Source: Candidatus Iainarchaeum sp. (lineage in GTDB: Archaea; B1Sed10-29; WALL01). From it: a DNA stretch of 64,000 nt. The position numbers and the translations under genes were made by a program. This document shows positions 1 to 64,000 of the stretch, in pieces. The stretch covers positions 18,689 to 82,688 of the forward strand of contig JAGMCR010000017.1 of NCBI GenBank assembly GCA_023129115.1. Reading direction: 5' to 3'. Every line of letters begins with the position of its first letter. Within the stretch, counting starts at the first letter, position 1. The notes beneath the pieces are model-generated. The model worked only from the letters and a program-made list of their open reading frames with translations. It searched no databases and was not told where the DNA came from.

Positions 1-1117
1 CAGCTATCCGCGCACCGACAACACTGTTTTCCCCGAGTCAATCAAACTAAAGCAAATCGTCGAATCCTTTCGTGGAAGTGAGTTCGACAAGGAGGCGAAG
101 CTCGTCCTCTCCCAGAAAAAGCTCGTGCCGACGAAGGGAAAGAAGCAGACCACGGACCACCCCCCAATCCACCCGGTCGCGCCCGCGTCAAGCAAAGTCC
201 TGCCGGCTGACCAGTGGAAGGTCTATGAATTAATCGTGCGGCGATTTTTCGCGACCCTGCTGCCGAAGTGCGAGCTGGACACGGTCCGCGCGGTCATCGA
301 CTTGGCGGGCGAGGACTTCATCGCGAACGGCCAGACAATCCACGTCCCGGGGTGGAAAGAGGTCTACACTTATTCCAAGACCAAGGAGGTCGAGCTGCCG
401 CACCTAGAGAAGGGCGACTCTGTCGAGGTCAAGGACTTGTCTTTGCTCGCGAAGGAGACGCAGCCGCCCAAGCTCTACACCCCGGCAGCCCTCATAAAAG
501 AGCTCGAGGACAAGAACCTGGGCACGAAGTCGACTCGCCCGGCCATAATCAAGAAGCTGCTGGACCGGCACTATATCCGCGGCACGAAGAACTACGAGCC
601 GACCGAGATGGCGTTCGCGGTAATCAGCGTGCTCGAGAAGGTAGCCCCTGACATCACGAGCCCCAAGATGACCTCGGAGCTCGAGAAAGAGATGCAGCAG
701 ATTGGCGGCGGCAAGAAGGAAAAGCCGGTCGTCGTCGACGAATCGCGCAAGATGCTCGGCGTAATCCTTGACGAGCTCACCCGCGGCCACGGCGAGATAA
801 GCAAGTCGCTCCGCGGCGCAGTCTCCGAGGCGAACACCATCGCCAAGTGCGAGTGTGGGGGGGACCTGCGCATCATCACTTCCCGGGCGTCCGGCAAGCG
901 CTTCGTTGGATGTTCACGGTATAATGAAGGCTGCCGCGTCTCGTACCCCTTGCCGCAGAAGGGCAAGGTAATCCCGCTGGGCACCACGTGCGAGTCGTGC
1001 GGCTCCCCGAAAGTCAAGATAATCCACGGCAGGCGCAGCTACGAAATATGCCTCGACATGAACTGCGAGACCAAGAAGGACTGGGGCAAGAGGAAGAAGA
1101 AGCCTAAGGCTTCCTGA
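1..1117 (+). CDS. DNA topoisomerase IA (TopA/topo III type), 3' part; the 5' end lies outside the window
   Basis: The reading frame is open from nt 2. It carries the active-site motif SYPRTD (the Tyr-containing IA motif), then GHPPIHP, and C-terminal Cys4 zinc-ribbon repeats (CECGGD...CSRYNEGC; CESCGSP...CLDMNC). Confidence 0.8.
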   Translation, partial: SYPRTDNTVFPESIKLKQIVESFRGSEFDKEAKLVLSQKKLVPTKGKKQTTDHPPIHPVAPASSKVLPADQWKVYELIVRRFFATLLPKCELDTVRAVIDLAGEDFIANGQTIHVPGWKEVYTYSKTKEVELPHLEKGDSVEVKDLSLLAKETQPPKLYTPAALIKELEDKNLGTKSTRPAIIKKLLDRHYIRGTKNYEPTEMAFAVISVLEKVAPDITSPKMTSELEKEMQQIGGGKKEKPVVVDESRKMLGVILDELTRGHGEISKSLRGAVSEANTIAKCECGGDLRIITSRASGKRFVGCSRYNEGCRVSYPLPQKGKVIPLGTTCESCGSPKVKIIHGRRSYEICLDMNCETKKDWGKRKKKPKAS

Positions 1118-1919
1118 ATTTTGGCTCTTTTATTTTCCTGTACACGAATTTCCCCGGGCCTTTTTCTTCCATTCTCTTGAGGCCAAAGCTCTTGACTTCC
1201 TTGTCGCTTCTGAACTGGTAGTCCGTAACCACAAACCCATTTTTGAGTGTTGCCCTCACCTGGTGGAACAAAAACGCCTGCTGGATTGGTGTGCGGGGCT
1301 TTCGGTCGAGGTTATTCAGTATCCTGAGGGCAAACGTGAGGTGTGCCCGCTTGCGTGGCAGGACTAGCAGGTGGTTCTGCATCATGACCCTGAACTTTCT
1401 TTGGATTGGGCGGACGTTTATCCTGTACTCGTCTCGATTAAATGCTTCATTGCGGACTTTTTTCCGCCTGTGCTTCAGGAATTCTTCGTGGTAGTTGGCG
1501 ACCTCTTTACTGAGCCCATAAAACTGCTTCACTAGCTCAGTCATGGCGAACGTCAATGTGGGGTAGTCTTTTTTGTAGAGGTCTTCGGTATACCAGTGTT
1601 GATTGATTATGTTTATTTCGTAGTCCCTCTTGTTTTTTTCGAGTTGGTTCACTATTTCGTATGGCTCTGAGCACGCCTCGGGCTTCCCGTACCAGTGGCC
1701 CAGGCTATTCGGCGCCCCCCCGGGGCCTGCCTTTGTGCCGGGGCCTATGTCGTGCACAATAACCTTTTTGGCGTTGATTTTCGGGATTATTTCTTTCCCG
1801 ATGAATTCCATGAGGGGCCAGTGCCTTGCGAACCACGTCCCGTCAGCCGTGCCCCTGTTCCGCTGGTCTTTGGCACTAGCCAACTTCAGGACTTTGTTGT
1901 ACCCCTCTTTCGTAAGCAC
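1104..1919 (-). CDS. hypothetical protein (GTG start)
   Basis: 271-aa ORF, convergent with the topoisomerase gene. Its own TATA-like motif lies about 25 nt upstream. No family recognised. Confidence 0.5.
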   Translation of the reverse strand: MLTKEGYNKVLKLASAKDQRNRGTADGTWFARHWPLMEFIGKEIIPKINAKKVIVHDIGPGTKAGPGGAPNSLGHWYGKPEACSEPYEIVNQLEKNKRDYEINIINQHWYTEDLYKKDYPTLTFAMTELVKQFYGLSKEVANYHEEFLKHRRKKVRNEAFNRDEYRINVRPIQRKFRVMMQNHLLVLPRKRAHLTFALRILNNLDRKPRTPIQQAFLFHQVRATLKNGFVVTDYQFRSDKEVKSFGLKRMEEKGPGKFVYRKIKEPKFRKP

Positions 1920-1934
1920 GGCTTAATTGATGGG

Positions 1935-1953
1935 CTTTTGGGCATATAAACCC
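1935..1953 (-). promoter_or_regulatory. BRE/TATA-like promoter motif cttttgggcatataaaccc (reads GGGTTTATATGCCCAAAAG on the minus strand) for the ORF 1104-1919
   Basis: Near-identical to the motif upstream of lrp at 2449-2469. The spacing to the GTG start fits a leaderless transcript. Confidence 0.4.
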
Positions 1954-1957
1954 TGAC

Positions 1958-2434
1958 CTAAACAACCTTTATCTTGTGTGTTTCTTTCAGTGTTTTGAAT
2001 CCAACCATTCCGAGCCCGCGGCCGTTTCCTTCGCCAAGGGCTCTCGCGACTTTTTTTATCACGTGCGTATACTCGTCTCGGTCCTTTACGCGAAATTTTA
2101 TCAGGTAGTCCCACTCGCCAGAGATGAAGAACACTTCAAGCACTTCGGGAATCGCAGCCAGTTTTTTTGGAATATCGTTAACAACATCCAGATCTTTTGT
2201 GAGTGGCACACGGCCAAGGGTAAACGCCACAAATCCCCTATTGGTTTTCTCTGGGTCAAGCGTTGCGCTAAACCCGGTAACATATCCCTCTCGCGTGAGC
2301 TTGTCAATCTTCGTCTTCACGGTCGACGTCGGCAGCTTGAGCTTGTGCGCCAGCATCGTGACCCTCGGGACGCACGCGTCGTCCCCCTGCAGCAGGTTCA
2401 AGAGCTTCTTGTCCTCTGCTTTAAGCCCCTTCAT
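1958..2434 (-). CDS. lrp: Lrp/AsnC family transcriptional regulator
   Basis: 158 aa with an N-terminal HTH (LLNLLQGDDACVPRVTMLAHKLKLPTSTV) and a C-terminal RAM domain. Confidence 0.85.
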   Translation of the reverse strand: MKGLKAEDKKLLNLLQGDDACVPRVTMLAHKLKLPTSTVKTKIDKLTREGYVTGFSATLDPEKTNRGFVAFTLGRVPLTKDLDVVNDIPKKLAAIPEVLEVFFISGEWDYLIKFRVKDRDEYTHVIKKVARALGEGNGRGLGMVGFKTLKETHKIKVV

Positions 2435-2448
2435 AACGTATGATATGC

Positions 2449-2469
2449 GGTTTTTGGCATATAAACCCG
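2449..2469 (-). promoter_or_regulatory. lrp promoter (TATA TTTATATGCC on the minus strand), second copy of the motif at 1935-1953
   Basis: The motif gcggtttttggcatataaacccg lies 15-35 nt upstream of the lrp ATG, consistent with a leaderless transcript. Confidence 0.45.
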
Positions 2470-2679
2470 TATGTTTTGCGCATATAGTTCGGAAATCTTC
2501 TTTTAAACCCCTTGCAATAACTATTCAGGATGCGGGGTGTCATACTTGGCTGCAGAAAGTTCAGGTACACAGATACCCACAAGTCCACTTGGCCGAAGGG
2601 GATTTTCCCAACTGCGTTCGGCAGCGGCGAGTTCCGTGACGCCATAGTGGTCTTGTCCTGCATCGAAAAAGGGGACAAG

Positions 2680-2973
2680 ATGGAGTACGTCGAGTCGGCG
2701 GTGCAGAGGGTGGTGGAGCTGAACAACGCGTTCCACCGCAAGAAGAAAGTTGTAGTCCTGCCCTTCGCGCACTTGTCGAACAGGCTGGAGCACCCGCGCA
2801 AGGCCCTCCCGCTGCTGGTGCGCTTTCAGGAGCGCCTGCAGGAAGAAGGGTTTTCGGTTGGCTCGGCAACATTCGGCACGGACAAGGAGGCTTTGTTCGA
2901 CGTCCTCGGCCACCGCGCGAGCGTGTCGTACTTCGAGTTCCCCTATGATGGAAAGCCAGAGCTAAAGGAATAA
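2680..2973 (+). CDS. small hypothetical protein (97 aa, from the internal Met of ORF 2530-2973)
   Basis: The ORF track entry is 2530-2973. The upstream 50 codons look non-coding (Cys/Arg/Thr-rich). No family recognised. Confidence 0.35.
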   Translation: MEYVESAVQRVVELNNAFHRKKKVVVLPFAHLSNRLEHPRKALPLLVRFQERLQEEGFSVGSATFGTDKEALFDVLGHRASVSYFEFPYDGKPELKE

Positions 2974-3028
2974 AAATAATAGAAACAAAAACTAATGAAT
3001 ACAAAGTGAGGGGAAGAAAGGTGAGTGA

Positions 3029-3427
3029 ATGAAGATTCCTGAAGAAGCAAAAAAACTTTTTGATGGCCAGGACATCGTGGCATTCGGCACTGCCGACGCG
3101 AATGGCGTGCCCAACGTGTGCGCAGTGTTCTGGAAGAAAGTAACTGGCGACGACACTATTCTGATACTGGACAATTTTTTCAAGCAGACGAAACAAAACC
3201 TCGCAGAGAACAACAAGGTTTGCATCTCTTTCTGGAACAGTTCCACAGAAGAGGGGTACAAGCTCAAGGGCACTGCGACCTACTACACAGAAGGCCCGGT
3301 GTTCGAGCAAGGAAAGGCATGGATGCAGTCCAAAAAGCCCGACCGCACTCCACGCGGCGTTGTCGAAGTAAAGATAGACCAAGTCTTTTCCATCACGCCG
3401 GGCGAGCACGCTGGAGAGCTGTTATAA
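3029..3427 (+). CDS. pyridoxamine 5'-phosphate oxidase-like FMN-binding split-barrel protein
   Basis: 132 aa; the N-terminal 'DIVAFGTADANGVPNVCAVFWK...ILILDNFF' region matches the PNPOx-like family pattern. Confidence 0.65.
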   Translation: MKIPEEAKKLFDGQDIVAFGTADANGVPNVCAVFWKKVTGDDTILILDNFFKQTKQNLAENNKVCISFWNSSTEEGYKLKGTATYYTEGPVFEQGKAWMQSKKPDRTPRGVVEVKIDQVFSITPGEHAGELL

Positions 3428-3459
3428 CTTTTTATACTGCCCCGCAAATAACACGGTGG

Positions 3460-4188
3460 ATGGAAATCGAGCTGGACTTGAAGAAGTCCCTGCACGAGAA
3501 CGCGGGCGACTACTACGACCGCGCCAAGAAAATGAAGAAAAAGGCCGTGGGCGCCCGCGAGGCGCTCGAGCGCAGCAAGAAAGAGCTCGAGTCCACACGC
3601 GAAGTCGAGAAGCCCACGCAACTCGAAAAGAAAAGAAAGCGCGGCTGGTTCGAAAAATACCACTGGCTCACGACAACGAACGGCTTCCTCGCAGTGGCCG
3701 GTCGTGACGCCAAGAGCAACGAGGCCCTCGTCAAGCGCCAGATGAAGAAAAACGACTTGTTCTTCCACGCCGACATACAAGGAGCCGCAGCCACAATACT
3801 CATCGACGGCCAGGAAGCAGACAAGCAGGACCGCGATGACGCGGCCCGCCTCGCCGCAGTCTTTTCCAAGGCCTGGACCGCAGGCGTCGGGGCAATTGAC
3901 GTCTACTCGGTAAGGCCCGAGCAGGTCAAGACCGCGGCCAAGCCAGGCGAGTTCCTCGGCAAGGGCTCGTTCGTGATGGAGGGAAAGCGCGAGTGGTTCA
4001 AAAAAACCCCGCTCGAAATCTTTGCCTTCCTCGACGGCGACGTCCCTTCCTTGTCCACCAAAGAAGGAATCAAAATCACTCCGGGCAAGACCAAGAAAAG
4101 CGACCTGGCGAAGAAGCTCAGGGCCAAGTTCGGTGGAGCGCTGGACGACTGGATGCTCGCCCTCCCCAGCGGGGGTGACCTAAAGTGA
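3460..4188 (+). CDS. NFACT-R / DUF814 domain protein (Rqc2/FbpA C-terminal-like RNA-binding domain)
   Basis: Internal Met of ORF 3118-4188. The motif GFLAVAGRDAKSNEALVKRQMKKNDLFFHADIQGAAATILI is typical of DUF814. Confidence 0.6.
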   Translation: MEIELDLKKSLHENAGDYYDRAKKMKKKAVGAREALERSKKELESTREVEKPTQLEKKRKRGWFEKYHWLTTTNGFLAVAGRDAKSNEALVKRQMKKNDLFFHADIQGAAATILIDGQEADKQDRDDAARLAAVFSKAWTAGVGAIDVYSVRPEQVKTAAKPGEFLGKGSFVMEGKREWFKKTPLEIFAFLDGDVPSLSTKEGIKITPGKTKKSDLAKKLRAKFGGALDDWMLALPSGGDLK

Positions 4189-4367
4189 AGTCGGTCTCCC
4201 AGCTCGCGCACGAGCCCGGGTTCGCACTCGCCCTGGCCGCAGCATTCATACTCGCTGGCTGGAACCTCGCCTATGGCTCGTGGTGGATAGGCGCCATATT
4301 CCTCGTACTCATTATGGGCTCGATAGGCCTTAACGTCTGGAAAACCAGAAAACTTAAAAAGGGCTGA
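4185..4367 (+). CDS. small membrane protein (60 aa)
   Basis: ATGA start-stop overlap with the upstream gene; two predicted TM helices. Confidence 0.4.
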   Translation: MKSVSQLAHEPGFALALAAAFILAGWNLAYGSWWIGAIFLVLIMGSIGLNVWKTRKLKKG

Positions 4368-4382
4368 ATGAGTTAGCCCCGT

Positions 4383-4946
4383 GTGGTAATGGATGTCACT
4401 ACCTCAGTGCCGCTGTTGAACGCCCTGCTATCGGCATCCCTAACAATATTCTTCTTCCACAGGTCGCGGCTCAGGGACTACCGCAAGCTCATGCTCGTCG
4501 GCCTGTTCGCCTTCACCACCATAGCGTCAGTGCTCAGCATCTTCTTCGCGGCCCCGTTCGCAGTCATGTACCCCGTTGTCGGGCTGCTCATGATTTCGCT
4601 CTCGTTCGCCGAGTGGTTCGAGGACAGGTGGCTTAAGCCAATCTGCCTCTCATACCTCGCGCTCGGCGCTCTCTCGCTTGTCGCAGCGTCCTTTCTCGGC
4701 TTCACAATCTACGAACAGCTCGGCGACCTGCGCGGATTCATCGCCCTCGTCCTATCCCTCATAACCATCGGGATGTTCGGCAGGACCTACTTCCGGACCT
4801 GGAACCTAAAGATGCTAGTCTTCCTGGTCTCGGTCCTCTTCTTCATGGGCGCAGCGCTCATGGGCGTCGCGGGATTCGACTTTTTGGCGGAATACGCGAG
4901 GATGGCGGCCTACGCCATGTTCGCCGTGCCCTTCATTCTAAAGTAA
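4383..4946 (+). CDS. hypothetical multi-pass membrane protein
   Basis: 187 aa, hydrophobic throughout, followed by a hairpin and a T8 tract. Confidence 0.5.
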   Translation: MVMDVTTSVPLLNALLSASLTIFFFHRSRLRDYRKLMLVGLFAFTTIASVLSIFFAAPFAVMYPVVGLLMISLSFAEWFEDRWLKPICLSYLALGALSLVAASFLGFTIYEQLGDLRGFIALVLSLITIGMFGRTYFRTWNLKMLVFLVSVLFFMGAALMGVAGFDFLAEYARMAAYAMFAVPFILK

Positions 4947-5297
4947 AAAAAAGGTTGGAGCATTGCCCCAGAAACGAGTAGGGGCGTTGCTCCGGTAGGG
5001 CTCTCTATGCTAGGTGGGAGAGGTGTGTTAGTGTAGCGTGCAGTTCCCGGGCAATCCGCCGGTTGCCGCGGGTTCTTTCGAGCGTCGCCAGCAATGCATC
5101 TGCATAATAAGTTGCTTCATTTTTGGACAAGCTCTTTACCTGGTTCCCAAGCAATACCTTCACGCCATCACCGGCAATAGCTTCGCCGTTTTCATTTATA
5201 TACCCCAAGGCATTGCCGCCTTGCCGAGAAAAAGCGCCGTGAGCCGGAAAAGCGCTCCACAAGCGCGTTTCGCTCGGAAACGGCGTCTTGCCGAGAA

Positions 5298-5945
5298 TCA
5301 GATTACTCCTTTCCCCACAATCTTGAAGCTGACCCGCTGCCCGTCCTTCATGAAGGGGTGCTTCACCAGCCGCGCGTGCCTGTCCGAAGAGTGGGACAGC
5401 TCGACAATGGCCTTCGAGCCGTACCGCAGCGTGTCCCCGCCGGTGGGCTCAACCCGCCCAGTGTCCGGGTTCGTATAAACCTGGTTCGTCACCAGCACGG
5501 GAATATTCTTCTTCCTCGCGATGTCCAGCAGCGCCGCCGTCTGGAGCCCAAGCTCCTTATTCGCCTTGTGAGGCTCGTCGCGGTCGAGCTCGAGCCGGAA
5601 ATGGTAAATAATGCTGTCCACGACCACGAGCGCCAGGCCGTCAATCCCCCACGCCACGTCAATCGCCTCGGCCTGCTCGCTCATGCTCGCCGGCTCCCGC
5701 AAGACAATTGACTTGAGCGCTTCCTTGCTCGGCTGCATCTGCTCCAGCCTCTTCAGGTTGAACGAGCCCTCGGGGTCGACGAACAAAACTTTCCCGCCCA
5801 TCCTCGTCGCGTTAATCGAGGCCTGCAGCGCCAAGTTGCTCTTTCCCGAGCCAGCCGGCCCATAGACCTGCGTAATCAGCCTCGACGGCAGGCCGCCGCC
5901 AAGCAAGTCGTCTATTGGGCAGTTGAGGGGAATGTTTTCAATCAT
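5298..5945 (-). CDS. radB: RadB recombinase paralog (RecA/KaiC fold)
   Basis: Walker A GPAGSGKSN and Walker B LVVVDS. Start chosen at MIENIP (5945), which abuts the stop of the upstream gene at 5942. Confidence 0.8.
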   Translation of the reverse strand: MIENIPLNCPIDDLLGGGLPSRLITQVYGPAGSGKSNLALQASINATRMGGKVLFVDPEGSFNLKRLEQMQPSKEALKSIVLREPASMSEQAEAIDVAWGIDGLALVVVDSIIYHFRLELDRDEPHKANKELGLQTAALLDIARKKNIPVLVTNQVYTNPDTGRVEPTGGDTLRYGSKAIVELSHSSDRHARLVKHPFMKDGQRVSFKIVGKGVI

Positions 5946-6511
5946 CTCATGTGCTCCTTGTTGGCAGCCTGGATTTTTTTCCTGCACGCCGGGCAGAATA
6001 TGCCGGGCGGCTTGTTCTTTATCGCGCTTTTCTTTTCCTCGTCAGTGTGGCCCTTCGCCATTACACAAGGATTTTTGCAGTGCTTGCCCATCACGGCTTC
6101 GCCGAACTCGTGCTGAACCACGTATTCTATCGCTTCGTGTATGTCGGCCACGTTCTTACTCCCCATGGCGTTCCTAATCGCCTTGACCGAGCAAATCATT
6201 GTATTGCCGCGCGAGTGCCCCCACACGTTCTCCACGCCTTTGCCGGTAATCTTCTTGTTCGTCAAGTGCACGCGCAGGTGGAACTTGCTGTCCAGAACGT
6301 CCGCCAACGCCTCCGCGTCGACAAACTTTTTCTCGGCGTCAAAAAACTTTTTCTCGTCTTCATCAAACTTCTTGGCACTTCCCCTGACCAACAGAGGAAG
6401 CAATTCCATGTCGAGCCCGGTATGCTCCTTAATCTCTTCAAGTGCCTTTATGGCATGCACAACCTCTTCTTCTTTGACCCCAGCCGAGCGCGTTACGTAA
6501 ATCGGTATCAT
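5942..6511 (-). CDS. amzA: archaemetzincin-like zinc metalloprotease
   Basis: Carries [19 protein letters not shown]...CPAC, which matches the HExxHxxGxxHC...CxM...CxxC signature. The second His is replaced by Glu. Confidence 0.55.
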
Positions 6512-6572
6512 AGCCCTCTCTCTCGCTCAGCTATTTATACCCCCTCCAACTAATATACCCACTACCCCTGAG

Positions 6573-9500
6573 GTGTTTTCTGTGAAAGAGACCAAGCTTA
6601 AAGTCCAAGAGGCAATGCAAAACGACGTGGGCAGGGGCATAGTCCGCATAGACAGCGAGACCCGCGACGCCCTCGGCCTCACGTCCGGCGACATAGTCAA
6701 GGTCAACGGCAAAACAGAGACCGCCGGCGTTGTCTGGCAGTGCTACCCACAGGACGAGGGCCTCAAAATCATCCGCATGGACGGCCTCATCCGCCAGAAC
6801 GCAGGCGTCGGCATCGGCGACTACGTCACCATCGAAAAAACAGACCCCAAGCCCGCCTCGAAAATCACGCTCGCCCCCACACAGCCCGTCCGCTTCTCGC
6901 CGGGCTTTGAGTCATACGTCCAGAAGCGCCTAATCGGCCGGCCACTGGCAAAAGGCGACCGCGTGCTCGTCGGCGTGTTCGGCACAAGCCTCGTGATGGT
7001 CGCCACAAAGACCACGCCCAAGGGATTCGTACAAATCACGCAGGAGACACAAATCGAGCTCAAGACAGAGCCGATCAAGGAAGTCATCGGCGTCCCCCAG
7101 GTGACGTACGAGGACATTGGCGGGCTCAAGGACGAGGTCCACAAGGTCCGCGAAATGATTGAAATCCCGCTCAAGCACCCAGAATTATTCGAGCGCCTCG
7201 GCATCGAGCCGCCGAAAGGAGTCCTCCTCCACGGGCCGCCCGGGACAGGCAAAACCCTTTTGGCCAAGGCAGTCGCCAACGAGAGCGACGCCAACTTCAT
7301 CTCCATCCAGGGCCCGGAAATAGTTTCCAAGTTCGTGGGCGAGGCAGAGGAGCGCCTCCGCCAAATCTTCAAGCAGGCCGAGGAAAACGCGCCAACAATA
7401 ATCTTCATCGACGAAATCGACGCCATCGCGCCCAAGCGCGGCGAGGTCCACGGCGAGGTAGAGAAGCGCATTGTGGCACAGCTGCTCGCGTCCATGGACG
7501 GCCTGCAGGCAAGGGGCAACGTCGTCGTAATCGCGGCGACGAACCGTGTCAACGCAATCGACGAAGCGCTCCGCAGGCCGGGCCGGTTCGACCGCGAAAT
7601 CGAATTGGGGGTCCCGGACCGCAAGGGCCGCAAGGAAATCCTCCAAATCCACACGCGCAACATGCCGCTTGATGGTGTGGACTTGGACAGGATGGCCGAC
7701 ATCACCCACGGCTATGTCGGCGCCGACGTGCAGTCGCTCGCCAAGGAAGCGGCCATGAAGACACTGCGCCGCCTCATCCCAAAGATGAACCTGGAGGGCG
7801 AGGACGGCATCCCGGCCGAGGTCCTCGAGAACCTAAGGGTAACGAAGGACGACTTCATGAACGCGTTCAGGGAAGTCCAGCCCAGCGCCTTGCGCGAAGT
7901 ATTGGTCGAGGTCCCGAACGTGAGGTGGGGCGACGTCGGAGGGCTCGACACGGTCAAGAAGCAGCTCAGGGAAGCCATTGAGTGGCCCATAAAAGACCCC
8001 AAGATGTTCACGCGCCTCGGAATTCGGCCCCCGAAGGGCCTTTTCCTGTTCGGCCCGCCCGGCAGCGGCAAGACGCTGCTCGCAAAGGCTGTCGCGACAG
8101 AAAGCGAGAGCAACTTCATTGTCGTGAAAGGCCCAGAGCTCTTGTCGAAGTGGGTTGGCGAGTCACTGCCATTCGACGAAGAAGTGCTTGTCATCAGGGA
8201 TGGCTTGCTTGAGAGGGAAGAAATAGGGAAACTTGTTGAATCCAGTGGGGGGGATGGGGTGATGGCGCCCACTGTCACGGATTCTCTCAAGGCAAAGAAC
8301 TCAAAAATTATTGATTTTATCCGCCATCCTGCTCCGCCGTACGTGGACGTACTCGTCACGGAAACAGGCAGGAAAGTGCGGGTCACGGGTGGGCACAGCG
8401 TTTTTGTTAAAGGTGGAAACGGTCTTGAAGAAGTTGTCGCAGAGGAAGTAAAACCAGGCGAAACAAGAATAGCAGTGCCAATGAAGTTAAAGCCAGTTGG
8501 CTCTGTTGTTGAAATCAATTTGTTGGACAGGTTGCAGAAAACCAAGTACGCGCTGTTCGTCAAGAATGGCCAAAAGCTTGTGAAGAAGGCAATTGAAAAG
8601 GTTGGGGCTGCAGAGGCAGCGAGGATCCTGGGCAAAGAGCGAAAGAATATTCATGCGTATGCAAAGAGAGCGGCGCTTCCAGTGGACTCTTTCGTAATGC
8701 TTATGGACCACGCCGCAATTAAATACAATCCGCGAGACCTGGTTATAAGCTCTCGCTATCGGAAGCATGAATTGCCAGCTGTCTTAAAGATGGACAAGGA
8801 TTTTGGCACGTTCCTTGGCCTGTGGGTTGCAGAAGGGTCTTACTTGTCCTACGGCGTCCGCATAAGCACTTCAGACTCCGAACTCCCTGTTGTTAAGCGG
8901 CTTTGCAAGAAGCTCTTCAAGAATCTCACTATTTATGAAAAACCAGACTCTAGGGGCAGAGACGTGATAATATCCTCGCTCCCCCTCAAGGCGGTTCTGG
9001 AAGAGGTGTTGAAGCTGAGGGGAGGGGCAAAAAACAAGCGCATGCCCACTGAAGTGCTTTCCGCACCTCTCCCCGCAGTGAGTGGTTTCCTCCGCGGTTA
9101 CTTCGGGGGGGATGGGTATTTCAGTGGGAAGTACGTGGAGGCGAGCACAGTCAGCCAAGACCTTGCAAACGATGTCATGATTGCACTCCAGTACTTTGGC
9201 ATAGTCGCCAGGTGCCGCGAGAAAAAAGAGTGGACAGGCAGCACGAGTTACAGGGTCCGGTTCCTTTGGACAGGTTTCCTGAAGAAATTCGCTGAAGAAA
9301 TTGGGTTCTTGTATGGCTCAAAGAACAAGCTATTGAATGCTTACCTCAAAAACATTAAACTAAAAAGAGTATTGCAGGCACCCAGCCAGCACATGGACGG
9401 CGACGTTTACTGGGACCTCGTGGTTGAGAAGACTCGTGAGCTTTACGAGCACCCATATGTATATGACATTGGGGTTAACCCAACACACCGTTTCATCGCA

Positions 9501-10112
9501 GGGTTTGGCGGCGTGCTCGTCCACAACAGCGAGCGCGGCGTCCGCGAGATATTCCGCAAGGCCCGCCTCGCGGCTCCCGTGGTAATCCTGTTCGACGAGA
9601 TTGACGCGCTCGCGCCGAAGCGGGGGATGCACAGCGGCTCTGTGGTCACCGAGACCGTCGTGAACCAATTGCTGACCGAGCTGGACGGCATCGAGGAGCT
9701 GAAGGACGTCGTGATTCTCGCGACGTCGAACCGGCCCGACATAGTGGACCCGAGCCTGCTGAGGCCGGGGCGCTTCGACCGCATGATTTTCGTGCCCGCG
9801 CCTGACGAGGAGTCGCGCCTCGCTGTCTTCGAGGTGCACACCAAAAAAATGCCGCTCGCGAAGGACGTGAAGCTCAAGGAGCTCTCCGAGGCCACACAAG
9901 GATTCTCGGGCGCGGACATCGAGGGGGTGTGCCGCGAGGCCGCGATGAACGCATTGCGCCGCGACAAGAAGTCCAAGGAAGTCACGAAAAAGGACTTCGC
10001 CGGCGCGCTGAAGGCAGCGAGGCCATCAATCCAGGAAGAGGACCTGAAGCGCTACCGCGGGTTCATGGAAGAGCACAAGTCGAGCATCGACACCGCGAGC
10101 TACATCGGCTAA
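6573..10112 (+). CDS. cdc48: CDC48/VCP AAA+ ATPase carrying an in-frame intein in the D2 domain
   Basis: N-terminal CDC48 domain, D1 Walker A GPPGTGKT and D2 Walker A GPPGSGKT. The extein is interrupted between KWVGE and [13 protein letters not shown]. Confidence 0.9.
8163..9527 (+). mobile_element. intein (455 aa) with a LAGLIDADG homing-endonuclease domain inside cdc48
   Basis: Starts with Ser1 (SLPFDEE...), ends with ...VLVHN followed by +1 Ser. LAGLIDADG-like blocks [10 protein letters not shown] and [12 protein letters not shown] are present, and the extein is reconstituted precisely. Confidence 0.8.
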
Positions 10113-10693
10113 GTCAAGTACGGCAGCAACAAGTAGCCAGCCGCTGCAATCGCCAGGAACCAGACAAGCGGGTTCCACTGCAATACTTTGTTGCCGTCCA
10201 GCGGCGGGAATGGGATCAGGTTGAAGGCGGCCAGGAAAAAGTTTATGTACGCCCCCCAGTCCCCGACAACCGAGACGAGCGTGTTGCTGGAATAACTCAA
10301 GGCAAGGAACACCACTCCCACGGCCAGGTTGATTACCGGCCCCGTGACCGCGATTAGGCCGGACTCCCGGAGGGTGAGCCTCTTGCCGCCAATCATGACC
10401 GCGCCAGGAGCCGCGAAAATCAGGCGCCCCCCGGTCATTATCGCCATTCCCAAAGCGAGAGCCAGTCCCTGCCACCACATCTTGAAGAAAGCGATGCACC
10501 CGAACTTCTTTGCAACCCACCTGTGGCCCAGCTCGTGGAAGATGAACCCCGTGCCCAGCGTGAGGAGTATGATGGGGAAGCTCGTGGTCAACGCGGGGAG
10601 GAGGCCGTGCGTGTACACGGACGCCATCGAAAACGCGAGGCTAAGCGTGACCCACGAAATCAGTATCTGGATTAGCTCGCTGTTTTGCATCAA
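10109..10693 (-). CDS. site-2 protease family (M50) intramembrane metalloprotease
   Basis: HELGH zinc motif within a TM helix, [10 protein letters not shown] (LDG motif), six TM segments. Confidence 0.7.
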
Positions 10694-10744
10694 CCCTTAA
10701 ATACGAGTTAACACAATAAATAACTTACTAAAGGGGGAGAGAGA

Positions 10745-10921
10745 ATGAGTAAAGACCTTTGGAAAGACAGTGCTGCGCAAGTGTCCATGGAACTGATTGT
10801 GGTGCTTGCCGCAGTCCTCGCCGTAGCGCTGCTGGCTGTTTCGTCCCTACGGGACACGGCAGCGGACGCCGAGAAAATCGGCGGAAAAACCGCCAAAAAA
10901 ATCATGAAGGAGCTGAAATGA
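10745..10921 (+). CDS. pilin-like protein with a class III (archaeal type IV pilin) signal peptide, 58 aa; absent from the ORF track because it is under 60 aa
   Basis: MSKDLWKDSAAQ|VSMELIVVLAAVLAV: short charged leader, then Q, then a hydrophobic helix with Glu at +5. A GGAG-type RBS precedes it, and its TGA overlaps the next ATG. Confidence 0.55.
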   Translation: MSKDLWKDSAAQVSMELIVVLAAVLAVALLAVSSLRDTAADAEKIGGKTAKKIMKELK

Positions 10922-11104
10922 ATGGGGAGAGGAATTCTTGAGGACAACCGCGGGCAAGTGTCGGCAGAGCTCATCGTCATCATCGCCGCTTTGATGGCAA
11001 TGGCGCTGTTCTTCGTCGGCAACCTCCAACAAACGGTGAAAAACTCCAGCGAGACCATGAACGCGAAGACCAGCGAAGTCCTGAAGAAAATCGAAGACTG
11101 GTGA
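10922..11104 (+). CDS. pilin-like protein with a class III signal peptide (60 aa)
   Basis: MGRGILEDNRGQ|VSAELIVIIAALMA, i.e. the RGQ motif with E at +5. Confidence 0.6.
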   Translation: MGRGILEDNRGQVSAELIVIIAALMAMALFFVGNLQQTVKNSSETMNAKTSEVLKKIEDW

Positions 11105-11478
11105 CTGCAATGCGGGGCCAGGTATCGCTCGAGTTCATGGTAGTGCTAGCCGTTTTCCTGGCGGCCCTGGGGGTCTGGCTCGCCGGGGTAGGCAACGCCA
11201 GCCACGCCATCGACGCAGCGCTCGGCGCGAAGCAGGCCGAGCTCGCCGCGGAGCGCCTCGCCTCCACAATCAACGCGGTGTGCGTCATGGGCGACGGCAA
11301 CTCGCTGGACGTGGAAGTGATAATCCCGGGAGAGGCAGAGCTTACCGAGGGCATGTCGCTGCACTGGAACAACAAGACGTTCAAAAAACTCGTTTACTGC
11401 GGGTCCGAGGGCCTAACGCTTTCCGGGAGACAAAAGCTCACTGTCACGAACGACAACGGCTTCATACGCATAGCGTGA
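11101..11478 (+). CDS. pilin-like protein with a class III signal peptide (125 aa)
   Basis: MTAMRGQ|VSLEFMVVLAVFLAAL; overlaps the previous stop (ATGA). Confidence 0.6.
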   Translation: MTAMRGQVSLEFMVVLAVFLAALGVWLAGVGNASHAIDAALGAKQAELAAERLASTINAVCVMGDGNSLDVEVIIPGEAELTEGMSLHWNNKTFKKLVYCGSEGLTLSGRQKLTVTNDNGFIRIA

Positions 11479-11800
11479 ACACGACTTTCTCGTAGTCCAG
11501 CCCGGGCGTCACCGCGGTGCGCGTGACCGACGCGCACTTTTCGCCAGCACCTGCCCGGCCAATCTTTTCCCGCAGCGCCGCAAGGCACGTCGAGTTGTGC
11601 TCGCACTTCTTTTTCATCGCAATTTGCGCGTAGTCGCCGGCCTGCTTGTACAGCACGACGTCGCTGTAGTCCTCCATCGTGATGGACGAGAGCGCTGTGA
11701 TGAACGCCGCGAAGCAAAGCACTGCCACCAATGCCTCGAGGCTGAACACGAACCCCCTACCAGACCGCCAGCACACCGACTTCACCCCCCTCTTCGCCAA
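11462..11800 (-). CDS. putative pilin-like protein (N-terminal class III-like signal RSGRGFVFSLEALVAV)
   Basis: Convergent with the + strand pilin genes. Hydrophobic N-terminal helix after a basic leader with E at +5/+6. The start codon is uncertain; a GTG start is possible. Confidence 0.4.
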   Translation of the reverse strand: MAKRGVKSVCWRSGRGFVFSLEALVAVLCFAAFITALSSITMEDYSDVVLYKQAGDYAQIAMKKKCEHNSTCLAALREKIGRAGAGEKCASVTRTAVTPGLDYEKVVFTLCV

Positions 11801-12155
11801 GGAACACGAGCCGCTTCACAACAAGTTTCGCCCCCTCCTCGGGGGGTGGCATCGAGTTGATGCCACCCCCCAATTCCCTGTCGCCAGAAATGCTGTAGTT
11901 GCCGTGGCAGTACTCTGCCTCCTGCCCGAGCTTGGCGGTGTCGATTGTCTGCGGCACCACCCTGCCCACGCTTCTGTCGAACTGGGCGAGGCACTTCGGG
12001 TCATTTATCAGGCGGTCGCTCGCGGCGATGAGCCTCGCCTGCCCCTCTGCGGTGGAGTGCATGCCCAGTGTGGAGCCAACCACCAAGTGCGTCCACAGGA
12101 GGCACATCTGCACCAGCAGCAGCACGAGGAAGAACGCTATGGAAGCGTCAATCAT
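11757..12155 (-). CDS. putative pilin-like / membrane-anchored small protein
   Basis: Internal Met of ORF 11757-12308 (the upstream Arg-rich extension looks spurious). It begins MIDASIAFFLVLLLV, preceded in frame by RGQAW. Confidence 0.35.
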   Translation of the reverse strand: MIDASIAFFLVLLLVQMCLLWTHLVVGSTLGMHSTAEGQARLIAASDRLINDPKCLAQFDRSVGRVVPQTIDTAKLGQEAEYCHGNYSISGDRELGGGINSMPPPEEGAKLVVKRLVFLGEEGGEVGVLAVW

Positions 12156-12399
12156 CCAGGCCTGCCCCCTGCTCGCCAATGTACCACCTCCCGTACGACG
12201 GGAACACGCTGGAGTTGGCCGACCTGCCCTTGCCGAGCGCGGCGACCGCCTGCTCCTGGACCGCGCGCGTGCCCCTTTCCATCCTCTCGCGCAGCGCCTC
12301 GCCCCCAAGCCCTTCGGCTGCCCGGGAGTGCGCGTCCATGACGATTGCCACGATGGCGAGGACCATCATCACGGCCACCATTGCCTCAAGCGTATTCAT
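12148..12399 (-). CDS. putative pilin-like small protein (83 aa)
   Basis: N-terminus MNTLEAMVAVMMVLAIVAIV resembles a processed type IV pilin N-terminal helix with E at +5. Confidence 0.35.
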   Translation of the reverse strand: MNTLEAMVAVMMVLAIVAIVMDAHSRAAEGLGGEALRERMERGTRAVQEQAVAALGKGRSANSSVFPSYGRWYIGEQGAGLDD

Positions 12400-12856
12400 G
12401 GCTGCACCCCCTTGGGATTAAGTAAATGCCTTTGCTGCTCCCAACAGTGATTGTCGCGCCAATCGCCTCGTGCTCGTCGCCGTGCACCACGACAATCTTG
12501 TTCGGCAATACCTTGATGTCGGGCTCGAACCCTTGCGGCGGCTCGCCCAGCAATTTTTGGTATTCAGGGCCATGCGTATGGCCGTACCACGGCTCGGCCC
12601 CGATGGCCCGCATCTCGCTGGCCCACTCGCCCAGCGCTTTTCCAACGGCTTTTTCGCCGCGCGGCGCAGAGTATTCCACGGTGCGCCAGAACGATTCCTC
12701 AAAGTCCTGCTCCTTCACCGTGATTGCCTGCTGCTCGAGAAAAAACTGTTTTGTCTGCCTTATCCCTGCTGCCTCGCGCTGGTACAGGCCGAGCGCATGG
12801 AACGCAGTAGGCACAAAGGACAGCAGTACCAAAAATGCTACGATGCCTCTCCTCAT
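12386..12856 (-). CDS. secreted hypothetical protein (Sec signal peptide)
   Basis: Start at MRRGIVAFLVLLSFVPTAFHA, preceded by GGAG. The longer ORF to 13084 has an implausible N-terminus. Confidence 0.5.
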   Translation of the reverse strand: MRRGIVAFLVLLSFVPTAFHALGLYQREAAGIRQTKQFFLEQQAITVKEQDFEESFWRTVEYSAPRGEKAVGKALGEWASEMRAIGAEPWYGHTHGPEYQKLLGEPPQGFEPDIKVLPNKIVVVHGDEHEAIGATITVGSSKGIYLIPRGCSHEYA

Positions 12857-12987
12857 CTCCCTCTCCCCACTTATTGTTTGGGGGGAGCAGGCATTTATCG
12901 CTTTCGGTCTGTGGAGTACTTTTCTGCCAGCCCCTAACCCGTTTTGGCTATAAAAGCCTTTTATTCCAAACCGCACAATAGCTAAGC

Positions 12988-13431
12988 GTGTTGTTCCGTA
13001 ACCCTTCAAAGGAGGACCTGCAAGCCATTGCTGCTTTGCAGAATGAGGCATTTCCCGATTCCGCTTTTTCTGAAGAAGAAACAATAAACATAGTCTCAGC
13101 CATCTTCAATCGTTCCACTCCCCGGACATCGTTTGTGGCCATGGAGAACGATAAAATGGCTGGGGTTGTCCTCGCCGAGTTCAGGGAGTGGTGGTACCCC
13201 CCTAATCTTGGCTACGTTTACGCGCTTGCAGTTCACCCAGACCACCAAGGAAAAGGCTTGGGCAAGGAGCTGCTGGAAAAAACCATAAACACGTTCAAGT
13301 CCATGAACGCAACAAAAGTAGAAATCGCGTGCGAAGCCAAGAACGAGAAGGCCCTCAATCTCTACAAGAAGCGCGGCTTCCTTCCAGACCACTTCCTCCT
13401 CCACCTCCCACTTACAGAAAAGAAGGAGTGA
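12988..13431 (+). CDS. GNAT family N-acetyltransferase (GTG start)
   Basis: Acetyl-CoA binding motif HQGKGLGKELLE and a C-terminal NLYKKRGF. Confidence 0.8.
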   Translation: MLFRNPSKEDLQAIAALQNEAFPDSAFSEEETINIVSAIFNRSTPRTSFVAMENDKMAGVVLAEFREWWYPPNLGYVYALAVHPDHQGKGLGKELLEKTINTFKSMNATKVEIACEAKNEKALNLYKKRGFLPDHFLLHLPLTEKKE

Positions 13432-13550
13432 TTGTGCAAAACCCCCGGATTAATGTGCAGGCCCTATTAATATGCAAAGCCAACCCCCCCGAAAACCTTT
13501 TTAAGCAAAGCCCTTCATAATAGCCCCCACAACCCAAGCAACCGCTTATT

Positions 13551-14372
13551 TTGTGGATTCACATGGAGCTTGAGCATCTAAAGCAAGAACGGGACAAGCT
13601 TAACACCGAGACCCAAAAGCTGAGGACAGAGTCCAAAGAGACGACCAGCCGCGTCAAGAGGCTCCGCCTGTCGCTGAAGGACGCCAAGGCCAAGCGCGAC
13701 GAGGAGAACAAGCTGGTCCAGGAGTTCAAGCAAAAGCGCGACGAGGTCAACAAGAAAATCAAGGCACACATCTCGGCGCTGAACAAGTTCCAGGAAGACC
13801 TCGCCAAGCTCAAGGCCAGTTCCGGGCCAATGCACCAGACGCGCAAGGAATTGGAGCGCCTGGAGTGGAAGGTCCAGACCGAAGTCCTCGACGTCAAGCA
13901 GGAGGAAAAGATCGCGAGGCGCATCGCCGAGCTGGAGGAAGCGTGCGCGGCGAGCGCGGAGTTCAACGAAAAAAGGAAGCAGCTCCGCAAAATCACTTCC
14001 GAGCTGGACGACCTCCGCAAGGAGGCGCAGGCCTATCACGAGGTAATGCTCCAGCACGCGAAGGACTCCGAGCGATACCACGACGACGTCAAGAAGGCAT
14101 ACGAGCAAATCAAGAAGCTCGAGCCCGAGTTCAAGGAAGTCCAGCAGAAGGTCGCGCTCGCGCGGCGCGAGGCGGACGAGGCGCACAAGACCTACCTCGA
14201 CAAGTACAAGAGCATCAAGGGCGCCGAAAAATTCGAGCAGGAAAAAGTCCATAAGAAGAAGGCCAGGGCTATGAGGGCAGAGGCCAACGACTTGATGAAG
14301 GCGTTCAAGGAAGGCAAGAAGCTCACCACGGACGAGCTCATGATTATCCAGGGATACGGTGGCTCAAAGTGA
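13551..14372 (+). CDS. archaeal coiled-coil protein (COG1340-like)
   Basis: 273 aa, almost entirely heptad-like charged coiled coil. The start could instead be at MELEHL (13563). Confidence 0.55.
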   Translation: MWIHMELEHLKQERDKLNTETQKLRTESKETTSRVKRLRLSLKDAKAKRDEENKLVQEFKQKRDEVNKKIKAHISALNKFQEDLAKLKASSGPMHQTRKELERLEWKVQTEVLDVKQEEKIARRIAELEEACAASAEFNEKRKQLRKITSELDDLRKEAQAYHEVMLQHAKDSERYHDDVKKAYEQIKKLEPEFKEVQQKVALARREADEAHKTYLDKYKSIKGAEKFEQEKVHKKKARAMRAEANDLMKAFKEGKKLTTDELMIIQGYGGSK

Positions 14373-14446
14373 AAACAGCCCTTTTTCTGTTACAGCCTTA
14401 CGGCTGAACAGTGGAAAAGCGCTGGCGGAAAAACAGGTGGTAAGGA

Positions 14447-14668
14447 ATGAAGACGTACTTGACCTTGTGGTACAGCAGCGAGGGCGACAGCCCCATCGAA
14501 GTCGGGAAAAAGCTCAACGCCCTCGGCTTTGTCGACCAGCAGGGCAACTACGACTTCTCGTACTCATGGGACAAGAGGCCCCCGGTCGACGAATTGCTCC
14601 GCCTCGGCAACCTAATCCAGAAAAAGCTCCACGGCTCAAAAGCAGTCTTCAAGATGGAAACTATATAA
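14447..14668 (+). CDS. small hypothetical protein (73 aa)
   Basis: Reasonable amino-acid composition, whereas the overlapping 137-aa ORF is Arg/Pro-rich. Confidence 0.35.
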   Translation: MKTYLTLWYSSEGDSPIEVGKKLNALGFVDQQGNYDFSYSWDKRPPVDELLRLGNLIQKKLHGSKAVFKMETI

Positions 14669-15278
14669 GCTCCCTCATTCTTTCCGCTGCTTTTACTGTC
14701 TCAGCCACGAGTGTATACTTCTGTGGCAGAGCCGCAGCCAACTCCCCCAAGTCAATCGACTCGTCGAAGTGAATGTACGGCTTCTCCACGAGCCCCAGCA
14801 CGCGCTCGATTGCTATTTCCCCCTCGCGCTGGACGATTGCCGGCAAATTAACCACGGGCACTATCCCCACCTGTTCCGCGAGCTCCAGCACGTCGTCCAG
14901 CGAGCCAACCTGCGACTGCCTTGGCTGGGTCTCGATGCCGAGCGGCACGCTCGTCTTCTTCATTATTTCGCGGCAGTTCCTGGCGAGCGCCTCCATCGCC
15001 TCGCCCGGCTCCTGCTTCGAGTAAAACCCGGCGCGCGTGACGACGATGTCGGCGTTCAGCTTCCTCGCGACTTCCGCGGCTCCCAGTATCCTGTTGATTG
15101 CGTCGTCCACTTTCTGCAGCTTCGGGCTCGTGAGCGTCACGTAGTAGGGCGCGTGCACCCCGAAGCGCGGGCCGCTGTGCTTCCACTCCGGGTCGTAGCT
15201 AACGCTTTTCTCGAACTGGATTTCGACGTAGTCCCACTCCGGCGCTACGTCCCCTGGGGCGAGGCAGACTCCCAGCAT
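14661..15278 (-). CDS. xylose-isomerase-like TIM-barrel protein (AP endonuclease family 2 / sugar-phosphate isomerase-like); N-terminus uncertain
   Basis: GVHAPYY, IVPVVN and PYIHFD motifs. Start placed at MLGVCL (15278) to avoid an antisense overlap with the + strand gene at 15333; the track ORF extends to 15473. Confidence 0.5.
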   Translation of the reverse strand: MLGVCLAPGDVAPEWDYVEIQFEKSVSYDPEWKHSGPRFGVHAPYYVTLTSPKLQKVDDAINRILGAAEVARKLNADIVVTRAGFYSKQEPGEAMEALARNCREIMKKTSVPLGIETQPRQSQVGSLDDVLELAEQVGIVPVVNLPAIVQREGEIAIERVLGLVEKPYIHFDESIDLGELAAALPQKYTLVAETVKAAERMRELI

Positions 15279-15295
15279 CACCCCTGTTTGGGGGG

Positions 15296-15312
15296 GAAAA
15301 GGTTTATAAGCT
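15296..15312. promoter_or_regulatory. bidirectional TATA element (aaaggTTTATAAgctg) between divergent leaderless genes
   Basis: Near-palindromic TATA lying 23 nt from the ATG at 15333 and about 25 nt from the minus-strand start at 15278. Confidence 0.4.
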
Positions 15313-15332
15313 GCGGGGGAGTGTATCTCGCT

Positions 15333-15614
15333 ATGCAGGACGACGAGCTGGCACTTAAGCTTGTGGAGCTTTACGTCACAGAAGTATCCAAGGGCCACGA
15401 GAAGAGGCAGATGGGCCTGGACACTCTGCTGAACGCTTATTTCTACGCACTGCTCCGCATCACGCGCAAGCACAAGGAGACCGCCGCGCTCTCCAAGGCA
15501 GTCGAGCGCGAGGAAGAAGTGCTCGAGGACGAGTACAAGCCCGAGGTCGAGACAGAAGGCGGCAAAGAGCCCTACAAGGAAAAGGGCGAGGGCGACGAGT
15601 TCAAGTTCGACTAG
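15333..15614 (+). CDS. small protein with an acidic C-terminal tail (93 aa)
   Basis: Only the 3' part of track ORF 14769-15614 (the remainder is antisense to the TIM-barrel gene). It has its own TATA and ends ...EGGKEPYKEKGEGDEFKFD. Confidence 0.4.
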   Translation: MQDDELALKLVELYVTEVSKGHEKRQMGLDTLLNAYFYALLRITRKHKETAALSKAVEREEEVLEDEYKPEVETEGGKEPYKEKGEGDEFKFD

Positions 15615-16729
15615 ACCAAAATCCTAATCACGTCGCCATTTTTTAACTCGTAGTCCTTGCCAACCCGCTTCTTCGTCCGCGCGTCAACCGCGCCAACAAA
15701 CTTCTCCCCAATCTCAGTGTGCACCCTGTACGCCAAGTCCAATGCCGTGCTCCCCTTTGGCACGAGGTACGCGTCCGGCAGCACACGGCCCTTCTTGTCC
15801 GTCAATTTGTTCTCGTCCTCCACAGGATAAACCACAATCAAATCCAATAGCCCGTAAGCCGCCCCGTCAATCGCCTTCTGCACGCCCGTGCTCCCGAACT
15901 TCGCGAGCAATGACTTGATGAAGTCCAGCGCCTTCTTCTGCTTCTCCGGCACTTCACTCCCAACATCAAAACTGGCGTCCCCCGGCGAGTAAGAAATAAG
16001 ATTACTTTCGTTGGCGCGGCGCAAGGCCAGCTCCGCTTCCGCGCAGCAAGCCACTGCATTGTCCAGCCGCTTAATATTCTCTTCCGACTCGGGCAGGTCC
16101 ATCTTGTTCGCCGCCACAAGAATCGGCTTCCGCACTTTCTTCACGACCTCGAGCAGCTGCTTTTCTGTCGCGTTGCTGTCCACCCCCAACTCCTTGACCG
16201 CTTTTTTCACGTCCTCTTCCCGCACCTTCAGGCCGCTGAGCTGCTCGTGCACCGCCTGCCACGGCTTCACTGTCTTCATTTCTATCTTGCGCTTCAGCGA
16301 GTCCCACTTGTCCATGAGTATGCCAAGCATCCACTGCTCAATCTCGTCCTCGAGAAACTCGACGTCCTTGACAGGATCACCGTTCCCGGGATTCCCCTCA
16401 GTGTCGCTCCTCCCGCTCGCGTCGACAACGTGAATAAGCGCGTCCGCGTCCGCCAAGTCCGACAAAAACTGGTTGCCCATTCCCTTGCCCTCGTGCGCCC
16501 CAGGCACGAGCCCCGCGACATCAACCATCGCAATCGGCACAAGCCTCTTCCCGTCGCAATGCTCCACTCCCAACTCCTTGCAAGGGCACTTGGCCCGCAC
16601 AACCGCAGTCCCGCGGTTCGGCTTAATCGTCGTAAAGGGATAAGCGGCCATCTCCGCCTCTGTGAGACAAGCTGCGTTAAGGAACGTGGTCTTGCCCGCG
16701 TTTGGAGAGCCAACAACACCGATTTTCAT
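15611..16729 (-). CDS. Obg-like GTPase (YchF/Ygr210 family) with a C-terminal TGS domain
   Basis: G1 motif GSPNAGKTT, G3 DVAGLV, G4 NKMD, and a C-terminal TGS-like region (GDVIRI). Confidence 0.85.
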   Translation of the reverse strand: MKIGVVGSPNAGKTTFLNAACLTEAEMAAYPFTTIKPNRGTAVVRAKCPCKELGVEHCDGKRLVPIAMVDVAGLVPGAHEGKGMGNQFLSDLADADALIHVVDASGRSDTEGNPGNGDPVKDVEFLEDEIEQWMLGILMDKWDSLKRKIEMKTVKPWQAVHEQLSGLKVREEDVKKAVKELGVDSNATEKQLLEVVKKVRKPILVAANKMDLPESEENIKRLDNAVACCAEAELALRRANESNLISYSPGDASFDVGSEVPEKQKKALDFIKSLLAKFGSTGVQKAIDGAAYGLLDLIVVYPVEDENKLTDKKGRVLPDAYLVPKGSTALDLAYRVHTEIGEKFVGAVDARTKKRVGKDYELKNGDVIRILV

Positions 16730-16783
16730 GCCCTCTTCTTTTGCAGCTGAATGTTTTTAAACATGGCTATACACTGTTTACGC

Positions 16784-17992
16784 ATGGCCTGGGCAGAGGA
16801 TTTCGCCCCACAAACGCTCAAGGAAGTCGCGGGCAACCCCAGCGCAGTCGAAGACATCGAGAGCTGGGCCAAGCGCCCGAAGGGCGCACTCTTGCTCGCC
16901 GGCCCGCCAGGCTCCGGCAAAACCGCCGCAGCCATCGCCCTCGCCGCGGACATGGACTGGGAGCTATTCGAATTGAACGCGAGCGACCTGCGCAGCAAAA
17001 AAGTCCTGGAAAAAGTCGCGGGCCTCGCCAGCGTGTCCGCCACATTCTCCGGGAAAAAGCGCATGATTCTCTTCGACGAAATCGACGGCCTGTTCCGCGT
17101 GGACTACGGCGGCGCAGGCGCAGTGCTCAACATCATCCGCAACTCGGCGTGCCCAATCGTCTTGACGGCGAACGACGAGTACGCCAAAAACATTTCTTCC
17201 ATCCGAAAGGAATCCAAGGTGGTCAAGTTCAAGAAAGTCCATTACGCCACCATCAAGCACGTCCTCGAAAAAATATGCAAAGAAAAAAAGGTCTCTTGCG
17301 ACGCCAAGGCCCTCGAGACAATCGCGAAGGCGAACCACGGCGACCTCAAGGCCGCAATCAACGACCTGCAGGCGCTCGCCGTCGGGAAGCGAGCCCTGCA
17401 CGAGGACGACGTGCTTTTGTCCGACCGCGACAGGGAGGGCAGCATCTTCAGCGCCATGCTCACGGTCTTCAAGACCACTCACTACGAAAAGGCCAAGGCC
17501 GCGTTTGATTCGGTCCAAGAAGACCCAGACCTGTTCATGAAGTGGGTGGACGAGAACATCCCACGCGAGTACAAGGAGCCCGAGGACCTCGCCAACGCCT
17601 TCAACGCCTTGTCCCGCGCGGACTTCTACGCGGCGGGCATCTACCGCCGGCAGAACTGGTCGCTCATGAAGTTCCAGATAGCGATGATGACTGCGGGAGT
17701 CGCCATGGCCAAGAAGGAAAAGTACCACGGCTTCACCTCGTACCAGTTCCCAACGTTCATCCGCAAGCTCTTTGCCACGAAAGGAAAGCGCGCCGCGAGA
17801 AAAAGCGCGGCAAAGAAAATCGGCCACGAAATCCACGCGAGCCCCCACGAAGTCCTCACAGACCACTGGCCGTACCTCCGCCTCCTCGCCAAGAAAAACC
17901 CGGCCGGCTACGCAGAGACCTTCGGCCTCGACGAAAAAGAACTGCAGTCCCTAGGCGTGACCGAGGCGGCCGCGAGGAAGGCGGTGAAATGA
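16784..17992 (+). CDS. rfcL: replication factor C large subunit
   Basis: MAWAEDFAPQTLKEVAGNPS followed by Walker A GPPGSGKT and a DEID Walker B motif. A TTTTAAA box lies 24-30 nt upstream of this ATG; the track ORF starts at 16751. Confidence 0.85.
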   Translation: MAWAEDFAPQTLKEVAGNPSAVEDIESWAKRPKGALLLAGPPGSGKTAAAIALAADMDWELFELNASDLRSKKVLEKVAGLASVSATFSGKKRMILFDEIDGLFRVDYGGAGAVLNIIRNSACPIVLTANDEYAKNISSIRKESKVVKFKKVHYATIKHVLEKICKEKKVSCDAKALETIAKANHGDLKAAINDLQALAVGKRALHEDDVLLSDRDREGSIFSAMLTVFKTTHYEKAKAAFDSVQEDPDLFMKWVDENIPREYKEPEDLANAFNALSRADFYAAGIYRRQNWSLMKFQIAMMTAGVAMAKKEKYHGFTSYQFPTFIRKLFATKGKRAARKSAAKKIGHEIHASPHEVLTDHWPYLRLLAKKNPAGYAETFGLDEKELQSLGVTEAAARKAVK

Positions 17993-18777
17993 CCAAGTCA
18001 CTGAAGCTCGTCTCAATCCCGGAAAGCTCTTACAACATCGACAAGATAGTCGAAATCATCGAGAACGAAAAGTCCGAGCACCCCATGCTCGTGGTGCTGC
18101 CGGAGTATTTCCACACCAAGCAAAAGAGCAAGCTCAACGAGAGGGACAGGGAAACGAACAAAGCCCTGCGGATTGAGAACAGCATGGTCGTGGCAGACGA
18201 CCCCACGGTAAAGGCCAACATGGAAAAGCTCGTCAAGGCCGCGAGGGAAAACAACGCCCACATTTTTTTCTCAGGCACGGAGAGAATCGGGAAGCTGGGC
18301 TTCCCAACGTCTGGCTTCATCGTGGTCCCCTCCGAAAAAGAGCCGTCAGTCGCAGTCGTGAGGCGAAAAATCGTCGAGTCCGGAAACGAAGGCCCGAGGT
18401 CAATCAAGACCATCAGAATTGCGGGCTTCAACGTGCTGCCACTGATATGTGAGGACGTCCTCTCGCTCGACTGGGCCAAGAAGCCCCAAAAAATAAGAAA
18501 AGCGGACATAGTTGCGGTCTCCGCCCATAACTATTCGGCTGGGGGCTCCACGCGAACCAGCCTAGAAAAGGCCTACGCGGACGTCAAGAGGAACCTGAAG
18601 GTCACCGCTGGAGCAGCACTAGTGATGGCCGACAGCGCCACCCGCGCCACAAAGTCATTCATCCCATGGGGGAAGAAGAAGAGCCCTGACCCGGACGGCA
18701 TCTACGCCCCCGGAAAGAAGTCGGAGTGGAAGGAGCACAGGGGCGTCTCGTACTTCACCCACATCCACCGCAAATAG
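17989..18777 (+). CDS. carbon-nitrogen hydrolase (nitrilase superfamily) protein
   Basis: Catalytic triad context LPEYF (Glu), Lys and LPLICED (Cys). ATGA start-stop overlap with rfcL. The upstream Arg-rich part of ORF 17542-18777 was rejected. Confidence 0.7.
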   Translation: MTKSLKLVSIPESSYNIDKIVEIIENEKSEHPMLVVLPEYFHTKQKSKLNERDRETNKALRIENSMVVADDPTVKANMEKLVKAARENNAHIFFSGTERIGKLGFPTSGFIVVPSEKEPSVAVVRRKIVESGNEGPRSIKTIRIAGFNVLPLICEDVLSLDWAKKPQKIRKADIVAVSAHNYSAGGSTRTSLEKAYADVKRNLKVTAGAALVMADSATRATKSFIPWGKKKSPDPDGIYAPGKKSEWKEHRGVSYFTHIHRK

Positions 18778-18828
18778 GCGTTAGCTTTATAAGTCGCCCG
18801 TGTTTTGTAGTCTTTGAGGTGAACCTCC

Positions 18829-19533
18829 ATGGTATTAGATTTAGCTGTATTACAAACCAAATTGTTAGACGTAGTAATTAGCCTGGTCATCGGGTTAGGG
18901 TGGCTTGTCATAGGTTACGTTGTTGCAGTAATCTTGGAAACCGTCCTGAAGCGTGCCTTCACCCGCTCCGGGATGGATGAAAAGCTCACTGCACGAGGCA
19001 TGGGCGGAGCTCTAATAGGGCTCACGCTTAGTGGATTTATCACGGGAATCGTCAAGTGGACTGTATTCCTCATGTTCCTGGCAGCGTCCGTGAACGTAAT
19101 CGAGAAGGCACTCCTCGCGGTTAGCGGGGGAATCGCACAGCCAATCCTCGCCCCGTTCCTGTCAAACCTTGCCGGGTATATAGTGCCGTTCTTCCAGGGA
19201 ATCGTCATACTTATTGCCGGTTTCTTGCTGGCTGACTACCTGGCAAACGGAATCAGGACAGGCATGAAGACGCAAGCCAACGTTCTTGCAGCAGCCGTGA
19301 AAATAATTGTGATTTACTTCACGGTGACCATCGCGCTGAGCCACGAGGCATTCAACATCGACATTACCATCATAACGGATGTCTTCCAGTACCTCGTGAT
19401 GGCGGTTGCACTGGGCGTCGGCGGAGGCACGGCAATTGCCTTGGGCCTTGGCTTGAAGGACTCGGTTTCGCGCATTGCGAAGAAGCACGAGGCAAGCACA
19501 GAGCGGGCGCTCATGGGAAAAATCAAGAGGTAA
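18829..19533 (+). CDS. membrane protein with repeated conserved TM-helix motifs (MscS-associated TM_helix type)
   Basis: 234 aa, about six TM segments with an internally repeated pattern; a GCTTTATAAG TATA lies upstream. Confidence 0.5.
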   Translation: MVLDLAVLQTKLLDVVISLVIGLGWLVIGYVVAVILETVLKRAFTRSGMDEKLTARGMGGALIGLTLSGFITGIVKWTVFLMFLAASVNVIEKALLAVSGGIAQPILAPFLSNLAGYIVPFFQGIVILIAGFLLADYLANGIRTGMKTQANVLAAAVKIIVIYFTVTIALSHEAFNIDITIITDVFQYLVMAVALGVGGGTAIALGLGLKDSVSRIAKKHEASTERALMGKIKR

Positions 19534-21130
19534 GCGCCTCAAGACTGGCCTCGAAAGCCGCAACAGGCAAGTCCACCCCGAAGTTCGCGAGGGCTTCCGG
19601 GTGGATTTCGCCGACCACCCCTACTTCTTTTTTGTTCACAACAACAGCCGCGGACCTCCCCCCGAGGAATGACGGGTGCTTCACCGCCTTGAACGACGGC
19701 TCGTAACCCAGCGAAAGCAATAGCGACTCCACCAGCGACTTCGCCTCGGTAAAGTCCGCGCGCGCGTTGCACGACACCGCGGCCACTTTCTGCTCTTCCT
19801 TCAGTGACTTCCTGCTCTCCACCACGCGGCCAATGTCGAACAGCCTCTGCGGGTAGTCGTAGTGCTTGTTCTCCGACAAAATCTGGAGCAGCCCAGGCAG
19901 CAGCGAATTCCTCACCGCGTTATAATTAACATTGACGGGGTTCTTCGCCATCACCAGTTCCGCTGGCGCCCTCATCTTCGCGGGCGCCTCGGCAGGAGTC
20001 AAGTGGTAAGTGTTGCACTCCAGGAACCCGAACCCCGCAAGCGCCTCCGCCACCTTCCTCTCCACAATCGCCTCTCTCCCCTCGCCACCAATCGTGGAAA
20101 TCTGCGGAATCACGGGCTCGAAGTTCTCGTACCCGTAGGCAATCGCGATGTCCTCCACCAGGTCAATCGGGTGGAGCACGTCCGTCCGGTACGCCGGCAC
20201 CAATACGTCCTTCCCCTCAACGCCGTACCTCATCTTCTCGAGCAATTTCTTCGCCTGCCCCCAATCCAGGCTAAGCCCAAGCAAGGAATTGCAGTAGCCC
20301 AGGTCAAGCCGCATCTTCCGCGGCTCCATGTTCGGCGTCGCCGAGTCCCCGAACTGTACCAGGTATGCCTCCCCGCCCGCGTCAGCGAGCTGCGCCACGA
20401 TTATGTGCAGCGCCTGCTCGACCACGCGCCTGTTCAGGCCGGTCACGTCAATGAGCACTCCCTTCGTGTCAGGGGTAACCGCTGTCTCGGCGCTGTTGAT
20501 GATGGGCGGCAGCGAAAGCACCTGCCCCCTCGCGTCAATCCAAATCGGGTAAAGGTTCGTCCCCGCCAGCAAGTGCGCGTAGTCCTTGCCCTTGGGGTGC
20601 TCCCGGAGTATCTCGCTGACGGTCATTTCCCTCCGGTACTCCAGCGGCACGAACTTGAAGTCGCCGCGCACGGTTGTGTACTTCACCGGGAACTCAATAG
20701 CGTCCAGGTCATAAACCCCAATCGAGGCGAGCTTCCTGTTGCGCGAGTGTGTCGTGTGCAGCTTTTCCTGCATCTGCATCAAGGAAACCAAGGTCTCCTC
20801 GTCAATCGAGACTCCCTTCACCACCGCAGCCACAACGTGCTCGCGCACGCCCGCCACCGACTTGTCCACGACCGCGGCATATCCCGCGCTGTCCACTTTG
20901 TACTTCGCGAGCCCGGTCTCAATCCCGAGGAACCCGCGCAGCGCGCGGGCCAACCCCTCTTCCGACAGCAGGTCCGGCCGGTTCGGGAAGGCCTCGATGG
21001 TCCACGTGTCGCCGTCCATCTTCTCGACGACCGCACCCATCATGGCGATGCGGTCGGCTAGCTTCTCGTCACTAATCGGCCTGCCAATCCTCTTCACGAG
21101 CTTGTCCTTGCTTACCTCGAAAGTCGGCAT
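19523..21130 (-). CDS. pheT: phenylalanine--tRNA ligase beta subunit (archaeal type)
   Basis: 535 aa with the archaeal PheT architecture; its stop abuts the pheS stop-start junction. Confidence 0.9.
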   Translation of the reverse strand: MPTFEVSKDKLVKRIGRPISDEKLADRIAMMGAVVEKMDGDTWTIEAFPNRPDLLSEEGLARALRGFLGIETGLAKYKVDSAGYAAVVDKSVAGVREHVVAAVVKGVSIDEETLVSLMQMQEKLHTTHSRNRKLASIGVYDLDAIEFPVKYTTVRGDFKFVPLEYRREMTVSEILREHPKGKDYAHLLAGTNLYPIWIDARGQVLSLPPIINSAETAVTPDTKGVLIDVTGLNRRVVEQALHIIVAQLADAGGEAYLVQFGDSATPNMEPRKMRLDLGYCNSLLGLSLDWGQAKKLLEKMRYGVEGKDVLVPAYRTDVLHPIDLVEDIAIAYGYENFEPVIPQISTIGGEGREAIVERKVAEALAGFGFLECNTYHLTPAEAPAKMRAPAELVMAKNPVNVNYNAVRNSLLPGLLQILSENKHYDYPQRLFDIGRVVESRKSLKEEQKVAAVSCNARADFTEAKSLVESLLLSLGYEPSFKAVKHPSFLGGRSAAVVVNKKEVGVVGEIHPEALANFGVDLPVAAFEASLEALTS

Positions 21131-22614
21131 TATCCCTTCATCCAGTGCTTGATTGTCCGCAGCTGCTGCACGTCGTTCTTGTACAGCTCGCGGATGTCAT
21201 TAATTGCGTAATAGTCCATGATTATCCTGTCGAAGCCCGGCCCCCACGCAAGAACCGGAATGTCCTCGCCAAGCAGCGGCTCGACCACTTCGGGCCTGAA
21301 GATTCCCGCGCCGCCCAATTCAATCCACTCCCCCTTTGGGTGCAGCACGTCAATCTCGATGCTCATCTCAGTGTACGGGAAATAAGCCGGCCTGAACCGC
21401 GCCTCCGCAAACCCCAATTTTCCGAAGAACTGCTTCAAATAGCCAAGCAAGTTCTTGAAGTTCACGTCCGGGTCCACCACGATGCCCTCTACTTGGTTGA
21501 ACTCGAACAGGTGCGCCCAGTCCAGCGCCTCGTTCCTGAAGCACCGGCCCACAGAAAAGAATTTCGCGGGGAAATCATCATTCTTCAGCGCGGCAATCGT
21601 CCGCGCGCTCAGCACCGTGGTGTGCGTCCGCAGCACCCTCTTCTTCGCCACGTCCGGGCTCCACGCGTAGTCCCATCCAATCGAGTCGCGGATTCCGATT
21701 TCGTGCGCCTCGCGAACCCGCTCCACGAGCGCGTTGTCCGGGAGGCTCCCCGCCTCCGGGTCGACGAAGAAAGTGTCCTGCATCTCGCGCACCGGGTGCT
21801 CCTGCGAAGTGAACAATGCGTCGAAGTTCCAGAACGAAGTGTTAATCAGCGGCCCCTCCATCTCCTTGAAGCCCATCTCGAGCCACACCTTGCGGACATA
21901 GTCGGTCGCCTGCTTCACGAAGTGCCGCCTGCCGGGGTAAATCCTTGGCACCACTGCCCCGACCTCGTACGGCCTGAACTTTGTCTTTTTCCAGGAGCCG
22001 TCCCGAATCATCTTCGGCGTCAGCAGGTTGGCCTCGGCGTTCAGCTTAAGCCCTTTTTTCACGAGCTTCTTCGCCTCCGCCGTGGGACTAATCGTCCTCT
22101 CGGCCTGCTCGGTCACTTTTATCAGGCCGCCCCTGGACCCAAGCATCTTCACGGCTTCTGCCGGGACTTTCTTGCCCTTCGCAATGTCGGCAAGCGCGTC
22201 CTCGTCAGAAGTCTTTTTCTTCAGCGCCTTTTTGCCGTGCTCGGTGAGCTTGAGCTCGCCGCCCGCTGCCGTGGCGAGCCTTTTCTTCGTGAGCCAGGTC
22301 ATGGCAATCCCGAACTTTTTTTCGCCGAGCTTTTTCTTGAGTTCGGCCATGCTTGCCTTGCCAGCCTTGAACAGCTTCAGTGCCTGCCGCTCGGGCAGGC
22401 CTTCTTTGAGGTATTCCTCCCCTTCCTTGCCGAGCGCGACTTTTTCTGTCTTTTTCTCGTCAATCCTGACGAGGCCCTTGGACAGCAGCCACAGCGACGC
22501 GTGCGACACGCTGTCGCTCTTGAGGCCTGCCGCCTTCGCCAGCTCTTCCTGGCCCATCGGCTTCTTCAGCGCAACCAGAATGGCTTTCTCGTGCTCGTGA
22601 AGTGAGTAGCCCAT
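21130..22614 (-). CDS. pheS: phenylalanine--tRNA ligase alpha subunit
   Basis: Class II motifs (FRNEALDWAHLFEFNQVEG, GAGIFRPEV) and an N-terminal winged-helix extension typical of archaeal PheS. Confidence 0.9.
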   Translation of the reverse strand: MGYSLHEHEKAILVALKKPMGQEELAKAAGLKSDSVSHASLWLLSKGLVRIDEKKTEKVALGKEGEEYLKEGLPERQALKLFKAGKASMAELKKKLGEKKFGIAMTWLTKKRLATAAGGELKLTEHGKKALKKKTSDEDALADIAKGKKVPAEAVKMLGSRGGLIKVTEQAERTISPTAEAKKLVKKGLKLNAEANLLTPKMIRDGSWKKTKFRPYEVGAVVPRIYPGRRHFVKQATDYVRKVWLEMGFKEMEGPLINTSFWNFDALFTSQEHPVREMQDTFFVDPEAGSLPDNALVERVREAHEIGIRDSIGWDYAWSPDVAKKRVLRTHTTVLSARTIAALKNDDFPAKFFSVGRCFRNEALDWAHLFEFNQVEGIVVDPDVNFKNLLGYLKQFFGKLGFAEARFRPAYFPYTEMSIEIDVLHPKGEWIELGGAGIFRPEVVEPLLGEDIPVLAWGPGFDRIIMDYYAINDIRELYKNDVQQLRTIKHWMKG

Positions 22615-22653
22615 AAGGTAGGTTCTTATAGCCGTCGTCCATTAATATGCTTT

Positions 22654-22992
22654 ATGCCGGTGCTTGACGCCGCAGCAATCATAAACGCCAAGCTGGCGGA
22701 AGGCGTGACAGTGCCCGAAGTCCTTGGCGAGCTCAAGGACTTCGAGTCCAGGGAACTCGCACAGGCAATGGTCTCCGAAGGAAGGCTGAAAGTCCTCTCC
22801 CCATCCAAAGACTCCGTCGATGCCGTGCGCGACGCGGCGTCCCCCCGCCTCTCGGAGACAGACCTGCAGGTCCTCGCGCTTGGGTTCGAGCTAAAAGAAG
22901 AAATAGTCACCGACGACTATTCGCTCCAGGCCTCGGCCAAGCGGCTCGGGCTGAAGTTCCGCCCCGTAATCTTCGAGGGAATCACTCACTGA
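22654..22992 (+). CDS. small PIN-domain-like protein
   Basis: 112 aa; acidic residues in a D...E...D arrangement (LDAAAI...SETDLQVLALG...TDDYS). The fold assignment is tentative. Confidence 0.4.
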   Translation: MPVLDAAAIINAKLAEGVTVPEVLGELKDFESRELAQAMVSEGRLKVLSPSKDSVDAVRDAASPRLSETDLQVLALGFELKEEIVTDDYSLQASAKRLGLKFRPVIFEGITH

Positions 22993-23770
22993 ACTCTTCC
23001 TCTAGCACGGGCTCGCCCATGAACGACTCGCTCAGCAGAATGCCGATTTCCTTGCGGTACCACACCACCATGGCGAGCAAAATCAATCCCGCAATCATGT
23101 AGACGGGGTTGCCGTACTTCTCCCGGATTTCGCTGGTTATGCTGCGGAGCGAGAGCTGGCTCTGCAGCGGAATCTCTTTCTCGTACAATACCCGGAACTT
23201 GCCGCTAGTGAACGGCTTCTTGTAGTTCCACTCGTAGTAAGTCACTTTCTGGCCGCTGGCGTCGAGCCCCGGCGCAGTGGAATAGGCCGGCGGCGTGACC
23301 TCTCTCGCGAGCCGCAGCGTGATTGGCATCCCGATTTTGAGCGTCGTCGGTGGGTCGTACGGCAGCGAAATCGTGCTGCCGTCAAAGAAAGTGAACGCGT
23401 TTTCGGTGATTCCCGTCAATTCCTGCTTCCCGACTTTCTCGACGGCCTCTACAACCTCGGGCACGGTGTACTGCAGCACCACGACGCCGAAGTCGGACTG
23501 TGTCAATTCCATCACGACGTTCTCGTCAGTGGTCTCGTAAGTAATCACTTTCGAAATCCCGTACGCGCCGAGGTCCGGGAAGCTCGCGCCGTCCTTCACG
23601 AGCGCCTCGAACTCCTTTCCCTCGCCGCTGTCCAGCCGCAGGAAATACTCCTGCTCAACGTAGGCAGACCCGTCCTCGTGCAGGCCTATCCTGATCTCGT
23701 GGTCAATCACCTGCGCGGCTAGGCAAGTCGAAATAATCAGCAGCAAGGCAAGCACGCGCTTCATTGCCAT
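22982..23770 (-). CDS. secreted, C-terminally membrane-anchored hypothetical protein
   Basis: N-terminal signal peptide MAMKRVLALLLIISTCLAAQ and a C-terminal TM helix with a basic stop-transfer sequence. Confidence 0.5.
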   Translation of the reverse strand: MAMKRVLALLLIISTCLAAQVIDHEIRIGLHEDGSAYVEQEYFLRLDSGEGKEFEALVKDGASFPDLGAYGISKVITYETTDENVVMELTQSDFGVVVLQYTVPEVVEAVEKVGKQELTGITENAFTFFDGSTISLPYDPPTTLKIGMPITLRLAREVTPPAYSTAPGLDASGQKVTYYEWNYKKPFTSGKFRVLYEKEIPLQSQLSLRSITSEIREKYGNPVYMIAGLILLAMVVWYRKEIGILLSESFMGEPVLEEEFSE

Positions 23771-23832
23771 AAATAGCGGTATTGTTGTATTTATGGGTAT
23801 GGCTTTTATTGTTGTAACCCCTAACTATCGCT

Positions 23833-24441
23833 GTGGTCGAGAAAGTCGAGAAACGAAGGGAGATAACGTCGCTGTACAGGCGGATTGGCCAGCACGGAAA
23901 AATAACCCATTTGCAGAAGGCCCTGGAGGAAGCCAAGCCGGAAAGGGAGCTGGCTTTCCTCAAGTTCGTCGACAAGCACGTTGGCACAATTCCCGAGGAC
24001 CACAAGCCGACCATCTGCTTTCACGGCCTTGCAAAGCCCCTGTTAACACTCGAAAAAGACGAGGACTTTGACGCCGTGTTATTTTTGGTCGGCAAGCAGC
24101 TTTCCTCGTTTCCCGGGGACAGGAAAATTGATGTAATCTATGGCCTCGAACCCATGGTCGGCCAGTTGTCCAAGTTCCAAAAAACTGGGAGAGTCTCTCG
24201 CATGGTGCGCTTCTTGAACACGCATTTGCAGTCCATACCCCAAGAAAACAAGGAGAGGGTGCTGCAAACCACGCCCCACACAATTAATTCCTTTATGCGG
24301 CTGGACGAGGACCTCTTCCCCACGGCTTTGGGCATAGCCGACAAGCACTTTGCCTCTGTCCCAGACCGCAACAAGGCGTCCGTCTTCACGAGCGACTTAC
24401 CAAAGATATGCGATATGCTTTACGGCCTCTACAGAAAATGA
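23833..24441 (+). CDS. hypothetical protein (GTG start)
   Basis: 202 aa; no family recognised. Confidence 0.45.
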   Translation: MVEKVEKRREITSLYRRIGQHGKITHLQKALEEAKPERELAFLKFVDKHVGTIPEDHKPTICFHGLAKPLLTLEKDEDFDAVLFLVGKQLSSFPGDRKIDVIYGLEPMVGQLSKFQKTGRVSRMVRFLNTHLQSIPQENKERVLQTTPHTINSFMRLDEDLFPTALGIADKHFASVPDRNKASVFTSDLPKICDMLYGLYRK

Positions 24442-24450
24442 CGCGCCAGC

Positions 24451-24849
24451 TTATTCCCGCACCCTCTTCCACACTGCTTCAAGCAGCATCGCGAGCAAGT
24501 AAAAATACGTGGTGAACCAGAACAGGGACCACGCCCAGAAGCCCAATATGGACAATACGTCTCCGTGTATCGCCCCGGCGAAAATCACTATCCCAACTGC
24601 CATTAGCAGGCTCGGCGGCGCGTAAAGCGGGAACGTCACAAAGGAATAGGCCTCCTCCACCGCTTGGTACGCAAAGTACGCTTCCGAGTACTCGGCGAAC
24701 GCTTCATCACACGCAGGGTTTTTTTCGTAAAAGCTGCGCTGGCACTGTGGCTCTGTGGGCCGCAGCAGCATTGGCCCCGCGAATACAACCAAAAGCATTG
24801 CCGCCACGAGCAGCAGCCTCGTTTTGTTCGGTCGCCAGTTAATTTTCAT
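24451..24849 (-). CDS. hypothetical membrane protein
   Basis: 132 aa with four TM segments; its start overlaps the stop of the downstream gene (ATGA). Confidence 0.45.
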   Translation of the reverse strand: MKINWRPNKTRLLLVAAMLLVVFAGPMLLRPTEPQCQRSFYEKNPACDEAFAEYSEAYFAYQAVEEAYSFVTFPLYAPPSLLMAVGIVIFAGAIHGDVLSILGFWAWSLFWFTTYFYLLAMLLEAVWKRVRE

Positions 24850-25619
24850 ATCTCTATCTTCATAAACTCGTGTATTACTTTGGTGATATTGGACAAGGTT
24901 TCCCTGTAGTCCTCTTTCGTGAGGCGTGTGTAGTCCTTTTTTCTCTCGCTTCCCTTCTCAGTCACGTAAGAAACTGTGACACTTGGCACTCTTATGAGAT
25001 GGGCTGACGCCACGAGACATGCAGTCTCATAATCCCCATAAACACTTGGCCCTTCATTCTCTGCGAAGGAATCCCAGAGTTCATCCCACAATTCAAACGG
25101 GTGCTCCTTGAACCTCCCTGGCTTGAGTCCGTAGCGGCTGTAGACCTCGCCACCATGGACCTTCAAGCCCATGCCTCTCGCCACCTGTTTCATCTTCTCG
25201 GAAAGGCCTTCATCAAACAACTCCGGGTTGCCCGGCACGTTGTTGTCCCTGCAAATCCCACAAAGCTCTATGAAGCTCGGGTCGTCTGAATAGGCTCTCG
25301 ACGGCACAACTAAATCGCCAGGTTCTGCTTCTGAACTGCATGTGGCTTGGCAACACCCAAAATAGACAATGAACGGCTTTCCGTCAAATTCTATCAAGTC
25401 GTCATAAACCAGCGATACTCCTAAAGCCTGGTTGTATCCATAGCCACCAAAAAGCGCAAACAGCTTTTTTCCGTTCACTTCAGTTTCATAGAACAAGTCA
25501 GCAAAATTCTTGTGCACGAATTTTTTCTTCATCGCGGCTGCTGGTTCCCCGAAGTCGAACTCTTTCATTAATGTTTCCACCGCCAGCTTATCAGTCCTGG
25601 CAGTCATTATGACCGGCAT
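24846..25619 (-). CDS. nucleoside phosphorylase family protein (PNP/UDP/MTAP fold)
   Basis: GDYETACLVASAHLIRVPSVTVSYVTE resembles the E-x-E...ISD C-terminal signature of PNP_UDP_1. The C-terminus ...HEFMKIEI is shared with the RNase Z end repeats. Confidence 0.5.
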   Translation of the reverse strand: MPVIMTARTDKLAVETLMKEFDFGEPAAAMKKKFVHKNFADLFYETEVNGKKLFALFGGYGYNQALGVSLVYDDLIEFDGKPFIVYFGCCQATCSSEAEPGDLVVPSRAYSDDPSFIELCGICRDNNVPGNPELFDEGLSEKMKQVARGMGLKVHGGEVYSRYGLKPGRFKEHPFELWDELWDSFAENEGPSVYGDYETACLVASAHLIRVPSVTVSYVTEKGSERKKDYTRLTKEDYRETLSNITKVIHEFMKIEI

Positions 25620-25623
25620 ACAA

Positions 25624-25849
25624 TCAAATCTCTATCTTCATAAAGTCCTTCGCGACAATAACATTGTCAAACAGCTGGATCTCAGCTGGCACGATAGACT
25701 TGGGGGGTGCCATTCGGCACCCCCCAGAGGCAGGCATCAAATCTCCAGCCTCATAAAGTCCTTCGCGACAATAACATTGTCAAACAGCTGAATCTCAGCT
25801 GGCACGATAGACTTGGGGGGTGCCATTCGGCACCCCCCAGAGGCAGGCA
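25624..25849. repeat. two tandem 113-bp direct repeats, each comprising the last ~17 codons plus stop of the RNase Z gene and a 61-nt segment with a perfect hairpin (GGGGGGTGCC-ATTC-GGCACCCCCC)
   Basis: Copies at 25624-25736 and 25737-25849 are near-identical; the third, original copy is the rnz 3' end at 25850-25905. Hairpins at 25702-25725 and 25815-25838. Confidence 0.85.
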
Positions 25850-26752
25850 TCAGATTTCCAGCCTCATAAAGTCCTTCGCGACTATGACGTTATCAAACTC
25901 TTTCTTCGCGTCCTGCAGCAATTTGTCCAATTCCTCTTCCTTGTACCTCGTCGAGAAGTGCGTGAGCACCAATTGCCTCACGTTCGCCTGGCGAGCGACC
26001 TCGCCCGCGTCCCGCGCGGTCGAGTGCGTGGCGTCCCTCGCGCGGTCACTGGCGTCCTGAGCAAAAGTCGAGTCGTGCACCAGCAAGTCCGCGCCCTCCG
26101 CAGCCTTTATCGTGGAGTCACACATCTCGGTGTCGCCCGTGTAAACAAACTTGATTCCCTTTTCCCGCGTCACGTAGTCCGCCGGCTTCAATTTCTTGCC
26201 CTTCCACTCCACGGTCTTGCCGGCCTTCAAGTCCCCGTACAATGGCCCCGGATTAAGCCCAATCTTCCGCAGCTTTTTCTCGTCCGCGTGCAGCCGCTCC
26301 TTCTCCTGGAACACGTAGCCGAAGCCCGGCCGCGAGTGCTTTGTTGGAAACGCGGACACGGTGAACTCGGGCTCGTCGACAACCACTCCTTCCTTGACCT
26401 CCTCGACCACGAGCTCGAACGTCTTTTTGCCCTGCTCCACCAGCCGCATCACGTCCTCGACCAGCGTCTTGATGCCCTTTGGGCCGTAGATATAGAGCGG
26501 CTCCGTCCTCTCGCGCCAATAATTGGACTGGATAAACCCAATGAGCCCAAAGTAGTGGTCGCCGTGGAAGTGCGTGATGAACACGCGGCTAATCTTCATG
26601 GGGCTGAGCTTGGCAATCGCGAGCTGGCGCTGCGTGTTTTCCCCGCAGTCGAACAAGAACCTGTGCTCGTTGTACTGGAAATGGATTCCGGGGTGGTTCC
26701 GGTCCGGCATCGGGATTCCGCAGCTAGTGCCAAGGAATACGACTTCTGCCAT
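25850..26752 (-). CDS. rnz: ribonuclease Z (tRNA 3' endonuclease, metallo-beta-lactamase fold)
   Basis: HFHGDH motif, about 300 aa as in archaeal RNase Z, C-terminal ...HFSTRY. Confidence 0.85.
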   Translation of the reverse strand: MAEVVFLGTSCGIPMPDRNHPGIHFQYNEHRFLFDCGENTQRQLAIAKLSPMKISRVFITHFHGDHYFGLIGFIQSNYWRERTEPLYIYGPKGIKTLVEDVMRLVEQGKKTFELVVEEVKEGVVVDEPEFTVSAFPTKHSRPGFGYVFQEKERLHADEKKLRKIGLNPGPLYGDLKAGKTVEWKGKKLKPADYVTREKGIKFVYTGDTEMCDSTIKAAEGADLLVHDSTFAQDASDRARDATHSTARDAGEVARQANVRQLVLTHFSTRYKEEELDKLLQDAKKEFDNVIVAKDFMRLEI

Positions 26753-26791
26753 ACGATAGCTATTTATTAACTGTGTATTTAACTATGCACC

Positions 26792-28078
26792 ATGCAACAG
26801 GAATGGCTCGCAAAAAAACTCGTCAACTACACGCTCGGAATCGGGCAGAAAGAAAACACGGAAGGCCTGCGAAAGGCCGAGCGAAAATACGGCAAAAAAG
26901 TCCGCACGCTCCTCAAGAAGAAAAAAATCACTGCCACCAGGCGCAACGCCGCCATGCTCGACGAGCTCAGCAAAGTGGACTACGGCCCGCTCTTCGTAAA
27001 AAAAGGAAAGAGCTACGTCCCCAAGCCCACGGTCGGCCACTCCGTGATAATCGCGTTCAACGCGGCAAACAAAAAATATGCCGAAGCAGTCCGCCGCGAG
27101 TGCCTCCGCAATGGGGCGCACGCCCTCATGCTCGAGCGCAGCACCAAAGCAATCCGCGAGGCCTACCAGCTCTCGCCCATGGGCGCAATCCGCGAGCTCT
27201 CGCCAATCAGCGCCGCCCTCCACTCGACAGCCGACTACTACATCAACCTCGAGGCCATCGAGAACGAGTTCTGGAAAAAAGGAATCAATCCAGCCAAGTT
27301 CATGGCCGCAGCGCCGTCCAGCATGAAGCTCCACGAAATCCGGGACAAGCGCATGCAGCGCTGGTGCTACGTTGGCTGGCCCCACCCCCAAATCGCGAAA
27401 GAGCTGGGGTTGCCCGCAGCCAAGTTCAAAAGAATAGTCGACGGCTCCATCGAAGAGTCCTTCACGCCGCGCATGAAAAAGCTCGTCGACGGCTACTACC
27501 ACGCCCTCAAGGGCTCCAGCAAAATCCACATCGTCCACGACGACGGCACTGACCTAAAGTTCTCGGTGCGCGGCCGCCGCTTCATGCGCGACGACGCAGT
27601 CCTCGGCGCCGAGGACATCCGCAACAAGGACGTGGGCATGAACATTCCCGGCGGGGAAATCTTCACCGCGCCACACGAGTACAGCGCTAACGGCATACTC
27701 AAAATCCCGAAGAACATAATCCCCGGCCACGGCCTCGCCGAGGGAATCGAGCTCTTCTTCGAGAAGGGGAACGTCGTCGACTACGGCGCCAGAAGGCACC
27801 GCGACTACCTGACAAAGTTCTTCGCCGAGAACACGGGAGAGTGCCGCCGCATCGCGGAGCTCGGCATCGGCTGCAACTCAAGGGCTGACTTCACGAACGG
27901 CTACATCATCGTGGACGAAAAAATCAAGGGCACCCTCCACATCGCAATCGGGTGGAACATCGGGTACGGCGGCAAGAACAACGCGTCGTCGCACCTCGAC
28001 TTCATCAAGCCCATGTACAAGGGAAGCCTCTACGCGGACGGCGCCTTGGTCATGGACAAGGGAAAGCTGGTGGCGTGA
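26792..28078 (+). CDS. M29-family aminopeptidase (AmpS/aminopeptidase T-like)
   Basis: 428 aa with NIPGGEIFTAPHE and GTLHIAIGWN motifs. A TTTATTAA box lies 25 nt upstream, consistent with a leaderless transcript. Confidence 0.65.
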   Translation: MQQEWLAKKLVNYTLGIGQKENTEGLRKAERKYGKKVRTLLKKKKITATRRNAAMLDELSKVDYGPLFVKKGKSYVPKPTVGHSVIIAFNAANKKYAEAVRRECLRNGAHALMLERSTKAIREAYQLSPMGAIRELSPISAALHSTADYYINLEAIENEFWKKGINPAKFMAAAPSSMKLHEIRDKRMQRWCYVGWPHPQIAKELGLPAAKFKRIVDGSIEESFTPRMKKLVDGYYHALKGSSKIHIVHDDGTDLKFSVRGRRFMRDDAVLGAEDIRNKDVGMNIPGGEIFTAPHEYSANGILKIPKNIIPGHGLAEGIELFFEKGNVVDYGARRHRDYLTKFFAENTGECRRIAELGIGCNSRADFTNGYIIVDEKIKGTLHIAIGWNIGYGGKNNASSHLDFIKPMYKGSLYADGALVMDKGKLVA

Positions 28079-29424
28079 TGCTCGACACTCTCGAGAAGGC
28101 AGTCACTTCCAAGGCGGACTTCGTCGAGATAGGCGCCTCAATAGGCCACATGACCCGGCTCCACCTGCGCGAGAAGGAGGTCGAGACAGTCTCGTCCGGC
28201 TCCGCGTCCGGCTTCGGGGTCCGCGCGCTCTACAAGGGCGCGTGGGGGTTCGCCTACACGTCCGACGAAAAGAAATTGTGGGAGACAGTGGAGCGCGCGG
28301 TCAAGCTCTCCCGCGCCTCTTCCCGCAAGCCCATCGGCGCGTCCCTCGCAGGCAAGAGCGACGCCCGCGACAGCACCAGAGTCAAGGTAAAGAAGCACCC
28401 CCAGGACTTCAGCCTCGACGAGAAAGTCAAGCTCTGCCTCGAGCTCGCCGGCGACAGGCCCAAGGGCATAACGGCCCGCGACCTAGAGTACGCCGACGGC
28501 TGGGGCGAGGGCTACTACGTCAACAGCGAGGGCGCGGCACTCGAGTACTTCCCGGTGCGCTCGTTCCTCGCGGTCTCCGCCTACTCAAAGAAAAACGGCG
28601 AGCTGCTGAAGGCCAAGGACGCGGCCGCCGGCCTTAAAGGGGTCGAGCTCCTGGACGGCAAGCACGCCATGGTAAAAAAAGTCTTTGACAAGGCCCTGCT
28701 CCTCCAGAAGGCCACGCTCCCGCCGAAGGGAAAGACGCGGGTCGTCATCGACTCCGAGCTGGCTGGGGTCTTCGCCCACGAAATGGTGGGCCACGCCGCC
28801 GAGGGCGACACCATCGCCAACGGCAAGAGCATCCTCGGCGGAAAGCTCGGCCGGCTCCTCGGCTCGAGGCACGTCAGCATCTCGGACGACCCCACGCTCC
28901 CCAGGCTATTCGGCTCGTACCCGTACGACGCCGAGGGCATCAAAGCCCAAAAAACCAGGATTGTCGAGCGCGGCCGCATAACAAACTTCCTCAACTCCCG
29001 CGAGTCGGCGTCACGCCTCAAGACCGAGTCGACCGGCAATTCCCGCGCAGAGTCCACGGGGCACTTCCCCATCGTGCGCATGAGCAACACGTTCTTCGAG
29101 CCGGGCGACCGCTCCGACGACGAGCTCTTCGAGGGCGTGAACGGAATCTATGCCCTCGGAACGAAGGGCGGCGTGACCGAGCCCCACACGGGGTACTTCC
29201 AGTTCGCTGCCGAGTACGGCTGGCTCGTCAAGAACGGCGAGAAGACCAAGCCGCTCCGCGACATCACGCTCGTCGGCCACTTGGTCAACACCCTGCGCAA
29301 CGTCGAGGCCTGCGGCAAGAAGTCCAGGCTCGGCCACCCCGGCTTCTGCGGCAAGGCCGGCCAGAACCTCCCGGTGAGCGACGGCGGGCCGCACATAAGA
29401 ATCAAGGGGGTGCTCGTCGGGTGA
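28078..29424 (+). CDS. tldD: TldD family zinc metalloprotease
   Basis: HExxxH motif FAHEMVGHAAEGD and the GxC C-terminal region; TGATG overlap with the upstream gene. Confidence 0.85.
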   Translation: MLDTLEKAVTSKADFVEIGASIGHMTRLHLREKEVETVSSGSASGFGVRALYKGAWGFAYTSDEKKLWETVERAVKLSRASSRKPIGASLAGKSDARDSTRVKVKKHPQDFSLDEKVKLCLELAGDRPKGITARDLEYADGWGEGYYVNSEGAALEYFPVRSFLAVSAYSKKNGELLKAKDAAAGLKGVELLDGKHAMVKKVFDKALLLQKATLPPKGKTRVVIDSELAGVFAHEMVGHAAEGDTIANGKSILGGKLGRLLGSRHVSISDDPTLPRLFGSYPYDAEGIKAQKTRIVERGRITNFLNSRESASRLKTESTGNSRAESTGHFPIVRMSNTFFEPGDRSDDELFEGVNGIYALGTKGGVTEPHTGYFQFAAEYGWLVKNGEKTKPLRDITLVGHLVNTLRNVEACGKKSRLGHPGFCGKAGQNLPVSDGGPHIRIKGVLVG

Positions 29425-30659
29425 TTGACCCCATTCTCGCCAAGGCCGCGAAGAAATGCGACCAGGCAGAGCTCTACTACGCGGAGTCCCACTCGCTCCT
29501 GAGCCGCAGCTCGCTCGACAAGCTCGAGGCGTGCAAGTCCGCCGAGGACCGCGGGTTCGGCCTCCGTGTCGTGTGCGGCGGCCGCATCGGCCACTCATTC
29601 TTCAGCCGGGAAGAGGACGCGGACCGCGCCATCTCGGGCGCAGTCAAGTCGGCAAAGCTCTCGCACACCGAGGGCTATTCCCTTCCCGGCAAGGCAAGCT
29701 ACCACAAAAGAAAATGCTTCGACCCCAAGCTAAAAGCACTTGACGAGGAAAAGCTGGTTGACATGGTCCTGGCCTCTATGGACGCGACCGCGGAAAGCGC
29801 CGACCCAATCCAGGCCGAGGTCGAGGCGCGCTACGGCACGGTGGAAATAGCCAGCACCGAGGGCGTCTACGCAAAGGACACGGAGTCACTGTTCTCGCTC
29901 TACTGCGTCGGCAAGAAAAAGGAGAGCATGGGCGACGAGTCCTTTTCCTCAAGGAAGCTCACCGACTGCGCCGTGAGGGTAGGGCGCGTCGCGGGCGAGC
30001 TGGCCGAGCAGGGCGTGGGCGCCTCCCCCGTGGACTACGAGGGGACGGTCACCCTGCACCAGGACGTCATCGGCTCGTTCTTCGGCGAGTCAGTCGTCCG
30101 AAACCTCAACGGCGAGCTCGCGAGGCGCGGCAAGGCAAAGTGGGCGGACAGGCTCGGCAAGAAAGTCACCGGCGACTTTACGCTCACCGACGACCCCACC
30201 ATCGACTGGGGAATCGGCACCATGCCGTTCGACGACGAAGGCGTCCCGACGACAAAGAAGGACATGATAAAAAACGGCGTGCTGAAGCAGTTTTATTACG
30301 ACACGCGCACCGCGAACCTCGCTGGCGCGAAGGCCACGGGCAACGGCTTCCGCGGTGGGCCAGTGTCGCCGCCCACCATCAGCATGACGAACGTCGTAAT
30401 CTCTCCGGAGTCCCGCGGGAGCGGCGGCGGCATGTTCGTTCGCGACCTGATGGGCTACCACAACATGAACCCCGTGACGGGCGACTTCTCGCTCGACATC
30501 ACACACGCAATCCTGAACGAAAAGCCGGTGCGGGGCTGCGTGCTGACCGGCAATGTCTTCGAAATGCTCGAGAAGGGCGAGTGGAACGGCCCGACCGAGA
30601 CGCGGGCATGGCTGACCTCGCCGCAGCTCTCGTTCGAGGCAAAAGTGGTGGGGAAATGA
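29421..30659 (+). CDS. pmbA: PmbA/TldE family protein (TldD partner)
   Basis: Paralogous to tldD but lacking HExxxH; GTG start overlapping the tldD stop (GTGA). Confidence 0.8.
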   Translation: MIDPILAKAAKKCDQAELYYAESHSLLSRSSLDKLEACKSAEDRGFGLRVVCGGRIGHSFFSREEDADRAISGAVKSAKLSHTEGYSLPGKASYHKRKCFDPKLKALDEEKLVDMVLASMDATAESADPIQAEVEARYGTVEIASTEGVYAKDTESLFSLYCVGKKKESMGDESFSSRKLTDCAVRVGRVAGELAEQGVGASPVDYEGTVTLHQDVIGSFFGESVVRNLNGELARRGKAKWADRLGKKVTGDFTLTDDPTIDWGIGTMPFDDEGVPTTKKDMIKNGVLKQFYYDTRTANLAGAKATGNGFRGGPVSPPTISMTNVVISPESRGSGGGMFVRDLMGYHNMNPVTGDFSLDITHAILNEKPVRGCVLTGNVFEMLEKGEWNGPTETRAWLTSPQLSFEAKVVGK

Positions 30660-31030
30660 AGTGGAAAAAAGAACCTGATGTCCAGGCCATGATGGAGCGC
30701 CTCGTCGCAGAGGCAGGGCTTTCCCACGTCCGCCCGAACCGCGTGTTCTGCGTGCGGGGCGAGGGGTCGAAGAGCCGCGCGGTCGCGCGCATCTGGTCAC
30801 TGCCACGCGTGTTCCAGCAGTGCCTCGAAATCGAGGCCGCCTACGTAATCGAGGTAATGGACAAGAAGTGGGACCGCCTCTCGGACGAAGAAAAGGAAAA
30901 GACAATAATCCACGAATTGCTCCACATTCCCAAAACGTTTTCGGGCGCACTGGTGCCGCACAGCTGCTTCGGCAAGCGCATGGTCGGCGCGAGGCAGGTC
31001 GAGAAAATCTGGAAAAAGATGAAGGAGTAG
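30656..31030 (+). CDS. small putative zinc metallopeptidase (HExxH; SprT/WLM-like)
   Basis: 125 aa with IIHELLHIP; ATGA overlap with pmbA. It is the internal Met of track ORF 30140-31030. Confidence 0.5.
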   Translation: MKWKKEPDVQAMMERLVAEAGLSHVRPNRVFCVRGEGSKSRAVARIWSLPRVFQQCLEIEAAYVIEVMDKKWDRLSDEEKEKTIIHELLHIPKTFSGALVPHSCFGKRMVGARQVEKIWKKMKE

Positions 31031-31046
31031 CGTGCTAAAAAGTGAA

Positions 31047-31373
31047 TCAAGTCCGTACCTGCGCAGCCACTTTTTCCTTGTTTGCTTCCAGGGCATGCAT
31101 CATTATGCCGAGCTGCAATTGTTTCAACTTTTTCACGAGCGGGTTTTTCCTGTTGATTGAGTACATCTTTGCCCTTCCTATTGTCCGTGTTTGCTTCACT
31201 AACTCGTATCCCTCGAGAATTGGCCACACATCGTAAACAGTTTTGTAGGCTACCCCTGAGTGTTTTGCTATCTCCGATTTGCTATAGTCATGGGTGTCGT
31301 GGATTAGCAAGAAGTCCAAAACCCCCGAGATTGCGTTGTTGAATATTTCAACCAGCCCATTCTTTTTTTCCAT
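31047..31373 (-). CDS. winged-helix transcriptional regulator-like small protein
   Basis: Start at MEKKNGLVEIF, with an HTH-like segment SKSEIAKHSGVAYKTVYDV. It lies in an AT-rich island. Confidence 0.45.
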   Translation of the reverse strand: MEKKNGLVEIFNNAISGVLDFLLIHDTHDYSKSEIAKHSGVAYKTVYDVWPILEGYELVKQTRTIGRAKMYSINRKNPLVKKLKQLQLGIMMHALEANKEKVAAQVRT

Positions 31374-31473
31374 GGCCTTACTGTCCACGATATAGTATAA
31401 AAAACTATCTTTGTATATATAAAATATTATACGATAGTCTTTATAAACTCTAACTGACACAATCCACAATGCT

Positions 31474-31749
31474 ATGGGGGGGAGGGACAGTGGCCTAATG
31501 GCACAATTGCTAGAGAAAATGATTTATCACGGCTGGATAGGGGGAAAGCACACTTCGGCGGACAACCTCCCAAAAAGCTTTCCCAGACATGCGCGTGACA
31601 AAGTGAAGAAGGCATTGAAGCAATTGGTTGGTTTGGGGTTTATTGTTGTTAAGCCAACAAGTTACGGCAAAGAACTATCAATAAACCCCAGAGCAGTGAA
31701 GGAAATAAAACAGTTCATCCTTGAGCAAAGGAAAGAATATTTAAAATGA
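31474..31749 (+). CDS. small hypothetical (possibly DNA-binding) protein
   Basis: 91 aa, divergent from the wHTH gene across an AT-rich promoter region. Confidence 0.35.
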   Translation: MGGRDSGLMAQLLEKMIYHGWIGGKHTSADNLPKSFPRHARDKVKKALKQLVGLGFIVVKPTSYGKELSINPRAVKEIKQFILEQRKEYLK

Positions 31750-32667
31750 GCATACGTGTATATACCTGCGCATTGACCTGTGCACGTACATCTCAAACCG
31801 CTGTTTTATTTTCCACCCCGCCTTCTTCAGCAGCGGCCGCAGGTCGCCGTGCGCCATCACGACAAGGACCTTTGAGTGCTTCTTCATCTTCCTGAACGCC
31901 TCGAGGTAAAGCTCGCCCCTCTCCCTCCCGAACAAGCCCGAGCTCTTCCCATACGGAAGGTCAGTGACTATCGCGTCGAACTCCCCGCCCCCCCACTCCA
32001 GGAAGTCCGCGTTGTCGACCTTGATTTTCTTTTCCATCCTGTAGAACCACGCGTTCTCCCTCGCGCCCTCTGCGTACTCCTCGCTGATTTCGACGCCCCT
32101 CGCCGACAAGCCCATGTCCGCGGCCTCCAAAAGAATTCCGCCGATGCCGCAGAACGGATCCAGGATTTTTCCCTTCCTAACACCAGTCAAATTAACCAGC
32201 AGCCGCCCGTACTTTGGCTGGAGGCTCGTCGGGTGGAACACGAGCCTGGCGTTCACGTCCCGCGGGGCAAGCCCTTTCGCCGAGTGCTCGTACACTTGCT
32301 CCGTGGCCCAGTACTTCTTGCCGTCCGTGAACACGCGGAGCACTGTCTTGGGCTTATCGAGCCTGACCTTCCCCTTGACCCGCGCTGCCACGGAGTTAAT
32401 AATCGCGGAGCTGCTTTCCTTGCCGGCCACGCGGCTGACGCGGACGGCAAAGGATTTATAAGCAGGAAGCCTTAATCTTTCGCAGTTGCTTGCTTCAGCC
32501 ACCAGCTTTCCCGCGAATCGCGTCATGACGAGCCGCCCCAGGGTTTTGGCGTCGCCGTCGACAAGCAGGAGCTCGCTGTGCAGTGCCTTGGCTTTCGGGA
32601 AGAGCGCTTCCGCCTCTGCCCGCGCGAGCGCAGGGTCCTGCCGCGACAGCTGGAGCACAAGCTTCAT
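31741..32667 (-). CDS. THUMP-domain tRNA (guanine-N2)-methyltransferase (Trm14/TrmG10-like)
   Basis: AdoMet motif I DPFCGIGGILLEAA, motif IV DLPYG, and an N-terminal THUMP-like region. Confidence 0.75.
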   Translation of the reverse strand: MKLVLQLSRQDPALARAEAEALFPKAKALHSELLLVDGDAKTLGRLVMTRFAGKLVAEASNCERLRLPAYKSFAVRVSRVAGKESSSAIINSVAARVKGKVRLDKPKTVLRVFTDGKKYWATEQVYEHSAKGLAPRDVNARLVFHPTSLQPKYGRLLVNLTGVRKGKILDPFCGIGGILLEAADMGLSARGVEISEEYAEGARENAWFYRMEKKIKVDNADFLEWGGGEFDAIVTDLPYGKSSGLFGRERGELYLEAFRKMKKHSKVLVVMAHGDLRPLLKKAGWKIKQRFEMYVHRSMRRYIHVCSF

Positions 32668-32701
32668 TGGCTGAAGCTATGCCCCCAGGGAGTATTAAAG
32701 C

Positions 32702-35700
32702 ATGCCGAAGAAAAGAGTGGCAAAGAAGAAACCGGTGAAGAAGAAAGCCGCGGCAAAGAAAAAAGCTCGGGGGGCGCCCACGGCAAAGCCGGCGGCGCCC
32801 CCCAAAGCAGCGAAGCCGCGGGCAAAGCCTTTGACGAAGACCACACAGTCCCTCCCCATCACCATCAAGTCCACGGCCGAAATCAAAATCCCTGCCAAGA
32901 CAGTGGATCAGGTCCTCGGCCAGGAAAAGGGCGTCGAGATAGTCAAGAAGGCTGCGCGCCAGCGGCGCAACGTCTTCCTCCTCGGCGAGCCTGGCACTGG
33001 CAAGTGCGTCGCCCCGGAAACCTTAATAACACTTGCCGGTGGGGAAGTACTGCCTGCAGAGTCTGTGTTCAATCGAGCAAAAACAAATGGCATTATCGTT
33101 ACACAGGATTCAGACAGAACATTACTTTCTGACACGGGCTTAAGGACGTTATCCATTAACAGGAAAAACGTAAAATTAACAGAGGAAGACGTGCTCTATG
33201 CAGCAAGGTTCAAGAATCTAAAGCAATTATTCAGAATCAAGACTTCTCTTGGTTCTGAGGTAACTCTTACGGATAATCATCCATTGCTCACTATAACAAA
33301 AAGGGGTGAGTTGAAGTGGGTGCCTGCCAAGGATTTGTCAAAGGGGGGTAGGATAGCTAGTGCGAGAAGCGTCACATTCCCGGAGATAACTGACATAGAT
33401 TTCATTGACGACCTTGATGGAGACATTACCTTATGCATACTGGATAGAGAGTTCGGTCTAGAGGAGGCAAAGAAGAAAAAAGTATCTTATGACAAGATAA
33501 GCCACATCAGATACAAAACAAGTGTTACTGATTCCTCCTCAAAAAAAGTCAAGGTGGTGGGCAACTGGAGCGAGGAACTAGGCAGATTCTTAGCGTATAT
33601 GCTTTCAGAGACGTCTATAACAAGGGATAGGAACATTATTTTCACAAACAACGACAAAGCAGCAGTAACAGACTTCGCGTTTTTGGCTCACTCACTCTTT
33701 GGAATTAGATTCAACGTAGCGAAGAGGAAAGAGCATTGGTATGCTCAAGCCAGTTCTTCATCACTTTGCCGTTTTTTGAACCAAGTCTTTGACGTAGCGT
33801 TATCCTCTCCCAACAGGTCTCACATCACAAAATTCCCGCGCCGGATGTTGTCCGCACCACTGCCAGTCCTTGCCGCGTTCATAAGGACTTACTATGATAT
33901 GGAAGGCCATGTGCAAAAGCCGCGCAGGCGGTGTATGGAACTCTGTAGTGGAAGTAAAGAATTTACCAGGGTTATGCAGATTGCACTGCTAAGGTTTGGC
34001 ATAATATCGAGATTAAAGACAAGATACAATGCTGCTACAAATACCAAGGGCAAGAAAAGGAGAAAATATTATTACCTTTTCATATTCGGCGCTGAAAATC
34101 TAAGGAAGTTCAGGGGTTCCATTGGTCTCCACAGCGGTAGGAAGAGAGAACGCCTTGAAAGGTCTATTGTTATAAAGCCCAATCCAAATTTGGATGTAGT
34201 CCCCAATATTTTCGAGGACTTAAAGTTTTTGAAGGAAAAACTAGAGTTCAAGAATACTGACGTGACAGATTACCCTGCTACATTTTCTCGTTATGTCCAT
34301 GGAAAAAGAGAGCCTAGTAGGAGGGGGCTTGCCGATATAACTGAAAAAATTGCTAACGTGTACTTAAGCAAGCAGAAAGTGGCAGGAGTCTATGATGAGG
34401 AAGTAGAAGACACAATCATAAAGTTGTCCTGTCTTACAGATTCTGATATATACTGGGACAAGATTGAGAGCATAACAAAAACCAAAAGTAGCGATTATGT
34501 CTATGATTTCACGGTTCCAACAAACCACAGTTTCTTGGCTGGCAATATCCTGCTGCATAACTCCATGCTTGGCCTCGCGATGGCCGAGCTCCTGCCGGTG
34601 AGCAAGCTGCAGGACGTCCTTGTCTACCCCAATCTTGGCGACCCGAACCAGCCAAAAATAAAAACCGTCAAGGCCGGCAAGGGCCTAAAAATTGTCGAGG
34701 AAGAGACCAAGAAGGCCATGGAGGGCGGCAGCTCCAAGCAGATGGCCGGCTTCATCGCGTTCCTCTTCCTCTTGTCAATCCCGTGGGTATTGCTCTGGCT
34801 TGGGTGGCTCAGCGAGCTGCTCGCCGCGGCGTGCCTCATCGTGGCGGGCATGCTCGGAATCGGCGTAGTCATCGGGATGCAGATGCGGCCCCGCACAGAC
34901 AACACGGCGCCAAAGCTCCTGGTGGACAACTCCCGCCAGAAGCACGCGCCTTTCATCGAGGCGACTGGCGCCAAGGCCGGCGCGCTCTTGGGCGACGTGA
35001 AGCACGATCCGCTCCAGTCCGGCGGCCTCGGCACTCCCGCCCACCTCCGGGTCATCGCGGGCATGATCCACCGCTCGCACCTCGGCGTATTGTTCATCGA
35101 CGAAATTGGCACGTTGTCAGCAAAGTCCCAGCAGGAATTATTGACCGCGATGCAGGAGAGGAAGTTCTCAATCACCGGGCAGAGCGAAATGTCGTCAGGA
35201 GCAATGGTGCACACTTCGCCCGCGCCGTGCAATTTCGTGCTCGTCGCCGCGGGCAACCTGCTCGACCTGAAGAACATGCACCCCGCATTGCGGAGCCGCA
35301 TCCGCGGCTACGGCTATGAGATCTACCTGAACGAGAAGATGCCGGACACTCCGGAGAACCGCGTGAAAATCGCGCAGTTCATCGCGCAGGAAGTCCAAAA
35401 GGACGGCAAAATCCCGCACTTCTCGCGTGCGGGCGTCGAGGCCGTCATCCGCGAGGCGCAGAAGCGCGCTGGGAGGAAGGGCAAGCTGACCGTGAAGCTC
35501 CGCGAGCTCGGTGGGCTCGTCCGGGCCGCGGGCGACATCGCTCGCGCAGACGGCTCTGCGCTCGTCGAGCCGAAGCACATCAAGGCCGCGAAGAAACTGG
35601 CGCGCACGATGGAGCAGCAGCTCGCGGACCAGTACATCTCCCAGAAGAAGGAATACGAAGTCTTTTCAACAAGCGGCAAGAAAGTGGGCAAGGTAAACGG

Positions 35701-36265
35701 CCTCGCCATCATGGGCGACGGCGGCATTGTCCTCCCCATCGAGGCAGAGGTCGCGCCGGCGCACTCCAAGAGCGAGGGCAAGCTAATCGCGACGGGCAAG
35801 CTCGGCGAAATCGCGCGCGAGGCAGTCACCAATGTCTCCGCCATCGTGAAGAAGTACAAGGGCACTGACATCTCCCGCCGCGACATCCACGTGCAGTTCC
35901 TCCAGACCTATGAGGGGGTGGAGGGCGACTCGGCGAGCGTTTCGGTTGCCACAGCATTAATCAGCGCGCTCGAGGAACTGCCGGTGGACCAGAGCATTGC
36001 CATGACGGGCTCGCTTAGCGTGCGCGGCGAGGTCCTCCCGGTCGGGGGAATCACCCCGAAAATAGAGGCGGCAATCGGCGCGGGCATGAAGACAGTCATA
36101 ATCCCCGAGGCGAACAGGGACGACATCCTGCTCTCGCCCGAGGACTCCAAGAAAATCCGCATCATAACCGCGGCCAACCTCTATGACGTGCTCTCCAGCG
36201 TCCTGGCCAGCTCCAAGAAGAAGCCGGCCCTTTTGAAGAAAATCAAGCGCATCGTGAGCCGATAG
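32702..36265 (+). CDS. lonB: archaeal membrane-bound Lon protease (LonB) carrying an in-frame intein within the Walker A motif
   Basis: Lys-rich N-terminus; Walker A GEPGTGK is interrupted and resumes with [12 protein letters not shown]. Walker B LFIDEIG, a TM insert and protease motif GDSASV follow. Confidence 0.9.
33005..34561 (+). mobile_element. intein (519 aa) with LAGLIDADG-type homing-endonuclease blocks inside lonB
   Basis: Cys1 ([10 protein letters not shown]...), C-terminal ...ILLHN with +1 Ser. Blocks [10 protein letters not shown] and [11 protein letters not shown] are present, and the P-loop GTGKS is reconstituted on removal. Confidence 0.8.
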
Positions 36266-36273
36266 CTTTTTTA

Positions 36274-36501
36274 TTGTGGGCGCCCATAATCCTTATCGTG
36301 TCATTCATTAACTGGGACGAACTGTTCAAGGACAGGCTGGTTGGCCAGCTGGGCTTCGTGATGCTAGTGCTTAGCCCCTTCTCGATGGCTTTTGGGCTCG
36401 TCGTGAGGGACTACCTGCTCTTCGGCTTCGCTTTTGTGATGCTCGTGCTGGGCGGCGCTAACCTAATCTACCTGACGCAGGTATCCAAGTCTAGGCGATA
36501 A
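36274..36501 (+). CDS. small membrane protein (75 aa)
   Basis: Two TM helices; weak evidence. Confidence 0.3.
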   Translation: MWAPIILIVSFINWDELFKDRLVGQLGFVMLVLSPFSMAFGLVVRDYLLFGFAFVMLVLGGANLIYLTQVSKSRR

Positions 36502-37777
36502 CTGCGCTGTTGTCCCTCACCAGCAGGACCTTGTTGAAGCTCACGGGCGTCTTTTCGCCGCCCTTGGTGTAATAGAAGTAGTTGCTCTTGTAGTCAATAT
36601 AGCTAATTTTGCCGATGTCCTCGCCATCGGTGTCCTTGATTGCTATGCCCTTGCGCACGCGGGGCTTCACGTACTTCGTTATGTAAATGTACTTAATCAC
36701 GAGGAAGCCCACGAGCGTTATCATGAAGCTAGTGCCCACCGCGACGAACAAGTCTGCGAACGTGGGGCCGGTGGCGACGGCGTCTGTCCAGAACAGGAGG
36801 AACCTGCCCACCACATCGGCGATGACGAAGAGCGCTATCATGGACACGATGCTCCTGGCGTACTTCCGTATCCTGTAGTACTCCCGCTTGTAGTACATGT
36901 CTCCAATCCTTCCGGCCAGGAACAGTATCGCCGCCAATACGGCCAGCCCAATGAAGCCCAGCAGGAACCCGGCAATATTCACTATATTGATGTATCCCGG
37001 CTTGATTATCACTCCCGCGGGCACCGAGTCCCAGACGAATGAGATGTTGTCGAACCCAGCCCACAGCGAGAGCAGGGACAATAGCATCGAGCCAATGTAG
37101 AGCGGGAAGCTCGCGCGCTCGATGCTCGTGGTCTTCCTGAACGTGTTGAACGCGCCGACGAGCGCGTCCTCAATCCCGAACCCCTTGAGGATGAGGTAGA
37201 CCCCAATCAATGCCAGGAAAACGTTGAGCGAAATCTGCTGGATTCCCAATAAGTGAACCGCGCCGTACAGCGCGAGCGCAATGCCCGGCAGGCCAAACAC
37301 GAGCCGCGCGAAGTGCGGGTCACGCAGCACTTCCTTTATGACGTAATAGCTCTTCTCCAGTTCCTTGGCCTGCTTGACTATGATTGTCCGCACCCCAAGG
37401 ACTTTCACCCTGGACTGTATGAGCGGCAGTACCTGCTCGTCGTCCGCGCCGTCGCTCACGAGCACGATGCCCTTGACATCGCCCTTCTTCAGTATGTTCT
37501 CGACCTGCTTCACAATCGCCTTGTCGGCCTTGTGGTCGCGGTCCCTGTGGCCGCAGATGGTCACGACCTCGGCGGCATCGCCGTCCTTCTTCAGCTGGCG
37601 GTACGCCTTGACCGCCCCGTACACTGCGTTAATGTCTGACTCGCTGGGGTCCTTGAGCGCGAGTGCCTGCGCCGCGGCCAGGTTGGCTTTTTCTCCTTTT
37701 ATGGGGCTCTTGACGCCGGCTTTCTTCCCGTAGTCGTCGTCGCGGTCCACGCACAGCACAATAGTCTTTTTCTTCAT
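36491..37777 (-). CDS. DUF373-like archaeal membrane protein
   Basis: Soluble N-terminal domain (MKKKTIVLCVDRDDDYG...) followed by about eight TM segments. Confidence 0.45.
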   Translation of the reverse strand: MKKKTIVLCVDRDDDYGKKAGVKSPIKGEKANLAAAQALALKDPSESDINAVYGAVKAYRQLKKDGDAAEVVTICGHRDRDHKADKAIVKQVENILKKGDVKGIVLVSDGADDEQVLPLIQSRVKVLGVRTIIVKQAKELEKSYYVIKEVLRDPHFARLVFGLPGIALALYGAVHLLGIQQISLNVFLALIGVYLILKGFGIEDALVGAFNTFRKTTSIERASFPLYIGSMLLSLLSLWAGFDNISFVWDSVPAGVIIKPGYINIVNIAGFLLGFIGLAVLAAILFLAGRIGDMYYKREYYRIRKYARSIVSMIALFVIADVVGRFLLFWTDAVATGPTFADLFVAVGTSFMITLVGFLVIKYIYITKYVKPRVRKGIAIKDTDGEDIGKISYIDYKSNYFYYTKGGEKTPVSFNKVLLVRDNSAVIA

Positions 37778-37832
37778 CTCGCCCTACCTTATCCCTTTAT
37801 ATATTTCGTTCTAATTTAAAATAATAGGTTAT

Positions 37833-38870
37833 ATGCCCCAGTTAAAGGATATTACGACAATTCGCCCGGCTGGCAAGAAGCCGCGCGGGAAAGAAGTGGG
37901 CAGTTTCCTGCTCGTTTTGGTATTGGCTGTGCTCGGGATTTTCGCTGTCTACGCCCTGGGCTACATCAGCGAATTCGTCCTCTTGATTGGCCTCCTCATC
38001 GTGCTCTTTTACGTCTACTCCAGCACCCCGCCTTTCCTGGTTGAGCTCGAGCAGTACGAGCGCGCCGTGGTGCTGAGGTACGGAAAGTTCCTGCGCGTTG
38101 CCGGACCGGGATGGGTTTTCCTCACGCCTTTCATCGACGACGCGCGCATCGTTGACCAGCGCGTCGTGGTCGTGGACATACAGCCCCAGGAAGTCCTGTC
38201 GAAGGACAACATCAAGCTCCAAATAGACGGCATCATCTACATGAAAATCAACGACGCCGAGGCCGCCGTAATCAACATCAAGGACCCCATGGAGGCCGCC
38301 ACCACCTACGTGCGCGCCCACTTGCGTGACATAATCGGCAAGATGGAGCTCGAGGCAGTAATCAGCGACATCCACGTCATCAACGAATTGCTCCGCGCGG
38401 GCCTGGCCAAGGTCTCGAAAGAATGGGGCGTCCAGGTAGAGAAAATCGAAATCCAGAGCATCGAGCTCCCCCAGGTCGTGATGGACTCGATGCACGACCG
38501 CAAGGCCGCAGAGCAAAAGAAGTACGCGACCGAGGAGTTGGCGAAGGCCCACGCCATCCAGATTGACGCAGTCCGCAAGGCAGCCGGCCGATTGAGCGAC
38601 CCCGCGCTGCAGTACCTGTACCTCCAGGCACTCGAAAAAGTTGCAGAAGGCAAGTCATCAAAAATCATTTTCCCGCTCGAGCTGACCCATCTCGCGGACC
38701 GCTTGTCCGGCAGCATGACGGCCAAGCAGAAGGACAAGTTCGAGGACGACCTGCTCGACAGCTACAACGAGGTCATTCTCGATGAGACGCGGGAGGGGGT
38801 GCCGATTTCGCGTGAGGACATCCTAAAGACGCTGAAGCGCAAGGCCCGGAAAAAGCTGAAGGGGAAGTGA
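37833..38870 (+). CDS. SPFH/band-7 (stomatin/prohibitin-like) protein
   Basis: N-terminal TM, SPFH core (VVLRYGKFLRVAGPGWVFLTPFID...) and a C-terminal coiled coil. Confidence 0.8.
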   Translation: MPQLKDITTIRPAGKKPRGKEVGSFLLVLVLAVLGIFAVYALGYISEFVLLIGLLIVLFYVYSSTPPFLVELEQYERAVVLRYGKFLRVAGPGWVFLTPFIDDARIVDQRVVVVDIQPQEVLSKDNIKLQIDGIIYMKINDAEAAVINIKDPMEAATTYVRAHLRDIIGKMELEAVISDIHVINELLRAGLAKVSKEWGVQVEKIEIQSIELPQVVMDSMHDRKAAEQKKYATEELAKAHAIQIDAVRKAAGRLSDPALQYLYLQALEKVAEGKSSKIIFPLELTHLADRLSGSMTAKQKDKFEDDLLDSYNEVILDETREGVPISREDILKTLKRKARKKLKGK

Positions 38871-38874
38871 ACCA

Positions 38875-39315
38875 ATGGGCTGGCTTGAGGTATTCCTGCT
38901 TGTTTTAAGCCCGGGCATAGAGCTCCGCGGCGCCATTCCTTACGGCATAGCTACTGGCATGGACCCCATCGTGGTCGGCATCGCCGCCACAGTAGCCAAC
39001 ATTCTCCTGGTTTTCCCACTCTTCTTTTTCCTTGACCACGTCTTCCCCATGTTCGAGAGCTGGACACTATCCCAAAAGCTCTTGAAGCGCGCCCGCAGGG
39101 CGGCGGCCCCGTACGTGGACCAGTACGGCCGGATTGGCCTCGCCTTGTTCGTGGCAGTCCCGCTGCCGGGCTCTGGCGTCTACAGCGGCGCCCTCGCTGC
39201 CTATGTACTCGGCGTCCCCAGAAAATCGTCCATGGTGGGAATCGGCGTGGGCGCGGCCCTCGCCGGAATGCTCGTCACCTGCATCTCGGCGGGCTTCTTG
39301 CCGATGCTGCTTTAG
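38875..39315 (+). CDS. small membrane protein of the COG2426 'putative small multidrug export' type
   Basis: ELRGAIPYGIA (AIP motif) and four TM segments. Confidence 0.5.
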   Translation: MGWLEVFLLVLSPGIELRGAIPYGIATGMDPIVVGIAATVANILLVFPLFFFLDHVFPMFESWTLSQKLLKRARRAAAPYVDQYGRIGLALFVAVPLPGSGVYSGALAAYVLGVPRKSSMVGIGVGAALAGMLVTCISAGFLPMLL

Positions 39316-40151
39316 CCAGCAGCCATCGCTTCTATAAACGCCCCGATCACCACGAACACTACTGCGAGCAGCAGGATTGTCGCGATGTCCTTGATGACGA
39401 CTTTGTTCTTGTAGTCCTTTCTTATCAGTGCGGCCGACAGCATGCCCGCGCCCAGGCCGCCGAGCAAGTACGACCCGACCTCGAAAAGCCCGTGCGGGAA
39501 CAGCGAAATAAGCGAATAAGGCAATGCAATCAAGTAAGAAACAATCAAGCTGCCGCCGCTTTGCGCAGCGTGCTGCCTCGCAAGCGTCCCAATTAGGACC
39601 CCGACAACACTGGCGTTCCACGTGACTATATACACAGCTCCCGCCCCGAACACGAACGAAAACAATAACACGAGCGCGAGCACCCCCAGGTTGTTTTCCA
39701 CGAGGCACATGAACCCGCACGGGCTGGTTACCTGGCCGGTCTGCCGCAGCGACTCAATCGCGCCCAACTCGCCCACCTGGCTCGAGAACACGCCCTCCAT
39801 GGTCTCCAGCGGAAACACGGTGAAGAACAGTGAAGTAACGATGATGAACCCAATGAAGTAAAGCCCGTACACCGCGAACATGTCCCCGTGCCGCATGAGC
39901 ATCCCAATCTCGCTCTTGCTAAGCCACGGCTCGGTGTCCTCCTTCTCCTCAATCTGGATAACCCGCACCATCAGCGGCGCGGCCGCGATGCACGCAAAAG
40001 CCACGACGAGGTGCCCGCTCTCGTTCCCAGTGCCAATCATGCCAGCCAATGCAATCGCCACTGCCCCAATCGCCATGGCCAGGAAAAGCATCTTCCACGG
40101 CGCCCTCTCGGCTTTTTCGGCCTCAAGCAAAGACTCAAGCATGAATAACAC
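39312..40151 (-). CDS. SpoIIM/DUF95-family membrane protein
   Basis: PHGLFE motif with multiple TM segments. Confidence 0.5.
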   Translation of the reverse strand: MLFMLESLLEAEKAERAPWKMLFLAMAIGAVAIALAGMIGTGNESGHLVVAFACIAAAPLMVRVIQIEEKEDTEPWLSKSEIGMLMRHGDMFAVYGLYFIGFIIVTSLFFTVFPLETMEGVFSSQVGELGAIESLRQTGQVTSPCGFMCLVENNLGVLALVLLFSFVFGAGAVYIVTWNASVVGVLIGTLARQHAAQSGGSLIVSYLIALPYSLISLFPHGLFEVGSYLLGGLGAGMLSAALIRKDYKNKVVIKDIATILLLAVVFVVIGAFIEAMAAG

Positions 40152-40182
40152 CTTCTTCGAGCAAGTTTAAAACGTTTTCCAC

Positions 40183-41163
40183 TCACAGCCTCGTTTTTTC
40201 GAATACCCACGGCACTGCGGACGGGTACTCCACGACTTTGAAGGCATTGTATTTATTTGCGAGCCGCCTCGCGTCTTCGACACTGGCCCGCGCCTCTCCA
40301 TTAACCCAGTCCAGCCCAAGCCGCTTTGCCACTGCCTTGTCGACATCCACGACCCCCCGGACCAAGTAGCCATAACGATTCACTTTTTCGTAGTGGCACT
40401 TGATTGTTTCTGCCCTTCGACGTAATCGTTTCACGAGCTGGCCGGCATACTTGTAGTGCACCGAGCAAAAATGCGCGCGGCCACCGACTTCTTTGGCGTA
40501 CCGAACAGTTTTCTCGCCGAGCTCCCGGCTTCCTTCTGCAGCAAACCCGTCGCCCCGCTGCTTGAACCCGTGTGCATTCATTTCTTCTTCGTTGGTGTCC
40601 GAGTACTCGAACTCGTTAAGGTTCAGGAACAACCCGTTGTCGGCAGCGAATTCCACGGCGCTCTTAAGCCGCTTCCAGTCCCCGGGAATGCAGGGCACTT
40701 CAATGCCCACGCCCATCCCGCTGTCCATCGCAGGCCTAAGCCCTTCAAATCCGTGGAGTGCGTGGAAGCGAATTTCGTCCAGCCCCGCTTTTTCGAGCAA
40801 AGAAATGTTTTTTTCAGTCACGAGGTCGCCATAGGTATACAAGTGCACGTGGTAGCCACCAAAATTCTGTTTGGCCAGCCGGATGTAGCCACACACTTTG
40901 TTGACCTCGCACAGTGGGTCTCCGCCAGTGACGCCCATCCCGGTTGCCCGCATTTCCCGGGACTCGTCCAGAAAGTCCTTGTTTTTGTGGATTGGGCGCT
41001 CGTTTGCCCATGCTTGTTTTTTGCCTTTCCGCAGGTCGGATATCGGGCAGTAAAAACAGTGCTGGCTGCATAGCCCCGTGGCAAAGAACACCATTTTCTC
41101 GCCTCTCCAGCAGCGTTTGCAGCCTTCTGCGAGCCTTCCGGCTCTAAACGAGTTGTACCACAC
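40183..41163 (-). CDS. radical SAM enzyme (activating-enzyme-like)
   Basis: CSQHCFYC (CxxxCxxC) close to the N-terminus after GEKMVFFATG. Confidence 0.75.
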   Translation of the reverse strand: MWYNSFRAGRLAEGCKRCWRGEKMVFFATGLCSQHCFYCPISDLRKGKKQAWANERPIHKNKDFLDESREMRATGMGVTGGDPLCEVNKVCGYIRLAKQNFGGYHVHLYTYGDLVTEKNISLLEKAGLDEIRFHALHGFEGLRPAMDSGMGVGIEVPCIPGDWKRLKSAVEFAADNGLFLNLNEFEYSDTNEEEMNAHGFKQRGDGFAAEGSRELGEKTVRYAKEVGGRAHFCSVHYKYAGQLVKRLRRRAETIKCHYEKVNRYGYLVRGVVDVDKAVAKRLGLDWVNGEARASVEDARRLANKYNAFKVVEYPSAVPWVFEKTRL

Positions 41164-41220
41164 GGTTCCATTTATAAACCCCTCCTCTCATAAACCTACC
41201 GATTTTGAGGAGATGAAACA

Positions 41221-41787
41221 ATGCCAGAGGAATTATTGTTCCCCGGCGACTTTATTGTCAATGCCGAGGAATTCCTGCCCGGAATGGGCACTTATGTTGA
41301 AGAGGGCAAGGTTTATGCCGCTGAAGTCGGGACCGCAAAAAAAGACCTAGACAAGCGCGAGGTCTCTGTCGAAAGCAAGAGCAGGACCCCCACCATGCAG
41401 AAGAGGGGCCTTGAGGTCATGGGCATCGTCGCCAAGACCAGCGAAAAAGCGGCGTTCGTGGACCTTTTCCCATTCGAGAGCGACAAGCACCGCTTCGCCC
41501 CAATCCAGGCCTCGACAGTCCTGCGCGTGAACAACATCCGCAGCGGGTTCGTGAAGGACCTGCGGGACGAGTTCAAAATCGGCGACATAGTCCGCGTCAA
41601 GATACTTGAGGCTGAGCCGCAGAACGTCGTGGTCAGCACCGAGGGGCCAAACCTCGGGGTAATCAAGGCATTCTGCGTCAAGTGCCGCACCCCCCTCGAC
41701 AAGGATGGCAAGGACCTTGTCTGCCCCGCGTGCGGGTGGAAGGACCACAGGCACATGGCCAAGGACTACCGCGAAGCACAGGCGTGA
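41221..41787 (+). CDS. csl4: exosome subunit Csl4 (S1 domain plus Zn-ribbon)
   Basis: S1-like core and C-terminal CVKC...CPAC; conserved synteny with rpoL. Confidence 0.8.
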   Translation: MPEELLFPGDFIVNAEEFLPGMGTYVEEGKVYAAEVGTAKKDLDKREVSVESKSRTPTMQKRGLEVMGIVAKTSEKAAFVDLFPFESDKHRFAPIQASTVLRVNNIRSGFVKDLRDEFKIGDIVRVKILEAEPQNVVVSTEGPNLGVIKAFCVKCRTPLDKDGKDLVCPACGWKDHRHMAKDYREAQA

Positions 41788-41793
41788 TATCCC

Positions 41794-42093
41794 ATGGAAC
41801 TGGTTTTTCTAGAGAACAGGAAGGACTCGATGATAGTCGAGCTCAAGGGCGAGGCACACACTTTCCCCGGCCTATTGTGCTGGGCCCTCCTGAAGGACCC
41901 CAAAGTGCAAGTAGCTGTCTACGAGGTGCCCCACCCCCTGGTCGGCACGCCGAGGATGCACATAAAGACCAAGGGCGAGGAGCCCAAGGCCGCGCTCAAG
42001 AAGGCACTGAAGCTCATCCAGAAAGAGCTTGACTCGGTCAACAAGCCAGTCTCCAAGATAAGGGCTTCCCCGAAAGCCAAGGGCAAGAAGTGA
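41794..42093 (+). CDS. rpoL: DNA-directed RNA polymerase subunit L (Rpo11)
   Basis: ELKGEAHTFPGLLCWALLKDPKVQVAVYEVPHPL matches the RpoL/Rpb11 signature. Confidence 0.8.
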   Translation: MELVFLENRKDSMIVELKGEAHTFPGLLCWALLKDPKVQVAVYEVPHPLVGTPRMHIKTKGEEPKAALKKALKLIQKELDSVNKPVSKIRASPKAKGKK

Positions 42094-42096
42094 GCT

Positions 42097-42831
42097 ATGT
42101 TCGGCAAGTACGACCCCGCTGACTTCCTGAAGAAGCGATACAGGCTAAAGGGCTGGAAAGCCGAGGCAGTGGACTGGGGAGTCGGCTTCCTCGAGGCCGC
42201 CTTGTTCTACTTCGTTATCCTCCCGCTAGTCCTCGGCACCTACCCACCGGCCGTCGTGGTCCAGACCTGCTCCATGACCGGCACCTACAACGTGGGCGAC
42301 GTCGCAGTATTGATGGGCACTTCGTTCGACGCCATCAGCGCCCCCGAAATAACCACTCCCGCTCTGGACTATTCCATTTACCCCAACGACATCCGCGAAC
42401 AAACACAAAAGCTCGTCTTCGGCGACGGCCAGGAGCTCGCGGTGCAGACAACCGGCGACATAGTGCTCCACGTATCCCCCATAAGCGGCGAGCAAATAAT
42501 CCACCGCGCCATCGCCAAGGTAACCACTCCAACGGGCCGCTACCTAATCACCAAGGGCGACACGAACATGCTCCCCGACTCAGCCAAAATCGAGTGCGCC
42601 GAGTGGGTCGAAGAGGGGGGTGTCCAGAAGTGTACCCTGCTCAGCCAGCAAATCAGGCAGCTCTGCTCTCCCGCTGACGTGGGCTGGCCCGGCTGCATCA
42701 GCACGCCCGTGCCCGAGGGCAAAATCCTCGGCAAGTCGATCCTGACAATCCCGCTCGTGGGCCACGTCAAAATGCTCTTCATGCACATAGTCACTTTGGG
42801 CCACGGCTACCCTGGCCCGCTGTGGTGCTAA
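42097..42831 (+). CDS. signal peptidase I (archaeal Sec11-like S26B), divergent
   Basis: N-terminal TM, TCSMTG (box B-like Ser), His in IIHRAI, and ITKGDTNMLPD (GDNN..D-like box E). Confidence 0.5.
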   Translation: MFGKYDPADFLKKRYRLKGWKAEAVDWGVGFLEAALFYFVILPLVLGTYPPAVVVQTCSMTGTYNVGDVAVLMGTSFDAISAPEITTPALDYSIYPNDIREQTQKLVFGDGQELAVQTTGDIVLHVSPISGEQIIHRAIAKVTTPTGRYLITKGDTNMLPDSAKIECAEWVEEGGVQKCTLLSQQIRQLCSPADVGWPGCISTPVPEGKILGKSILTIPLVGHVKMLFMHIVTLGHGYPGPLWC

Positions 42832-42875
42832 ACAATTAAATACCTTCGTGCCGTTTCCCATTCGAGGTGTATTCA

Positions 42876-43499
42876 ATGGACGTCAGGTACGACCGCGCGA
42901 ACGACTTGTTCTGGGTGAACGGCAAGCAGGTGTACTGGTCGAGCGTTTACGTGCTCCGCCAGAAAAAAAGCGGCTTCAAGAAATTGTGCCGCAGCCTCAA
43001 GGTAAGCAAGGAAGAGCAGCCGCTCTTCATTGAGGAGCTGGACGACCTGCGCAAGCTTGGCTTCATCCGCGGCAAGGAAAAAATCTCTGTCACCAAGAAA
43101 GGAAAGGAATTCCTCCACGCCATTGAAAAGAAAATCAAGTTCAGGCACCTCCGCGAGAGGGGTATCGAGGACATCGACGACGTGTTCGAGGAAGCAGAAA
43201 AAATCGACCACCTCCGGCTCTCGAAGACAAAGCTCTTGGTCCCGACGCTCCCCGACCACTACGAGCGCGTGGACTGGTTCGCGCTCTTCGTCAACAGCGC
43301 GGTCGGGTACTTTTTCGTGCTGGTCGTTGCGCTGCTCGTCTGGTTTGGGATGGGCGCGCTCGGCGGAGACGCCTTGATAGTCCAGCTCGCGATGTCTCCC
43401 ATAGCCTCGGTCATGACCATCGGCTTTGCCACCGTATTCCTCTGGATTTTCTACCAGGGCGGGAAGGCCATCGAGGGCTTCGCCTTCAGGCACAAATAA
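42876..43499 (+). CDS. hypothetical protein with a soluble N-terminal domain and C-terminal TM helices
   Basis: Start at MDVRYD; the GTG at 42867 is also possible. Confidence 0.45.
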   Translation: MDVRYDRANDLFWVNGKQVYWSSVYVLRQKKSGFKKLCRSLKVSKEEQPLFIEELDDLRKLGFIRGKEKISVTKKGKEFLHAIEKKIKFRHLRERGIEDIDDVFEEAEKIDHLRLSKTKLLVPTLPDHYERVDWFALFVNSAVGYFFVLVVALLVWFGMGALGGDALIVQLAMSPIASVMTIGFATVFLWIFYQGGKAIEGFAFRHK

Positions 43500-43533
43500 A
43501 AACCCCGGCGCTTAAACCATATGTGGTGTTCCC

Positions 43534-44283
43534 ATGTTCGAGCTAGTAGTCTCCAACGCCAAGAGCTTCAAGGCCTCTATCGACGCCATAGTCACACTGA
43601 TTGACGAGGGCGAGTTCCAGCTGACCGAGAACGGGCTGGTCCTGAAGGCAATGGACCCGTCGCAAATCGCGATGGTCTCGTTCGTGATGCCCAAGAGCGC
43701 TTTTGAAAAATACGAGGTGGAGGGCGACCAAAAAATCGGCTTGAACCTAGAGGACCTCGCTAAGGTAATGTCGCGCGTGCGCGGCGACGAGAAGCTCGTC
43801 ATCAAGCTGGACGAGAGCAAGGCCCGCCTTGTTCTGCTGTTCAAGGGAAAGACCACCCGCCGCTTTGTTGTCCCACTGCTGGACATTAGCGCGTCCGCGC
43901 CGCGGGAGCCGAGCATTGACTTCGAGTCAAAGATAAAGTTCTCGGGCAACTTCTTCAAGGAGGCATTGAAGGACACGGGCCTCGTGTCTTCGCATGTTGT
44001 CCTCTCGTCGCTGAAGGACGCGTTCGTCATCGAGGCAAACGGCGACAAGGGCGAGGTCTCAATCCGCGCGGACAAGGGGAGCGACCAATTGTTCGACTAC
44101 ACGGTGAAGAGCGAGTCCCGGGCCATGTACCCACTTGACTACCTCAACGACCTGCTCAAGAACACTGACGCGGCGACCGCGGTCGACCTGGAACTACGGA
44201 CAGACGCGCCTCTCCGGCTCGCGTACAAAATCGACGACGCGACAATCACGTACTACCTGGCGCCGCGCATCGAGACTGCTTGA
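43534..44283 (+). CDS. pcn: DNA polymerase sliding clamp PCNA
   Basis: 249 aa with the archaeal PCNA pattern (MFELVVSNAKSFKASIDAIVTLIDEGEF...). Confidence 0.9.
   Translation: MFELVVSNAKSFKASIDAIVTLIDEGEFQLTENGLVLKAMDPSQIAMVSFVMPKSAFEKYEVEGDQKIGLNLEDLAKVMSRVRGDEKLVIKLDESKARLVLLFKGKTTRRFVVPLLDISASAPREPSIDFESKIKFSGNFFKEALKDTGLVSSHVVLSSLKDAFVIEANGDKGEVSIRADKGSDQLFDYTVKSESRAMYPLDYLNDLLKNTDAATAVDLELRTDAPLRLAYKIDDATITYYLAPRIETA
44225..44283 (+). repeat. direct repeat copy 1 (PCNA 3' end including the stop): acaaaatcgacgacgcgacaatcacgtactacctggcgccgcgcatcgagactgcttga
   Basis: Recurs at 45719-45757 (partial), 46404-46472 and 47569-47636. Confidence 0.85.
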
Positions 44284-44320
44284 GGCAACGCTTTTATAGC
44301 CGATATCCCTTACCCCCATA

Positions 44321-45724
44321 GTGATTATAATGAAGCGCCTACTACTGCTATGCCTGTTGCTCGCCAGCGTGTTCGCCGCGTCTCTCGGCACCACGTTCGA
44401 AATCGACCTGGGCGATCCCATAACTCTTTCTGGGTCTAACTTTGCGTTGGTCTCGGTCAATGTTTCCTTCATGCCCGGCCAGACTAGCTTCATTGTTGTT
44501 GACGTCGACGACGAAGAGCACACTATTGACTTTTTGGGTTACGTTGAGACTGATGGCTTCACAATCAAGTGGACCGACACGATGGTTGGGACCGGCGCGA
44601 CCAGCGCATACCTCCACGTCACCGAAATAGTCTCAATCTCTCTCGACACGAGTTTTACCCTCAACACTAAAACAACGCCCAAGGCGCGTTATGGCTCAAT
44701 GATGATTGAGCTGACCGAGACTTACCAAAGCTCCCTGCCTGGGGTGCCCTCGACAGCGACCGTAAAGATTGACGGCAGCGAGGAAACCATCGCCATCGGA
44801 GGGAACACTACTGCGGGAGACTACATACTCTCCGCCGAGTCAATTTCCTTCGGCTCTCCTGACGACGTCACTTTCTTGCTCAGCTCTCCCCCGGCAGAAG
44901 AAGCTCCTGAAGTAACGCCTACTCCAACCCCTGAGCCAACTCCCACCGCCACTCCAGAGCCGACACCAACTCCCGAGCCAGACAGCGGCACATCCACGCC
45001 CCAGGCAATTGGCGGCACATCCACTCCAACCCCAACTCCCGCACCGATGTTAATCGCAGCCCCCCGGGCAATCAGGGCAGTTCCGGTTGCCATCGTGGCT
45101 CCGGTCGCCAGCAGCACCGCGGTCACCGCCAAAATCCAGGCAACACGCATCGCGGAAACCACTTCCCAGGTTAGGGCGCACAGCGCGGCCGGCAACAAAA
45201 TCACTTACCAGGTCGAGGGCAACGCGACTTCACAAGGATACCTTCAAGTATCCAATGCGCCACGCAAGCCGAAGCAAGTCAAGTTCGACGGCGCGGAAAT
45301 CCCGGAGTGCAGCGTTTCGCTCCTGCAGACCTGCATCACCGCCATCCTGGGCGGCGGGGCCACAGAGGACTGCCTCTGCTGGACTTACAACGAGGCGGAC
45401 ACCCAAGTGGAAATCTTTTATCCGCACTCCGAGCACACGATTGAAATCGATTTCGGGGAAGAAGGCGAGGCGGCAACCCCCACCCCAACTCCAGAGCCTA
45501 CTCCAACCCCAACCGGGGAGTCGCCAACTGGCGACTCCCCCAGTGGCTCCGATGGCGAGTCCACAGACGGCGGCTCCACTCTGCTGTACATTGTTGTGGC
45601 ACTCGTAATCATTGTGCTCGCCGCAGGCGCGTTCTTCTTCCTCCGCAAGAAAAAGCCGCCGGCTCCTGAACTGGACTACACAAAAGAAAGCACCACCCAG
45701 CTTGACTACTCAAGCGAAGAGTAA
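44321..45724 (+). CDS. cell-surface protein with a Pro/Thr-rich linker and a C-terminal TM anchor
   Basis: Signal peptide, (TPTPEP)n linkers, and a C-terminal TM followed by RKKK. Confidence 0.6.
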   Translation: MIIMKRLLLLCLLLASVFAASLGTTFEIDLGDPITLSGSNFALVSVNVSFMPGQTSFIVVDVDDEEHTIDFLGYVETDGFTIKWTDTMVGTGATSAYLHVTEIVSISLDTSFTLNTKTTPKARYGSMMIELTETYQSSLPGVPSTATVKIDGSEETIAIGGNTTAGDYILSAESISFGSPDDVTFLLSSPPAEEAPEVTPTPTPEPTPTATPEPTPTPEPDSGTSTPQAIGGTSTPTPTPAPMLIAAPRAIRAVPVAIVAPVASSTAVTAKIQATRIAETTSQVRAHSAAGNKITYQVEGNATSQGYLQVSNAPRKPKQVKFDGAEIPECSVSLLQTCITAILGGGATEDCLCWTYNEADTQVEIFYPHSEHTIEIDFGEEGEAATPTPTPEPTPTPTGESPTGDSPSGSDGESTDGGSTLLYIVVALVIIVLAAGAFFFLRKKKPPAPELDYTKESTTQLDYSSEE

Positions 45725-45757
45725 TCGTACTACCTGGCGCCGCGGGCGGAGCAATCA
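45719..45757 (+). repeat. direct repeat copy 2 (partial, about 24 nt matching the PCNA 3' end)
   Basis: aatcgtactacctggcgccgcg, immediately after the stop of the surface-protein gene. Confidence 0.6.
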
Positions 45758-45800
45758 TGGTTTTCGCTGCATTGCTTTTGGAGTGGCAAGTGTCCTAGCC

Positions 45801-46058
45801 TTATTTGTATGCTTTGTCGTGGTGGCGGACGTACAAGAACTTTATGGCGTTCTTTTTTACTTCGAAGGTTATGACAAACGACTTGGCGTGTACCCGCCGG
45901 CACCCAGCGAGAGGATTTTTTAGTGGCTTGTAGTGAGATGGGTTGCCCACGATTTCATTCATTTTTTTCTGGACCTGTTGGAATAATGCTTTGTTTTTTT
46001 TATTGAGCTTTTTTAGTGATTTTTCGAATGTGGGGGTGAACTCTATTGAGTATTCCAC
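45801..46058 (-). CDS. relE: RelE/ParE family toxin
   Basis: 85 aa; MEYSIEFTPTFEKSLKKL...YKPLKNPLAGCRRVHAKSFVITFEV matches the RelE/StbE pattern. Confidence 0.7.
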   Translation of the reverse strand: MEYSIEFTPTFEKSLKKLNKKNKALFQQVQKKMNEIVGNPSHYKPLKNPLAGCRRVHAKSFVITFEVKKNAIKFLYVRHHDKAYK

Positions 46059-46060
46059 GG

Positions 46061-46312
46061 CTAAAGCCTCTCGAGGAAGTCGTTCATTTGTTTCTTGCTC
46101 TTGAATTTGCGGGACACTTTTTCTTTCTGGCTTTGTTCGATGGCCATTAGCTCTTCCACGTCCATAAGCATTGACTCCATTTCTTTGTATTCTTCTCTGA
46201 GCCCACTTCTGACGAGTTCGCTGAAGTTAGAGAACAAGCCGTTCTCAACCAGTCTCAAACATTCCTTGTACAATGTAACTGGGATAGTGATAGTCACTTT
46301 CTGTGTCTGCAA
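46061..46312 (-). CDS. ribbon-helix-helix (CopG-like) antitoxin
   Basis: N-terminal beta-strand KVTITIPVTLYKE; sits 2 nt upstream of relE. Confidence 0.6.
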   Translation of the reverse strand: MQTQKVTITIPVTLYKECLRLVENGLFSNFSELVRSGLREEYKEMESMLMDVEELMAIEQSQKEKVSRKFKSKKQMNDFLERL

Positions 46313-46403
46313 TTATACCACCTGAATACCTATTGAGTACATACTCTTATATAAACGTTTCTGTTCGCGTGTCCCCATGGCGGCTGTGGACATGCACACA
46401 TAA

Positions 46404-46472
46404 TACAAAATCGACGACGCGACAATCACGTACTACCCGGGCGCCGCGGATAGAGACCGCCTAGCGCTTGTT
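46404..46472 (+). repeat. direct repeat copy 3 of the PCNA 3' end sequence
   Basis: The first 33 nt are identical to copy 1; the 3' half is diverged and ends ...gcctagcgcttgtt, as does copy 4. Confidence 0.85.
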
Positions 46473-46536
46473 TTCTACAAGATACATATGTTCAGTGTAT
46501 TGAACATACTAAAGATAGAAACATTTAAATATACAT

Positions 46537-47103
46537 ATGTATAATATATTGAACATGCTTGAGAGGTATGCCCTGTTCAAGGCCTTGGAGACAGTATTCA
46601 AAAATCCACAGAAAAAGTTTTCGGTCCGGGGCCTTGGCAAGGAAGCGGGCTTCAGCCCAGGAAGTGCAATGGCTTGCTTCAACTACATGAAGGAAAAGAA
46701 GCTAGTGAAAGTAGCCAAAGTCGGGAGAGCGTTTCAGTTCCACGCAGACCTTGAGAATCCTTTGACGCGTGAGTGGAAAAAGTTGTTTGCGCTTGACTCA
46801 TTAGAGCGGGTTTGGGACGGGATGCTAAAGCAGTTAGGCCCGGGCACAGTTGCAGTTCTTCTTTATGGAAGCATGGCAAAAGGCATTGGTGACGAGAAAA
46901 GCGATTTAGATTTGCTTGTTGTTACCAACAAAAAGAAGAGGGTCTCGTTGTCTGACATTGAAGCAAAACTGAAGAGGGAGATAAACTTGACCATGTATAC
47001 GCCGGGTGAATGGAGGGAAAAAGCAAAAAAAGACAAGGTGTTTTACGAGCAGGTGATACTTGACGCAATTATTTTATTTGGTGAGAAGCCGGTGGTGCTG
47101 TGA
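46537..47103 (+). CDS. nucleotidyltransferase (MNT-like, Pol-beta superfamily) with an N-terminal wHTH
   Basis: LLYGSMAKGIGDEKSDLDLLVV (GS...D.D motif). Confidence 0.75.
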   Translation: MYNILNMLERYALFKALETVFKNPQKKFSVRGLGKEAGFSPGSAMACFNYMKEKKLVKVAKVGRAFQFHADLENPLTREWKKLFALDSLERVWDGMLKQLGPGTVAVLLYGSMAKGIGDEKSDLDLLVVTNKKKRVSLSDIEAKLKREINLTMYTPGEWREKAKKDKVFYEQVILDAIILFGEKPVVL

Positions 47104-47522
47104 ACGTTGAGGAATGCATTCAAGAGGGCTTGCTGCTGCAGGTAAAACCTGATAAAGCTAAAGCGCGGAGGTCTCTTGATTCAGCTAAGCACAAGCTTGA
47201 GAGGGCCAAAGGACTTTTTCAGAAAAAATTCTTTGAAGAGGCAACGGTTGCTGCCTATACTTCAATGTTTCATGCGGCACGCGCACTGTTGTTTAAGGAT
47301 GGACACAAGGAGAGAAGCCATTACGCGCTCTGCATTTATGTCAAAGAAAGATATGGCACTAAAATTGAGATGAAGTATATCCACGAGCTCAACACGCTGA
47401 GGATGCAGAGGCACGACATAATGTACGGCTTGGAAGAAAGGCCTGAAATAATGGAAATCGAAACAGAAAGCGCGATAAGCGTTGCAACCGGGTTCTTGGG
47501 AGCCGTGAAAAAACTTCTTTAG
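47100..47522 (+). CDS. HEPN domain protein (partner of the MNT-like nucleotidyltransferase; HepT/MntA-like toxin-antitoxin pair)
   Basis: R-x(4-6)-H motif (KERSH); GTGA overlap with the NTase gene. Confidence 0.75.
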   Translation: MNVEECIQEGLLLQVKPDKAKARRSLDSAKHKLERAKGLFQKKFFEEATVAAYTSMFHAARALLFKDGHKERSHYALCIYVKERYGTKIEMKYIHELNTLRMQRHDIMYGLEERPEIMEIETESAISVATGFLGAVKKLL

Positions 47523-47568
47523 GAAAAGGCGGCTCCACCCCCGGTGTTTCGCATCAATGTGTTTGGCA

Positions 47569-47636
47569 TACAAAATCGACGACGCGACAATCACGTACTA
47601 CTTAGCGCCGCGCATCGAGACTGCCTAGCGCTTGTT
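47569..47636 (+). repeat. direct repeat copy 4 of the PCNA 3' end sequence
   Basis: acaaaatcgacgacgcgacaatcacgtactact-tagcgccgcgcatcgagactgcctagcgcttgtt. Confidence 0.85.
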
Positions 47637-47689
47637 GAGAACTTGGAGAGCAACAGTTATTATAAACTTTTCACGCTTAACCACTTGTA

Positions 47690-48838
47690 GTGAGCTCAAA
47701 ACTCTTCAAGCACTCTTACTTCCCTTCGTCGCTTATTTTCGGTGAAGTGCTGGCCCTGAACCTTTTCAACTGGTTCGCGGCCCTGTTCCTGATAGACCTG
47801 GGCATGACAGGAATGGAAATTGGTGTCCTGCTCTCTGTCTTTCTGGCCACCGCGTTATTCACCACCCTCCCGTTCGGCTACTTGAGCGACTGCTTCCAGC
47901 TAAAGCGGATGGTCTCGTTTGGGATTGCCTGCCTAATACTCTTCTTCGTCGGCCTAACTTATTTCACTTCTTTCCCAATGCTTTTGGCGTTCTTTTTCGT
48001 GGGCGGCGTCGGCGCCAACCTGTTCAAGACTTCAATACGCGCATTCATCTTCAAGGCACTGGACCACCACAAGGAAGGCTTCGAGCTGGGCATTCTCGAG
48101 TTCGTGAGTGTCTTCGCGACCGCCATCGCTGGCGTTTTCGGTGGCTATTTGCTAATGGGTTTTTCTTTTGGCGACATCTTTCCCATCAGCCTGCTTGTCC
48201 TCGCCATTGTCTTTCTGGCGTCGTTCTTCCTTGACAAGAACGTGCTCCACAAGCCGCGGGTGCGCGAATACCGGGGCGACGTGAGCCACAAGATAGTAAT
48301 AGTCCTCGCAGTCGTCTTCTTCCTTTACTCGTTCCACGGCGCCGCCGACGACATAAGCGCGCCAATCGTCTTCCGCGACGTAATTGGCATGAACATGATT
48401 GAAGTGGGCTACGCCCTCGGCGGGGTGCTCTTTCTTGCGGCCTTGTTCTCGCTTTACTTGGGGAAGCGATTCGACAAGTTCCATCACTTTTCCAAGTGGG
48501 CTCTTTTCTTTGGGTTGCTGCTGTCTTCAGGGGGCCACTTCCTGCTCTCGACAGCCACGTCCTTCCTGGAAGTAATGGCCTACCGGGTTATACACACACT
48601 TGGGGACATCAGTGTCAGCGTCTTCATGCTGACCGAAGTCGCCCACTTATTCTCGAAGAAAAGAATCGGCGGCGACTACTCACTGTTCCTATTTGTTGCG
48701 ATTATTGCTGGCGCAGCCGGGAGACTGGTCATCGGCACAGTCGGGGAAATCATTGGCTACCAGCAAACTTTCTTGATTACCGGCTCACTGACGCTGCTAG
48801 GCGCGCTGATTATCCTAGCCACGCACGAAGAGTTCTAG
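47690..48838 (+). CDS. MFS transporter
   Basis: 382 aa with 10-12 TM segments; start codon uncertain. Confidence 0.65.
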   Translation: MSSKLFKHSYFPSSLIFGEVLALNLFNWFAALFLIDLGMTGMEIGVLLSVFLATALFTTLPFGYLSDCFQLKRMVSFGIACLILFFVGLTYFTSFPMLLAFFFVGGVGANLFKTSIRAFIFKALDHHKEGFELGILEFVSVFATAIAGVFGGYLLMGFSFGDIFPISLLVLAIVFLASFFLDKNVLHKPRVREYRGDVSHKIVIVLAVVFFLYSFHGAADDISAPIVFRDVIGMNMIEVGYALGGVLFLAALFSLYLGKRFDKFHHFSKWALFFGLLLSSGGHFLLSTATSFLEVMAYRVIHTLGDISVSVFMLTEVAHLFSKKRIGGDYSLFLFVAIIAGAAGRLVIGTVGEIIGYQQTFLITGSLTLLGALIILATHEEF

Positions 48839-48847
48839 AGCCGCTTC

Positions 48848-50548
48848 TCACTCGCGCCGGTTGTACCTCTTTTCTATCAGCTCGTCAAGGTGCCTCTTGC
48901 GCACGTACTCTCTCCGCCGGGGGTTCAAAGTAAACTCTTCAATCAACAGGCTGGCGTGCTTCCCGCCGAGGAAGTGCGGCAGAATAACGTAGTCCGCCCC
49001 GGCGTCGTACAGCTCAAGCGCCTCGCTGATTTGCTCGGCCATCACCACGCAAATCGCCTTGCTCCTCACTTCCTTCATCCGGTGCAGCAGCACAAAGTTG
49101 TCCTGCACCGAAGGCACGCTCGAAATCACCAGCGTCGCGTCCTTCAGCCCCACGCGGTCCAGCGTCTCGATGTCGCCCATGTCCCCGTACATGCACTTCT
49201 TCCTTTTCTTCAGCAGCGAATCGATTACCTCGGGGTTAAAGTCAACAATAATCGTTGGGATCTTTAGTTTTTGAAGCCTCTGCGCGACGTCAAACCCAAG
49301 CCGGTGGTACCCAAAAAGCACGGCATGGTCCCGCATTTCTTCGGGCAGGCTAATCTTTTGGTCAATCAATTTCTTGCGCTCGAAAATCTTGAAGTACTTC
49401 CCGATTTTGTTGTAAATCTCGTCGTTGTAGTTAATCATGTACGCCGACCCGGTAATGGTCAAAATCCCCACAAGCGTAACAATCGAGACGATGTCCTGGC
49501 TGACGTGCCCAAGCGCGAACCCAAGCGCAATCAGTATCAATGAAAACTCCGAGATTTGCGCCGAAATCATCCCCGTGAGCAGTGAAGTCCTCTTGCTGTA
49601 CCCCTCGAGCCCCATTATCACCATCACAATCAGCGGGTTCCCGAGCAGCACGAACAGCGACAGAATCACGACGGGCCACAGCAATGCCGTCCCCGTCACA
49701 ACGACCCCCATCCCAAGCGTCACGAAGAACAGCACGATGAAGAAGTCGCGCAGCGACCGGATTTTCCCGATGATGTCCACGTTGTACTTCAGCGTCGCAA
49801 GCGACACGCCCGCAATCAATGTGCCGATGTGCAGCGACAGCCCCATCGCGTCAGTGATGTACGCGAACACGAAGCAGTACGCAAGGCTCGAGATGAACAG
49901 CAATTCGTGCCAATGCGCGATGCGGTCAAAGATATGGTGCAGCGCGTACTTCGTGAACAGGTACGCAACGATGAACAATCCAACGCCCTTGAGCAGCGTC
50001 ATGCCCACGAGCTCGTGGATTGGCAGTTGCCCGGCCAGCCCGGCCATGAAAATCAGTGCGAATATCGCGACGAAGTCCTGCGCCAGCAGTATGCCGAGCG
50101 CGACCTTGCCGTGCAGCGAGTGGAGCTCGTTGTCCTCGGACAGCAGCTTCACAATGATAATCGTGCTGCTGAACGTCAGCGCAATCGCGACGTAAATCGA
50201 CTCCATCAGCCCGAAGCCAATGAGCTGCATTATCATGAACCCCACTGCCGCGGTGATTATGACCTGGGCCATCCCCACCATGGCGGCAATTTTCCCGACT
50301 TCCTTGATTTCGCGTATGCTCAATTCAAGTCCCACGGTAAACAGCAGGAACGCAATCCCGAACTCCGAGAAAATGTCAATCAGCTCGCTGGCACTAATCG
50401 TGTTGAGGAACATTGGCCCTAGGAGGATGCCAGTGATGATGTACGCAAGCAGCGGCGGCTGCTTGAACTTCCTCGCGACGTACGCGAGAACGCTCCCAAG
50501 CGCCAGAATCACGCCAATCTCAAAGAAAAGGTCCACCGGTGCATGCAT
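48848..50548 (-). CDS. CPA2 cation:proton antiporter (Kef-type) with a C-terminal RCK/TrkA-N domain
   Basis: About 12 TM segments, then a Rossmann-like segment AVLFGYHRLGFDVAQRL. Confidence 0.8.
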   Translation of the reverse strand: MHAPVDLFFEIGVILALGSVLAYVARKFKQPPLLAYIITGILLGPMFLNTISASELIDIFSEFGIAFLLFTVGLELSIREIKEVGKIAAMVGMAQVIITAAVGFMIMQLIGFGLMESIYVAIALTFSSTIIIVKLLSEDNELHSLHGKVALGILLAQDFVAIFALIFMAGLAGQLPIHELVGMTLLKGVGLFIVAYLFTKYALHHIFDRIAHWHELLFISSLAYCFVFAYITDAMGLSLHIGTLIAGVSLATLKYNVDIIGKIRSLRDFFIVLFFVTLGMGVVVTGTALLWPVVILSLFVLLGNPLIVMVIMGLEGYSKRTSLLTGMISAQISEFSLILIALGFALGHVSQDIVSIVTLVGILTITGSAYMINYNDEIYNKIGKYFKIFERKKLIDQKISLPEEMRDHAVLFGYHRLGFDVAQRLQKLKIPTIIVDFNPEVIDSLLKKRKKCMYGDMGDIETLDRVGLKDATLVISSVPSVQDNFVLLHRMKEVRSKAICVVMAEQISEALELYDAGADYVILPHFLGGKHASLLIEEFTLNPRRREYVRKRHLDELIEKRYNRRE

Positions 50549-50618
50549 TCAAGGCAATTACGCCGCCTTGCTTAAAAAGGCTTACACCGATTTAAACCGC
50601 GCCGCCCACAAAAAACGC

Positions 50619-51080
50619 ATGGAGCTTGCGGACAAAGAATTATTCCTCAGGTACGCCCTGCCGTGCGGCAGGGTGCTGGTCAAGCGCGGCACAATCACGC
50701 AGGAACAGCTCGACCAGGGCCTCTCAATCGACCCCGCGCTCTTCAAGGTCGGGCTCTTCATGTGCGCGCAGGCCGCCAAGGCGCTCGGCAAAGACTCAAT
50801 CGACCGCGGGGCAATCCGCCAGTACTTCTGGCTCGACCACGACTCGGCCCTGGTCGAGCACGCAAAGACCCACCCGGACATCGACATCAACCTTTGCACT
50901 GTCTGGCCCGCCGAGTACCTCGGCAACAGCCTGGTCCGCATTCCCCCGGGCGAGAGGAAAGTTAATATATCCTACACGCCTAACCTGAAAAAAGGGGATT
51001 ACGCCACGGTGCACTACGACCGCACGTGCGAAGTAATCACCGCCGAAGAGTTCCACCGCTTATGGGAGCTAAAGAAATGA
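50619..51080 (+). CDS. hypothetical protein (153 aa)
   Basis: Internal Met of track ORF 50220-51080; the upstream part is antisense to the antiporter. Confidence 0.4.
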   Translation: MELADKELFLRYALPCGRVLVKRGTITQEQLDQGLSIDPALFKVGLFMCAQAAKALGKDSIDRGAIRQYFWLDHDSALVEHAKTHPDIDINLCTVWPAEYLGNSLVRIPPGERKVNISYTPNLKKGDYATVHYDRTCEVITAEEFHRLWELKK

Positions 51081-52018
51081 AGTATTCCTGGGTCCTCGCG
51101 ACCGCATTCATCTCTGGCTTCGCGATTTTCATGAACGCGTTCAGCGTCGCCAAGTTCGACCCGTTCGTGTTCACCACGCTCAAGAACGCGGTGGTCGCGG
51201 CCGCGCTGCTCGGCACGCTCCTGCTCTTCCGCGACTTCGACTACCTGAAGAAGCTTCCCCTCGAGGCATGGAAAAAGCTGTTCGCCATAGGGCTAGTCGG
51301 CGGCTCGGTGCCGTTTCTGCTGTTCTTCTGGGGCCTCAAGAACTCCTCTGCCGTGACAGCGGCGTTCATCCACAAGACAATGTTCGTCTGGGTATCGCTC
51401 CTCGCGTTTGTTTTCCTCAAGGAGCAATTGACGAGGAAACAGCTGTTGGGAGCGAGCGCCCTGTTGGCGGGTTTGTTCGTGTTCACTGGGACACCAGCAC
51501 TCGCGTTCGGCCTCGGCGAGCTCGCACTCATCGCGGCCACTCTCCTGTGGAGCATCGAGACAATCATCTCCAAGAAAGCGCTCGCCACTGTCAAGCCGAG
51601 AGTCGTCGCGTCCGCGAGAATGGCGTTCGGCCTGCTCGTTCTAATCCCGTTCCTGGCTGTAAATAACCTGTTGGGAGTTGCCTTCGCCCTCACCCCCATG
51701 CACTACGCGTGGGTGCTAGTGACCTCGCTGTTTCTGTTCGGCTATGTCTGGACGTGGTACCACGGCCTCGCACTGGTGAAGGCGAGCGAGGCGACCGCAA
51801 TCCTATTGCTCGGCGCGGTCATAACCACTGCCCTGCAGTGGGCGTTCCTCGCGAAGGAAGTCGAGTTCCTCACGTTCGCCGGCGTAGTTGTGATGCTCGC
51901 CGGCCTCTCGGCCATGACCGGCGTTTCAACAAAATTTCTGGATGCCCTTCGGAATGTGCATAGCAGCCTTTTCCCTTCGGCTTCGCCTCAGGCAAAACCC
52001 TGGGGAAAATTGGAGTGA
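51077..52018 (+). CDS. EamA/DMT family transporter
   Basis: Ten TM segments forming two EamA-like repeats; ATGA overlap with the upstream gene. Confidence 0.7.
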   Translation: MKYSWVLATAFISGFAIFMNAFSVAKFDPFVFTTLKNAVVAAALLGTLLLFRDFDYLKKLPLEAWKKLFAIGLVGGSVPFLLFFWGLKNSSAVTAAFIHKTMFVWVSLLAFVFLKEQLTRKQLLGASALLAGLFVFTGTPALAFGLGELALIAATLLWSIETIISKKALATVKPRVVASARMAFGLLVLIPFLAVNNLLGVAFALTPMHYAWVLVTSLFLFGYVWTWYHGLALVKASEATAILLLGAVITTALQWAFLAKEVEFLTFAGVVVMLAGLSAMTGVSTKFLDALRNVHSSLFPSASPQAKPWGKLE

Positions 52019-52024
52019 TGTGTA

Positions 52025-52243
52025 GTGTGCATTTCGTGCCCAGCCAAAATATTGTCAAAGAGTAATGGCTACGCCGACATCGTGGACGCCCACGGCAGGC
52101 ACCGCCAGGTCAAGTGCCCCATCGACGCCAGCACTGGCGACTTCGTCTTAATCGGAATGGGCTTCGCCATCGAAAAAATCAGTGAAGAAAAATACTCCGA
52201 GCTCGCCGAGGCGCAGAGGGAGGCCGCGAATGCATGCGGGTAG
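52025..52243 (+). CDS. hypC: hydrogenase maturation factor HypC/HupF
   Basis: N-terminal MC(I)S, and GDFVLIGMGFAIEKI near the C-terminus. Confidence 0.75.
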   Translation: MCISCPAKILSKSNGYADIVDAHGRHRQVKCPIDASTGDFVLIGMGFAIEKISEEKYSELAEAQREAANACG

Positions 52244-52391
52244 GGCGTCCGGCTTCGTCCTTCTGTTGATGTTGAGCGTGCTGCTTAGCTTTGTTCCTTT
52301 CGTTTGGGACCTAGGCAGCCCAGTGAAAATCATTGGCGCCGTAATGATTGCAGTCGGCTTCGGCTGGGTAATCAAGGAAGCAGTCAGCTAG
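52230..52391 (+). CDS. small membrane protein (53 aa)
   Basis: Internal Met of ORF 52182-52391 overlapping the hypC stop; two TM helices; weak. Confidence 0.3.
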   Translation: MHAGRASGFVLLLMLSVLLSFVPFVWDLGSPVKIIGAVMIAVGFGWVIKEAVS

Positions 52392-52476
52392 ACGTCAATG
52401 CCAACGCTCGCCGGCGCATGCGCCCAGCTCTAGAACGGGCTAATCCTTTTATACCCTTCCCGCGTTTCTCAACCCA

Positions 52477-53361
52477 ATGATAGAGGCTTTCTTCGCCGCA
52501 CTCCTTGGGATTGGTGCGCTCCTCTGCGGAGTTTATTCCTATTCCCACGACAGGAAAAACCTCTGGTTCCTCGCCGTGCTCCTCTCGACCTCGCTCCTCG
52601 CGCTAACGCAGTGGGAATACGCAGCCGGCTTCTTCCTCCTCCTGTTCGCGTCGCTGTGGGTGAAGAGCTTCTCCCGCTTCATCACCGCATCGATGTTCTC
52701 GGCAATCATGCTATCGTTCTTCTTCCTGAACGTATTCATCAACCACGACGTCGCCTTCCTCCCCGCCGTCGCGGTCGTCTCAGTGTTCAGCCTGTGCTTC
52801 CTCGCCATAATCGCGCTCTTCGAGGACAACCTCCGCAGGTTCCTGTTCTACTCCAACTCAATCCAAATCATTTTCGTCGTGCTTGACCTCGCGGTCGCAA
52901 AAATGCTGGGCAAGCTCGGCGCGCTCGGCACAATCCAAATCTTCAACTACTTCTTCGCGGGCTTCGCGCTCTTCTTCGCAATTGGCGTCCTAGCCATCGG
53001 CAAAACAAAAATCAGCGAGCTCGAGGGCTCGTACTACACCAGCAAGTGGAACGACATCGCCGCCACCATCGCCTGCCTCTCGCTCGCCGGCCTGCCCGCG
53101 TTCAACATGTTCGTCTCTGAATGGGCGCTCTTCACAGCGAGCTACGCCGTGATGCCAATCGTCACAATCCTCGGCATATTCGCCGCGCTCTTATTGTTCG
53201 TCATGTACTACAAATTGGTCTACCGCCTCCTCATCGGCGAAGGCGCCAAGGTACGCATCCCAAGGAGCATCACCGCCATGAACCTCGCGCTCGCCGCGCT
53301 CTGCATAATCCTGGGCGTCCTGCCCACGCTGCAGTTCACGCTGCTGGAGGCGTTAATGTGA
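52477..53361 (+). CDS. membrane subunit of a group-4 [NiFe] hydrogenase (short Mrp-antiporter/NuoL/M/N-like, EchA/MbhH-like)
   Basis: 294 aa with about nine TM segments; first gene of the hydrogenase operon. Confidence 0.55.
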   Translation: MIEAFFAALLGIGALLCGVYSYSHDRKNLWFLAVLLSTSLLALTQWEYAAGFFLLLFASLWVKSFSRFITASMFSAIMLSFFFLNVFINHDVAFLPAVAVVSVFSLCFLAIIALFEDNLRRFLFYSNSIQIIFVVLDLAVAKMLGKLGALGTIQIFNYFFAGFALFFAIGVLAIGKTKISELEGSYYTSKWNDIAATIACLSLAGLPAFNMFVSEWALFTASYAVMPIVTILGIFAALLLFVMYYKLVYRLLIGEGAKVRIPRSITAMNLALAALCIILGVLPTLQFTLLEALM

Positions 53362-53517
53362 CCGGCAAAATCGACCAGTACCTCTGCGGCGAAGACATGG
53401 ACGAGGCACTCGTCCTCCCAAAGCACTACGAGGAATTCTTCGACAAAAGCAAGCTCATGAAAACCCTGCTTGTCCTCACCGCACTATTGCTGATTGGGGG
53501 TGCGGCATGGCTCTGAT
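53359..53517 (+). CDS. small membrane subunit (52 aa, GTG start)
   Basis: C-terminal TM; overlaps both neighbouring genes; weak. Confidence 0.3.
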
Positions 53518-53911
53518 GAAGAAAAGCCCGTGGGTCGCCGTCTACAACGCCAGCTCGTGCAACGGCTGCGACCTCGAAGTCCTCGCCATGCTCACGCCGC
53601 GATACGACATCGAGCGCTTCGGGTGCCTCTGGCGCGACAGCCCCCGCCACGCCGACATCTTATTGGTCACGGGCATCGGCACGAAGCAGAGCGCCAAGCG
53701 CCTGAAGCGAATCTATGACCAGATGGCGAGCCCCAAGTACGTCATTGCAGTGGGCTCGTGCGCCATCAGCGGCGGCGTGTTCAAGGAAGGCCACAACTTC
53801 GCGGGCCCAATCGACAAAATCATTCCAGTGGACGCCTATGTCCCGGGCTGCCCGCCGAGGCCCGAGTCAATAATCCTAGGCGTCGTGAAAGTCCTGGAGA
53901 AGATGAAATGA
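53507..53911 (+). CDS. [NiFe] hydrogenase small subunit (NuoB/EchC-like)
   Basis: Proximal-cluster ligands SCNGCD, GSCA and GCPP. Confidence 0.85.
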   Translation: MALMKKSPWVAVYNASSCNGCDLEVLAMLTPRYDIERFGCLWRDSPRHADILLVTGIGTKQSAKRLKRIYDQMASPKYVIAVGSCAISGGVFKEGHNFAGPIDKIIPVDAYVPGCPPRPESIILGVVKVLEKMK

Positions 53912-54186
53912 AGCGGCTGATAACCATCGCAGGAATCGACGAGGGAAAAGGAGTCCGCTTGGTCTACTTCTATGACTCCAACGGCAAGGTAACCACGACG
54001 GACACTCGCCTCCCCTACAACGGCTCCACCGAATCAATCTCCCCCGACTACCCGAGCGCCGAGTTCTACGAGCGGGAGATACACGACTTCTTCGGGATAA
54101 CCTTCACCGGCTGCCCCAACATCAACAAGCGCCTCTTCAAGGCAGAGGGCGACAAGAAAAAGCCGTTCCTGGGGGCGAGGAAGTGA
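53908..54186 (+). CDS. NuoC/EchD-like hydrogenase subunit (short)
   Basis: EFYEREIHDFFGITFTGCP matches the 30-kDa subunit family motif. Confidence 0.7.
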   Translation: MKRLITIAGIDEGKGVRLVYFYDSNGKVTTTDTRLPYNGSTESISPDYPSAEFYEREIHDFFGITFTGCPNINKRLFKAEGDKKKPFLGARK

Positions 54187-55325
54187 GCGACTACCTCGTG
54201 CCATTCGGGCCGCAGCACCCCGCCATCAAAGAGCCCATTTCTCTCCGGCTGAAGCTGAGCGGCAGCACGGTCGAGGGCGTGGACGCGCAGCTCGGCTACA
54301 TCCACCGCGGCGTCGAAAAAATCTTCGAGCGCGAGAACATCAACAACGCGCTCTACCTCGCCGAGCGCATCTGCGGGATCTGCAGCTACGCCCACGCGAG
54401 CGCGTACACCCGCGCCATGGAGTCCATGATGCACATCCGCGCACCCCCGCGCGTGCAGTACCTCCGCACAATGTTCGCCGAGCTAGAGCGCCTGCACTCC
54501 CACCTATTGTGGGCGGGGTTCATGTGCCACGAAATCGGCTTCGAGACACTGTTCCAGCTCTTCTGGCGCGAGAGGGAACAAATCCTCGACGTGTTCGAGA
54601 GATACACCGGCAACCGCGTGCACCACAGCTACAACAAGCTCGGCACCGTGCGGTACGACATCGAGGACGAGGACTACATCCGCGAGCAGGTCCACAGCAT
54701 CCTCCCCACTGTCAAATCGCTCCGCAGCGAAATCAAGGGCAACGGCGTCGTCGCCGCGCGGTTCAAAAAAGTCGGGCCCGTGACACACAAGCAGGCCATT
54801 GAGTACTGCCTCGTCGGCCCGCCGGCCCGCGCGTGCGGGGTCAAGAACGACATACGCAAGCTCGACCCGTACGAGGCCTACGGAAAAACAAAGTTCAAGC
54901 AGCCCATCTACAAGAGCGGCGACAGCTACGCCCGCACCATGGTGCGGCTCGACGAAATCTTTGAGTCAGTCAAAATCATTGACCAGTGCCTCCGCGACAT
55001 GCCCGCGACAAAAGTCCCGAAGCACTCGCTCAAGGCACTGCCGCAAGGCGAGGGCTACGGCAGGGTCGAGGCGCCGCGCGGCGAGAACTTCCACTACTAC
55101 ATCGTCAAGGACAGCAAAATAACTCGCGCCAAAATCCGCCCACCCACCCTCGCAGTCTTCCCGGCGCTCGAGACCATGATGCTCGGCGCGCACGTGGGCG
55201 ACGTGCCCGTGATAGTCGCGTCCATCGACCCGTGCATCGGGTGCATGGAGCGCATTACTGTGACGAAGGGCCGCCGCACCGAGACCCTGACCGAGCAGGA
55301 GTTCAGGAGGAAGTACTGTGGATAG
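54183..55325 (+). CDS. [NiFe] hydrogenase large subunit (NuoD/EchE-like, group 4)
   Basis: N-terminal Ni-binding RICGICSYAH and C-terminal DPCIGCMER. Confidence 0.9.
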   Translation: MSDYLVPFGPQHPAIKEPISLRLKLSGSTVEGVDAQLGYIHRGVEKIFERENINNALYLAERICGICSYAHASAYTRAMESMMHIRAPPRVQYLRTMFAELERLHSHLLWAGFMCHEIGFETLFQLFWREREQILDVFERYTGNRVHHSYNKLGTVRYDIEDEDYIREQVHSILPTVKSLRSEIKGNGVVAARFKKVGPVTHKQAIEYCLVGPPARACGVKNDIRKLDPYEAYGKTKFKQPIYKSGDSYARTMVRLDEIFESVKIIDQCLRDMPATKVPKHSLKALPQGEGYGRVEAPRGENFHYYIVKDSKITRAKIRPPTLAVFPALETMMLGAHVGDVPVIVASIDPCIGCMERITVTKGRRTETLTEQEFRRKYCG

Positions 55326-56178
55326 CTGGCTCTTCCTCCTGGCCGTTCCATTCCTCGCAATCCTCACAGAGGGATTGTACCGCAAGCTCATCGCGAGGAT
55401 GCAGAACCGCGTGGGGCCTCCCATTGCCCAGCCGCTGTACGACCTGCTGAAATTGTGGGGCAAGAAGCCGCTCCGCAAGGAGAACGACCCGTTCTTCAAG
55501 GCTGCGCCAGTGCTCTACTTCCTCTCGCACTTCGCGCTCTTCCTGTTCGTCCCGCTGTCCATCGTCTCGTTCAGCTACGACTTCATCCTCCTGATTTATC
55601 TCACAATCCTCGGCTCCGCGTTCTTCATTCTTGCTGGCGTGAGCTCTGACTCGCCGTACAGCGTCATCGCCTCCATGAGGGAAATGATTCTCATGGTGGT
55701 CTACGAAATCACGCTCGCCATTATCCTGGTCACGGTGTTCATGGCGTCCGGCGCATTGTCGCTCGCTGGCCTCGATGTTTCTTTCGGCTTCGCCACTTTG
55801 CCGCTGGCTGCGCTCTGCCTGCTCGCGGTCGGGATGGTCGAGATACACGTCACGCCGTTCGACACCGCTAGCGCGAAGGCCGAGATTTTGTCGGGCGTCG
55901 AGGTAGAGTACCCGGGAAAGAAAATGTTTTTCATGAAGTCCACTTCTTACCTCAAGAAGCTCTTCTATTCGCTGCTGTGGCCCACGCTTTTCGTCGGCAC
56001 GGGCAACTGGCTCTTGTTCGGGCTGGGCGCGTTCGGGACGTTTTTTGTGTTCACTTTTTCGCAGGCGACGACGCCGCGCTACCGCGTCGACCAGGCGTTC
56101 GACCGCCTGCTCATAGTGATGGTGATTGCCCTTTTCGAGTTCATCCGCGTCAGCTGGGGGTTTGTATGGGTGTTATAG
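55318..56178 (+). CDS. NuoH/EchB-like integral membrane subunit
   Basis: Eight TM segments and the YRKLIARMQNRVGP motif. Confidence 0.8.
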   Translation: MDSWLFLLAVPFLAILTEGLYRKLIARMQNRVGPPIAQPLYDLLKLWGKKPLRKENDPFFKAAPVLYFLSHFALFLFVPLSIVSFSYDFILLIYLTILGSAFFILAGVSSDSPYSVIASMREMILMVVYEITLAIILVTVFMASGALSLAGLDVSFGFATLPLAALCLLAVGMVEIHVTPFDTASAKAEILSGVEVEYPGKKMFFMKSTSYLKKLFYSLLWPTLFVGTGNWLLFGLGAFGTFFVFTFSQATTPRYRVDQAFDRLLIVMVIALFEFIRVSWGFVWVL

Positions 56179-56492
56179 GTGAGGTGCTGGGCAACCTGCT
56201 CAGGAAGCCGTTCACGAGGCTCTACCCGTTCGAGAAGGAGGACGTGCCGCAGCGCTTCCGCGGCAACATCAAGTACTTCAGCGACAAGTGCATTGGCTGC
56301 CGCCTGTGCGAGAAGAACTGCCCGGCCAACGCAATCACCTTCCACAAAAAGGGCTGCATCGACTTCGACATGGGCAAATGCATCTATTGCGGGATGTGCG
56401 GCGACGTCTGCCCCACGCAGGCAATAGTCTATACAAATGACTACGAGCGTGCGGAAACAAGCAAGAAAAAAATCAAGCCCATCCAGTCCTAG
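56166..56492 (+). CDS. NuoI/EchF-like 2x[4Fe-4S] ferredoxin subunit
   Basis: Two CxxCxxCxxxCP motifs. Confidence 0.8.
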   Translation: MGVIGEVLGNLLRKPFTRLYPFEKEDVPQRFRGNIKYFSDKCIGCRLCEKNCPANAITFHKKGCIDFDMGKCIYCGMCGDVCPTQAIVYTNDYERAETSKKKIKPIQS

Positions 56493-56845
56493 TCGCTCAT
56501 CTCGACCGCGCGGACAAAGCACTCTTTGCCCGAGACAATGTCAATGCCCGAGCCGCACTTTGGGCACGTAAAAATCTTGAGCCGCATCTCGTCCGAGGGC
56601 AGCTCGCCGGACTCGCCGCAGTTGGGGCACTTGAACCCCGCTTTTTTCGGCTCAATCACGAGCTCGGCGCCTTCGGCGATTGTGCCTTTTGCCATTGTCT
56701 CGAAGTGCTCCTTTAATTCCTCTTCCGGCAAAAACCTCAGCTCGCCCAGGACTGCGTACACCTTCTTGACCTTCTTGGCCTTGTTTTGCTCTGCCCCCGC
56801 AATAACAGTGTCCAGCAGTCCCCGCGCAGCCGACATCCCGTGCAT
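56489..56845 (-). CDS. hypA: hydrogenase nickel-insertion protein HypA
   Basis: N-terminal MHGMS and a Zn site CPNC...CPKC. Confidence 0.8.
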   Translation of the reverse strand: MHGMSAARGLLDTVIAGAEQNKAKKVKKVYAVLGELRFLPEEELKEHFETMAKGTIAEGAELVIEPKKAGFKCPNCGESGELPSDEMRLKIFTCPKCGSGIDIVSGKECFVRAVEMSD

Positions 56846-56897
56846 GCCTCAACTTAGTGCGCAAAGCAATATAAAACTTCGCGACAGAACCACAATC

Positions 56898-57332
56898 ATG
56901 AACATATTGCTCGGCGTCGGCAACGAGCTCCGCGGCGACGACGGAATTGGCGTGTTCGTCGCCAAGCACTTTTATGCCGAGGGCTGGAAAGCAATCGACT
57001 GCGGCATGCTCCCCGAAAACTATTCTTCCGTAGTCCGCAAAGAGCGGCCCGAATTACTCGTTATCGTCGACGCGACCGACATGGGCCTCGAGCCCGGGTC
57101 AATCCGCGCAATCCCAAAAGAAAAAATAGGTGGCCTCGCGCTCTCGACGCACTCCATGCCCCTCTCGCTTTTGATTGACCTTCTCGAGCCCCACTGCGGA
57201 AAAGTAGTCCTCGTCGGAATCCAGCCAAAAACCATCGCTGACACAGTCGGCCTCAGCCCCGAGGCCCAGCAAGCCGCGGAAAAAGCCATCGAAAAGCTCA
57301 AAAGCAGCGCTTTTTTCCCGCCCCTGGCATAA
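56898..57332 (+). CDS. hycI: hydrogenase maturation endopeptidase (HycI/HybD family)
   Basis: GNELRGDDGIGV motif; about 144 aa. Confidence 0.8.
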   Translation: MNILLGVGNELRGDDGIGVFVAKHFYAEGWKAIDCGMLPENYSSVVRKERPELLVIVDATDMGLEPGSIRAIPKEKIGGLALSTHSMPLSLLIDLLEPHCGKVVLVGIQPKTIADTVGLSPEAQQAAEKAIEKLKSSAFFPPLA

Positions 57333-57411
57333 TCCCCGCTTTACGGCAAATGACGGGGGTTATGGCGGAATCTTTATTAATTCCCCCCCTCAAAACGACT
57401 TCTCTCCCAGA

Positions 57412-60393
<2,982 letters not shown>

Positions 60394-60405
60394 TGCTCGG
60401 TCGCA

Positions 60406-60484
60406 GGGTGCCATGCCCAAGCCCGCCTTCGAGCGGCGTACGAATTTCGCGACCTGCAACAGGCGGGCTTGGGCATGCCACACG
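60406..60484. terminator. long stem-loop (about 19-bp stem, 36-nt loop) immediately 3' of ppdK
   Basis: gtgccatgcccaagcccgcc ... ggcgggcttgggcatgccac with one mismatch. Confidence 0.4.
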
Positions 60485-60528
60485 GTCGGCCACCCAAGCA
60501 ACAATGGCCGTCTGAGAGAACACTAGCG

Positions 60529-62022
60529 ATGCATAACACGCCGGTTACAGTGTCGCTTATGATCTTGGCAACGTTGAGCGTGATAAGCGGCTGCACGACT
60601 GAGCCGCGGTTTCCCGCGCCGCTGGCGATGCATACCGAAGACCACGAGACGGTCTTCGCCTTTGACACCGATCGTGACAAACTGGCGGATTTCTGGCAAT
60701 ACCAGCGACCCGGCGGGCGCAAACATGCCATCGCCTACGCCGCGGATGTGCCCGGCCGGCCCGGCGAGCGAATCGAGCTTGACGCCATCGCCGCGGCGGA
60801 GTGCCCGCATTTCATCATCGTGCTGGACGGGGTGCCGTTCGAGATCGTTGCGGAATTGTACCACGCCGGGCATTTTCGGTTTTTCCATCCCCCGACGCGG
60901 GTGGTCTGCTGCTATCCGGCGATGACCGATCTGGCGTTGTCGGAACTGTTTCACACGGAGCGGTGCCGGGCGTATCAGGCGTTGTACTTCGAGCGCGATA
61001 CGAAGCGCTTGAGCGACGGCAGCGCCGTGTATCTCCACGGCGGCAACTCCCCCTGGCTCGCGAAGATGAGCTACCGCTGCTCGCTATGGTGGGACGTGTT
61101 GGTCTATCTCGATCCGCGGGCCGTTTTCAACCACGAAATGAAGGGCATCTTGCGAACCTTCCGCGAGATTGACGCGGGTGAAGGCCATGCCTATTCCGTG
61201 GGCACTGCCGGGCTGGGTACTCGTGGGGGGCGGGCCGCCATCGTCGAATATCTGCGGACGGTCGACCGGCTCTGCGAGCAACTCGTCTTCGAGCGGCGCG
61301 GCCGGGTCAACATCACGCTCACCGCCGACCACGGCCACAACCTGGTCGAGAATCGGCGGATCAAGTTCGACGAAGTGCTCAAGGCCGGCGGGTATCGGCC
61401 GAGCAAGTCACTGCGCTCCCCGCGCGACGTCGTGGCGATTGCCTATGGGCTGGTCACGTACGCCGCGCTGTATACGGCTGATCCACCGGGTGTAGCGCAA
61501 TGTCTGCTGGGCCACGACGACGTGGAGTTCGCCTGTTATCGCCACGAAGACGCGCTTGTCGTCGCTGACCGGCACGGCCAGGCGCGGATCACCAAAGGTG
61601 ACGCCGGCTTTGGATACGATTCGAGTGCAGGCGATCCTTTGCGATTGGCCCCGATTATCGAGCGCTTGCGTCGGGACGGGCACGTCTCAGCCGCCGGCGA
61701 GATCGACGGACCGGCCCTGTTCGCCGCGACGCTGGACCATGATTATCCAGATCCACTAGCGCGTCTCTGGTCGGCGTTTCACGGCCTGGTCGCGAACCCG
61801 CCGGACGTGATCGTCAATTTGCGTGACGGGGCCTGTCATGGGTCCGGCTTTTTTCACACGATGATCAGGAAGGTGGGCAGCACGCACGGCTCGCTCAACC
61901 GCGCAAGCAGCACGACCTTTGTACTGACGATGTTGGGCGAGTTGCCGCCGGCGCTGCGGACACGGGAAGTGCTCCCGGCGCTCGCGGCCCGGCGAAACGG
62001 GACGGGGCACCCCCGGCCATGA
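60529..62022 (+). CDS. alkaline-phosphatase-superfamily phosphodiesterase/nucleotide pyrophosphatase lipoprotein
   Basis: Lipobox LSVISGC, metal-ligand motifs TADHGH and THGS; very GC-rich. Confidence 0.6.
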   Translation: MHNTPVTVSLMILATLSVISGCTTEPRFPAPLAMHTEDHETVFAFDTDRDKLADFWQYQRPGGRKHAIAYAADVPGRPGERIELDAIAAAECPHFIIVLDGVPFEIVAELYHAGHFRFFHPPTRVVCCYPAMTDLALSELFHTERCRAYQALYFERDTKRLSDGSAVYLHGGNSPWLAKMSYRCSLWWDVLVYLDPRAVFNHEMKGILRTFREIDAGEGHAYSVGTAGLGTRGGRAAIVEYLRTVDRLCEQLVFERRGRVNITLTADHGHNLVENRRIKFDEVLKAGGYRPSKSLRSPRDVVAIAYGLVTYAALYTADPPGVAQCLLGHDDVEFACYRHEDALVVADRHGQARITKGDAGFGYDSSAGDPLRLAPIIERLRRDGHVSAAGEIDGPALFAATLDHDYPDPLARLWSAFHGLVANPPDVIVNLRDGACHGSGFFHTMIRKVGSTHGSLNRASSTTFVLTMLGELPPALRTREVLPALAARRNGTGHPRP

Positions 62023-62104
62023 ATACCATGGGTGGCACGGCCGTGTCGGCCGTGAATACCTGCGTTCCGCACACGGCTGACACAGCCGTGCCACACAGCC
62101 GGTG

Positions 62105-62164
62105 TGTGGCACCGGCTTCCAGCCGGTGGGACGTCCGGCACGGGGGCCGGACGCTACATTTGCC
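62105..62164. repeat. 60-nt repeat R1 (copy A): tgtggcaccggcttccagccggtgggacgtccggcacgggggccggacgctacatttgcc
   Basis: Near-identical copy B at 63491-63549 in direct orientation; it contains the two short hairpins ccggc-ttcca-gccgg and gtccggc-acggggg-ccggac. Confidence 0.8.
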
Positions 62165-62175
62165 AGTGGTGCCGC

Positions 62176-63402
62176 CTACTTTTCCTGCCCCCACAACTGG
62201 GCCAGTTCGGTCAGCATCTTCACCGACGTCTCCATCTGCTCCAGGCAGGCGAACTCCAGCTCGGAGTGGAAATTGTGCATGCCGGTCGAGATGTTCGGCG
62301 TCGCCAGACCCATCTCGCTCAGGCGGGAGCCGTCGGTGCCGCCGCGGATGGACTCGTACTTCGGCGTGTGGCCGAGCTTCTTGTAGGCCTCTTCGGCCAG
62401 CTTGACGGCCCGCGGTTCGCTCGCGAGGTGCTCGATCATGTTGCGGTACTGCTTCTTGACCTCAACATTGATCTTGGCCTTGGGGTGCGCGGCCTGGACC
62501 TCGGCGGCGGCCTTCTTGAGCAGCTCGGCCTGCTGAGCCAGGTCGTCGGTCACGAAGCTCCGCAGCAGTATCTTGATCCTTAGCTCCGGCACGCCGCCCT
62601 CGATGATGTACGGGTGCAGGAACTGCTCGCGGTCCTTGGTCATCTCCGGCGACATCTCTTTGGGCAGCTTTTCGAGGAACTCGCCTGCCAGACGAATGGC
62701 GTTGACCATCTTGCCGTAGGCCAGGCCGGGGTGGATGTTGACGCCGGTGATGGTGACGGTGGCCAGGTCGGCGGAGAAGGTCTCGTTTTCGAGCCCGCCG
62801 CTGCCCTCGCCGTCGAGCGTGTAGGCACAGACGGCGTTGATGGTCTTGATATCGACCTTATCGGTGCCGCGACCGACCTCCTCGTCGCCGGTGAAGAAGA
62901 CGCGGATGGGGCCGTGCTTGAGGTCGGGATTGCTCATGAGGTGGGCGGCGGTGGTCAAGATGACCGCGATGCCGGCCTTATCGTCGGCGCCGAGCAGGGT
63001 GGTGCCGTCCGAGGTGATGACGGTCTTGCCCTTCAGCTCGGCCAGGCCCTTGGTCTCATCCACCTTGATGACCTTGGACGTGTCGCCGGGCAGGACGATG
63101 TCCTGGCCGTCGTAGTTTTCGAGGATTTGCGGCTTGACGTCTTTGCCGCTGGCTTCGGGCGAGGTGTCCTTGTGGGCCAGCCAGGCGATGGTGGGGGCGC
63201 CGGCGACGTTGCCGGGGATCGTGCCCATGACGTTGCCGGCCTCGTCCATGCCGACGTTCGCGAGCCCCAGGGTCTTCATCTCATCGACCAGCATCTTGCC
63301 CAGCTCAAGCTGCCCGGGCGAACTCGGATATTGGTCGGTCTCCTCAACGGCGGTGGTCTCCACCTTGACATAACGACAAAAGCGATCCAACAACGTGTCC
63401 AC
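62176..63402 (-). CDS. pepT: peptidase T (tripeptide aminopeptidase, M20B)
   Basis: 408 aa with M20 metal-ligand context (HKDT, GADDKAG, GDEEVG, ...EME.../H). Confidence 0.85.
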   Translation of the reverse strand: MDTLLDRFCRYVKVETTAVEETDQYPSSPGQLELGKMLVDEMKTLGLANVGMDEAGNVMGTIPGNVAGAPTIAWLAHKDTSPEASGKDVKPQILENYDGQDIVLPGDTSKVIKVDETKGLAELKGKTVITSDGTTLLGADDKAGIAVILTTAAHLMSNPDLKHGPIRVFFTGDEEVGRGTDKVDIKTINAVCAYTLDGEGSGGLENETFSADLATVTITGVNIHPGLAYGKMVNAIRLAGEFLEKLPKEMSPEMTKDREQFLHPYIIEGGVPELRIKILLRSFVTDDLAQQAELLKKAAAEVQAAHPKAKINVEVKKQYRNMIEHLASEPRAVKLAEEAYKKLGHTPKYESIRGGTDGSRLSEMGLATPNISTGMHNFHSELEFACLEQMETSVKMLTELAQLWGQEK

Positions 63403-63490
63403 GATACGCCTCCAGTTCAGTCTTCAAATATGCAACCAAAATTAGGTAACCTACTCTATCCAATCTGTGACACCGGCTTCCAGCCGACAT

Positions 63491-63549
63491 TGTGGCACCG
63501 GCTTCCAGCCGGTGGGACGTCCGGCACGGAGGCCGGACGCTACATTGCC
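63491..63549. repeat. 60-nt repeat R1 (copy B), plus degenerate partial copies at 63470-63490 and 63556-63580
   Basis: 58 of 60 positions identical to copy A; the two copies flank pepT. Confidence 0.8.
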
Positions 63550-63589
63550 GTGTAGCACAGGCTTCCAGCCTGTGGGTGGCTTATGTGTG

Positions 63590-63730
63590 CCACTGCTCTT
63601 GAGCAGTGCCCAGGCTATCGCCGTGTGCCACTGCTCTGTGAGCAGTGCTTGGCACACGGTGGACAAAGACACTGCTCACAGAGCAGTGGCACACGGTGGA
63701 CAAAGACACTGCTCAAGAGCAGTGGCACAC
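63590..63730. repeat. cluster of palindromes and about 2.4 tandem copies of a 36-nt unit (gagcagtggcacacggtggacaaagacactgctca..)
   Basis: The inverted repeats gtgccactgctctgtgagcagtg / cactgctcacagagcagtggcac lie within it. Confidence 0.6.
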
Positions 63731-63870
63731 ACACCGGTCAGGGCCTGCGGACAGGTTAGCTGGGATTGGGCCGCGAGGCAATCGGGCGGCCGGGCCGGAT
63801 GAAATCGGGGCCCGGTCTTGTCGCGTCCGGCGTCTGCCGCTAGTTTAGCAGTCCGCCGCAAAAGTCCTGT

Positions 63871-63952
63871 AGCGGCCGGGCTCCGTACCGGCCGTTGTTT
63901 TAGGCGAGTATTTTCCCGTGTTCTACGGCCGGTACGGAGCCCGGCCGCTACA
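63871..63952. repeat. perfect 27-bp inverted repeat (gtagcggccgggctccgtaccggccgt ... acggccggtacggagcccggccgctac) with a 28-nt loop, followed by CTAGAAA-type heptamer repeats (63955-63985)
   Basis: Read directly from the sequence. Confidence 0.7.
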
Positions 63953-64000
63953 TCTAGAAACTAGAAACTGGAAACTAGACCTTATCACCTTGTCACGTTC

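Follow-up and report, generated by a model that had tools for sequence, protein, structure and literature searches.

The described systems closest to the locus reported here are the Epd pili of Methanococcus maripaludis (EpdA–E, EppA), the bacterial Flp/Tad pili (Flp, TadE/TadF/TadG, TadV), the stand-alone adhesion pilins of Haloferax volcanii (PilA1–6) and the Sulfolobales, and the bacterial T4P/T2SS minor pilins and pseudopilins (GspK, PilX, FimU, PilV). Epd pilins are 67–76 aa long and carry Gln +1 and Glu +5 (PMC3875500); EppA needs the Gln +1 (PMC3875500, PMC4371748), and the processing sites of EpdA–E are RAQI, KGQV, KGQV, KGQL and KGQI (PMC4371748). The genes for the Epd pili are spread over at least four loci, with the pilins far from the ATPase and platform genes (PMC3875500). 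The same separation is general in clade/system 1 (PMC4858521, 10.64898/2026.04.22.720090) and is likewise found in Haloferax (PMC4371748). The Tad system is thought to be derived from archaeal Epd-like systems (PMC6668835; 10.64898/2026.04.22.720090).

The window (the whole 64-kb stretch of DNA that was analysed) holds a conserved cluster of seven small type IV pilin-like genes from a DPANN (Diapherotrites/Iainarchaeota) host. A pilin-like cluster had been recognized in the initial annotation but with six genes; the seventh, g7, is its former 'Sec-secreted neighbour'. A pilin-type N-terminal hydrophobic helix opens all seven proteins. The genes form two convergent operons, g1–g3 on the plus strand (10745–11478) and g4–g7 on the minus strand (11462–12856, with head-to-tail overlaps). 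The features are listed below by window position, a slash marking the predicted cut.

10109..10693, minus strand: M50/site-2-protease-family intramembrane metalloprotease, 193–194 aa (Pfam PF02163, E 3.2e-12)
10694..10744, no strand assigned: divergent intergenic region between the M50 gene and g1, read from the sequence
10745..10921, plus strand: g1, 58-aa predicted prepilin MSKDLWKDSAA/QVSMELIVV... (PF04021 E 0.016, below the gathering cut-off; strict motif)
10922..11104, plus strand: g2, 60-aa predicted prepilin MGRGILEDNRG/QVSAELIVII... (PF04021 E 3.6e-5, 24.0 bits)
11110..11478, plus strand: g3, 122-aa predicted prepilin MRG/QVSLEFMVVL... (125 aa from 11101; PF04021 E 0.0013)
11462..11478, no strand assigned: tail-to-tail overlap of the g3 and g4 3' ends, 17 nt, from the sequence and gene coordinates
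11462..11800, minus strand: g4, 112-aa pilin-like protein ...RSGRG/FVFSLEALVAV... (leader conserved in relatives; pN/pS)
11757..12179, minus strand: g5, 140-aa pilin-like protein MASRG/QAWMIDASIAF... (GGAGGTG before TTG 12179)
12148..12399, minus strand: g6, 83-aa leaderless pilin-like protein MNTLEAMVAV... (AGGGGGTG Shine-Dalgarno)
12386..12856, minus strand: g7, 156-aa protein MRRG/IVAFLVLLSFVPTAF... (MRRG/IVAFLVLL...), first gene of the minus-strand operon (predicted fold)
12857..12987, minus strand: upstream region of the minus-strand operon, read from the sequence

The seven products most likely build an adhesion pilus, the genes for its assembly motor lying at another site, and we consider it probable that the locus is the pilin battery of an Epd-like (clade 1/system 1, Tad-related) archaeal type IV pilus of the Diapherotrites/Iainarchaeota.

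Likeness to the Epd pili is apparent in the short leaders ending in Gly or Ala. With the predicted cuts in g1 (A/QVSME), g2 (G/QVSAE) and g3 (G/QVSLE), residue +1 is Gln and residue +5 is Glu, as is characteristic of Epd pilins processed by EppA, and the processing sites AAQV, RGQV and RGQV match those listed for EpdA–E (PMC4371748). The Glu +5 signature had been noted before, but with the cut placed after the Gln; we place it before the Gln, since only this cut gives the Gln +1/Glu +5 register of EppA substrates (PMC3875500, PMC4371748). A strict motif, [GAS]Q.[ST].E and then 12 or more hydrophobic residues close to the N-terminus, had exactly three matches in the complete ORF set of the 64-kb window, in the mutually adjacent g1–g3, and none in 30 shuffles; it is statistically exceptional within the window. 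A short charged leader ending in Gly, Ala or Ser, followed by ~20 hydrophobic residues, is present in g1–g5 and g7, with g6 the exception. Gln +1 occurs with Asp +6 in g5, and g4 and g7 lack the Gln +1/Glu +5 pair. The Ala-Ala that precedes the cut in g1, as opposed to [KR]-Gly, counts against a pilin reading. Matches to PF04021 (Class_IIIsignal, DUF361) are a further likeness to the Epd pili; g2 scored 24.0 bits (cut-off 23.7), g3 19.0 and g1 15.5, so that only g2 lies above the cut-off.

The three plus-strand ORFs stood as first called (58, 60 and 125/122 aa, the last starting at 11101 or 11110), as did the convergent arrangement with its 17-nt overlap. As in the Epd system, very small headless proteins of major-pilin size are accompanied by at least five larger minor-pilin-like proteins. 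The predicted mature form of g1 is ~47 aa, a helix and a short tail without a globular domain, and that of g2 ~49 aa; these compare with 54–63 aa for Epd pilins. From its Epd/Flp-like size g1 is a candidate major pilin and g2 a candidate paralogue of it, the major-subunit role of both being putative. Structure prediction for g3 gave the long N-terminal helix and following β-sheet expected of a pilin. In its AF2 model (pLDDT 77.6) helix 4–60 is followed by β-strands forming a head with conserved Cys58/Cys97, and in that of g7 (pLDDT 86.9) helices 3–66 and 68–84 are followed by a β-sheet. Both models, built from shallow alignments of 4–5 sequences, show the pilin lollipop fold (~50-residue α1 plus antiparallel β-sheet). 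g3 is a candidate minor pilin, belonging to a wide family, and the predicted fold of g7 is minor-pilin/pseudopilin-like; g7, which has no acidic residue, could also be read as a Sec signal-anchor.

Differences from the Epd pili were the absence of detectable sequence similarity past the N-terminal helix, the lack of Gln +1 in g4 and g7 and of a leader in g6, and the arrangement in two convergent operons adjoining an M50 protease in a DPANN host. Bacterial Flp/Tad pili resemble the locus in having ~50-aa pilins that are essentially one helix, Glu +5 and Phe +6 (in g3), and a set of larger pseudopilins. They differ in that the Flp motif (G/XXXXEY) is absent and Tyr +6 missing, the match of g2 to Flp1_like (E 9e-4) falls short of the cut-off (19.1 bits; 33.5 required), the locus has no tad gene next to it and the context is archaeal. 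The Haloferax and Sulfolobales pilins are also encoded away from pilB/pilC (PMC4371748), but they are PibD substrates with a Pilin_N/DUF1628-type N-terminus that lacks Gln +1 or Glu +5.

The cluster recurs beside the same M50 gene in 10 related DPANN contigs (L003–L012) with GC contents from 29% to 57%. The set is complete or nearly so in seven of these contigs; all seven genes are present in L003, L004, L006–L008 and L010, and part of the set in L005, L009, L011 and L012. A tail-to-tail overlap of the g3/g4 type, 17–42 nt long, is also found in L003, L004, L007, L008, L010 and L011. Across the seven genes pN/pS was 0.16–0.69, and all seven are under purifying selection. The values were 0.16–0.37 for g1 (64–88% identity in six relatives), 0.40–0.67 for g2, 0.25–0.34 for g4, 0.32–0.41 for g5 (seven homologues) and 0.47–0.56 for g6. 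All seven genes are coding. That the minus-strand ORFs are not spurious follows from their conservation, from indels that keep the frame and from pN/pS values below 1; the initial annotation had named non-coding minus-strand ORFs as evidence against its reading.

Two of the minus-strand boundaries were revised. The ORFs called at 11462–12399 are small and do have N-terminal hydrophobic helices, but the 183-aa ORF (11757–12308) is really the 140-aa g5, which starts at TTG 12179, 5 nt past a perfect GGAGGTG, or else at ATG 12155 (132 aa), the start chosen by the gene callers. Likewise, the 232-aa ORF (12386–13084) of the supposed Sec-secreted neighbour is really the 156-aa g7, overlapping the next gene by 14 nt. 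In g4 the Glu lies at +6 instead of +5, a point against the pilin reading. Its SG[KR]GFVF leader is kept in L003–L009, and the corresponding sequences in L010–L012 are A/IVFTME, G/FLLSLE and G/INFSIE. Two relatives lack both members of one pair among its four extracytoplasmic Cys, suggesting a disulfide between them; g5 also has a conserved Cys pair. The initiator Met of g6 occupies the +1 position with Glu at +5, and an upstream start codon is impossible.

These genes bear on an unlikely alternative in which only g1–g3 are filament subunits, and g4–g7 are accessory or envelope proteins anchored by the N-terminus (ArlF/ArlG- or PilN/PilO-like stator/alignment proteins) or unrelated surface proteins outside the fibre. 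Several observations that count against a pilin reading would fit it: g4–g7 had no Pfam or NCBIfam match, g6 is leaderless (also in L006 and L009), g5 begins at M(L)DAS without a leader in L007 and L008, and g7 lacks Gln +1 or any acidic residue. Profile similarity to known pilus operon genes was absent past the N-terminal helix, and a Foldseek search of the PDB with the g3 and g7 models gave no significant match. Against it, the low-GC relatives L010–L012 carry [KR][GA]/ leaders on all seven genes, including the g4, g5, g6 and g7 orthologues (in L010, MVHMKG/QINMMDAS for g5 and a full MTTLKYKG/QITMEAIIA for g6), and the leaderless g6 retains the Glu +5 register. Moreover, g4–g7 strictly co-occur with g1–g3 across the 10 related contigs, and at least five minor pilins are typical of system 1 (PMC4858521).

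Genes for a T2SSE/FlaI ATPase, a T2SSF/FlaJ platform or an A24 peptidase were not found in ~73 kb around the locus, a point against the pilin reading. The peptidase and motor not found here are a difference from the Epd pili, the distance of the pilin genes from an ATPase/platform locus a likeness. The search comprised Pfam on ~46 window ORFs, existing Pfam annotation of the source scaffold and 9 kb further left (L016), which holds housekeeping genes. Nor was pilus machinery found in the 20-kb stretches of the relatives. The local absence of such genes, as first reported, extends over the wider region, but the oddity of an 'orphan' battery was overstated because dispersed pilin loci are documented for the Methanococcus Epd pili, and a motor encoded apart from the pilins is ordinary for archaeal pili of the Epd type.

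Loci of a second kind were found through the g3 family, using an alignment of 11 sequences. With a threshold of E<=1e-3, a full HMMER scan gave 190 representatives, each standing for a cluster at 50% identity, and 27 of 49 aligned members matched PF04021 at E<=0.01. In Micrarchaeota-type MAGs (loci L013, L014 and L015) genes of this family lie in a tight cluster on one strand with two tiny Gln +1 pilins and Peptidase_A24+Arc_PepC, and L014 additionally has two T2SSF (TadC-like platform) genes. Such an architecture has been described for system 1 (PMC4858521; 10.64898/2026.04.22.720090), and in these loci of g3 relatives the long A24 peptidase of EppA type, with two TadC-like genes in L014, recalls the Epd pili (PMC3875500, PMC4371748, PMC4858521). 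In none of the Iainarchaeota loci examined was an EppA-type long peptidase or a pair of platform genes seen, the peptidase being seen beside g3-family genes in L013–L015 and two T2SSF genes in L014. An intein-bearing ORF upstream in L014 was considered as a candidate pilus ATPase, and Pfam gave only intein, LAGLIDADG and HTH domains for it.

With hhalign, g3 matched Micrarchaeota operon genes at 97%, and the g4 N-terminus matched a 134-aa Micrarchaeota gene at 87% over 27 columns only. No profile similarity was found between g5–g7 and the position-matched Micrarchaeota operon genes, which counts against the pilin reading; orthology is not claimed for g5–g7 because only the g4 N-terminus was matched. 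In a PDB sequence search the two best matches of the g3-family profile were archaellins, both weak (E ~0.08–0.09), and g2 had no match. Taken together, the PF04021 matches of g1–g3, the leaders in relatives, the folds modelled for g3 and g7 and the A24+Arc_PepC context of L013–L015 support the pilin-like reading originally proposed.

Under this reading, the prepilins would enter the membrane with the N-terminus inside, and a prepilin peptidase, by analogy an EppA-type long A24 enzyme, would trim the short basic leader before Gln +1 in g1, g2, g3 and g5 and before Phe/Ile +1 in g4 and g7. g6 would be synthesized without a leader, its Glu +5 already in register. Subunits would be polymerized by a FlaI/TadA-like ATPase and a TadC-like platform, with the genes for both at another place in the genome. 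The shaft may consist of g1 and/or g2 (47–49 aa mature, no globular head), as with EpdE or Flp, and g3–g7, with small disulfide-bearing heads, may be minor pilins that make up a priming or tip complex. The pilus would serve adhesion to surfaces or other cells.

It is very improbable that the proteins form not a long adhesive fibre but a short pseudopilus or a complex close to the membrane, with a role in secretion, DNA uptake or cell–cell contact. The ratio of five minor-type to two major-type subunits is high, and DPANN archaea are commonly host-attached (PMC11291902, PMC8784108), two points in favour of such a complex. The locus, however, lacks secretin-independent secretion cargo and DNA-processing genes, and the characterized homologous Epd system forms adhesive pili (PMC3875500, PMC4371748). 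In addition, adhesin-like proteins with a class III signal are inserted between the operons of relatives, in L006 a PQQ β-propeller protein of 978 aa that matches Pilin_N weakly and in L009 a 191-aa protein (Pilin_N 7e-8). These insertions fit a PilY-like adhesin and speak for the Epd-like pilus.

The analysis assigns a putative function to seven formerly 'hypothetical' genes and defines the previously unannotated g3-like family as class III signal/pilin-like proteins of DPANN archaea. Diapherotrites/Iainarchaeota probably make an Epd/Tad-like adhesive filament, which bears on attachment to surfaces or partners. The finding leaves the accepted view of archaeal type IV filaments as it is.

The regions upstream of both operons carry A/T-rich boxes. 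In 10694–10744 these are TTAAATA and AATAAATAA, with a Shine-Dalgarno-like AAAGGGGGAG directly before the g1 ATG; in 12857–12987 they are CTTTTATAG, GATAAATG and ACAATAAG, set in GC-rich DNA, with GGGGAGAGGGAG as Shine-Dalgarno. We infer a promoter function for the boxes of both regions. The promoter/terminator scan was bacterial (sigma-70), not applicable to archaea and uninformative here.

The M50 gene, divergent from g1, adjoins it in 11 of 11 loci (the window and L003–L012), including L011, in which the other M50 flank differs, and L006, in which one gene lies between M50 and CDC48. The HELGH and second active-site motifs are visible and intact. S2P enzymes cleave signal peptides and the transmembrane helices of type II proteins whose ectodomains are short, and the topology of g1 and g2 is that of S2P substrates. 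These observations would suit an M50-linked or secreted-peptide system in which M50 cleaves single-pass type II proteins in the membrane for quality control, for peptide release or as a substitute for a prepilin peptidase, which we nevertheless rate the least probable reading. The backbone synteny CDC48-M50-...-DUF7121 is kept as a unit in the lineage, so common descent, not function, may account for the adjacency; the Micrarchaeota g3-family loci L013–L015 have an A24 peptidase and no M50; and [KR]G/Q..E is an A24 substrate signature. A secreted-peptide system, proposed earlier as an alternative, has no support; we reject it, and likewise a bacteriocin system, because transporter and immunity genes are absent and the N-termini are of pilin type.

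The M50 protease is treated as genomic context rather than a demonstrated component of the pilin battery. It is quite improbable that the Iainarchaeota battery is functionally coupled to it and partly freed from prepilin peptidase, an escape suggested by the translation of g6, and of g5 in some genomes, in the mature register with Met +1 and Glu +5. If true, processing, clearing or release of single-pass type II pilins by M50 would be a maturation or turnover route new to type IV filament systems. Two features of the locus, the pilin-like g6 without a leader and the M50 gene conserved beside the cluster, are minor oddities, small and testable.

The region 10745–12856 carries seven small genes arranged as two convergent operons; this organisation, conserved across Iainarchaeota, is a new detail. 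The initial annotation had correctly recognised a pilin-like cluster, although with six members; the protein it had set apart as a Sec-secreted neighbour is g7, with which the − strand operon begins. Its 183-aa − strand ORF likewise contains a gene, with different boundaries, of 140 aa (132 aa according to gene callers).

Genes of the cluster, with a slash at the predicted processing site
10745–10921, + strand: g1, 58 aa, N-terminus MSKDLWKDSAA/QVSMELIVV
10922–11104, + strand: g2, 60 aa, N-terminus MGRGILEDNRG/QVSAELIVII
11110–11478, + strand: g3, 122 aa, N-terminus MRG/QVSLEFMVVL
12386–12856, − strand: g7, 156 aa, N-terminus MRRG/IVAFLVLL
12148–12399, − strand: g6, 83 aa, N-terminus MNTLEAMVAV
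11757–12179, − strand: g5, 140 aa, N-terminus MASRG/QAWMIDASIAF
11462–11800, − strand: g4, 112 aa, N-terminus ...RSGRG/FVFSLEALVAV

Successive genes of the − strand operon (order g7, g6, g5, g4) overlap head-to-tail, and the convergent 3′ ends of g3 and g4 share 17 nt. Shine–Dalgarno-like sequences were present at most of the seven starts, including a perfect GGAGGTG 5 nt upstream of the g5 TTG start at 12179.

The cluster and the adjoining M50 (site-2-protease-family) gene were found again in 10 further DPANN contigs (L003–L012), with the complete set visible in L003, L004, L006–L008 and L010 and a partial set in L005, L009, L011 and L012. Identity to the proteins of the window (NCBI locus tags KAW41_06610 and KAW41_06630, named 'MAG: Candidatus Diapherotrites archaeon') was roughly 33–88 % for L003–L008, while L009–L012 were labelled as one Nanobdellati archaeon and three Iainarchaeum MAGs, with GC as low as 29 %. 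Indels among the homologues keep frame, and pN/pS relative to the window was 0.16–0.69 in every gene, with synonymous sites close to saturation. The − strand ORFs are real genes, and the earlier reservation that conservation might reveal them as non-coding falls away.

Three matches to the strict motif [GAS]Q.[ST].E plus a hydrophobic stretch exist across the 64-kb window, all of them in this cluster, against 0 in shuffles. Pfam PF04021 (Class III signal peptide, formerly DUF361) is matched by g1, g2 and g3, of which only g2 exceeds the gathering score. Cleavage had been placed after the Gln; the predicted cut sits before it, because only that placement gives Glu at +5. The predicted sites are AAQV (g1) and RGQV (g2 and g3), and those of the Epd pilins of Methanococcus maripaludis, processed by the prepilin peptidase EppA, are RAQI, KGQV, KGQV, KGQL and KGQI; Gln+1 is indispensable for EppA, and position +5 is conserved as Glu (PMC4371748, PMC3875500). 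The low-GC relatives have [KR][GA]/ leaders throughout the set of seven, as in g6 of L010 (MTTLKYKG/QITMEAIIA). The g6 proteins of the window's clade begin directly with MNTLEA, placing the initiator Met at +1 and Glu still at +5, and this leaderless pilin-like member is a new detail.

AlphaFold models of g3 and g7, built from shallow alignments, indicated a pilin-like architecture in which a β-sheet follows a long N-terminal helix (pLDDT 77.6 and 86.9, respectively); neither model had a significant PDB neighbour in Foldseek. The conserved Cys pairs of g3, g4 and g5 are compatible with extracytoplasmic heads, and in L007 and L008 one g4 pair has lost both its residues.

Neither a T2SSE ATPase nor a T2SSF platform nor an A24 peptidase was detected by Pfam in about 46 ORFs of the window, in precomputed Pfam calls on the source scaffold, in its 9-kb leftward extension or in 20-kb stretches of the relatives. 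Such an 'orphan' battery is nothing unusual: in M. maripaludis the pilus genes are spread over at least four loci, and the pilins are not encoded beside the ATPase and platform (PMC3875500), while Haloferax adhesion pilins are unlinked to pilB/pilC (PMC4371748).

A full HMMER scan with a g3 profile recovered 190 cluster representatives at E<=1e-3, mostly of ~125 aa and sharing the motifs M[RK][GA]Q.S.E and VC.MG.GN, with PF04021 matched in 27 of 49 aligned representatives; this wide family was previously unannotated. In three MAG loci (L013 and L015, labelled Micrarchaeota, and L014, labelled Falkowbacteria), g3-family genes lie in a tight same-strand cluster with other pilus components. All three encode a long prepilin peptidase with Peptidase_A24 and Arc_PepC (EppA type), which two tiny Gln+1 pilins adjoin in L013 and L014, and L014 additionally has two T2SSF (TadC/FlaJ-like) genes. 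The hhalign value for g3 against these operon genes was 97 %, and g3 is linked genomically, at the family level, to EppA-type peptidase and TadC-like genes. In their peptidase, tiny pilins and, for L014, paired T2SSF genes, these loci match the architecture known from archaeal T4P clade 1 / type IV filament (TFF) system 1, which comprises two platform genes, EppA, small, often stand-alone major pilins and no fewer than five minor pilins (PMC4858521; bioRxiv 10.64898/2026.04.22.720090) and is reported to occur in DPANN (bioRxiv 10.64898/2026.04.22.720090).

L014 (JAFCBY010000013.1) is labelled Candidatus Falkowbacteria, a CPR bacterium, yet encodes a long archaeal-type A24+Arc_PepC prepilin peptidase and Gln+1 class III pilins, along with two T2SSF genes and one ORF that bears an intein; the explanation is either mis-binning of DPANN DNA or the transfer of an Epd-like pilus locus between domains. 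The pilin/peptidase operons of L013 and L014 also enclose a gene (8774–9934 and 6304–7500, respectively) for a membrane protein of 386–398 aa from the TctA family (tripartite tricarboxylate transporter-like), possibly an uncharacterised pilus accessory membrane component of Micrarchaeota-type loci.

The locus, with its seven conserved genes under selection and their class III-type N-termini, is probably a genuine pilin battery of the known Epd/system 1-like archaeal type IV filament kind, in an under-studied DPANN lineage. An A24 peptidase would cleave the leaders and a motor encoded elsewhere would assemble the subunits, with g1/g2 as the putative shaft, g3–g7 as a candidate minor-pilin priming or tip complex, and adhesion as the presumed role. 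It is rather improbable that g4–g7 are membrane-anchored accessory proteins outside the filament, and still less probable that the product is a short pseudopilus, not a fibre. The M50 neighbour is a new detail, and its junction with g1 is kept in 11/11 loci even where other neighbours have changed; however, a functional tie to the pilins is rated low because synteny in this lineage extends over the entire backbone.

Between the convergent operons of two close relatives lies a class-III-signal protein, reminiscent of PilY-like adhesins: a PQQ/BamB-like β-propeller protein of 978 aa, whose N-terminus is of the archaeal pilin type and gives a weak Pilin_N match, in L006 (insertion 2964–5900), and a 191-aa protein with Pilin_N at 7e-8 in L009 (2457–4538). 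The L009 insertion also encodes a 170-aa protein and a 322-aa protein with 4Fe-4S binding domains.

Elsewhere in the window, inteins with LAGLIDADG domains were found in a CDC48/VCP-type AAA ATPase and a LonB protease (6573–10112, 32702–36265); the 720-aa CDC48 orthologue of L003 is without one. A peptidase gene run (26792–31030) comprises an M29 aminopeptidase, a TldD/PmbA pair and a 'phage metallopeptidase'-domain ORF overlapping the PmbA end in another frame. A 467-aa ORF (44321–45724), whose sole, weak match is to a repetitive acidic protein family (Trypan_PARP), may encode a low-complexity surface protein.

The right end (59894–64000) is 100 % identical to scaffold_234, another scaffold from this sample, but the identity starts only at 59894; leftward of that position the two diverge within the pyruvate phosphate dikinase gene (57412–60393; 993 aa in the window versus 1032 aa), and the junction may reflect chimeric assembly or recombination between strains. 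Secondary blastn hits revealed ~64-nt repeats, 92–95 % identical (62028–62094, 62105–62168, 63491–63552), on both sides of an M20 peptidase gene (62176–63402). A cluster at 52477–57332, including Proton_antipo_M, Complex1_49kDa/NiFeSe large subunit, NADHdh and a HycI maturation protease, resembles an energy-converting hydrogenase or Mrp system, which is a metabolic capacity worth noting in a DPANN genome.

Follow-up and report, generated by a model that had tools for sequence, protein, structure and literature searches.

A repeated array of hairpin spacer and gene-tail copy behind the RNase Z gene of a Candidatus Iainarchaeum archaeon, a candidate product of locus-specific recombination

The window, a stretch of 64,000 nucleotides from a Candidatus Iainarchaeum contig (JAGMCR010000017.1), carries on its minus strand a full-length gene for RNase Z (rnz) with a repeat array directly behind it (Table 1). 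The rnz product matches the TIGR02651 profile at 346 bits (cut-off 293) over profile positions 1-302 of 302, and its Pfam matches are Lactamase_B_2 and Lactamase_B_4. Along the minus strand the order is rnz, two units that each consist of a 65-nt, two-hairpin spacer (M) followed by 48 nt copied from the rnz tail, and, 4 nt further on, gene X. A tandem duplication of the rnz 3' end had been reported in a preliminary description of this DNA and is confirmed here by two methods. Tandem Repeats Finder places a repeat of period 113 at 25623-25898, with 2.4 copies and 93% matches, and a repeat search gives the same family with a fourth, partial copy at 24845-24894. The period of 113 bp stands as first given, while the other dimensions had to be corrected: the spacer is 65 nt and not 61, the gap before gene X is 4 nt and not 9, and the repeated tail comprises 15 codons and a stop codon (48 nt) rather than about 17 codons. 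Spacer M1 folds at -34.6 kcal/mol (z = -4.7), with an equally good fold in 0 of 200 shuffles, and the exact 24-nt hairpin occurs twice in the window and not at all in shuffles. Each unit is spanned by an open reading frame, the second of which is annotated as a gene in a sister assembly; in an exact look-up, the unit peptides had matches only in these same assemblies. Based on the tail alignment, T_B is a mosaic that follows T_A in its 5' part, the real tail (T_C) in the middle and T_A again at its end.

Table 1. Features of the rnz array, its downstream genes and a third M-like copy (window coordinates)
Feature	Position	Strand	Description	Basis
Third M-like copy	11826..11890 (hairpin 11841-11871)	+	ctcctc-GGGGGGTGGCATC-gagtt-GATGCCACCCCCC-aattccctgtcgccag; no gene-tail duplication	
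Signal-peptide gene	22982..23770	-	262 aa; directly after, or overlapping, the rnz stop in the simplest relatives	
202-aa ORF	23833..24441	+	without family match; absent from all related loci	
Gene Y	24451..24849	-	membrane-like ORF, 132 aa; start overlaps gene X stop (ATGA)	
Gene X	24846..25619	-	PNP_UDP_1-like, 257 aa	Pfam PF01048, weak match, residues 35-252 on profile 26-231/233
Tail copy T_A	25624..25671	-	FDNVIVAKDFMKIEI and stop (..FMKIEI); 4 nt before gene X ATG at 25619	
Unit ORF 2	25624..25737	-	37 aa; ATG overlaps previous stop; ends 4 nt before gene X ATG	
Spacer M2	25672..25736	-	65 nt, 1 nt off M1; 100-N gap of the public scaffold inside this unit	sequence
Tail copy T_B	25737..25784	-	FDNVIVAKDFMRLEI and stop	alignment
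Unit ORF 1	25737..25850	-	37 aa; ATG overlaps rnz stop (TGATG); reads across M1 and enters T_B in frame with the tail	
Spacer M1	25785..25849	-	65 nt	fold and pattern search
M1 hairpin 2	25785-25801	-	cagctga-gat-tcagctg	pattern search
M1 hairpin 1	25815-25838	-	GGGGGGTGCC-gaat-GGCACCCCCC	pattern search
Real rnz tail T_C	25897..25850	-	ends in FDNVIVAKDFMRLEI and stop	sequence
rnz	25850..26752	-	RNase Z, 300 aa, full length	TIGR02651 RNase_Z equivalog

The number of extra units is a lower bound. The ENA copy of the scaffold differs from the window by one SNP and by a 100-N gap inside unit 2, where the window has no Ns. Since the two units are joined across this gap, the true number is at least two, and since T_B has M on both sides in both versions of the scaffold, at least two units are real. 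Logan contigs from the same run are broken within the repeat, and a sister-sample contig has one unit only, which may reflect a real difference or a collapsed assembly; the variation in copy number among assemblies may likewise be collapse. That the repeat units themselves arose by mis-joining is scarcely credible. The N gap of the public scaffold, which the window lacks, a further N gap in the array of a relative (L059) and the breaks in the Logan contigs would fit such an artefact, but tail, spacer and tail are contiguous in independent assemblies from different samples and lineages (L005, L058 and L065), the units carry lineage-specific substitutions, and the M-flanked T_B is a variant in its own right. 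Repeat arrays of this kind break short-read assemblies at rnz, and their copy number in public MAGs is not to be trusted.

Gene X ends in a piece of the rnz tail. Its last six codons and stop codon contain 17 nt (24850-24866) identical to the rnz tail and to T_A, and 0.03 matches of this exact 17-mer are expected by chance. A gene X that ends in an rnz-tail fragment is also found in a related single-cell genome, AM-311-L14, where the layout is rnz tail, gene X and tail fragment, with ATTCATGA/ATTCATGA microhomology at the junction; the junction of T_A and gene X in the window is orthologous to that of the rnz tail and gene X in this relative. The FMKIEI end of gene X is thus a captured piece of the rnz tail, left by an older insertion that the relative shares and not by the hairpin element. 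Gene X is 80.7% identical in nucleotide sequence between the two genomes and the flanking genes are 74-81% identical, which indicates that it is old and vertically inherited, and its insertion into the tail region predates the split of the two genomes. An indexed protein search gave one detectable homologue of gene X, and its native C-terminus was compared by Pfam alignment only. Gene Y is absent from the locus of the relative. Together with gene X and the 202-aa ORF it makes up a stretch of lower GC, and searches of these three inserted genes against PHROG and NCBIfam gave no matches.

Comparison of 11 related Candidatus Diapherotrites rnz loci places the array in a series. In L060, rnz overlaps a gene of the 262-aa type directly (TGATG), and in L057 the two are separated by 30 nt. 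Another sub-clade shares the 48-nt tail duplication and the Phe codon at which it starts but has a hairpin spacer of another sequence, and the units number two in L058, at least three in L059 and one in L065. The spacers of L058 are identical to each other, and the spacer of this sub-clade is homologous to native intergenic sequence that follows rnz in L062. In L061 and L066, as in the window, M starts exactly 2 nt past the rnz stop codon. The 8 nt visible between M and the contig end in L061 are not a tail copy, and the unit ORF is broken; in L066 the tail copy is only 22 nt long and is out of frame with the spacer ORF. L064 also has a GC hairpin after rnz.

The alignment of these loci shows concerted evolution of the tail copies and the real tail. 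At columns 21, 37 and 45, L058 has other states than L065, and within each of these genomes the real tail and the copy agree. Column 30 is T in all four copies of the window and C in both copies of the single-cell genome, and at columns 8-9 GC is kept in both copies (L058 and L065), with AT in the real tails. The units are head-to-tail, and at columns 21, 30, 37 and 45 the copies are more alike within genomes than between them, as in tandem repeats that undergo concerted evolution. The active homogenisation that had been proposed as one reason for the near-identity of the copies is borne out across the tail alignment.

Spacer M is a low-copy dispersed hairpin module. In agreement with the earlier suggestion of a small structured element, M recurs outside this array at window position 11841, at two loci of a related single-cell genome (L040 and L043) and after rnz in L061 and L066. 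Its stems carry compensatory changes, and it lies in either orientation relative to neighbouring genes; the comparison comprises 5-6 distinct copies, and MAFFT misplaces one gap in L061. Copies of the short form are about 90% identical across different loci of different genomes, and the M of the window is closer to a copy at another locus in another genome (about 90%) than to the one that its closest relative has at the orthologous site. Such an affinity points to some mobility or conversion of M, which lies outside the main model given below. A scan of genome contigs for the exact-stem hairpin gave 50 loci, and only L040 and L043 have common flanks; the other 48 were dropped as unrelated GC hairpins of high-GC bacteria. 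Since the scan needs exact stems, it misses window 11841, L061 and L066 and therefore underestimates the spread of the family. The bare hairpin pattern had no matches in JGI metagenome contigs or in IMG/VR. Within the window, a GC hairpin at 45515-45540 was rejected as a copy of M, as it sits in a Pro/Thr-rich coding linker and has unrelated flanks, and a 25-nt direct repeat beside the 11841 hairpin (72% identity) is weak and was put down to chance. The sequence at about 23815-23835 (cagcgatagttaggggt, compared with cagctgataggggt in L061) may be left over from the right end of M and is too short for use.

Several dispersed copies in a genome and its relatives are typical of MITE-like and REP-like elements. 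The copies at window 11841, L040 and L043 and the identity of the short form between loci of different genomes would suit a miniature mobile element whose insertion makes a long, 48-nt target-site duplication. This origin of the array is highly improbable and already largely refuted, since M lacks flanking duplications at L040, at L043 and at window 11841, the 8 nt visible after it in L061 are not tail, the same tail duplication occurs with a spacer other than M, and the called genes within 10 kb on either side include no transposase domain. M also has internal hairpins only, with no terminal inverted repeats of the MITE type, and its flanks at five loci have no consistent duplication or terminal repeat. 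Because M is present elsewhere without tail duplication and the same duplication is present with an unrelated spacer, tail copying is a property of the junction between rnz and the downstream gene and not of the hairpin element; the earlier idea of an element that copies the gene end in which it lands is not supported, on the same grounds.

The tail might instead be a chromosomal attachment site, at which a site-specific recombinase inserts circles with a tail-like attP, so that the hairpin units, gene X and the units of the other sub-clade would be integron-like or IMEX-like cassettes or their remnants. Direct repeats of the gene 3' end, of 48 nt and 17 nt, surround every insert (M, the other spacer and gene X), always at rnz, as in att duplication; the three tails T_C, T_B and T_A fit a mosaic of attL, attP and attR at 46 of 48 positions, and the stretch of gene X, gene Y and the 202-aa ORF has lower GC. 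The 48-nt boundary is, moreover, common to two sub-clades, and if the duplication had two origins, random recombination would leave the identical boundary unexplained and a site-specific process would be indicated. We nevertheless consider an attachment site unlikely. Unequal crossover gives the same mosaic, a 113-bp unit is too small for an element, the vertical inheritance of gene X speaks against a cassette, and the junctions have no integron core sites (GTTRRRY). Neither the inserted genes nor the 10 kb on either side contain an integrase or recombinase domain, and Pfam lists for the called genes in the same interval include no integrase, transposase, Cas or reverse transcriptase domains. 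In IMG/VR, where archaeal DPANN viruses are poorly sampled, there are 0 matches for the tail or the hairpin.

Four defined classes were rejected by their own features. An integron cassette array was set aside since there is no IntI-type tyrosine recombinase within 10 kb and the junctions cagctG/TTTGAC and ggtcG/TTCGAT misfit GTTRRRY. The array is not a CRISPR, as had been stated before: the spacers are near-identical, differing by 1 of 65 nt, the repeat consists of the final 48 nt of rnz itself, and no Cas domains lie within 10 kb. A diversity-generating retroelement would need a reverse transcriptase, of which there is none within 10 kb; the mismatches between T_B and T_C (C, T, T, T, G and T in the sense strand) are not confined to adenine, and the repeat is 48 nt. 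The hairpin is not a bacterial-type intrinsic terminator, since no U-run is present and the bases after the stem-loop are AAGTC on one strand and AGAGG on the other.

The reading that we prefer, with a probability of about 0.55, is that the array is a locus-specific recombination product and not an autonomous element: an old insertion with duplication, whose unit number has been shifted by unequal recombination and whose copies are homogenised by gene conversion. The recombination scar, which the preliminary description gave as its alternative, comes closest to the outcome of the comparison of orthologous loci. In an ancestor of this Diapherotrites clade, rnz would have been tightly coupled to the next gene, with its stop codon overlapping the start. 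As a first step, a hairpin-forming segment would have been inserted right after the rnz stop codon, the last 48 nt of rnz being duplicated with it; this segment would be the dispersed module M in one sub-clade and a native intergenic piece in another. Since the duplication accompanies the insertion, the C-terminus of RNase Z is left intact and the downstream gene keeps its rnz-tail upstream context. Gene X was later inserted at a tail copy and fused to its last six codons, leaving a 17-nt direct repeat, as the comparison with the relative shows. The number of spacer-and-tail units would shift by unequal homologous recombination between tail copies, and a T_B with the sequence of T_A on its left and that of T_C in its middle is expected of an unequal crossover. 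Gene conversion holds the copies similar to the real, selected tail, as the lineage-specific substitutions common to the real tail and its copy show.

The array probably persists because the tail copy preserves the stop/start context of the downstream gene. Each unit ORF starts on the previous stop codon and ends at the next start, so that ribosomes and the start context would be carried across the hairpin, which itself is probably an RNA-level or DNA-level structure with a 3'-end, processing or insulating role. Three spacer variants have unit ORFs that are open and in frame; an open frame would arise by chance with probabilities of 0.57, 0.22 and 0.40, each times 1/3 for the frame. The non-tail sequence after M in L061 and the short, out-of-frame tail in L066 mean that this idea of a bridging ORF fails in places.

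The units might also be functional in themselves, as peptides of 37-42 aa that contain the RNase Z C-terminal strand, or through hairpins that are processing sites, for example for RNase Z, and regulate rnz and the downstream gene. The retention, in three spacer variants, of ORFs whose start codons lie on the stop before them, the compensatory changes in the hairpins, the persistence of the architecture across the clade and the GC hairpin after rnz in L064 all agree with such a function. It is quite unlikely, however, since peptides from different sub-clades have unrelated N-terminal parts, the ORF is broken in L061 and out of frame in L066, M occurs in either orientation, the loops are unlike tRNA T-loops, and gene conversion alone accounts for coding-like tail copies. 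The window has no gathering-level match in Rfam 15 (the best relaxed matches score 13-16 bits against cut-offs of 44-80), and a tRNA scan of it found nothing. A broader and very doubtful proposal is that the rnz 3' end is a dedicated landing pad. Hairpin modules and the PNP-like gene would enter it through some mechanism, site-specific or guided by homology, in which the tail is regenerated every time, and this DPANN archaeon would then have an integron-like cassette site that is poor in recombinases. On such a landing pad, RNase Z-dependent processing at the GC hairpins could also separate rnz from the cassettes.

The array that we regard as a recombination product shares features with several known systems. 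Vibrio cholerae T6SS effector-immunity arrays have been explained by homology-facilitated illegitimate recombination in a conserved segment (PMC5361080). As in the C-terminal tips of Rhs and CdiA and in T6SS orphan arrays, the 3' segment of a gene is reiterated downstream, with a copy preceding each displaced or inserted module, and the first copy completes the working gene. Unlike those arrays, the modules at rnz are short, non-coding, near-identical hairpin spacers and one housekeeping-type gene instead of toxin and immunity pairs, and the host gene is an essential tRNA-processing enzyme, for which no logic of competitive replacement is apparent. Integrative elements that target the 3' ends of tRNA or protein genes, such as SCCmec at rlmH, also have direct repeats flanking the insert, a reconstituted gene and tandem insertions that multiply the repeats; here, however, no integrase, element body or attP-bearing replicon was found, and the units are 113-125 bp. 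M resembles REP/BIME, ERIC, Correia and Rickettsia palindromic elements in being a short GC-rich hairpin at several loci, at gene ends or inside ORFs, in either orientation and with compensatory changes. It differs from them in its low copy number (3 in 64 kb, two of them at rnz), and neither terminal inverted repeats nor target duplications nor a transposase associated with it were found. With minisatellites under concerted evolution the array has in common head-to-tail units, an unstable or uncertain unit number, mosaic tails and homogenisation within the genome, but its unit boundary coincides with the end of a gene, and the units form a stop-to-start chain of ORFs from one gene to the next.

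In archaeal operons, translation can be coupled through overlapping stop and start codons (ATGA, TGATG) by termination and reinitiation. The locus is like such operons in that rnz, the two unit ORFs, gene X and gene Y are linked in this order by TGATG, TGATG, a 4-nt gap and ATGA, and unlike them in that the linkage passes through filler ORFs derived from a duplicated gene tail, the coupling being predicted from these overlaps. To our knowledge, coupling through filler ORFs made of a duplicated gene tail is undescribed, and we know of no palindromic-element family described for this archaeal lineage; the locus defines a small family of hairpin modules in it. The genomes of DPANN archaea are very small and densely packed, and the entry of new DNA into them and the tolerance of their operons to insertions are little understood. 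The relatives form a natural series that runs from loci with no insert through those with one or several units to one with an added gene; it shows insertion beside an essential gene without damage to that gene, and gene conversion that keeps a non-genic copy of the gene end coding-like.

The window contains one strong tandem array, at positions 25623-25898, with a period of 113 bp, 2.4 copies and 93% matches (Tandem Repeats Finder). The array lies at the 3′ end of rnz, a full-length RNase Z gene (TIGR02651, 346 bits, profile positions 1-302 of 302), and the genes of this region have the minus strand as their sense strand. Each unit consists of a spacer module, M, followed by a copy of the rnz tail. 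Two hairpins are present in each spacer, GGGGGGTGCC-gaat-GGCACCCCCC and cagctga-gat-tcagctg, and the spacer folds at -34.6 kcal/mol (z = -4.7), a stability reached by 0 of 200 shuffles. Two matches to the 24-nt hairpin are found in the window, against none in shuffled sequences. According to the repeat finder and a reading of the sequence, the preliminary description of these repeats is correct except for small numbers: it gave 61 nt instead of 65 for the spacer and 9 nt instead of 4 for the gap to gene X, the PNP_UDP_1-like gene downstream.

Features of the rnz array and the second hairpin site in the window, and arrangement behind rnz in related genomes
Feature	Position	Strand	Description
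rnz	26752..25850	minus	300 aa, C-terminus FDNVIVAKDFMRLEI-stop
Spacer M1	directly after rnz	minus	65 nt
Tail copy T_B	after M1	minus	48 nt, equal to the last 15 codons and stop of rnz
Spacer M2, then tail copy T_A	after T_B	minus	T_A terminates in MKIEI-stop
Gene X ATG	4 nt past T_A	minus	257 aa
M-like hairpin with M-like flanks	11826-11890		13-bp stem GGGGGGTGGCATC/GATGCCACCCCCC
L060			rnz stop overlaps start of 262-aa-type gene (TGATG)
L057			30 nt from rnz to 262-aa-type gene
AM-311-L14			rnz tail, gene X, 262-aa-type gene; hairpin unit absent
L065			rnz tail, 62-nt spacer, 48-nt tail copy, downstream gene
L058			two units of 125 bp each, 77-nt spacer
L059			at least three units of 125 bp each, 77-nt spacer

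The window belongs to a 269-kb metagenome-assembled scaffold of Candidatus Diapherotrites (DPANN). Over 20.9 kb, the ENA copy of this scaffold departs from the window at two places only, a SNP in M1 and 100 consecutive N in unit 2, so that the second unit of the window is a join across a gap and the array has at least two units. Logan contigs from the same sequencing run end inside hairpin 1 and resume inside T_A. A sister-sample contig, which equals the window from about nt 100 onward apart from unit number, spans rnz to gene X with one unit; this may be true variation or assembly collapse. In both scaffold versions T_B is a distinct variant with M on either side, and the tail-spacer-tail order is contiguous in independent assemblies as well. 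The structure of the array is real, while its length is uncertain.

A scan for the bare hairpin in one genome per prokaryotic species gave 50 loci, 48 of which are unrelated GC hairpins in high-GC bacteria. The other two, L040 and L043, lie 64 kb apart on one contig of "Archaeon SAG AM-311-L14", a single-cell genome whose rnz is 79% identical to that of the window. L040 has the entire 62-nt module at about 90% identity, with a compensatory G-C to T-A change in hairpin 2, and lies antisense to its two flanking neighbours, a stomatin-type gene and tRNA-His. L043, between divergent genes, has hairpin 1 and AAGTC only. A third window copy of M, found by scanning for GGGG-initiated hairpins, is located at 11841-11871; its flanks are related and its stem has a C-G to G-C swap. 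The hairpin is contained in the final ~30 codons of a pilin-like ORF on the minus strand, which reads through it, and the next pilin-like gene lies about 40 nt downstream of it. Two further relatives, L066 and the closest one, L061, also have M behind rnz, starting exactly 2 nt past the stop as in the window; hairpin 1 has a compensatory G-C to A-T change in L061 and is shorter in L066. Since both loci have a longer form of M with an extra middle hairpin, the short form in the window is closer to a copy at another locus of another genome than to the orthologous copy of its nearest relative, which indicates spread or conversion among M copies. M has no Rfam match, relaxed thresholds included, the hairpin lacks a T-run behind it on both strands, and neither IMG/VR nor the JGI metagenome contigs contain the hairpin pattern.

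Several other sequences resemble M in part or are palindromic. At L040 (4180-4217), the 11-nt left end of M (atgcctctggg) appears again ~30 nt upstream, a partial duplication that involves the module end and no gene end. In the window, the sequence cagcgatagttaggggt (23815-23835, minus strand), which lies upstream of the 262-aa gene, resembles the right end of M and the next bases in L061 (cagctgataggggt); though too short for a judgement, it may be left over from an older junction between M and intergenic sequence. A GC hairpin with a perfect 11-bp stem at 45515-45540 (GGGGAGTCGCC-aact-GGCGACTCCCC), in the Pro/Thr-rich linker of a 467-aa membrane-anchored ORF, was rejected as a copy of M because its flanks are unrelated. 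Eight short GC-rich perfect palindromes with 8-10-bp stems, some repeated (e.g. CGTCCGGCACGG[GA]GGCCGGACG twice), cluster at 62036-63688 together with a 37-bp tandem repeat (63640-63730); they are intergenic, around a pepT-like peptidase gene, where gene content appears unlike the rest of the window.

It had been proposed that a hairpin element copies the gene end in which it lands. This idea is not supported, on two grounds: no gene-end duplication stands beside M at L040, L043 or 11841, and the same duplication occurs with a different spacer. In a comparison of eleven related rnz loci placed on an rnz neighbour-joining tree, L065, L058 and L059 have a spacer other than M; over its first ~55 nt this spacer is homologous to native intergenic DNA behind rnz in L062, and it likewise forms a long hairpin. 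The duplicated tail starts at the same Phe codon in both sub-clades, and in L066 a tail fragment of 22 nt (EFMKLEI-stop) stands behind M. Tail copies were confirmed at these loci and no others by a systematic scan; the duplication belongs to the rnz locus. GC-rich or long hairpins also lie shortly past rnz in L064 (2666-2688) and L062 (3901-3960), and several contigs end there, which suggests that structured or repeated DNA is frequent behind rnz across the clade and that it interrupts assemblies. Beside rnz in AM-311-L14, the M29 aminopeptidase gene (L056, 4674-5961) is split by a frameshift or sequencing error into ORFs of 181 and 271 aa, where the window has 428 aa. The window's LonB protease gene (approx. 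32700-36270; L001 488-4051) contains an intein (Intein_splicing and LAGLIDADG_3) that is absent from its orthologues in AM-311-L14 (649 aa) and L058 (622 aa).

In an alignment of 19 tails, columns 21, 37 and 45 distinguish L058 from L065, and within each genome the copy has the state of the real tail. At columns 8-9 the copies of both have GC where the real tails have AT, so that the duplication is older than the split of the two, and its 3′ two-thirds was homogenised afterwards. Column 30 is T in all four window copies and C in both AM-311-L14 copies. That the pseudo-tails differ by nothing but "synonymous" changes is accounted for by gene conversion from the selected real tail, and selection on the copies themselves is unnecessary. 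T_B is a mosaic that matches T_A on its left and the real rnz tail, T_C, in its middle, as expected from unequal crossover between these two. The main rival explanation, integrase-driven recombination at an attachment site, predicts the same mosaic through an attL/attP/attR scheme, so the mosaic does not separate the two models. Integration of this kind would gain weight if the 48-nt boundary had arisen twice independently, but there is no recombinase among the called genes within 10 kb and no element body, and no attP-bearing virus was found in IMG/VR.

Gene X ends in HEFMKIEI-stop and has an exact 17-mer in common with T_A (0.03 expected by chance), and its stop overlaps the start of the 132-aa gene Y (ATGA). 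AM-311-L14 gene X has the HEFMKIEI-stop end too, as a 17-nt repeat of its own rnz tail with ATTCATGA|ATTCATGA microhomology at the junction, and the sequence past it resembles that past rnz in L057. Nucleotide identity between the two gene X copies is 80.7%, within the 74-81% of the flanking genes, and the Pfam PNP_UDP_1 match reaches residue 252 of 257 (profile position 231 of 233). At the level of sequence comparison, the shared end, this identity and the reach of the match together establish that gene X was inserted at a tail copy before the window and AM-311-L14 lineages split, taking over the final codons of the tail together with its stop. The window lineage alone has gene Y and, beyond it, the 202-aa ORF; these two and gene X make up a stretch of lower GC content (0.44-0.54 against ~0.6 in the flanks), and none of the three has a phage or NCBI family match.

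Each unit in the window, L058 and L065 forms an ORF. Its ATG shares bases with the stop before it (TGATG or ATGA), and it runs in frame via the spacer into the tail copy and terminates at the following start codon or a few nt ahead of it. Two versions of the non-M spacer differ by 15 nt in length and keep the frame. When the spacers are shuffled, 57%, 22% and 40% of trials stay open, not counting the 1-in-3 frame chance, and the pattern, spotted post hoc, is suggestive. It fails in two genomes: L061 has a stop inside its long-form M, and the ORF of L066 finishes out of frame.

A history of recombination at a single gene junction accounts best for the data. A segment able to form hairpins would have been inserted right after the rnz stop with duplication of the 48-nt tail, perhaps once, before the sub-clades split. 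Insertion of gene X at a tail copy, as the comparison with AM-311-L14 shows, came later, unit number was likely altered by unequal recombination, and the copies were homogenised by the gene conversion seen among the tails. At Rhs, CDI and T6SS effector loci, displaced gene ends form arrays that have been explained by homology-facilitated illegitimate recombination (PMC5361080). These arrays, the attachment-site repeats of elements targeting gene 3′ ends, palindromic modules of the REP, ERIC and RPE types and ordinary minisatellite dynamics are the closest parallels of the rnz array, each an incomplete fit. The array is a new combination of known processes and nothing found requires a new mechanism, even though there is a modest chance that the locus hides a system for site-specific insertion or an RNA signal linked to RNase Z. 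To our knowledge, such arrangements are undescribed so far in this lineage. The arrangement leaves the RNase Z C-terminus intact, with a familiar stop/start context ahead of the downstream gene, and its persistence in streamlined genomes suggests that it is tolerated or useful. The rnz locus is a genuine and tidy evolutionary case.

What the first reader, a model, noticed from the sequence alone, without database searches (positions are those of the whole stretch)
44225..47636. Three gene cassettes after PCNA, each bounded by a direct repeat of the PCNA 3' end: an integron-like or serial-integration hotspot
The last ~59 nt of the PCNA gene (acaaaatcgacgacgcgacaatcacgtactacctggcgccgcgcatcgagactgcttga) recur downstream as direct repeats at 45719-45757 (partial), 46404-46472 and 47569-47636. 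These repeats delimit three compact cassettes: (1) a Pro/Thr-rich surface protein, (2) a RelE toxin with an RHH antitoxin, and (3) an MNT-like nucleotidyltransferase with a HEPN protein. Cassettes 2 and 3 and the spacers are visibly AT-richer than the surrounding genome. The two distal repeats share a diverged 3' half (…gcctagcgcttgtt) not found in the PCNA copy, so they behave like a family of recombination sites rather than simple duplications. Toxin-antitoxin and surface-protein cargo in roughly 0.6-1.5 kb units separated by similar ~60-bp sites is the organisation of sedentary integron cassette arrays (CALIN-like). It also fits repeated site-specific integration at an attachment site embedded in the PCNA 3' end, which regenerates the gene end each time. 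No integrase is present in the window.
Basis: partly seen in the sequence, partly recalled or inferred. Interest (0 to 1): 0.75.

Follow-up and report, generated by a model that had tools for sequence, protein, structure and literature searches.

The report
Relic PCNA gene ends flank inserted cassettes
Downstream of the PCNA gene of a DPANN archaeon, two foreign toxin-antitoxin operons are each followed by a leftover copy of the PCNA gene's last 60 bases; this is the scar of repeated insertions into the gene's end that each time supplied a new working end, and it is not an integron.

Summary
The repeats are real. A 32-nt core of the PCNA 3' end occurs exactly three times (44225, 46405, 47570; 0 expected), and a 19-nt piece occurs at 45726.

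R2 and R3 share both borders and a tail (TAG CGCTTGTT) that the gene copy lacks. They are relic coding ends: R3 differs from the live end at 5 bases, and all 5 preserve the protein and the stop (P about 5e-4).

The RelE/ParE-RHH and MNT-HEPN units are compact, low-GC (0.43-0.45 against 0.57) and absent from relatives. The "surface-protein cassette" is different: a homologous gene follows PCNA in close relatives.

The PCNA-to-NhaP interval differs in every relative examined, so it is a hotspot. The repeats do not fold like attC, and Pfam and PHROGs found no recombinase in the 64 kb, so the integron reading fails.

Serial recombination inside the PCNA end is supported. I favour att-type integration of small elements that now lack an integrase, stabilised by their toxin-antitoxin cargo. 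Integrase-free short-homology recombination is a serious rival.

A second locus in the window (tRNase Z / PNP) shows the same signature, with an empty site in a relative. This is a new member of a known kind, of moderate interest.

The parts
43534..44283 (+). PCNA (sliding clamp) gene, the conserved left flank and the target of the insertions
   Evidence: Pfam PCNA_N 1.5e-18 and PCNA_C 3.8e-11. Orthologues of 77-92% identity with the same upstream synteny occur in L002, L006-L010 and L013.
44224..44283 (+). R1: the live 3' end of PCNA (YKIDDATITYYLAPRIETA*, stop TGA)
   Evidence: Its downstream spacer aligns with L007 and L008.
44330..45724 (+). Surface protein gene (signal peptide MKRLLLLCLLL, Pro/Thr-rich linkers, C-terminal TM anchor). 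It is hypervariable but syntenic, not a foreign cassette like the other two.
   Evidence: Surface-protein genes follow PCNA in L006, L007 and L008, at 26-36% protein identity to this one. GC 0.576, GC3 0.66.
45726..45744 (+). Rp: truncated relic of a PCNA end. It keeps only the 3' half (19 nt exact, R1-type allele) and abuts the surf stop codon. It reads SYYLAPRAE in frame.
45801..46058 (-). RelE/ParE-family toxin
   Evidence: Pfam ParE_toxin 1.5e-11. Low GC.
46061..46312 (-). RHH-type antitoxin candidate, directly upstream of the toxin in the same operon
   Evidence: Pfam RHH_8 E=0.003, below the curated cut-off. The assignment rests on position and size.
46404..46472 (+). R2: relic PCNA end of a different allele (CGG ATA GAG ACC GCC TAG) with a 1-nt insertion, followed by the tail CGCTTGTT
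   Evidence: With the insertion removed, 7 nt differ from R1 and only 1 aa changes (P=7e-4). Its 3' half resembles the L006 and L008 alleles.
46479..46564 (+). Two direct repeats (46479-46515 and 46528-46564) in the MNT promoter region. They are operator-like and belong to the toxin-antitoxin module.
   Evidence: Family D6. Nucleotide homology with the L014 module starts at 46482.
46537..47103 (+). MNT-type nucleotidyltransferase with an N-terminal wHTH-like region (antitoxin of a HEPN-MNT pair)
   Evidence: Pfam Polbeta 1.7e-7 and NTP_transf_2 2.8e-7. The GS...DxD motif is read in the sequence. The closest homologue (70%) lies in a non-PCNA context in L014.
47100..47522 (+). HEPN protein (toxin partner); its start overlaps the MNT stop by 4 nt
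   Evidence: Pfam HEPN 4.2e-12.
47569..47636 (+). R3: intact relic PCNA end. It encodes the same 19 residues plus a stop as R1 through 5 protein-preserving changes (CTG>TTA, GCT>GCC, TGA>TAG), followed by the tail CGCTTGTT.
   Evidence: P=4.6e-4.
47690..48838 (+). MFS transporter gene, distal to the last repeat. It is also part of the variable interval.
   Evidence: Pfam MFS_1 8.5e-29. No tblastn match in L002 or L009. GC 0.534.
48848..50548 (-). NhaP-type Na+/H+ antiporter with a TrkA_N domain: the conserved right flank of the hotspot, convergent with PCNA
   Evidence: Pfam. 88% identity in L002, 71% in L009 and 36% in L046, each near PCNA.

Best explanation
The interval between PCNA and the convergent NhaP gene is an insertion hotspot in a Diapherotrites (DPANN) archaeon.

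At least two foreign toxin-antitoxin operons (RelE/ParE-RHH and MNT-HEPN) entered one after another by recombination inside the last 60-70 nt of PCNA.

I commit to this mechanism. Small circular elements carried an att site that copies the PCNA end. They integrated by site-specific recombination, using an integrase that is not in the cassettes and was supplied in trans or later lost.

Each event gave PCNA, or the array, a new protein-preserving end and left the displaced end as a relic (R3, R2 and the truncated Rp). What remains resembles cis-mobilizable remnants: att-flanked cargo with no mobility genes.

The toxin-antitoxin cargo probably explains why these units persist. Direct repeats invite loop-out deletion, and addiction modules penalise it.

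The surface-protein gene is a native-type but hypervariable neighbour. It was most likely brought in together with the current end R1 by recombination with a relative, and that event truncated the older end Rp.

What is shown: the repeats, their coding-constrained divergence, the foreign composition of the cargo, the absence of the cassettes in relatives, and the absence of attC structure.

What is inferred: the site-specific nature of the recombination, the trans-acting integrase, the order of events, and the stabilising role of the toxin-antitoxin modules.
For: - Three exact copies of a 32-nt core, none expected by chance.
- R2 and R3 share both borders although they flank unrelated cargo, as expected of a defined att.
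- R3 differs from R1 by 5 substitutions, all preserving the protein and the stop (P=4.6e-4). R2 has 7 substitutions with 1 aa change (P=7e-4). The copies were therefore working gene ends, or att sites kept able to serve as ends, as in e14/icd (PMC6379469).
- Cassette GC is 0.43-0.45 against 0.57 for the window.
- The units are tight: operon, promoter and at most 90 nt of spacer on either side.
- The MNT-HEPN module exists as a portable unit elsewhere. It is 70% identical in nucleotides to L014, and the homology starts 10 nt after R2.
- Sites without the cassettes: L002 (PCNA 92%) has one unrelated ORF between PCNA and NhaP. L046 has 530 nt. L009 has other genes.
- Integration into the 3'-distal parts of protein genes, tandem arrays and integrase loss are documented in archaea (PMC6563490, PMC8371274). 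Integrase-less att-flanked remnants and accretion are documented in bacteria (PMC5704250, bioRxiv 10.1101/2020.12.28.424599).
Against: - No integrase in the 64-kb window.
- No element carrying this att in IMG/VR or the JGI metagenomes.
- None of the other 14 PCNA-centred loci from close and distant relatives, nor any of 68 JGI PCNA loci with at least 300 nt of downstream sequence, shows a second PCNA end; a protein-motif scan of all 96 sequences fetched agrees.
- The units are only 0.65 and 1.1 kb and carry no remnant of a mobile-element backbone.
- Rp has a different left border.
- The outermost relic (R3) is the best preserved and the innermost (Rp) the most decayed. That is the reverse of the simple model in which the newest insertion lies next to the gene.
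- A second locus (tRNase Z) with an unrelated repeat shows the same signature, including 113-nt units with no cargo. Explaining that by integration would need a second integrase specificity. It fits integrase-free recombination better.
Confidence: 0.45

Rival explanations
1. Integrase-free, homology-driven insertion. DNA from diverged relatives, or circles looped out of their arrays, recombines with the chromosome through the short identical stretch in the PCNA end (Campbell-type single crossover or homology-facilitated illegitimate recombination). This duplicates the gene end. The relic ends are then simply the alleles of the donors.
For: - All three copies are identical over the first 32-36 nt and differ only beyond, which is where homologous crossovers would fall.
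- The relic alleles match variation seen among relatives: R2 carries CGG ATA GAG as in L006 and L008, and the tRNase Z ends come as KIEI and RLEI alleles.
- No recombinase was found.
- Two loci with unrelated repeats show the same signature: 2 of 61 genes, scoring 30/30 and 28/30 against a control maximum of 22/30.
- The length of the repeat varies (68, 50, 24, 19 nt).
- The tRNase Z copies are mosaic and covary within a genome (TTT in all window copies, TTC in both L095 copies), which suggests gene conversion between short repeats.
- Relatives range from 0.39 to 0.61 GC, so low-GC cargo could still come from the same clade.
Against: - R2 and R3 share exactly the same 5' and 3' borders next to unrelated cargo. 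Independent illegitimate joints would not do this.
- The first duplication still needs a separate mechanism.
- The nearest MNT-HEPN relative is not next to PCNA.
- Nothing is known about DNA uptake or short-homology recombination in Diapherotrites.
Confidence: 0.33
2. Integron-type cassette array (CALIN). The repeats would be attC sites recombined by an IntI encoded elsewhere.
For: - Cassette size and cargo fit: toxin-antitoxin genes and signal-peptide proteins are enriched in archaeal integron cassettes, and most archaeal arrays are CALINs (PMC9668308).
- The repeats are about 60-70 nt long.
Against: - No hairpin: folding energies are not better than shuffles on either strand.
- No R''/R' core sites at the borders (read).
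- The copies are 88-92% identical and are the coding end of the adjacent gene, with coding-preserving divergence.
- No IntI in the window.
Confidence: 0.03
3. Local tandem duplication of the PCNA end followed by divergence, or a metagenome mis-assembly that strings strain variants together.
For: - The tRNase Z locus does contain a 113-nt tandem duplication.
- The source is a metagenome scaffold.
Against: - In-place divergence would put most changes in the unconstrained relics and make them random with respect to the code. Instead all 5 changes (R3) and 6 of 7 (R2) preserve the protein.
- The cargo between the copies differs, so these are not duplicated units.
- The left borders of R2 and R3 join sequences with no shared k-mer, so a graph mis-join cannot create them.
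- The MNT gene is also on record from a separate 82.7-kb NCBI contig.
Confidence: 0.05

Closest known systems
Prophage e14 (and phage 21) integrated in the 3' end of icd in E. coli
   Same: Integration occurs inside the 3' end of an essential protein-coding gene. The element supplies a replacement gene end with conservative changes, and the displaced end stays downstream as a pseudo-end (icd', 163 bp) (PMC6379469).
   Different: e14 is a prophage with its own integrase and integrates once. Here there are two or three tiny units without an integrase, in an archaeon, and the target is PCNA.
CIMEs and tandem accretion of ICE/IME-type elements (e.g. the ICESt1/ICESt3 family in Streptococcus thermophilus)
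   Same: Units flanked by att sites that have lost their integration and transfer genes, arranged in tandem with chimeric internal att sites (PMC5704250). From my own knowledge, not checked in a paper here: the ICESt1/ICESt3 target is the 3' end of a protein gene (fda).
   Different: Those remnants derive from identifiable ICEs, and a cognate integrase is known. No parent element or integrase was found here, and the units are single toxin-antitoxin operons.
Tycheposon islands of Prochlorococcus
   Same: Successive integrations at one site push older elements further into the island. The islands contain cargo separated by partial copies of the target and degenerate remnants (bioRxiv 10.1101/2020.12.28.424599).
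   Different: The target there is a tRNA gene and the elements carry tyrosine recombinases. Here the target is a protein gene end and no recombinase is seen.
Integrated mobile elements of Thaumarchaeota in 3'-distal regions of protein genes
   Same: This is an archaeal precedent: 14 of 68 elements use the 3' part of protein-coding genes and introduce a new stop codon, and tandem arrays occur (PMC6563490).
   Different: Those are elements of several to many kb, most with integrases. PCNA was not named as a target in the passages of that paper that I read. The phylum is different.
Integron cassette arrays / CALINs, including archaeal ones
   Same: Gene-sized units, toxin-antitoxin and secreted-protein cargo, repeats of similar length between units, and often no integrase nearby (PMC9668308).
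   Different: attC sites are structured, heterogeneous in sequence and unrelated to neighbouring genes. These repeats are unstructured, near-identical copies of the PCNA coding end.

Membership tests
Integron / CALIN | attC sites: imperfect palindromes that fold into a hairpin (R''-L''...L'-R') | tested here: not met
   DNA folds of R1, R2 and R3 on both strands give z-scores from -1.2 to +1.9 against shuffles, with no end-to-end pairing.
Integron / CALIN | Core sites RYYYAAC / GTTRRRY at the cassette borders | tested here: not met
   Read. The 5' border is ATACAAA. The 3' borders are GTTTTCT (R2) and GTTGAGA (R3). Neither fits, and the two ends are not complementary.
Integron / CALIN | intI with attI and Pc next to the array (not required for a CALIN) | tested here: not met
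   No recombinase domain in about 60 ORFs across the 64 kb.
Integron / CALIN | Recombination sites differ in sequence between cassettes and are unrelated to host genes | tested here: not met
   The copies are 88-92% identical and are the coding end of PCNA.
Site-specifically integrated elements in tandem (attL / internal att / attR; CIME-like remnants) | Direct repeats identical to the 3' end of the target gene flank foreign DNA | tested here: met
   for the repeats. for the foreign composition of units 2 and 3.
Site-specifically integrated elements in tandem (attL / internal att / attR; CIME-like remnants) | The insertion regenerates a functional end of the target gene | tested here: met
   R1 and R3 encode the same 19 residues plus a stop. 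R2 does so apart from 1 aa change and a later 1-nt insertion.
Site-specifically integrated elements in tandem (attL / internal att / attR; CIME-like remnants) | Unoccupied site in related genomes | tested here: met
   L002 (PCNA 92%), L009 and L046 lack the cassettes between PCNA and NhaP. No relative has exactly PCNA-MFS.
Site-specifically integrated elements in tandem (attL / internal att / attR; CIME-like remnants) | A cognate tyrosine or serine integrase in the element, the genome or a related element carrying attP | tested here: not met
   None in the window. No attP-bearing contig in IMG/VR or JGI. The other ~205 kb of the scaffold and the rest of the MAG could not be read.
Site-specifically integrated elements in tandem (attL / internal att / attR; CIME-like remnants) | Excision or a circular form with a fixed crossover point | not testable with these tools
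   This needs the reads of SAMN18200505 or an experiment.
Type II RelE/ParE-RHH toxin-antitoxin pair | Small toxin of the ParE/RelE fold with an adjacent upstream RHH antitoxin gene | tested here: met
   ParE_toxin 1.5e-11. The RHH_8 hit is only E=0.003, below the cut-off. The two genes are 2 nt apart on the same strand.
HEPN-MNT toxin-antitoxin pair | Adjacent or overlapping MNT (GS...DxD nucleotidyltransferase) and HEPN genes | tested here: met
   Polbeta/NTP_transf_2 and HEPN hits, with a 4-nt overlap. The pair is conserved as a unit in L014 and L003. The HEPN Rx4-6H motif was not checked.

The most novel reading that the evidence does not exclude
Diapherotrites archaea may exchange gene-sized cassettes without any dedicated integrase. 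The last 20-70 nt of essential genes (PCNA, tRNase Z) would act as portable recombination sites. Each incoming unit brings a synonymous replacement gene end, and looped-out circles re-insert by short-homology recombination. This would work like an integron but run on the host's recombination machinery, with toxin-antitoxin cargo stabilising the arrays.
Probability: 0.2. Interest if true: 0.7.

Novelty: new member of a known kind. Interest (0 to 1): 0.42.

Why it matters
Little is known about mobile elements and gene flow in DPANN archaea. This locus shows that the 3' end of a replication gene can serve as a recurrent entry point for foreign genes in a small, streamlined genome. It also shows that the displaced gene ends keep a readable record of which alleles met there.

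If no integrase turns out to be involved, the two loci in this window would point to a cheap, general way of capturing genes next to essential genes. Population metagenomics of the same sample could test that directly.

The practical lesson is that arrays of similar 60-nt repeats with toxin-antitoxin cargo should not be called integron-like without a structure test.

Tried and rejected
- **attC-like folding** of the repeats on both strands: no signal.
- **Rfam** scan of the whole window: no family reached its gathering score.
- **tRNA scan:** none, so this is not a tRNA-linked island.
- **Search for the att on mobile elements:** three IMG/VR scans and one JGI metagenome scan with exact or degenerate repeat patterns gave 0 hits.
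- **Is the PCNA end a common att in the clade?** The other 14 PCNA-centred loci from close and distant relatives and 68 JGI PCNA loci with at least 300 nt of downstream sequence were searched with their own PCNA ends. A protein-motif scan then covered all 96 sequences fetched. No other genome has a second PCNA end.
- **Integrase hunt:** Pfam on about 50 ORFs and PHROGs on 10 unannotated ORFs found nothing.
The only hairpin found by the scan is a weak 6-bp stem on the minus strand.
- **P0121** (MNT, 99% identical) is the same gene with a TTG start, not a second genome. Its contig could not be fetched.
- **Order of the insertion events:** it could not be reconstructed. Several orders fit, and none explains why R3 is the best preserved relic.
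- **A 9-nt match** (CGCGACAAT) between the PCNA and tRNase Z repeats lies on opposite coding strands and is within chance. I dropped it.

Full report
**Source.** The window is part of a 268,886-bp metagenome scaffold (ENA ERZ23498683, ZHAN22-2 scaffold_7), at about record positions 42,969-106,968. NCBI labels its proteins Candidatus Diapherotrites, a DPANN archaeon.

- PCNA is 43534-44283 (+).
- A 32-nt stretch of its 3' end occurs exactly three times in the window, at 44225, 46405 and 47570. None was seen in 100 shuffles.
- The full copies are R1 44224-44283 (the live gene end), R2 46404-46472 and R3 47569-47636.
- R2 and R3 begin at the same base (TACAAAATCG), next to unrelated upstream sequence. 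Both end with GCC TAG CGCTTGTT before they diverge. R1 instead ends GCT TGA GGCAACGC.
- A fourth piece, Rp, is 19 nt exact at 45726-45744. It is only the 3' half of the repeat and starts right after the stop codon of the preceding gene.
- The gene calls are confirmed: a surface protein, ParE/RelE plus an RHH-like gene on the minus strand, MNT plus HEPN, and then an MFS transporter.
- GC falls to 0.43-0.45 in the two toxin-antitoxin units, against 0.57 overall. GC3 is 0.52-0.56 against 0.75-0.88 for native genes.

**The repeats are relic gene ends.**
- R3 translates to the same 19 residues and a stop as R1. Its five differences (CTG>TTA, GCT>GCC, TGA>TAG) all preserve the protein.
- Five random substitutions preserve the protein in only 0.05% of trials.
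- R2, with one inserted base removed, differs at seven bases and changes one residue (P=7e-4).
- If the copies had diverged in place, most changes would sit in the unconstrained relics and would be random with respect to the code.
- So R2 and R3 evolved as working PCNA ends, either in other lineages or on elements selected to supply a working end. They were joined to this gene later.
- R2's 3' half (CGG ATA GAG) resembles the alleles of relatives L006 and L008.

**Comparison with relatives.**
- Upstream synteny (RNA polymerase subunit L, two conserved ORFs, PCNA) is stable across relatives with 69-92% PCNA identity.
- The conserved right flank is the convergent NhaP gene (48848-50548). It is 88% identical in L002, 71% in L009 and 36% in L046, each time near PCNA.
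- The content between PCNA and NhaP, or directly after PCNA where the contig ends early, differs in almost every genome:

| Locus | What follows PCNA |
|---|---|
| L002 | one 182-aa ORF on the minus strand |
| L046 | 530 nt |
| L009 | an MFS fragment, MFS, Na/Pi cotransporter, PhoU, HAD |
| L003 | a different MNT-HEPN pair (29-35% identity) |
| L006, L007, L008 | surface-protein genes |
| L010, L011, L013 | unrelated genes |

- The interval is therefore a genuine hotspot, and the two toxin-antitoxin units are absent from all relatives.
- The surface-protein gene is not a cassette of the same kind. Homologous signal-peptide, Pro/Thr-rich genes follow PCNA in L006, L007 and L008, the spacer from R1 to its start codon aligns with L007 and L008, and its GC is host-like.
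- The MFS gene has no counterpart in L002 or L009, so it also belongs to the variable part.

**How specific is the phenomenon?**
- None of the other 14 PCNA-centred loci from close and distant relatives, nor any of 68 JGI PCNA loci with at least 300 nt of downstream sequence, carries a second copy of its own PCNA end.
- A protein-motif scan of all 96 sequences fetched found extra TYYLAPRIE-like motifs only in this window.
- Degenerate and exact repeat patterns found nothing in IMG/VR or the JGI metagenomes.
- The MNT-HEPN module, including its operator-like promoter repeats, is 70% identical in nucleotides to a module in an unrelated context (L014). That homology starts 10 nt after R2.
- The toxin-antitoxin module is thus a portable unit, and the PCNA repeat is not part of it.

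**The integron reading fails.**
- The repeats do not fold better than shuffled sequence on either strand.
- They lack the core sites.
- They are near-identical copies of a coding sequence.
- No recombinase domain was found in about 60 ORFs of the window.
- Archaeal integrons exist and carry similar cargo (PMC9668308), so the analogy was reasonable. The defining features, however, are not met.

**A second locus with the same signature**.
- The last 48-50 nt of the tRNase Z gene (25850-26752, minus strand) recur twice downstream, inside 113-nt tandem units. Each unit also holds a strong GC hairpin.
- The first relic differs from the live end at six bases, all synonymous (P=2e-5).
- The last 24 nt recur again as the C-terminus of the next gene, a PNP_UDP_1 phosphorylase (24846-25619).
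- L096 shows the empty site: tRNase Z ending DFMKIEI*, followed by a membrane-protein gene.
- L095 comes from the same single-cell genome as L002. It shows PNP inserted inside the tRNase Z end with a 17-nt exact direct repeat. PNP uses the displaced tRNase Z end as its own last seven codons.
- The motif DFM(K/R)(I/L)EI is the conserved tRNase Z C-terminus, and both alleles occur among relatives.
- A systematic scan found downstream relics for only 2 of 61 genes in the window. PCNA scored 30/30 and tRNase Z 28/30, against a control maximum of 22/30.

**Mechanism.** Both loci show insertions into the end of a conserved gene that bring a new functional end and displace the old one. The classical cause is site-specific integration with an att site that copies the gene end. 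Precedents are e14 in icd (PMC6379469), archaeal elements in the 3'-distal parts of protein genes (PMC6563490), tandem arrays and integrase loss (PMC8371274), integrase-less CIME remnants and accretion (PMC5704250), and tycheposon islands (bioRxiv 10.1101/2020.12.28.424599).

The identical borders of R2 and R3 next to unrelated cargo favour this reading, and I adopt it with a confidence of about 0.45.

Several points argue against it and for integrase-free short-homology recombination with DNA from diverged relatives (about 0.33):
- No integrase and no parent element were found.
- The units are minimal.
- The repeat extents vary (68, 50, 24, 19 nt).
- The tRNase Z units carry no cargo.
- The copies are mosaic and covary within genomes.
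- Two unrelated target sequences lie within 20 kb of each other.

The order of events cannot be resolved. The outermost relic (R3) is intact, while the inner ones are frameshifted (R2) or truncated (Rp). This does not fit a simple model in which the newest insertion lies next to the gene.

The presence of toxin-antitoxin cargo is most simply explained by selection against loop-out between the direct repeats. That is an inference.

**Verdict.** This is a real, well-delimited scar of serial insertion at the PCNA 3' end in a DPANN archaeon. It is not an integron. I class it as a new member of a known kind, with an unresolved and testable question about whether any integrase is involved.

Noticed in passing
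window 24846-26752 (minus strand); L095 6001-7720; L096 6001-6960: The tRNase Z gene end (FDNVIVAKDFMRLEI*) recurs twice downstream in 113-nt tandem units, with only synonymous changes in the first copy. Its last 24 nt recur again as the C-terminus of the next gene (PNP_UDP_1). A relative has the empty site, and another has PNP inserted with a 17-nt direct repeat. This is the same signature as the PCNA locus, with an unrelated repeat.
   Followed up: yes
window 25673-25735 and 25786-25848: The 63-nt spacers of the tRNase Z tandem units hold a strong hairpin, GGGGGGTGCCGAATGGCACCCCCC (z = -5.0 against shuffles). It may be a terminator carried along with a replacement gene end.
   Followed up: partly
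window 62105-62160 and 63491-63546: A 56-nt direct repeat (98% identical) with two GC hairpins (z -3.4 and -4.8) flanks the M20 peptidase gene 62176-63402 (-). The gene lies in a GC-richer stretch (0.61-0.66). Related CCGGCTTCCAGCCGG hairpins occur 4 times, all in this area. The origin is unknown.
   Followed up: partly
window 63560-64000: A dense cluster of palindromes and short tandem repeats: a 29-nt perfect repeat at 63650 and 63687, a long inverted repeat GTAGCGGCCGGGCTCCGTACCGGCCG...CGGCCGGTACGGAGCCCGGCCGCTAC, and CTAGAAACTAGAAACTGGAAACTAGA. No Rfam match.
   Followed up: no
window 6573-10112 and 32702-36265: Both Cdc48 and Lon carry inteins with LAGLIDADG domains. These coincide with low-GC patches (8401-9000 at 0.475; 33001-34800 at 0.43-0.47). 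L010 and L095 have Lon genes of about 620-650 aa whose precomputed Pfam listings show no intein.
   Followed up: partly
L003 7287-8664: A relative with 69% PCNA identity also has an MNT-HEPN pair as the first genes after PCNA. It is only 29-35% identical to the one here and has no flanking PCNA repeats. This suggests independent capture of the same kind of cargo at the same hotspot.
   Followed up: partly
window 31047-31800: A low-GC patch (0.42) holds a 140-aa ORF (31047-31469, minus strand) whose only hits are PHROG families, one of them an HTH DNA-binding protein. It may be another small foreign insert.
   Followed up: no
L002, L007, L008, L009, L096 (whole loci): Relatives with 77-92% PCNA identity to this genome (L096: 77% tRNase Z identity) range from 0.39 to 0.61 GC over the fetched loci. 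Base composition alone is therefore a weak guide to whether DNA is foreign within this clade.
   Followed up: no
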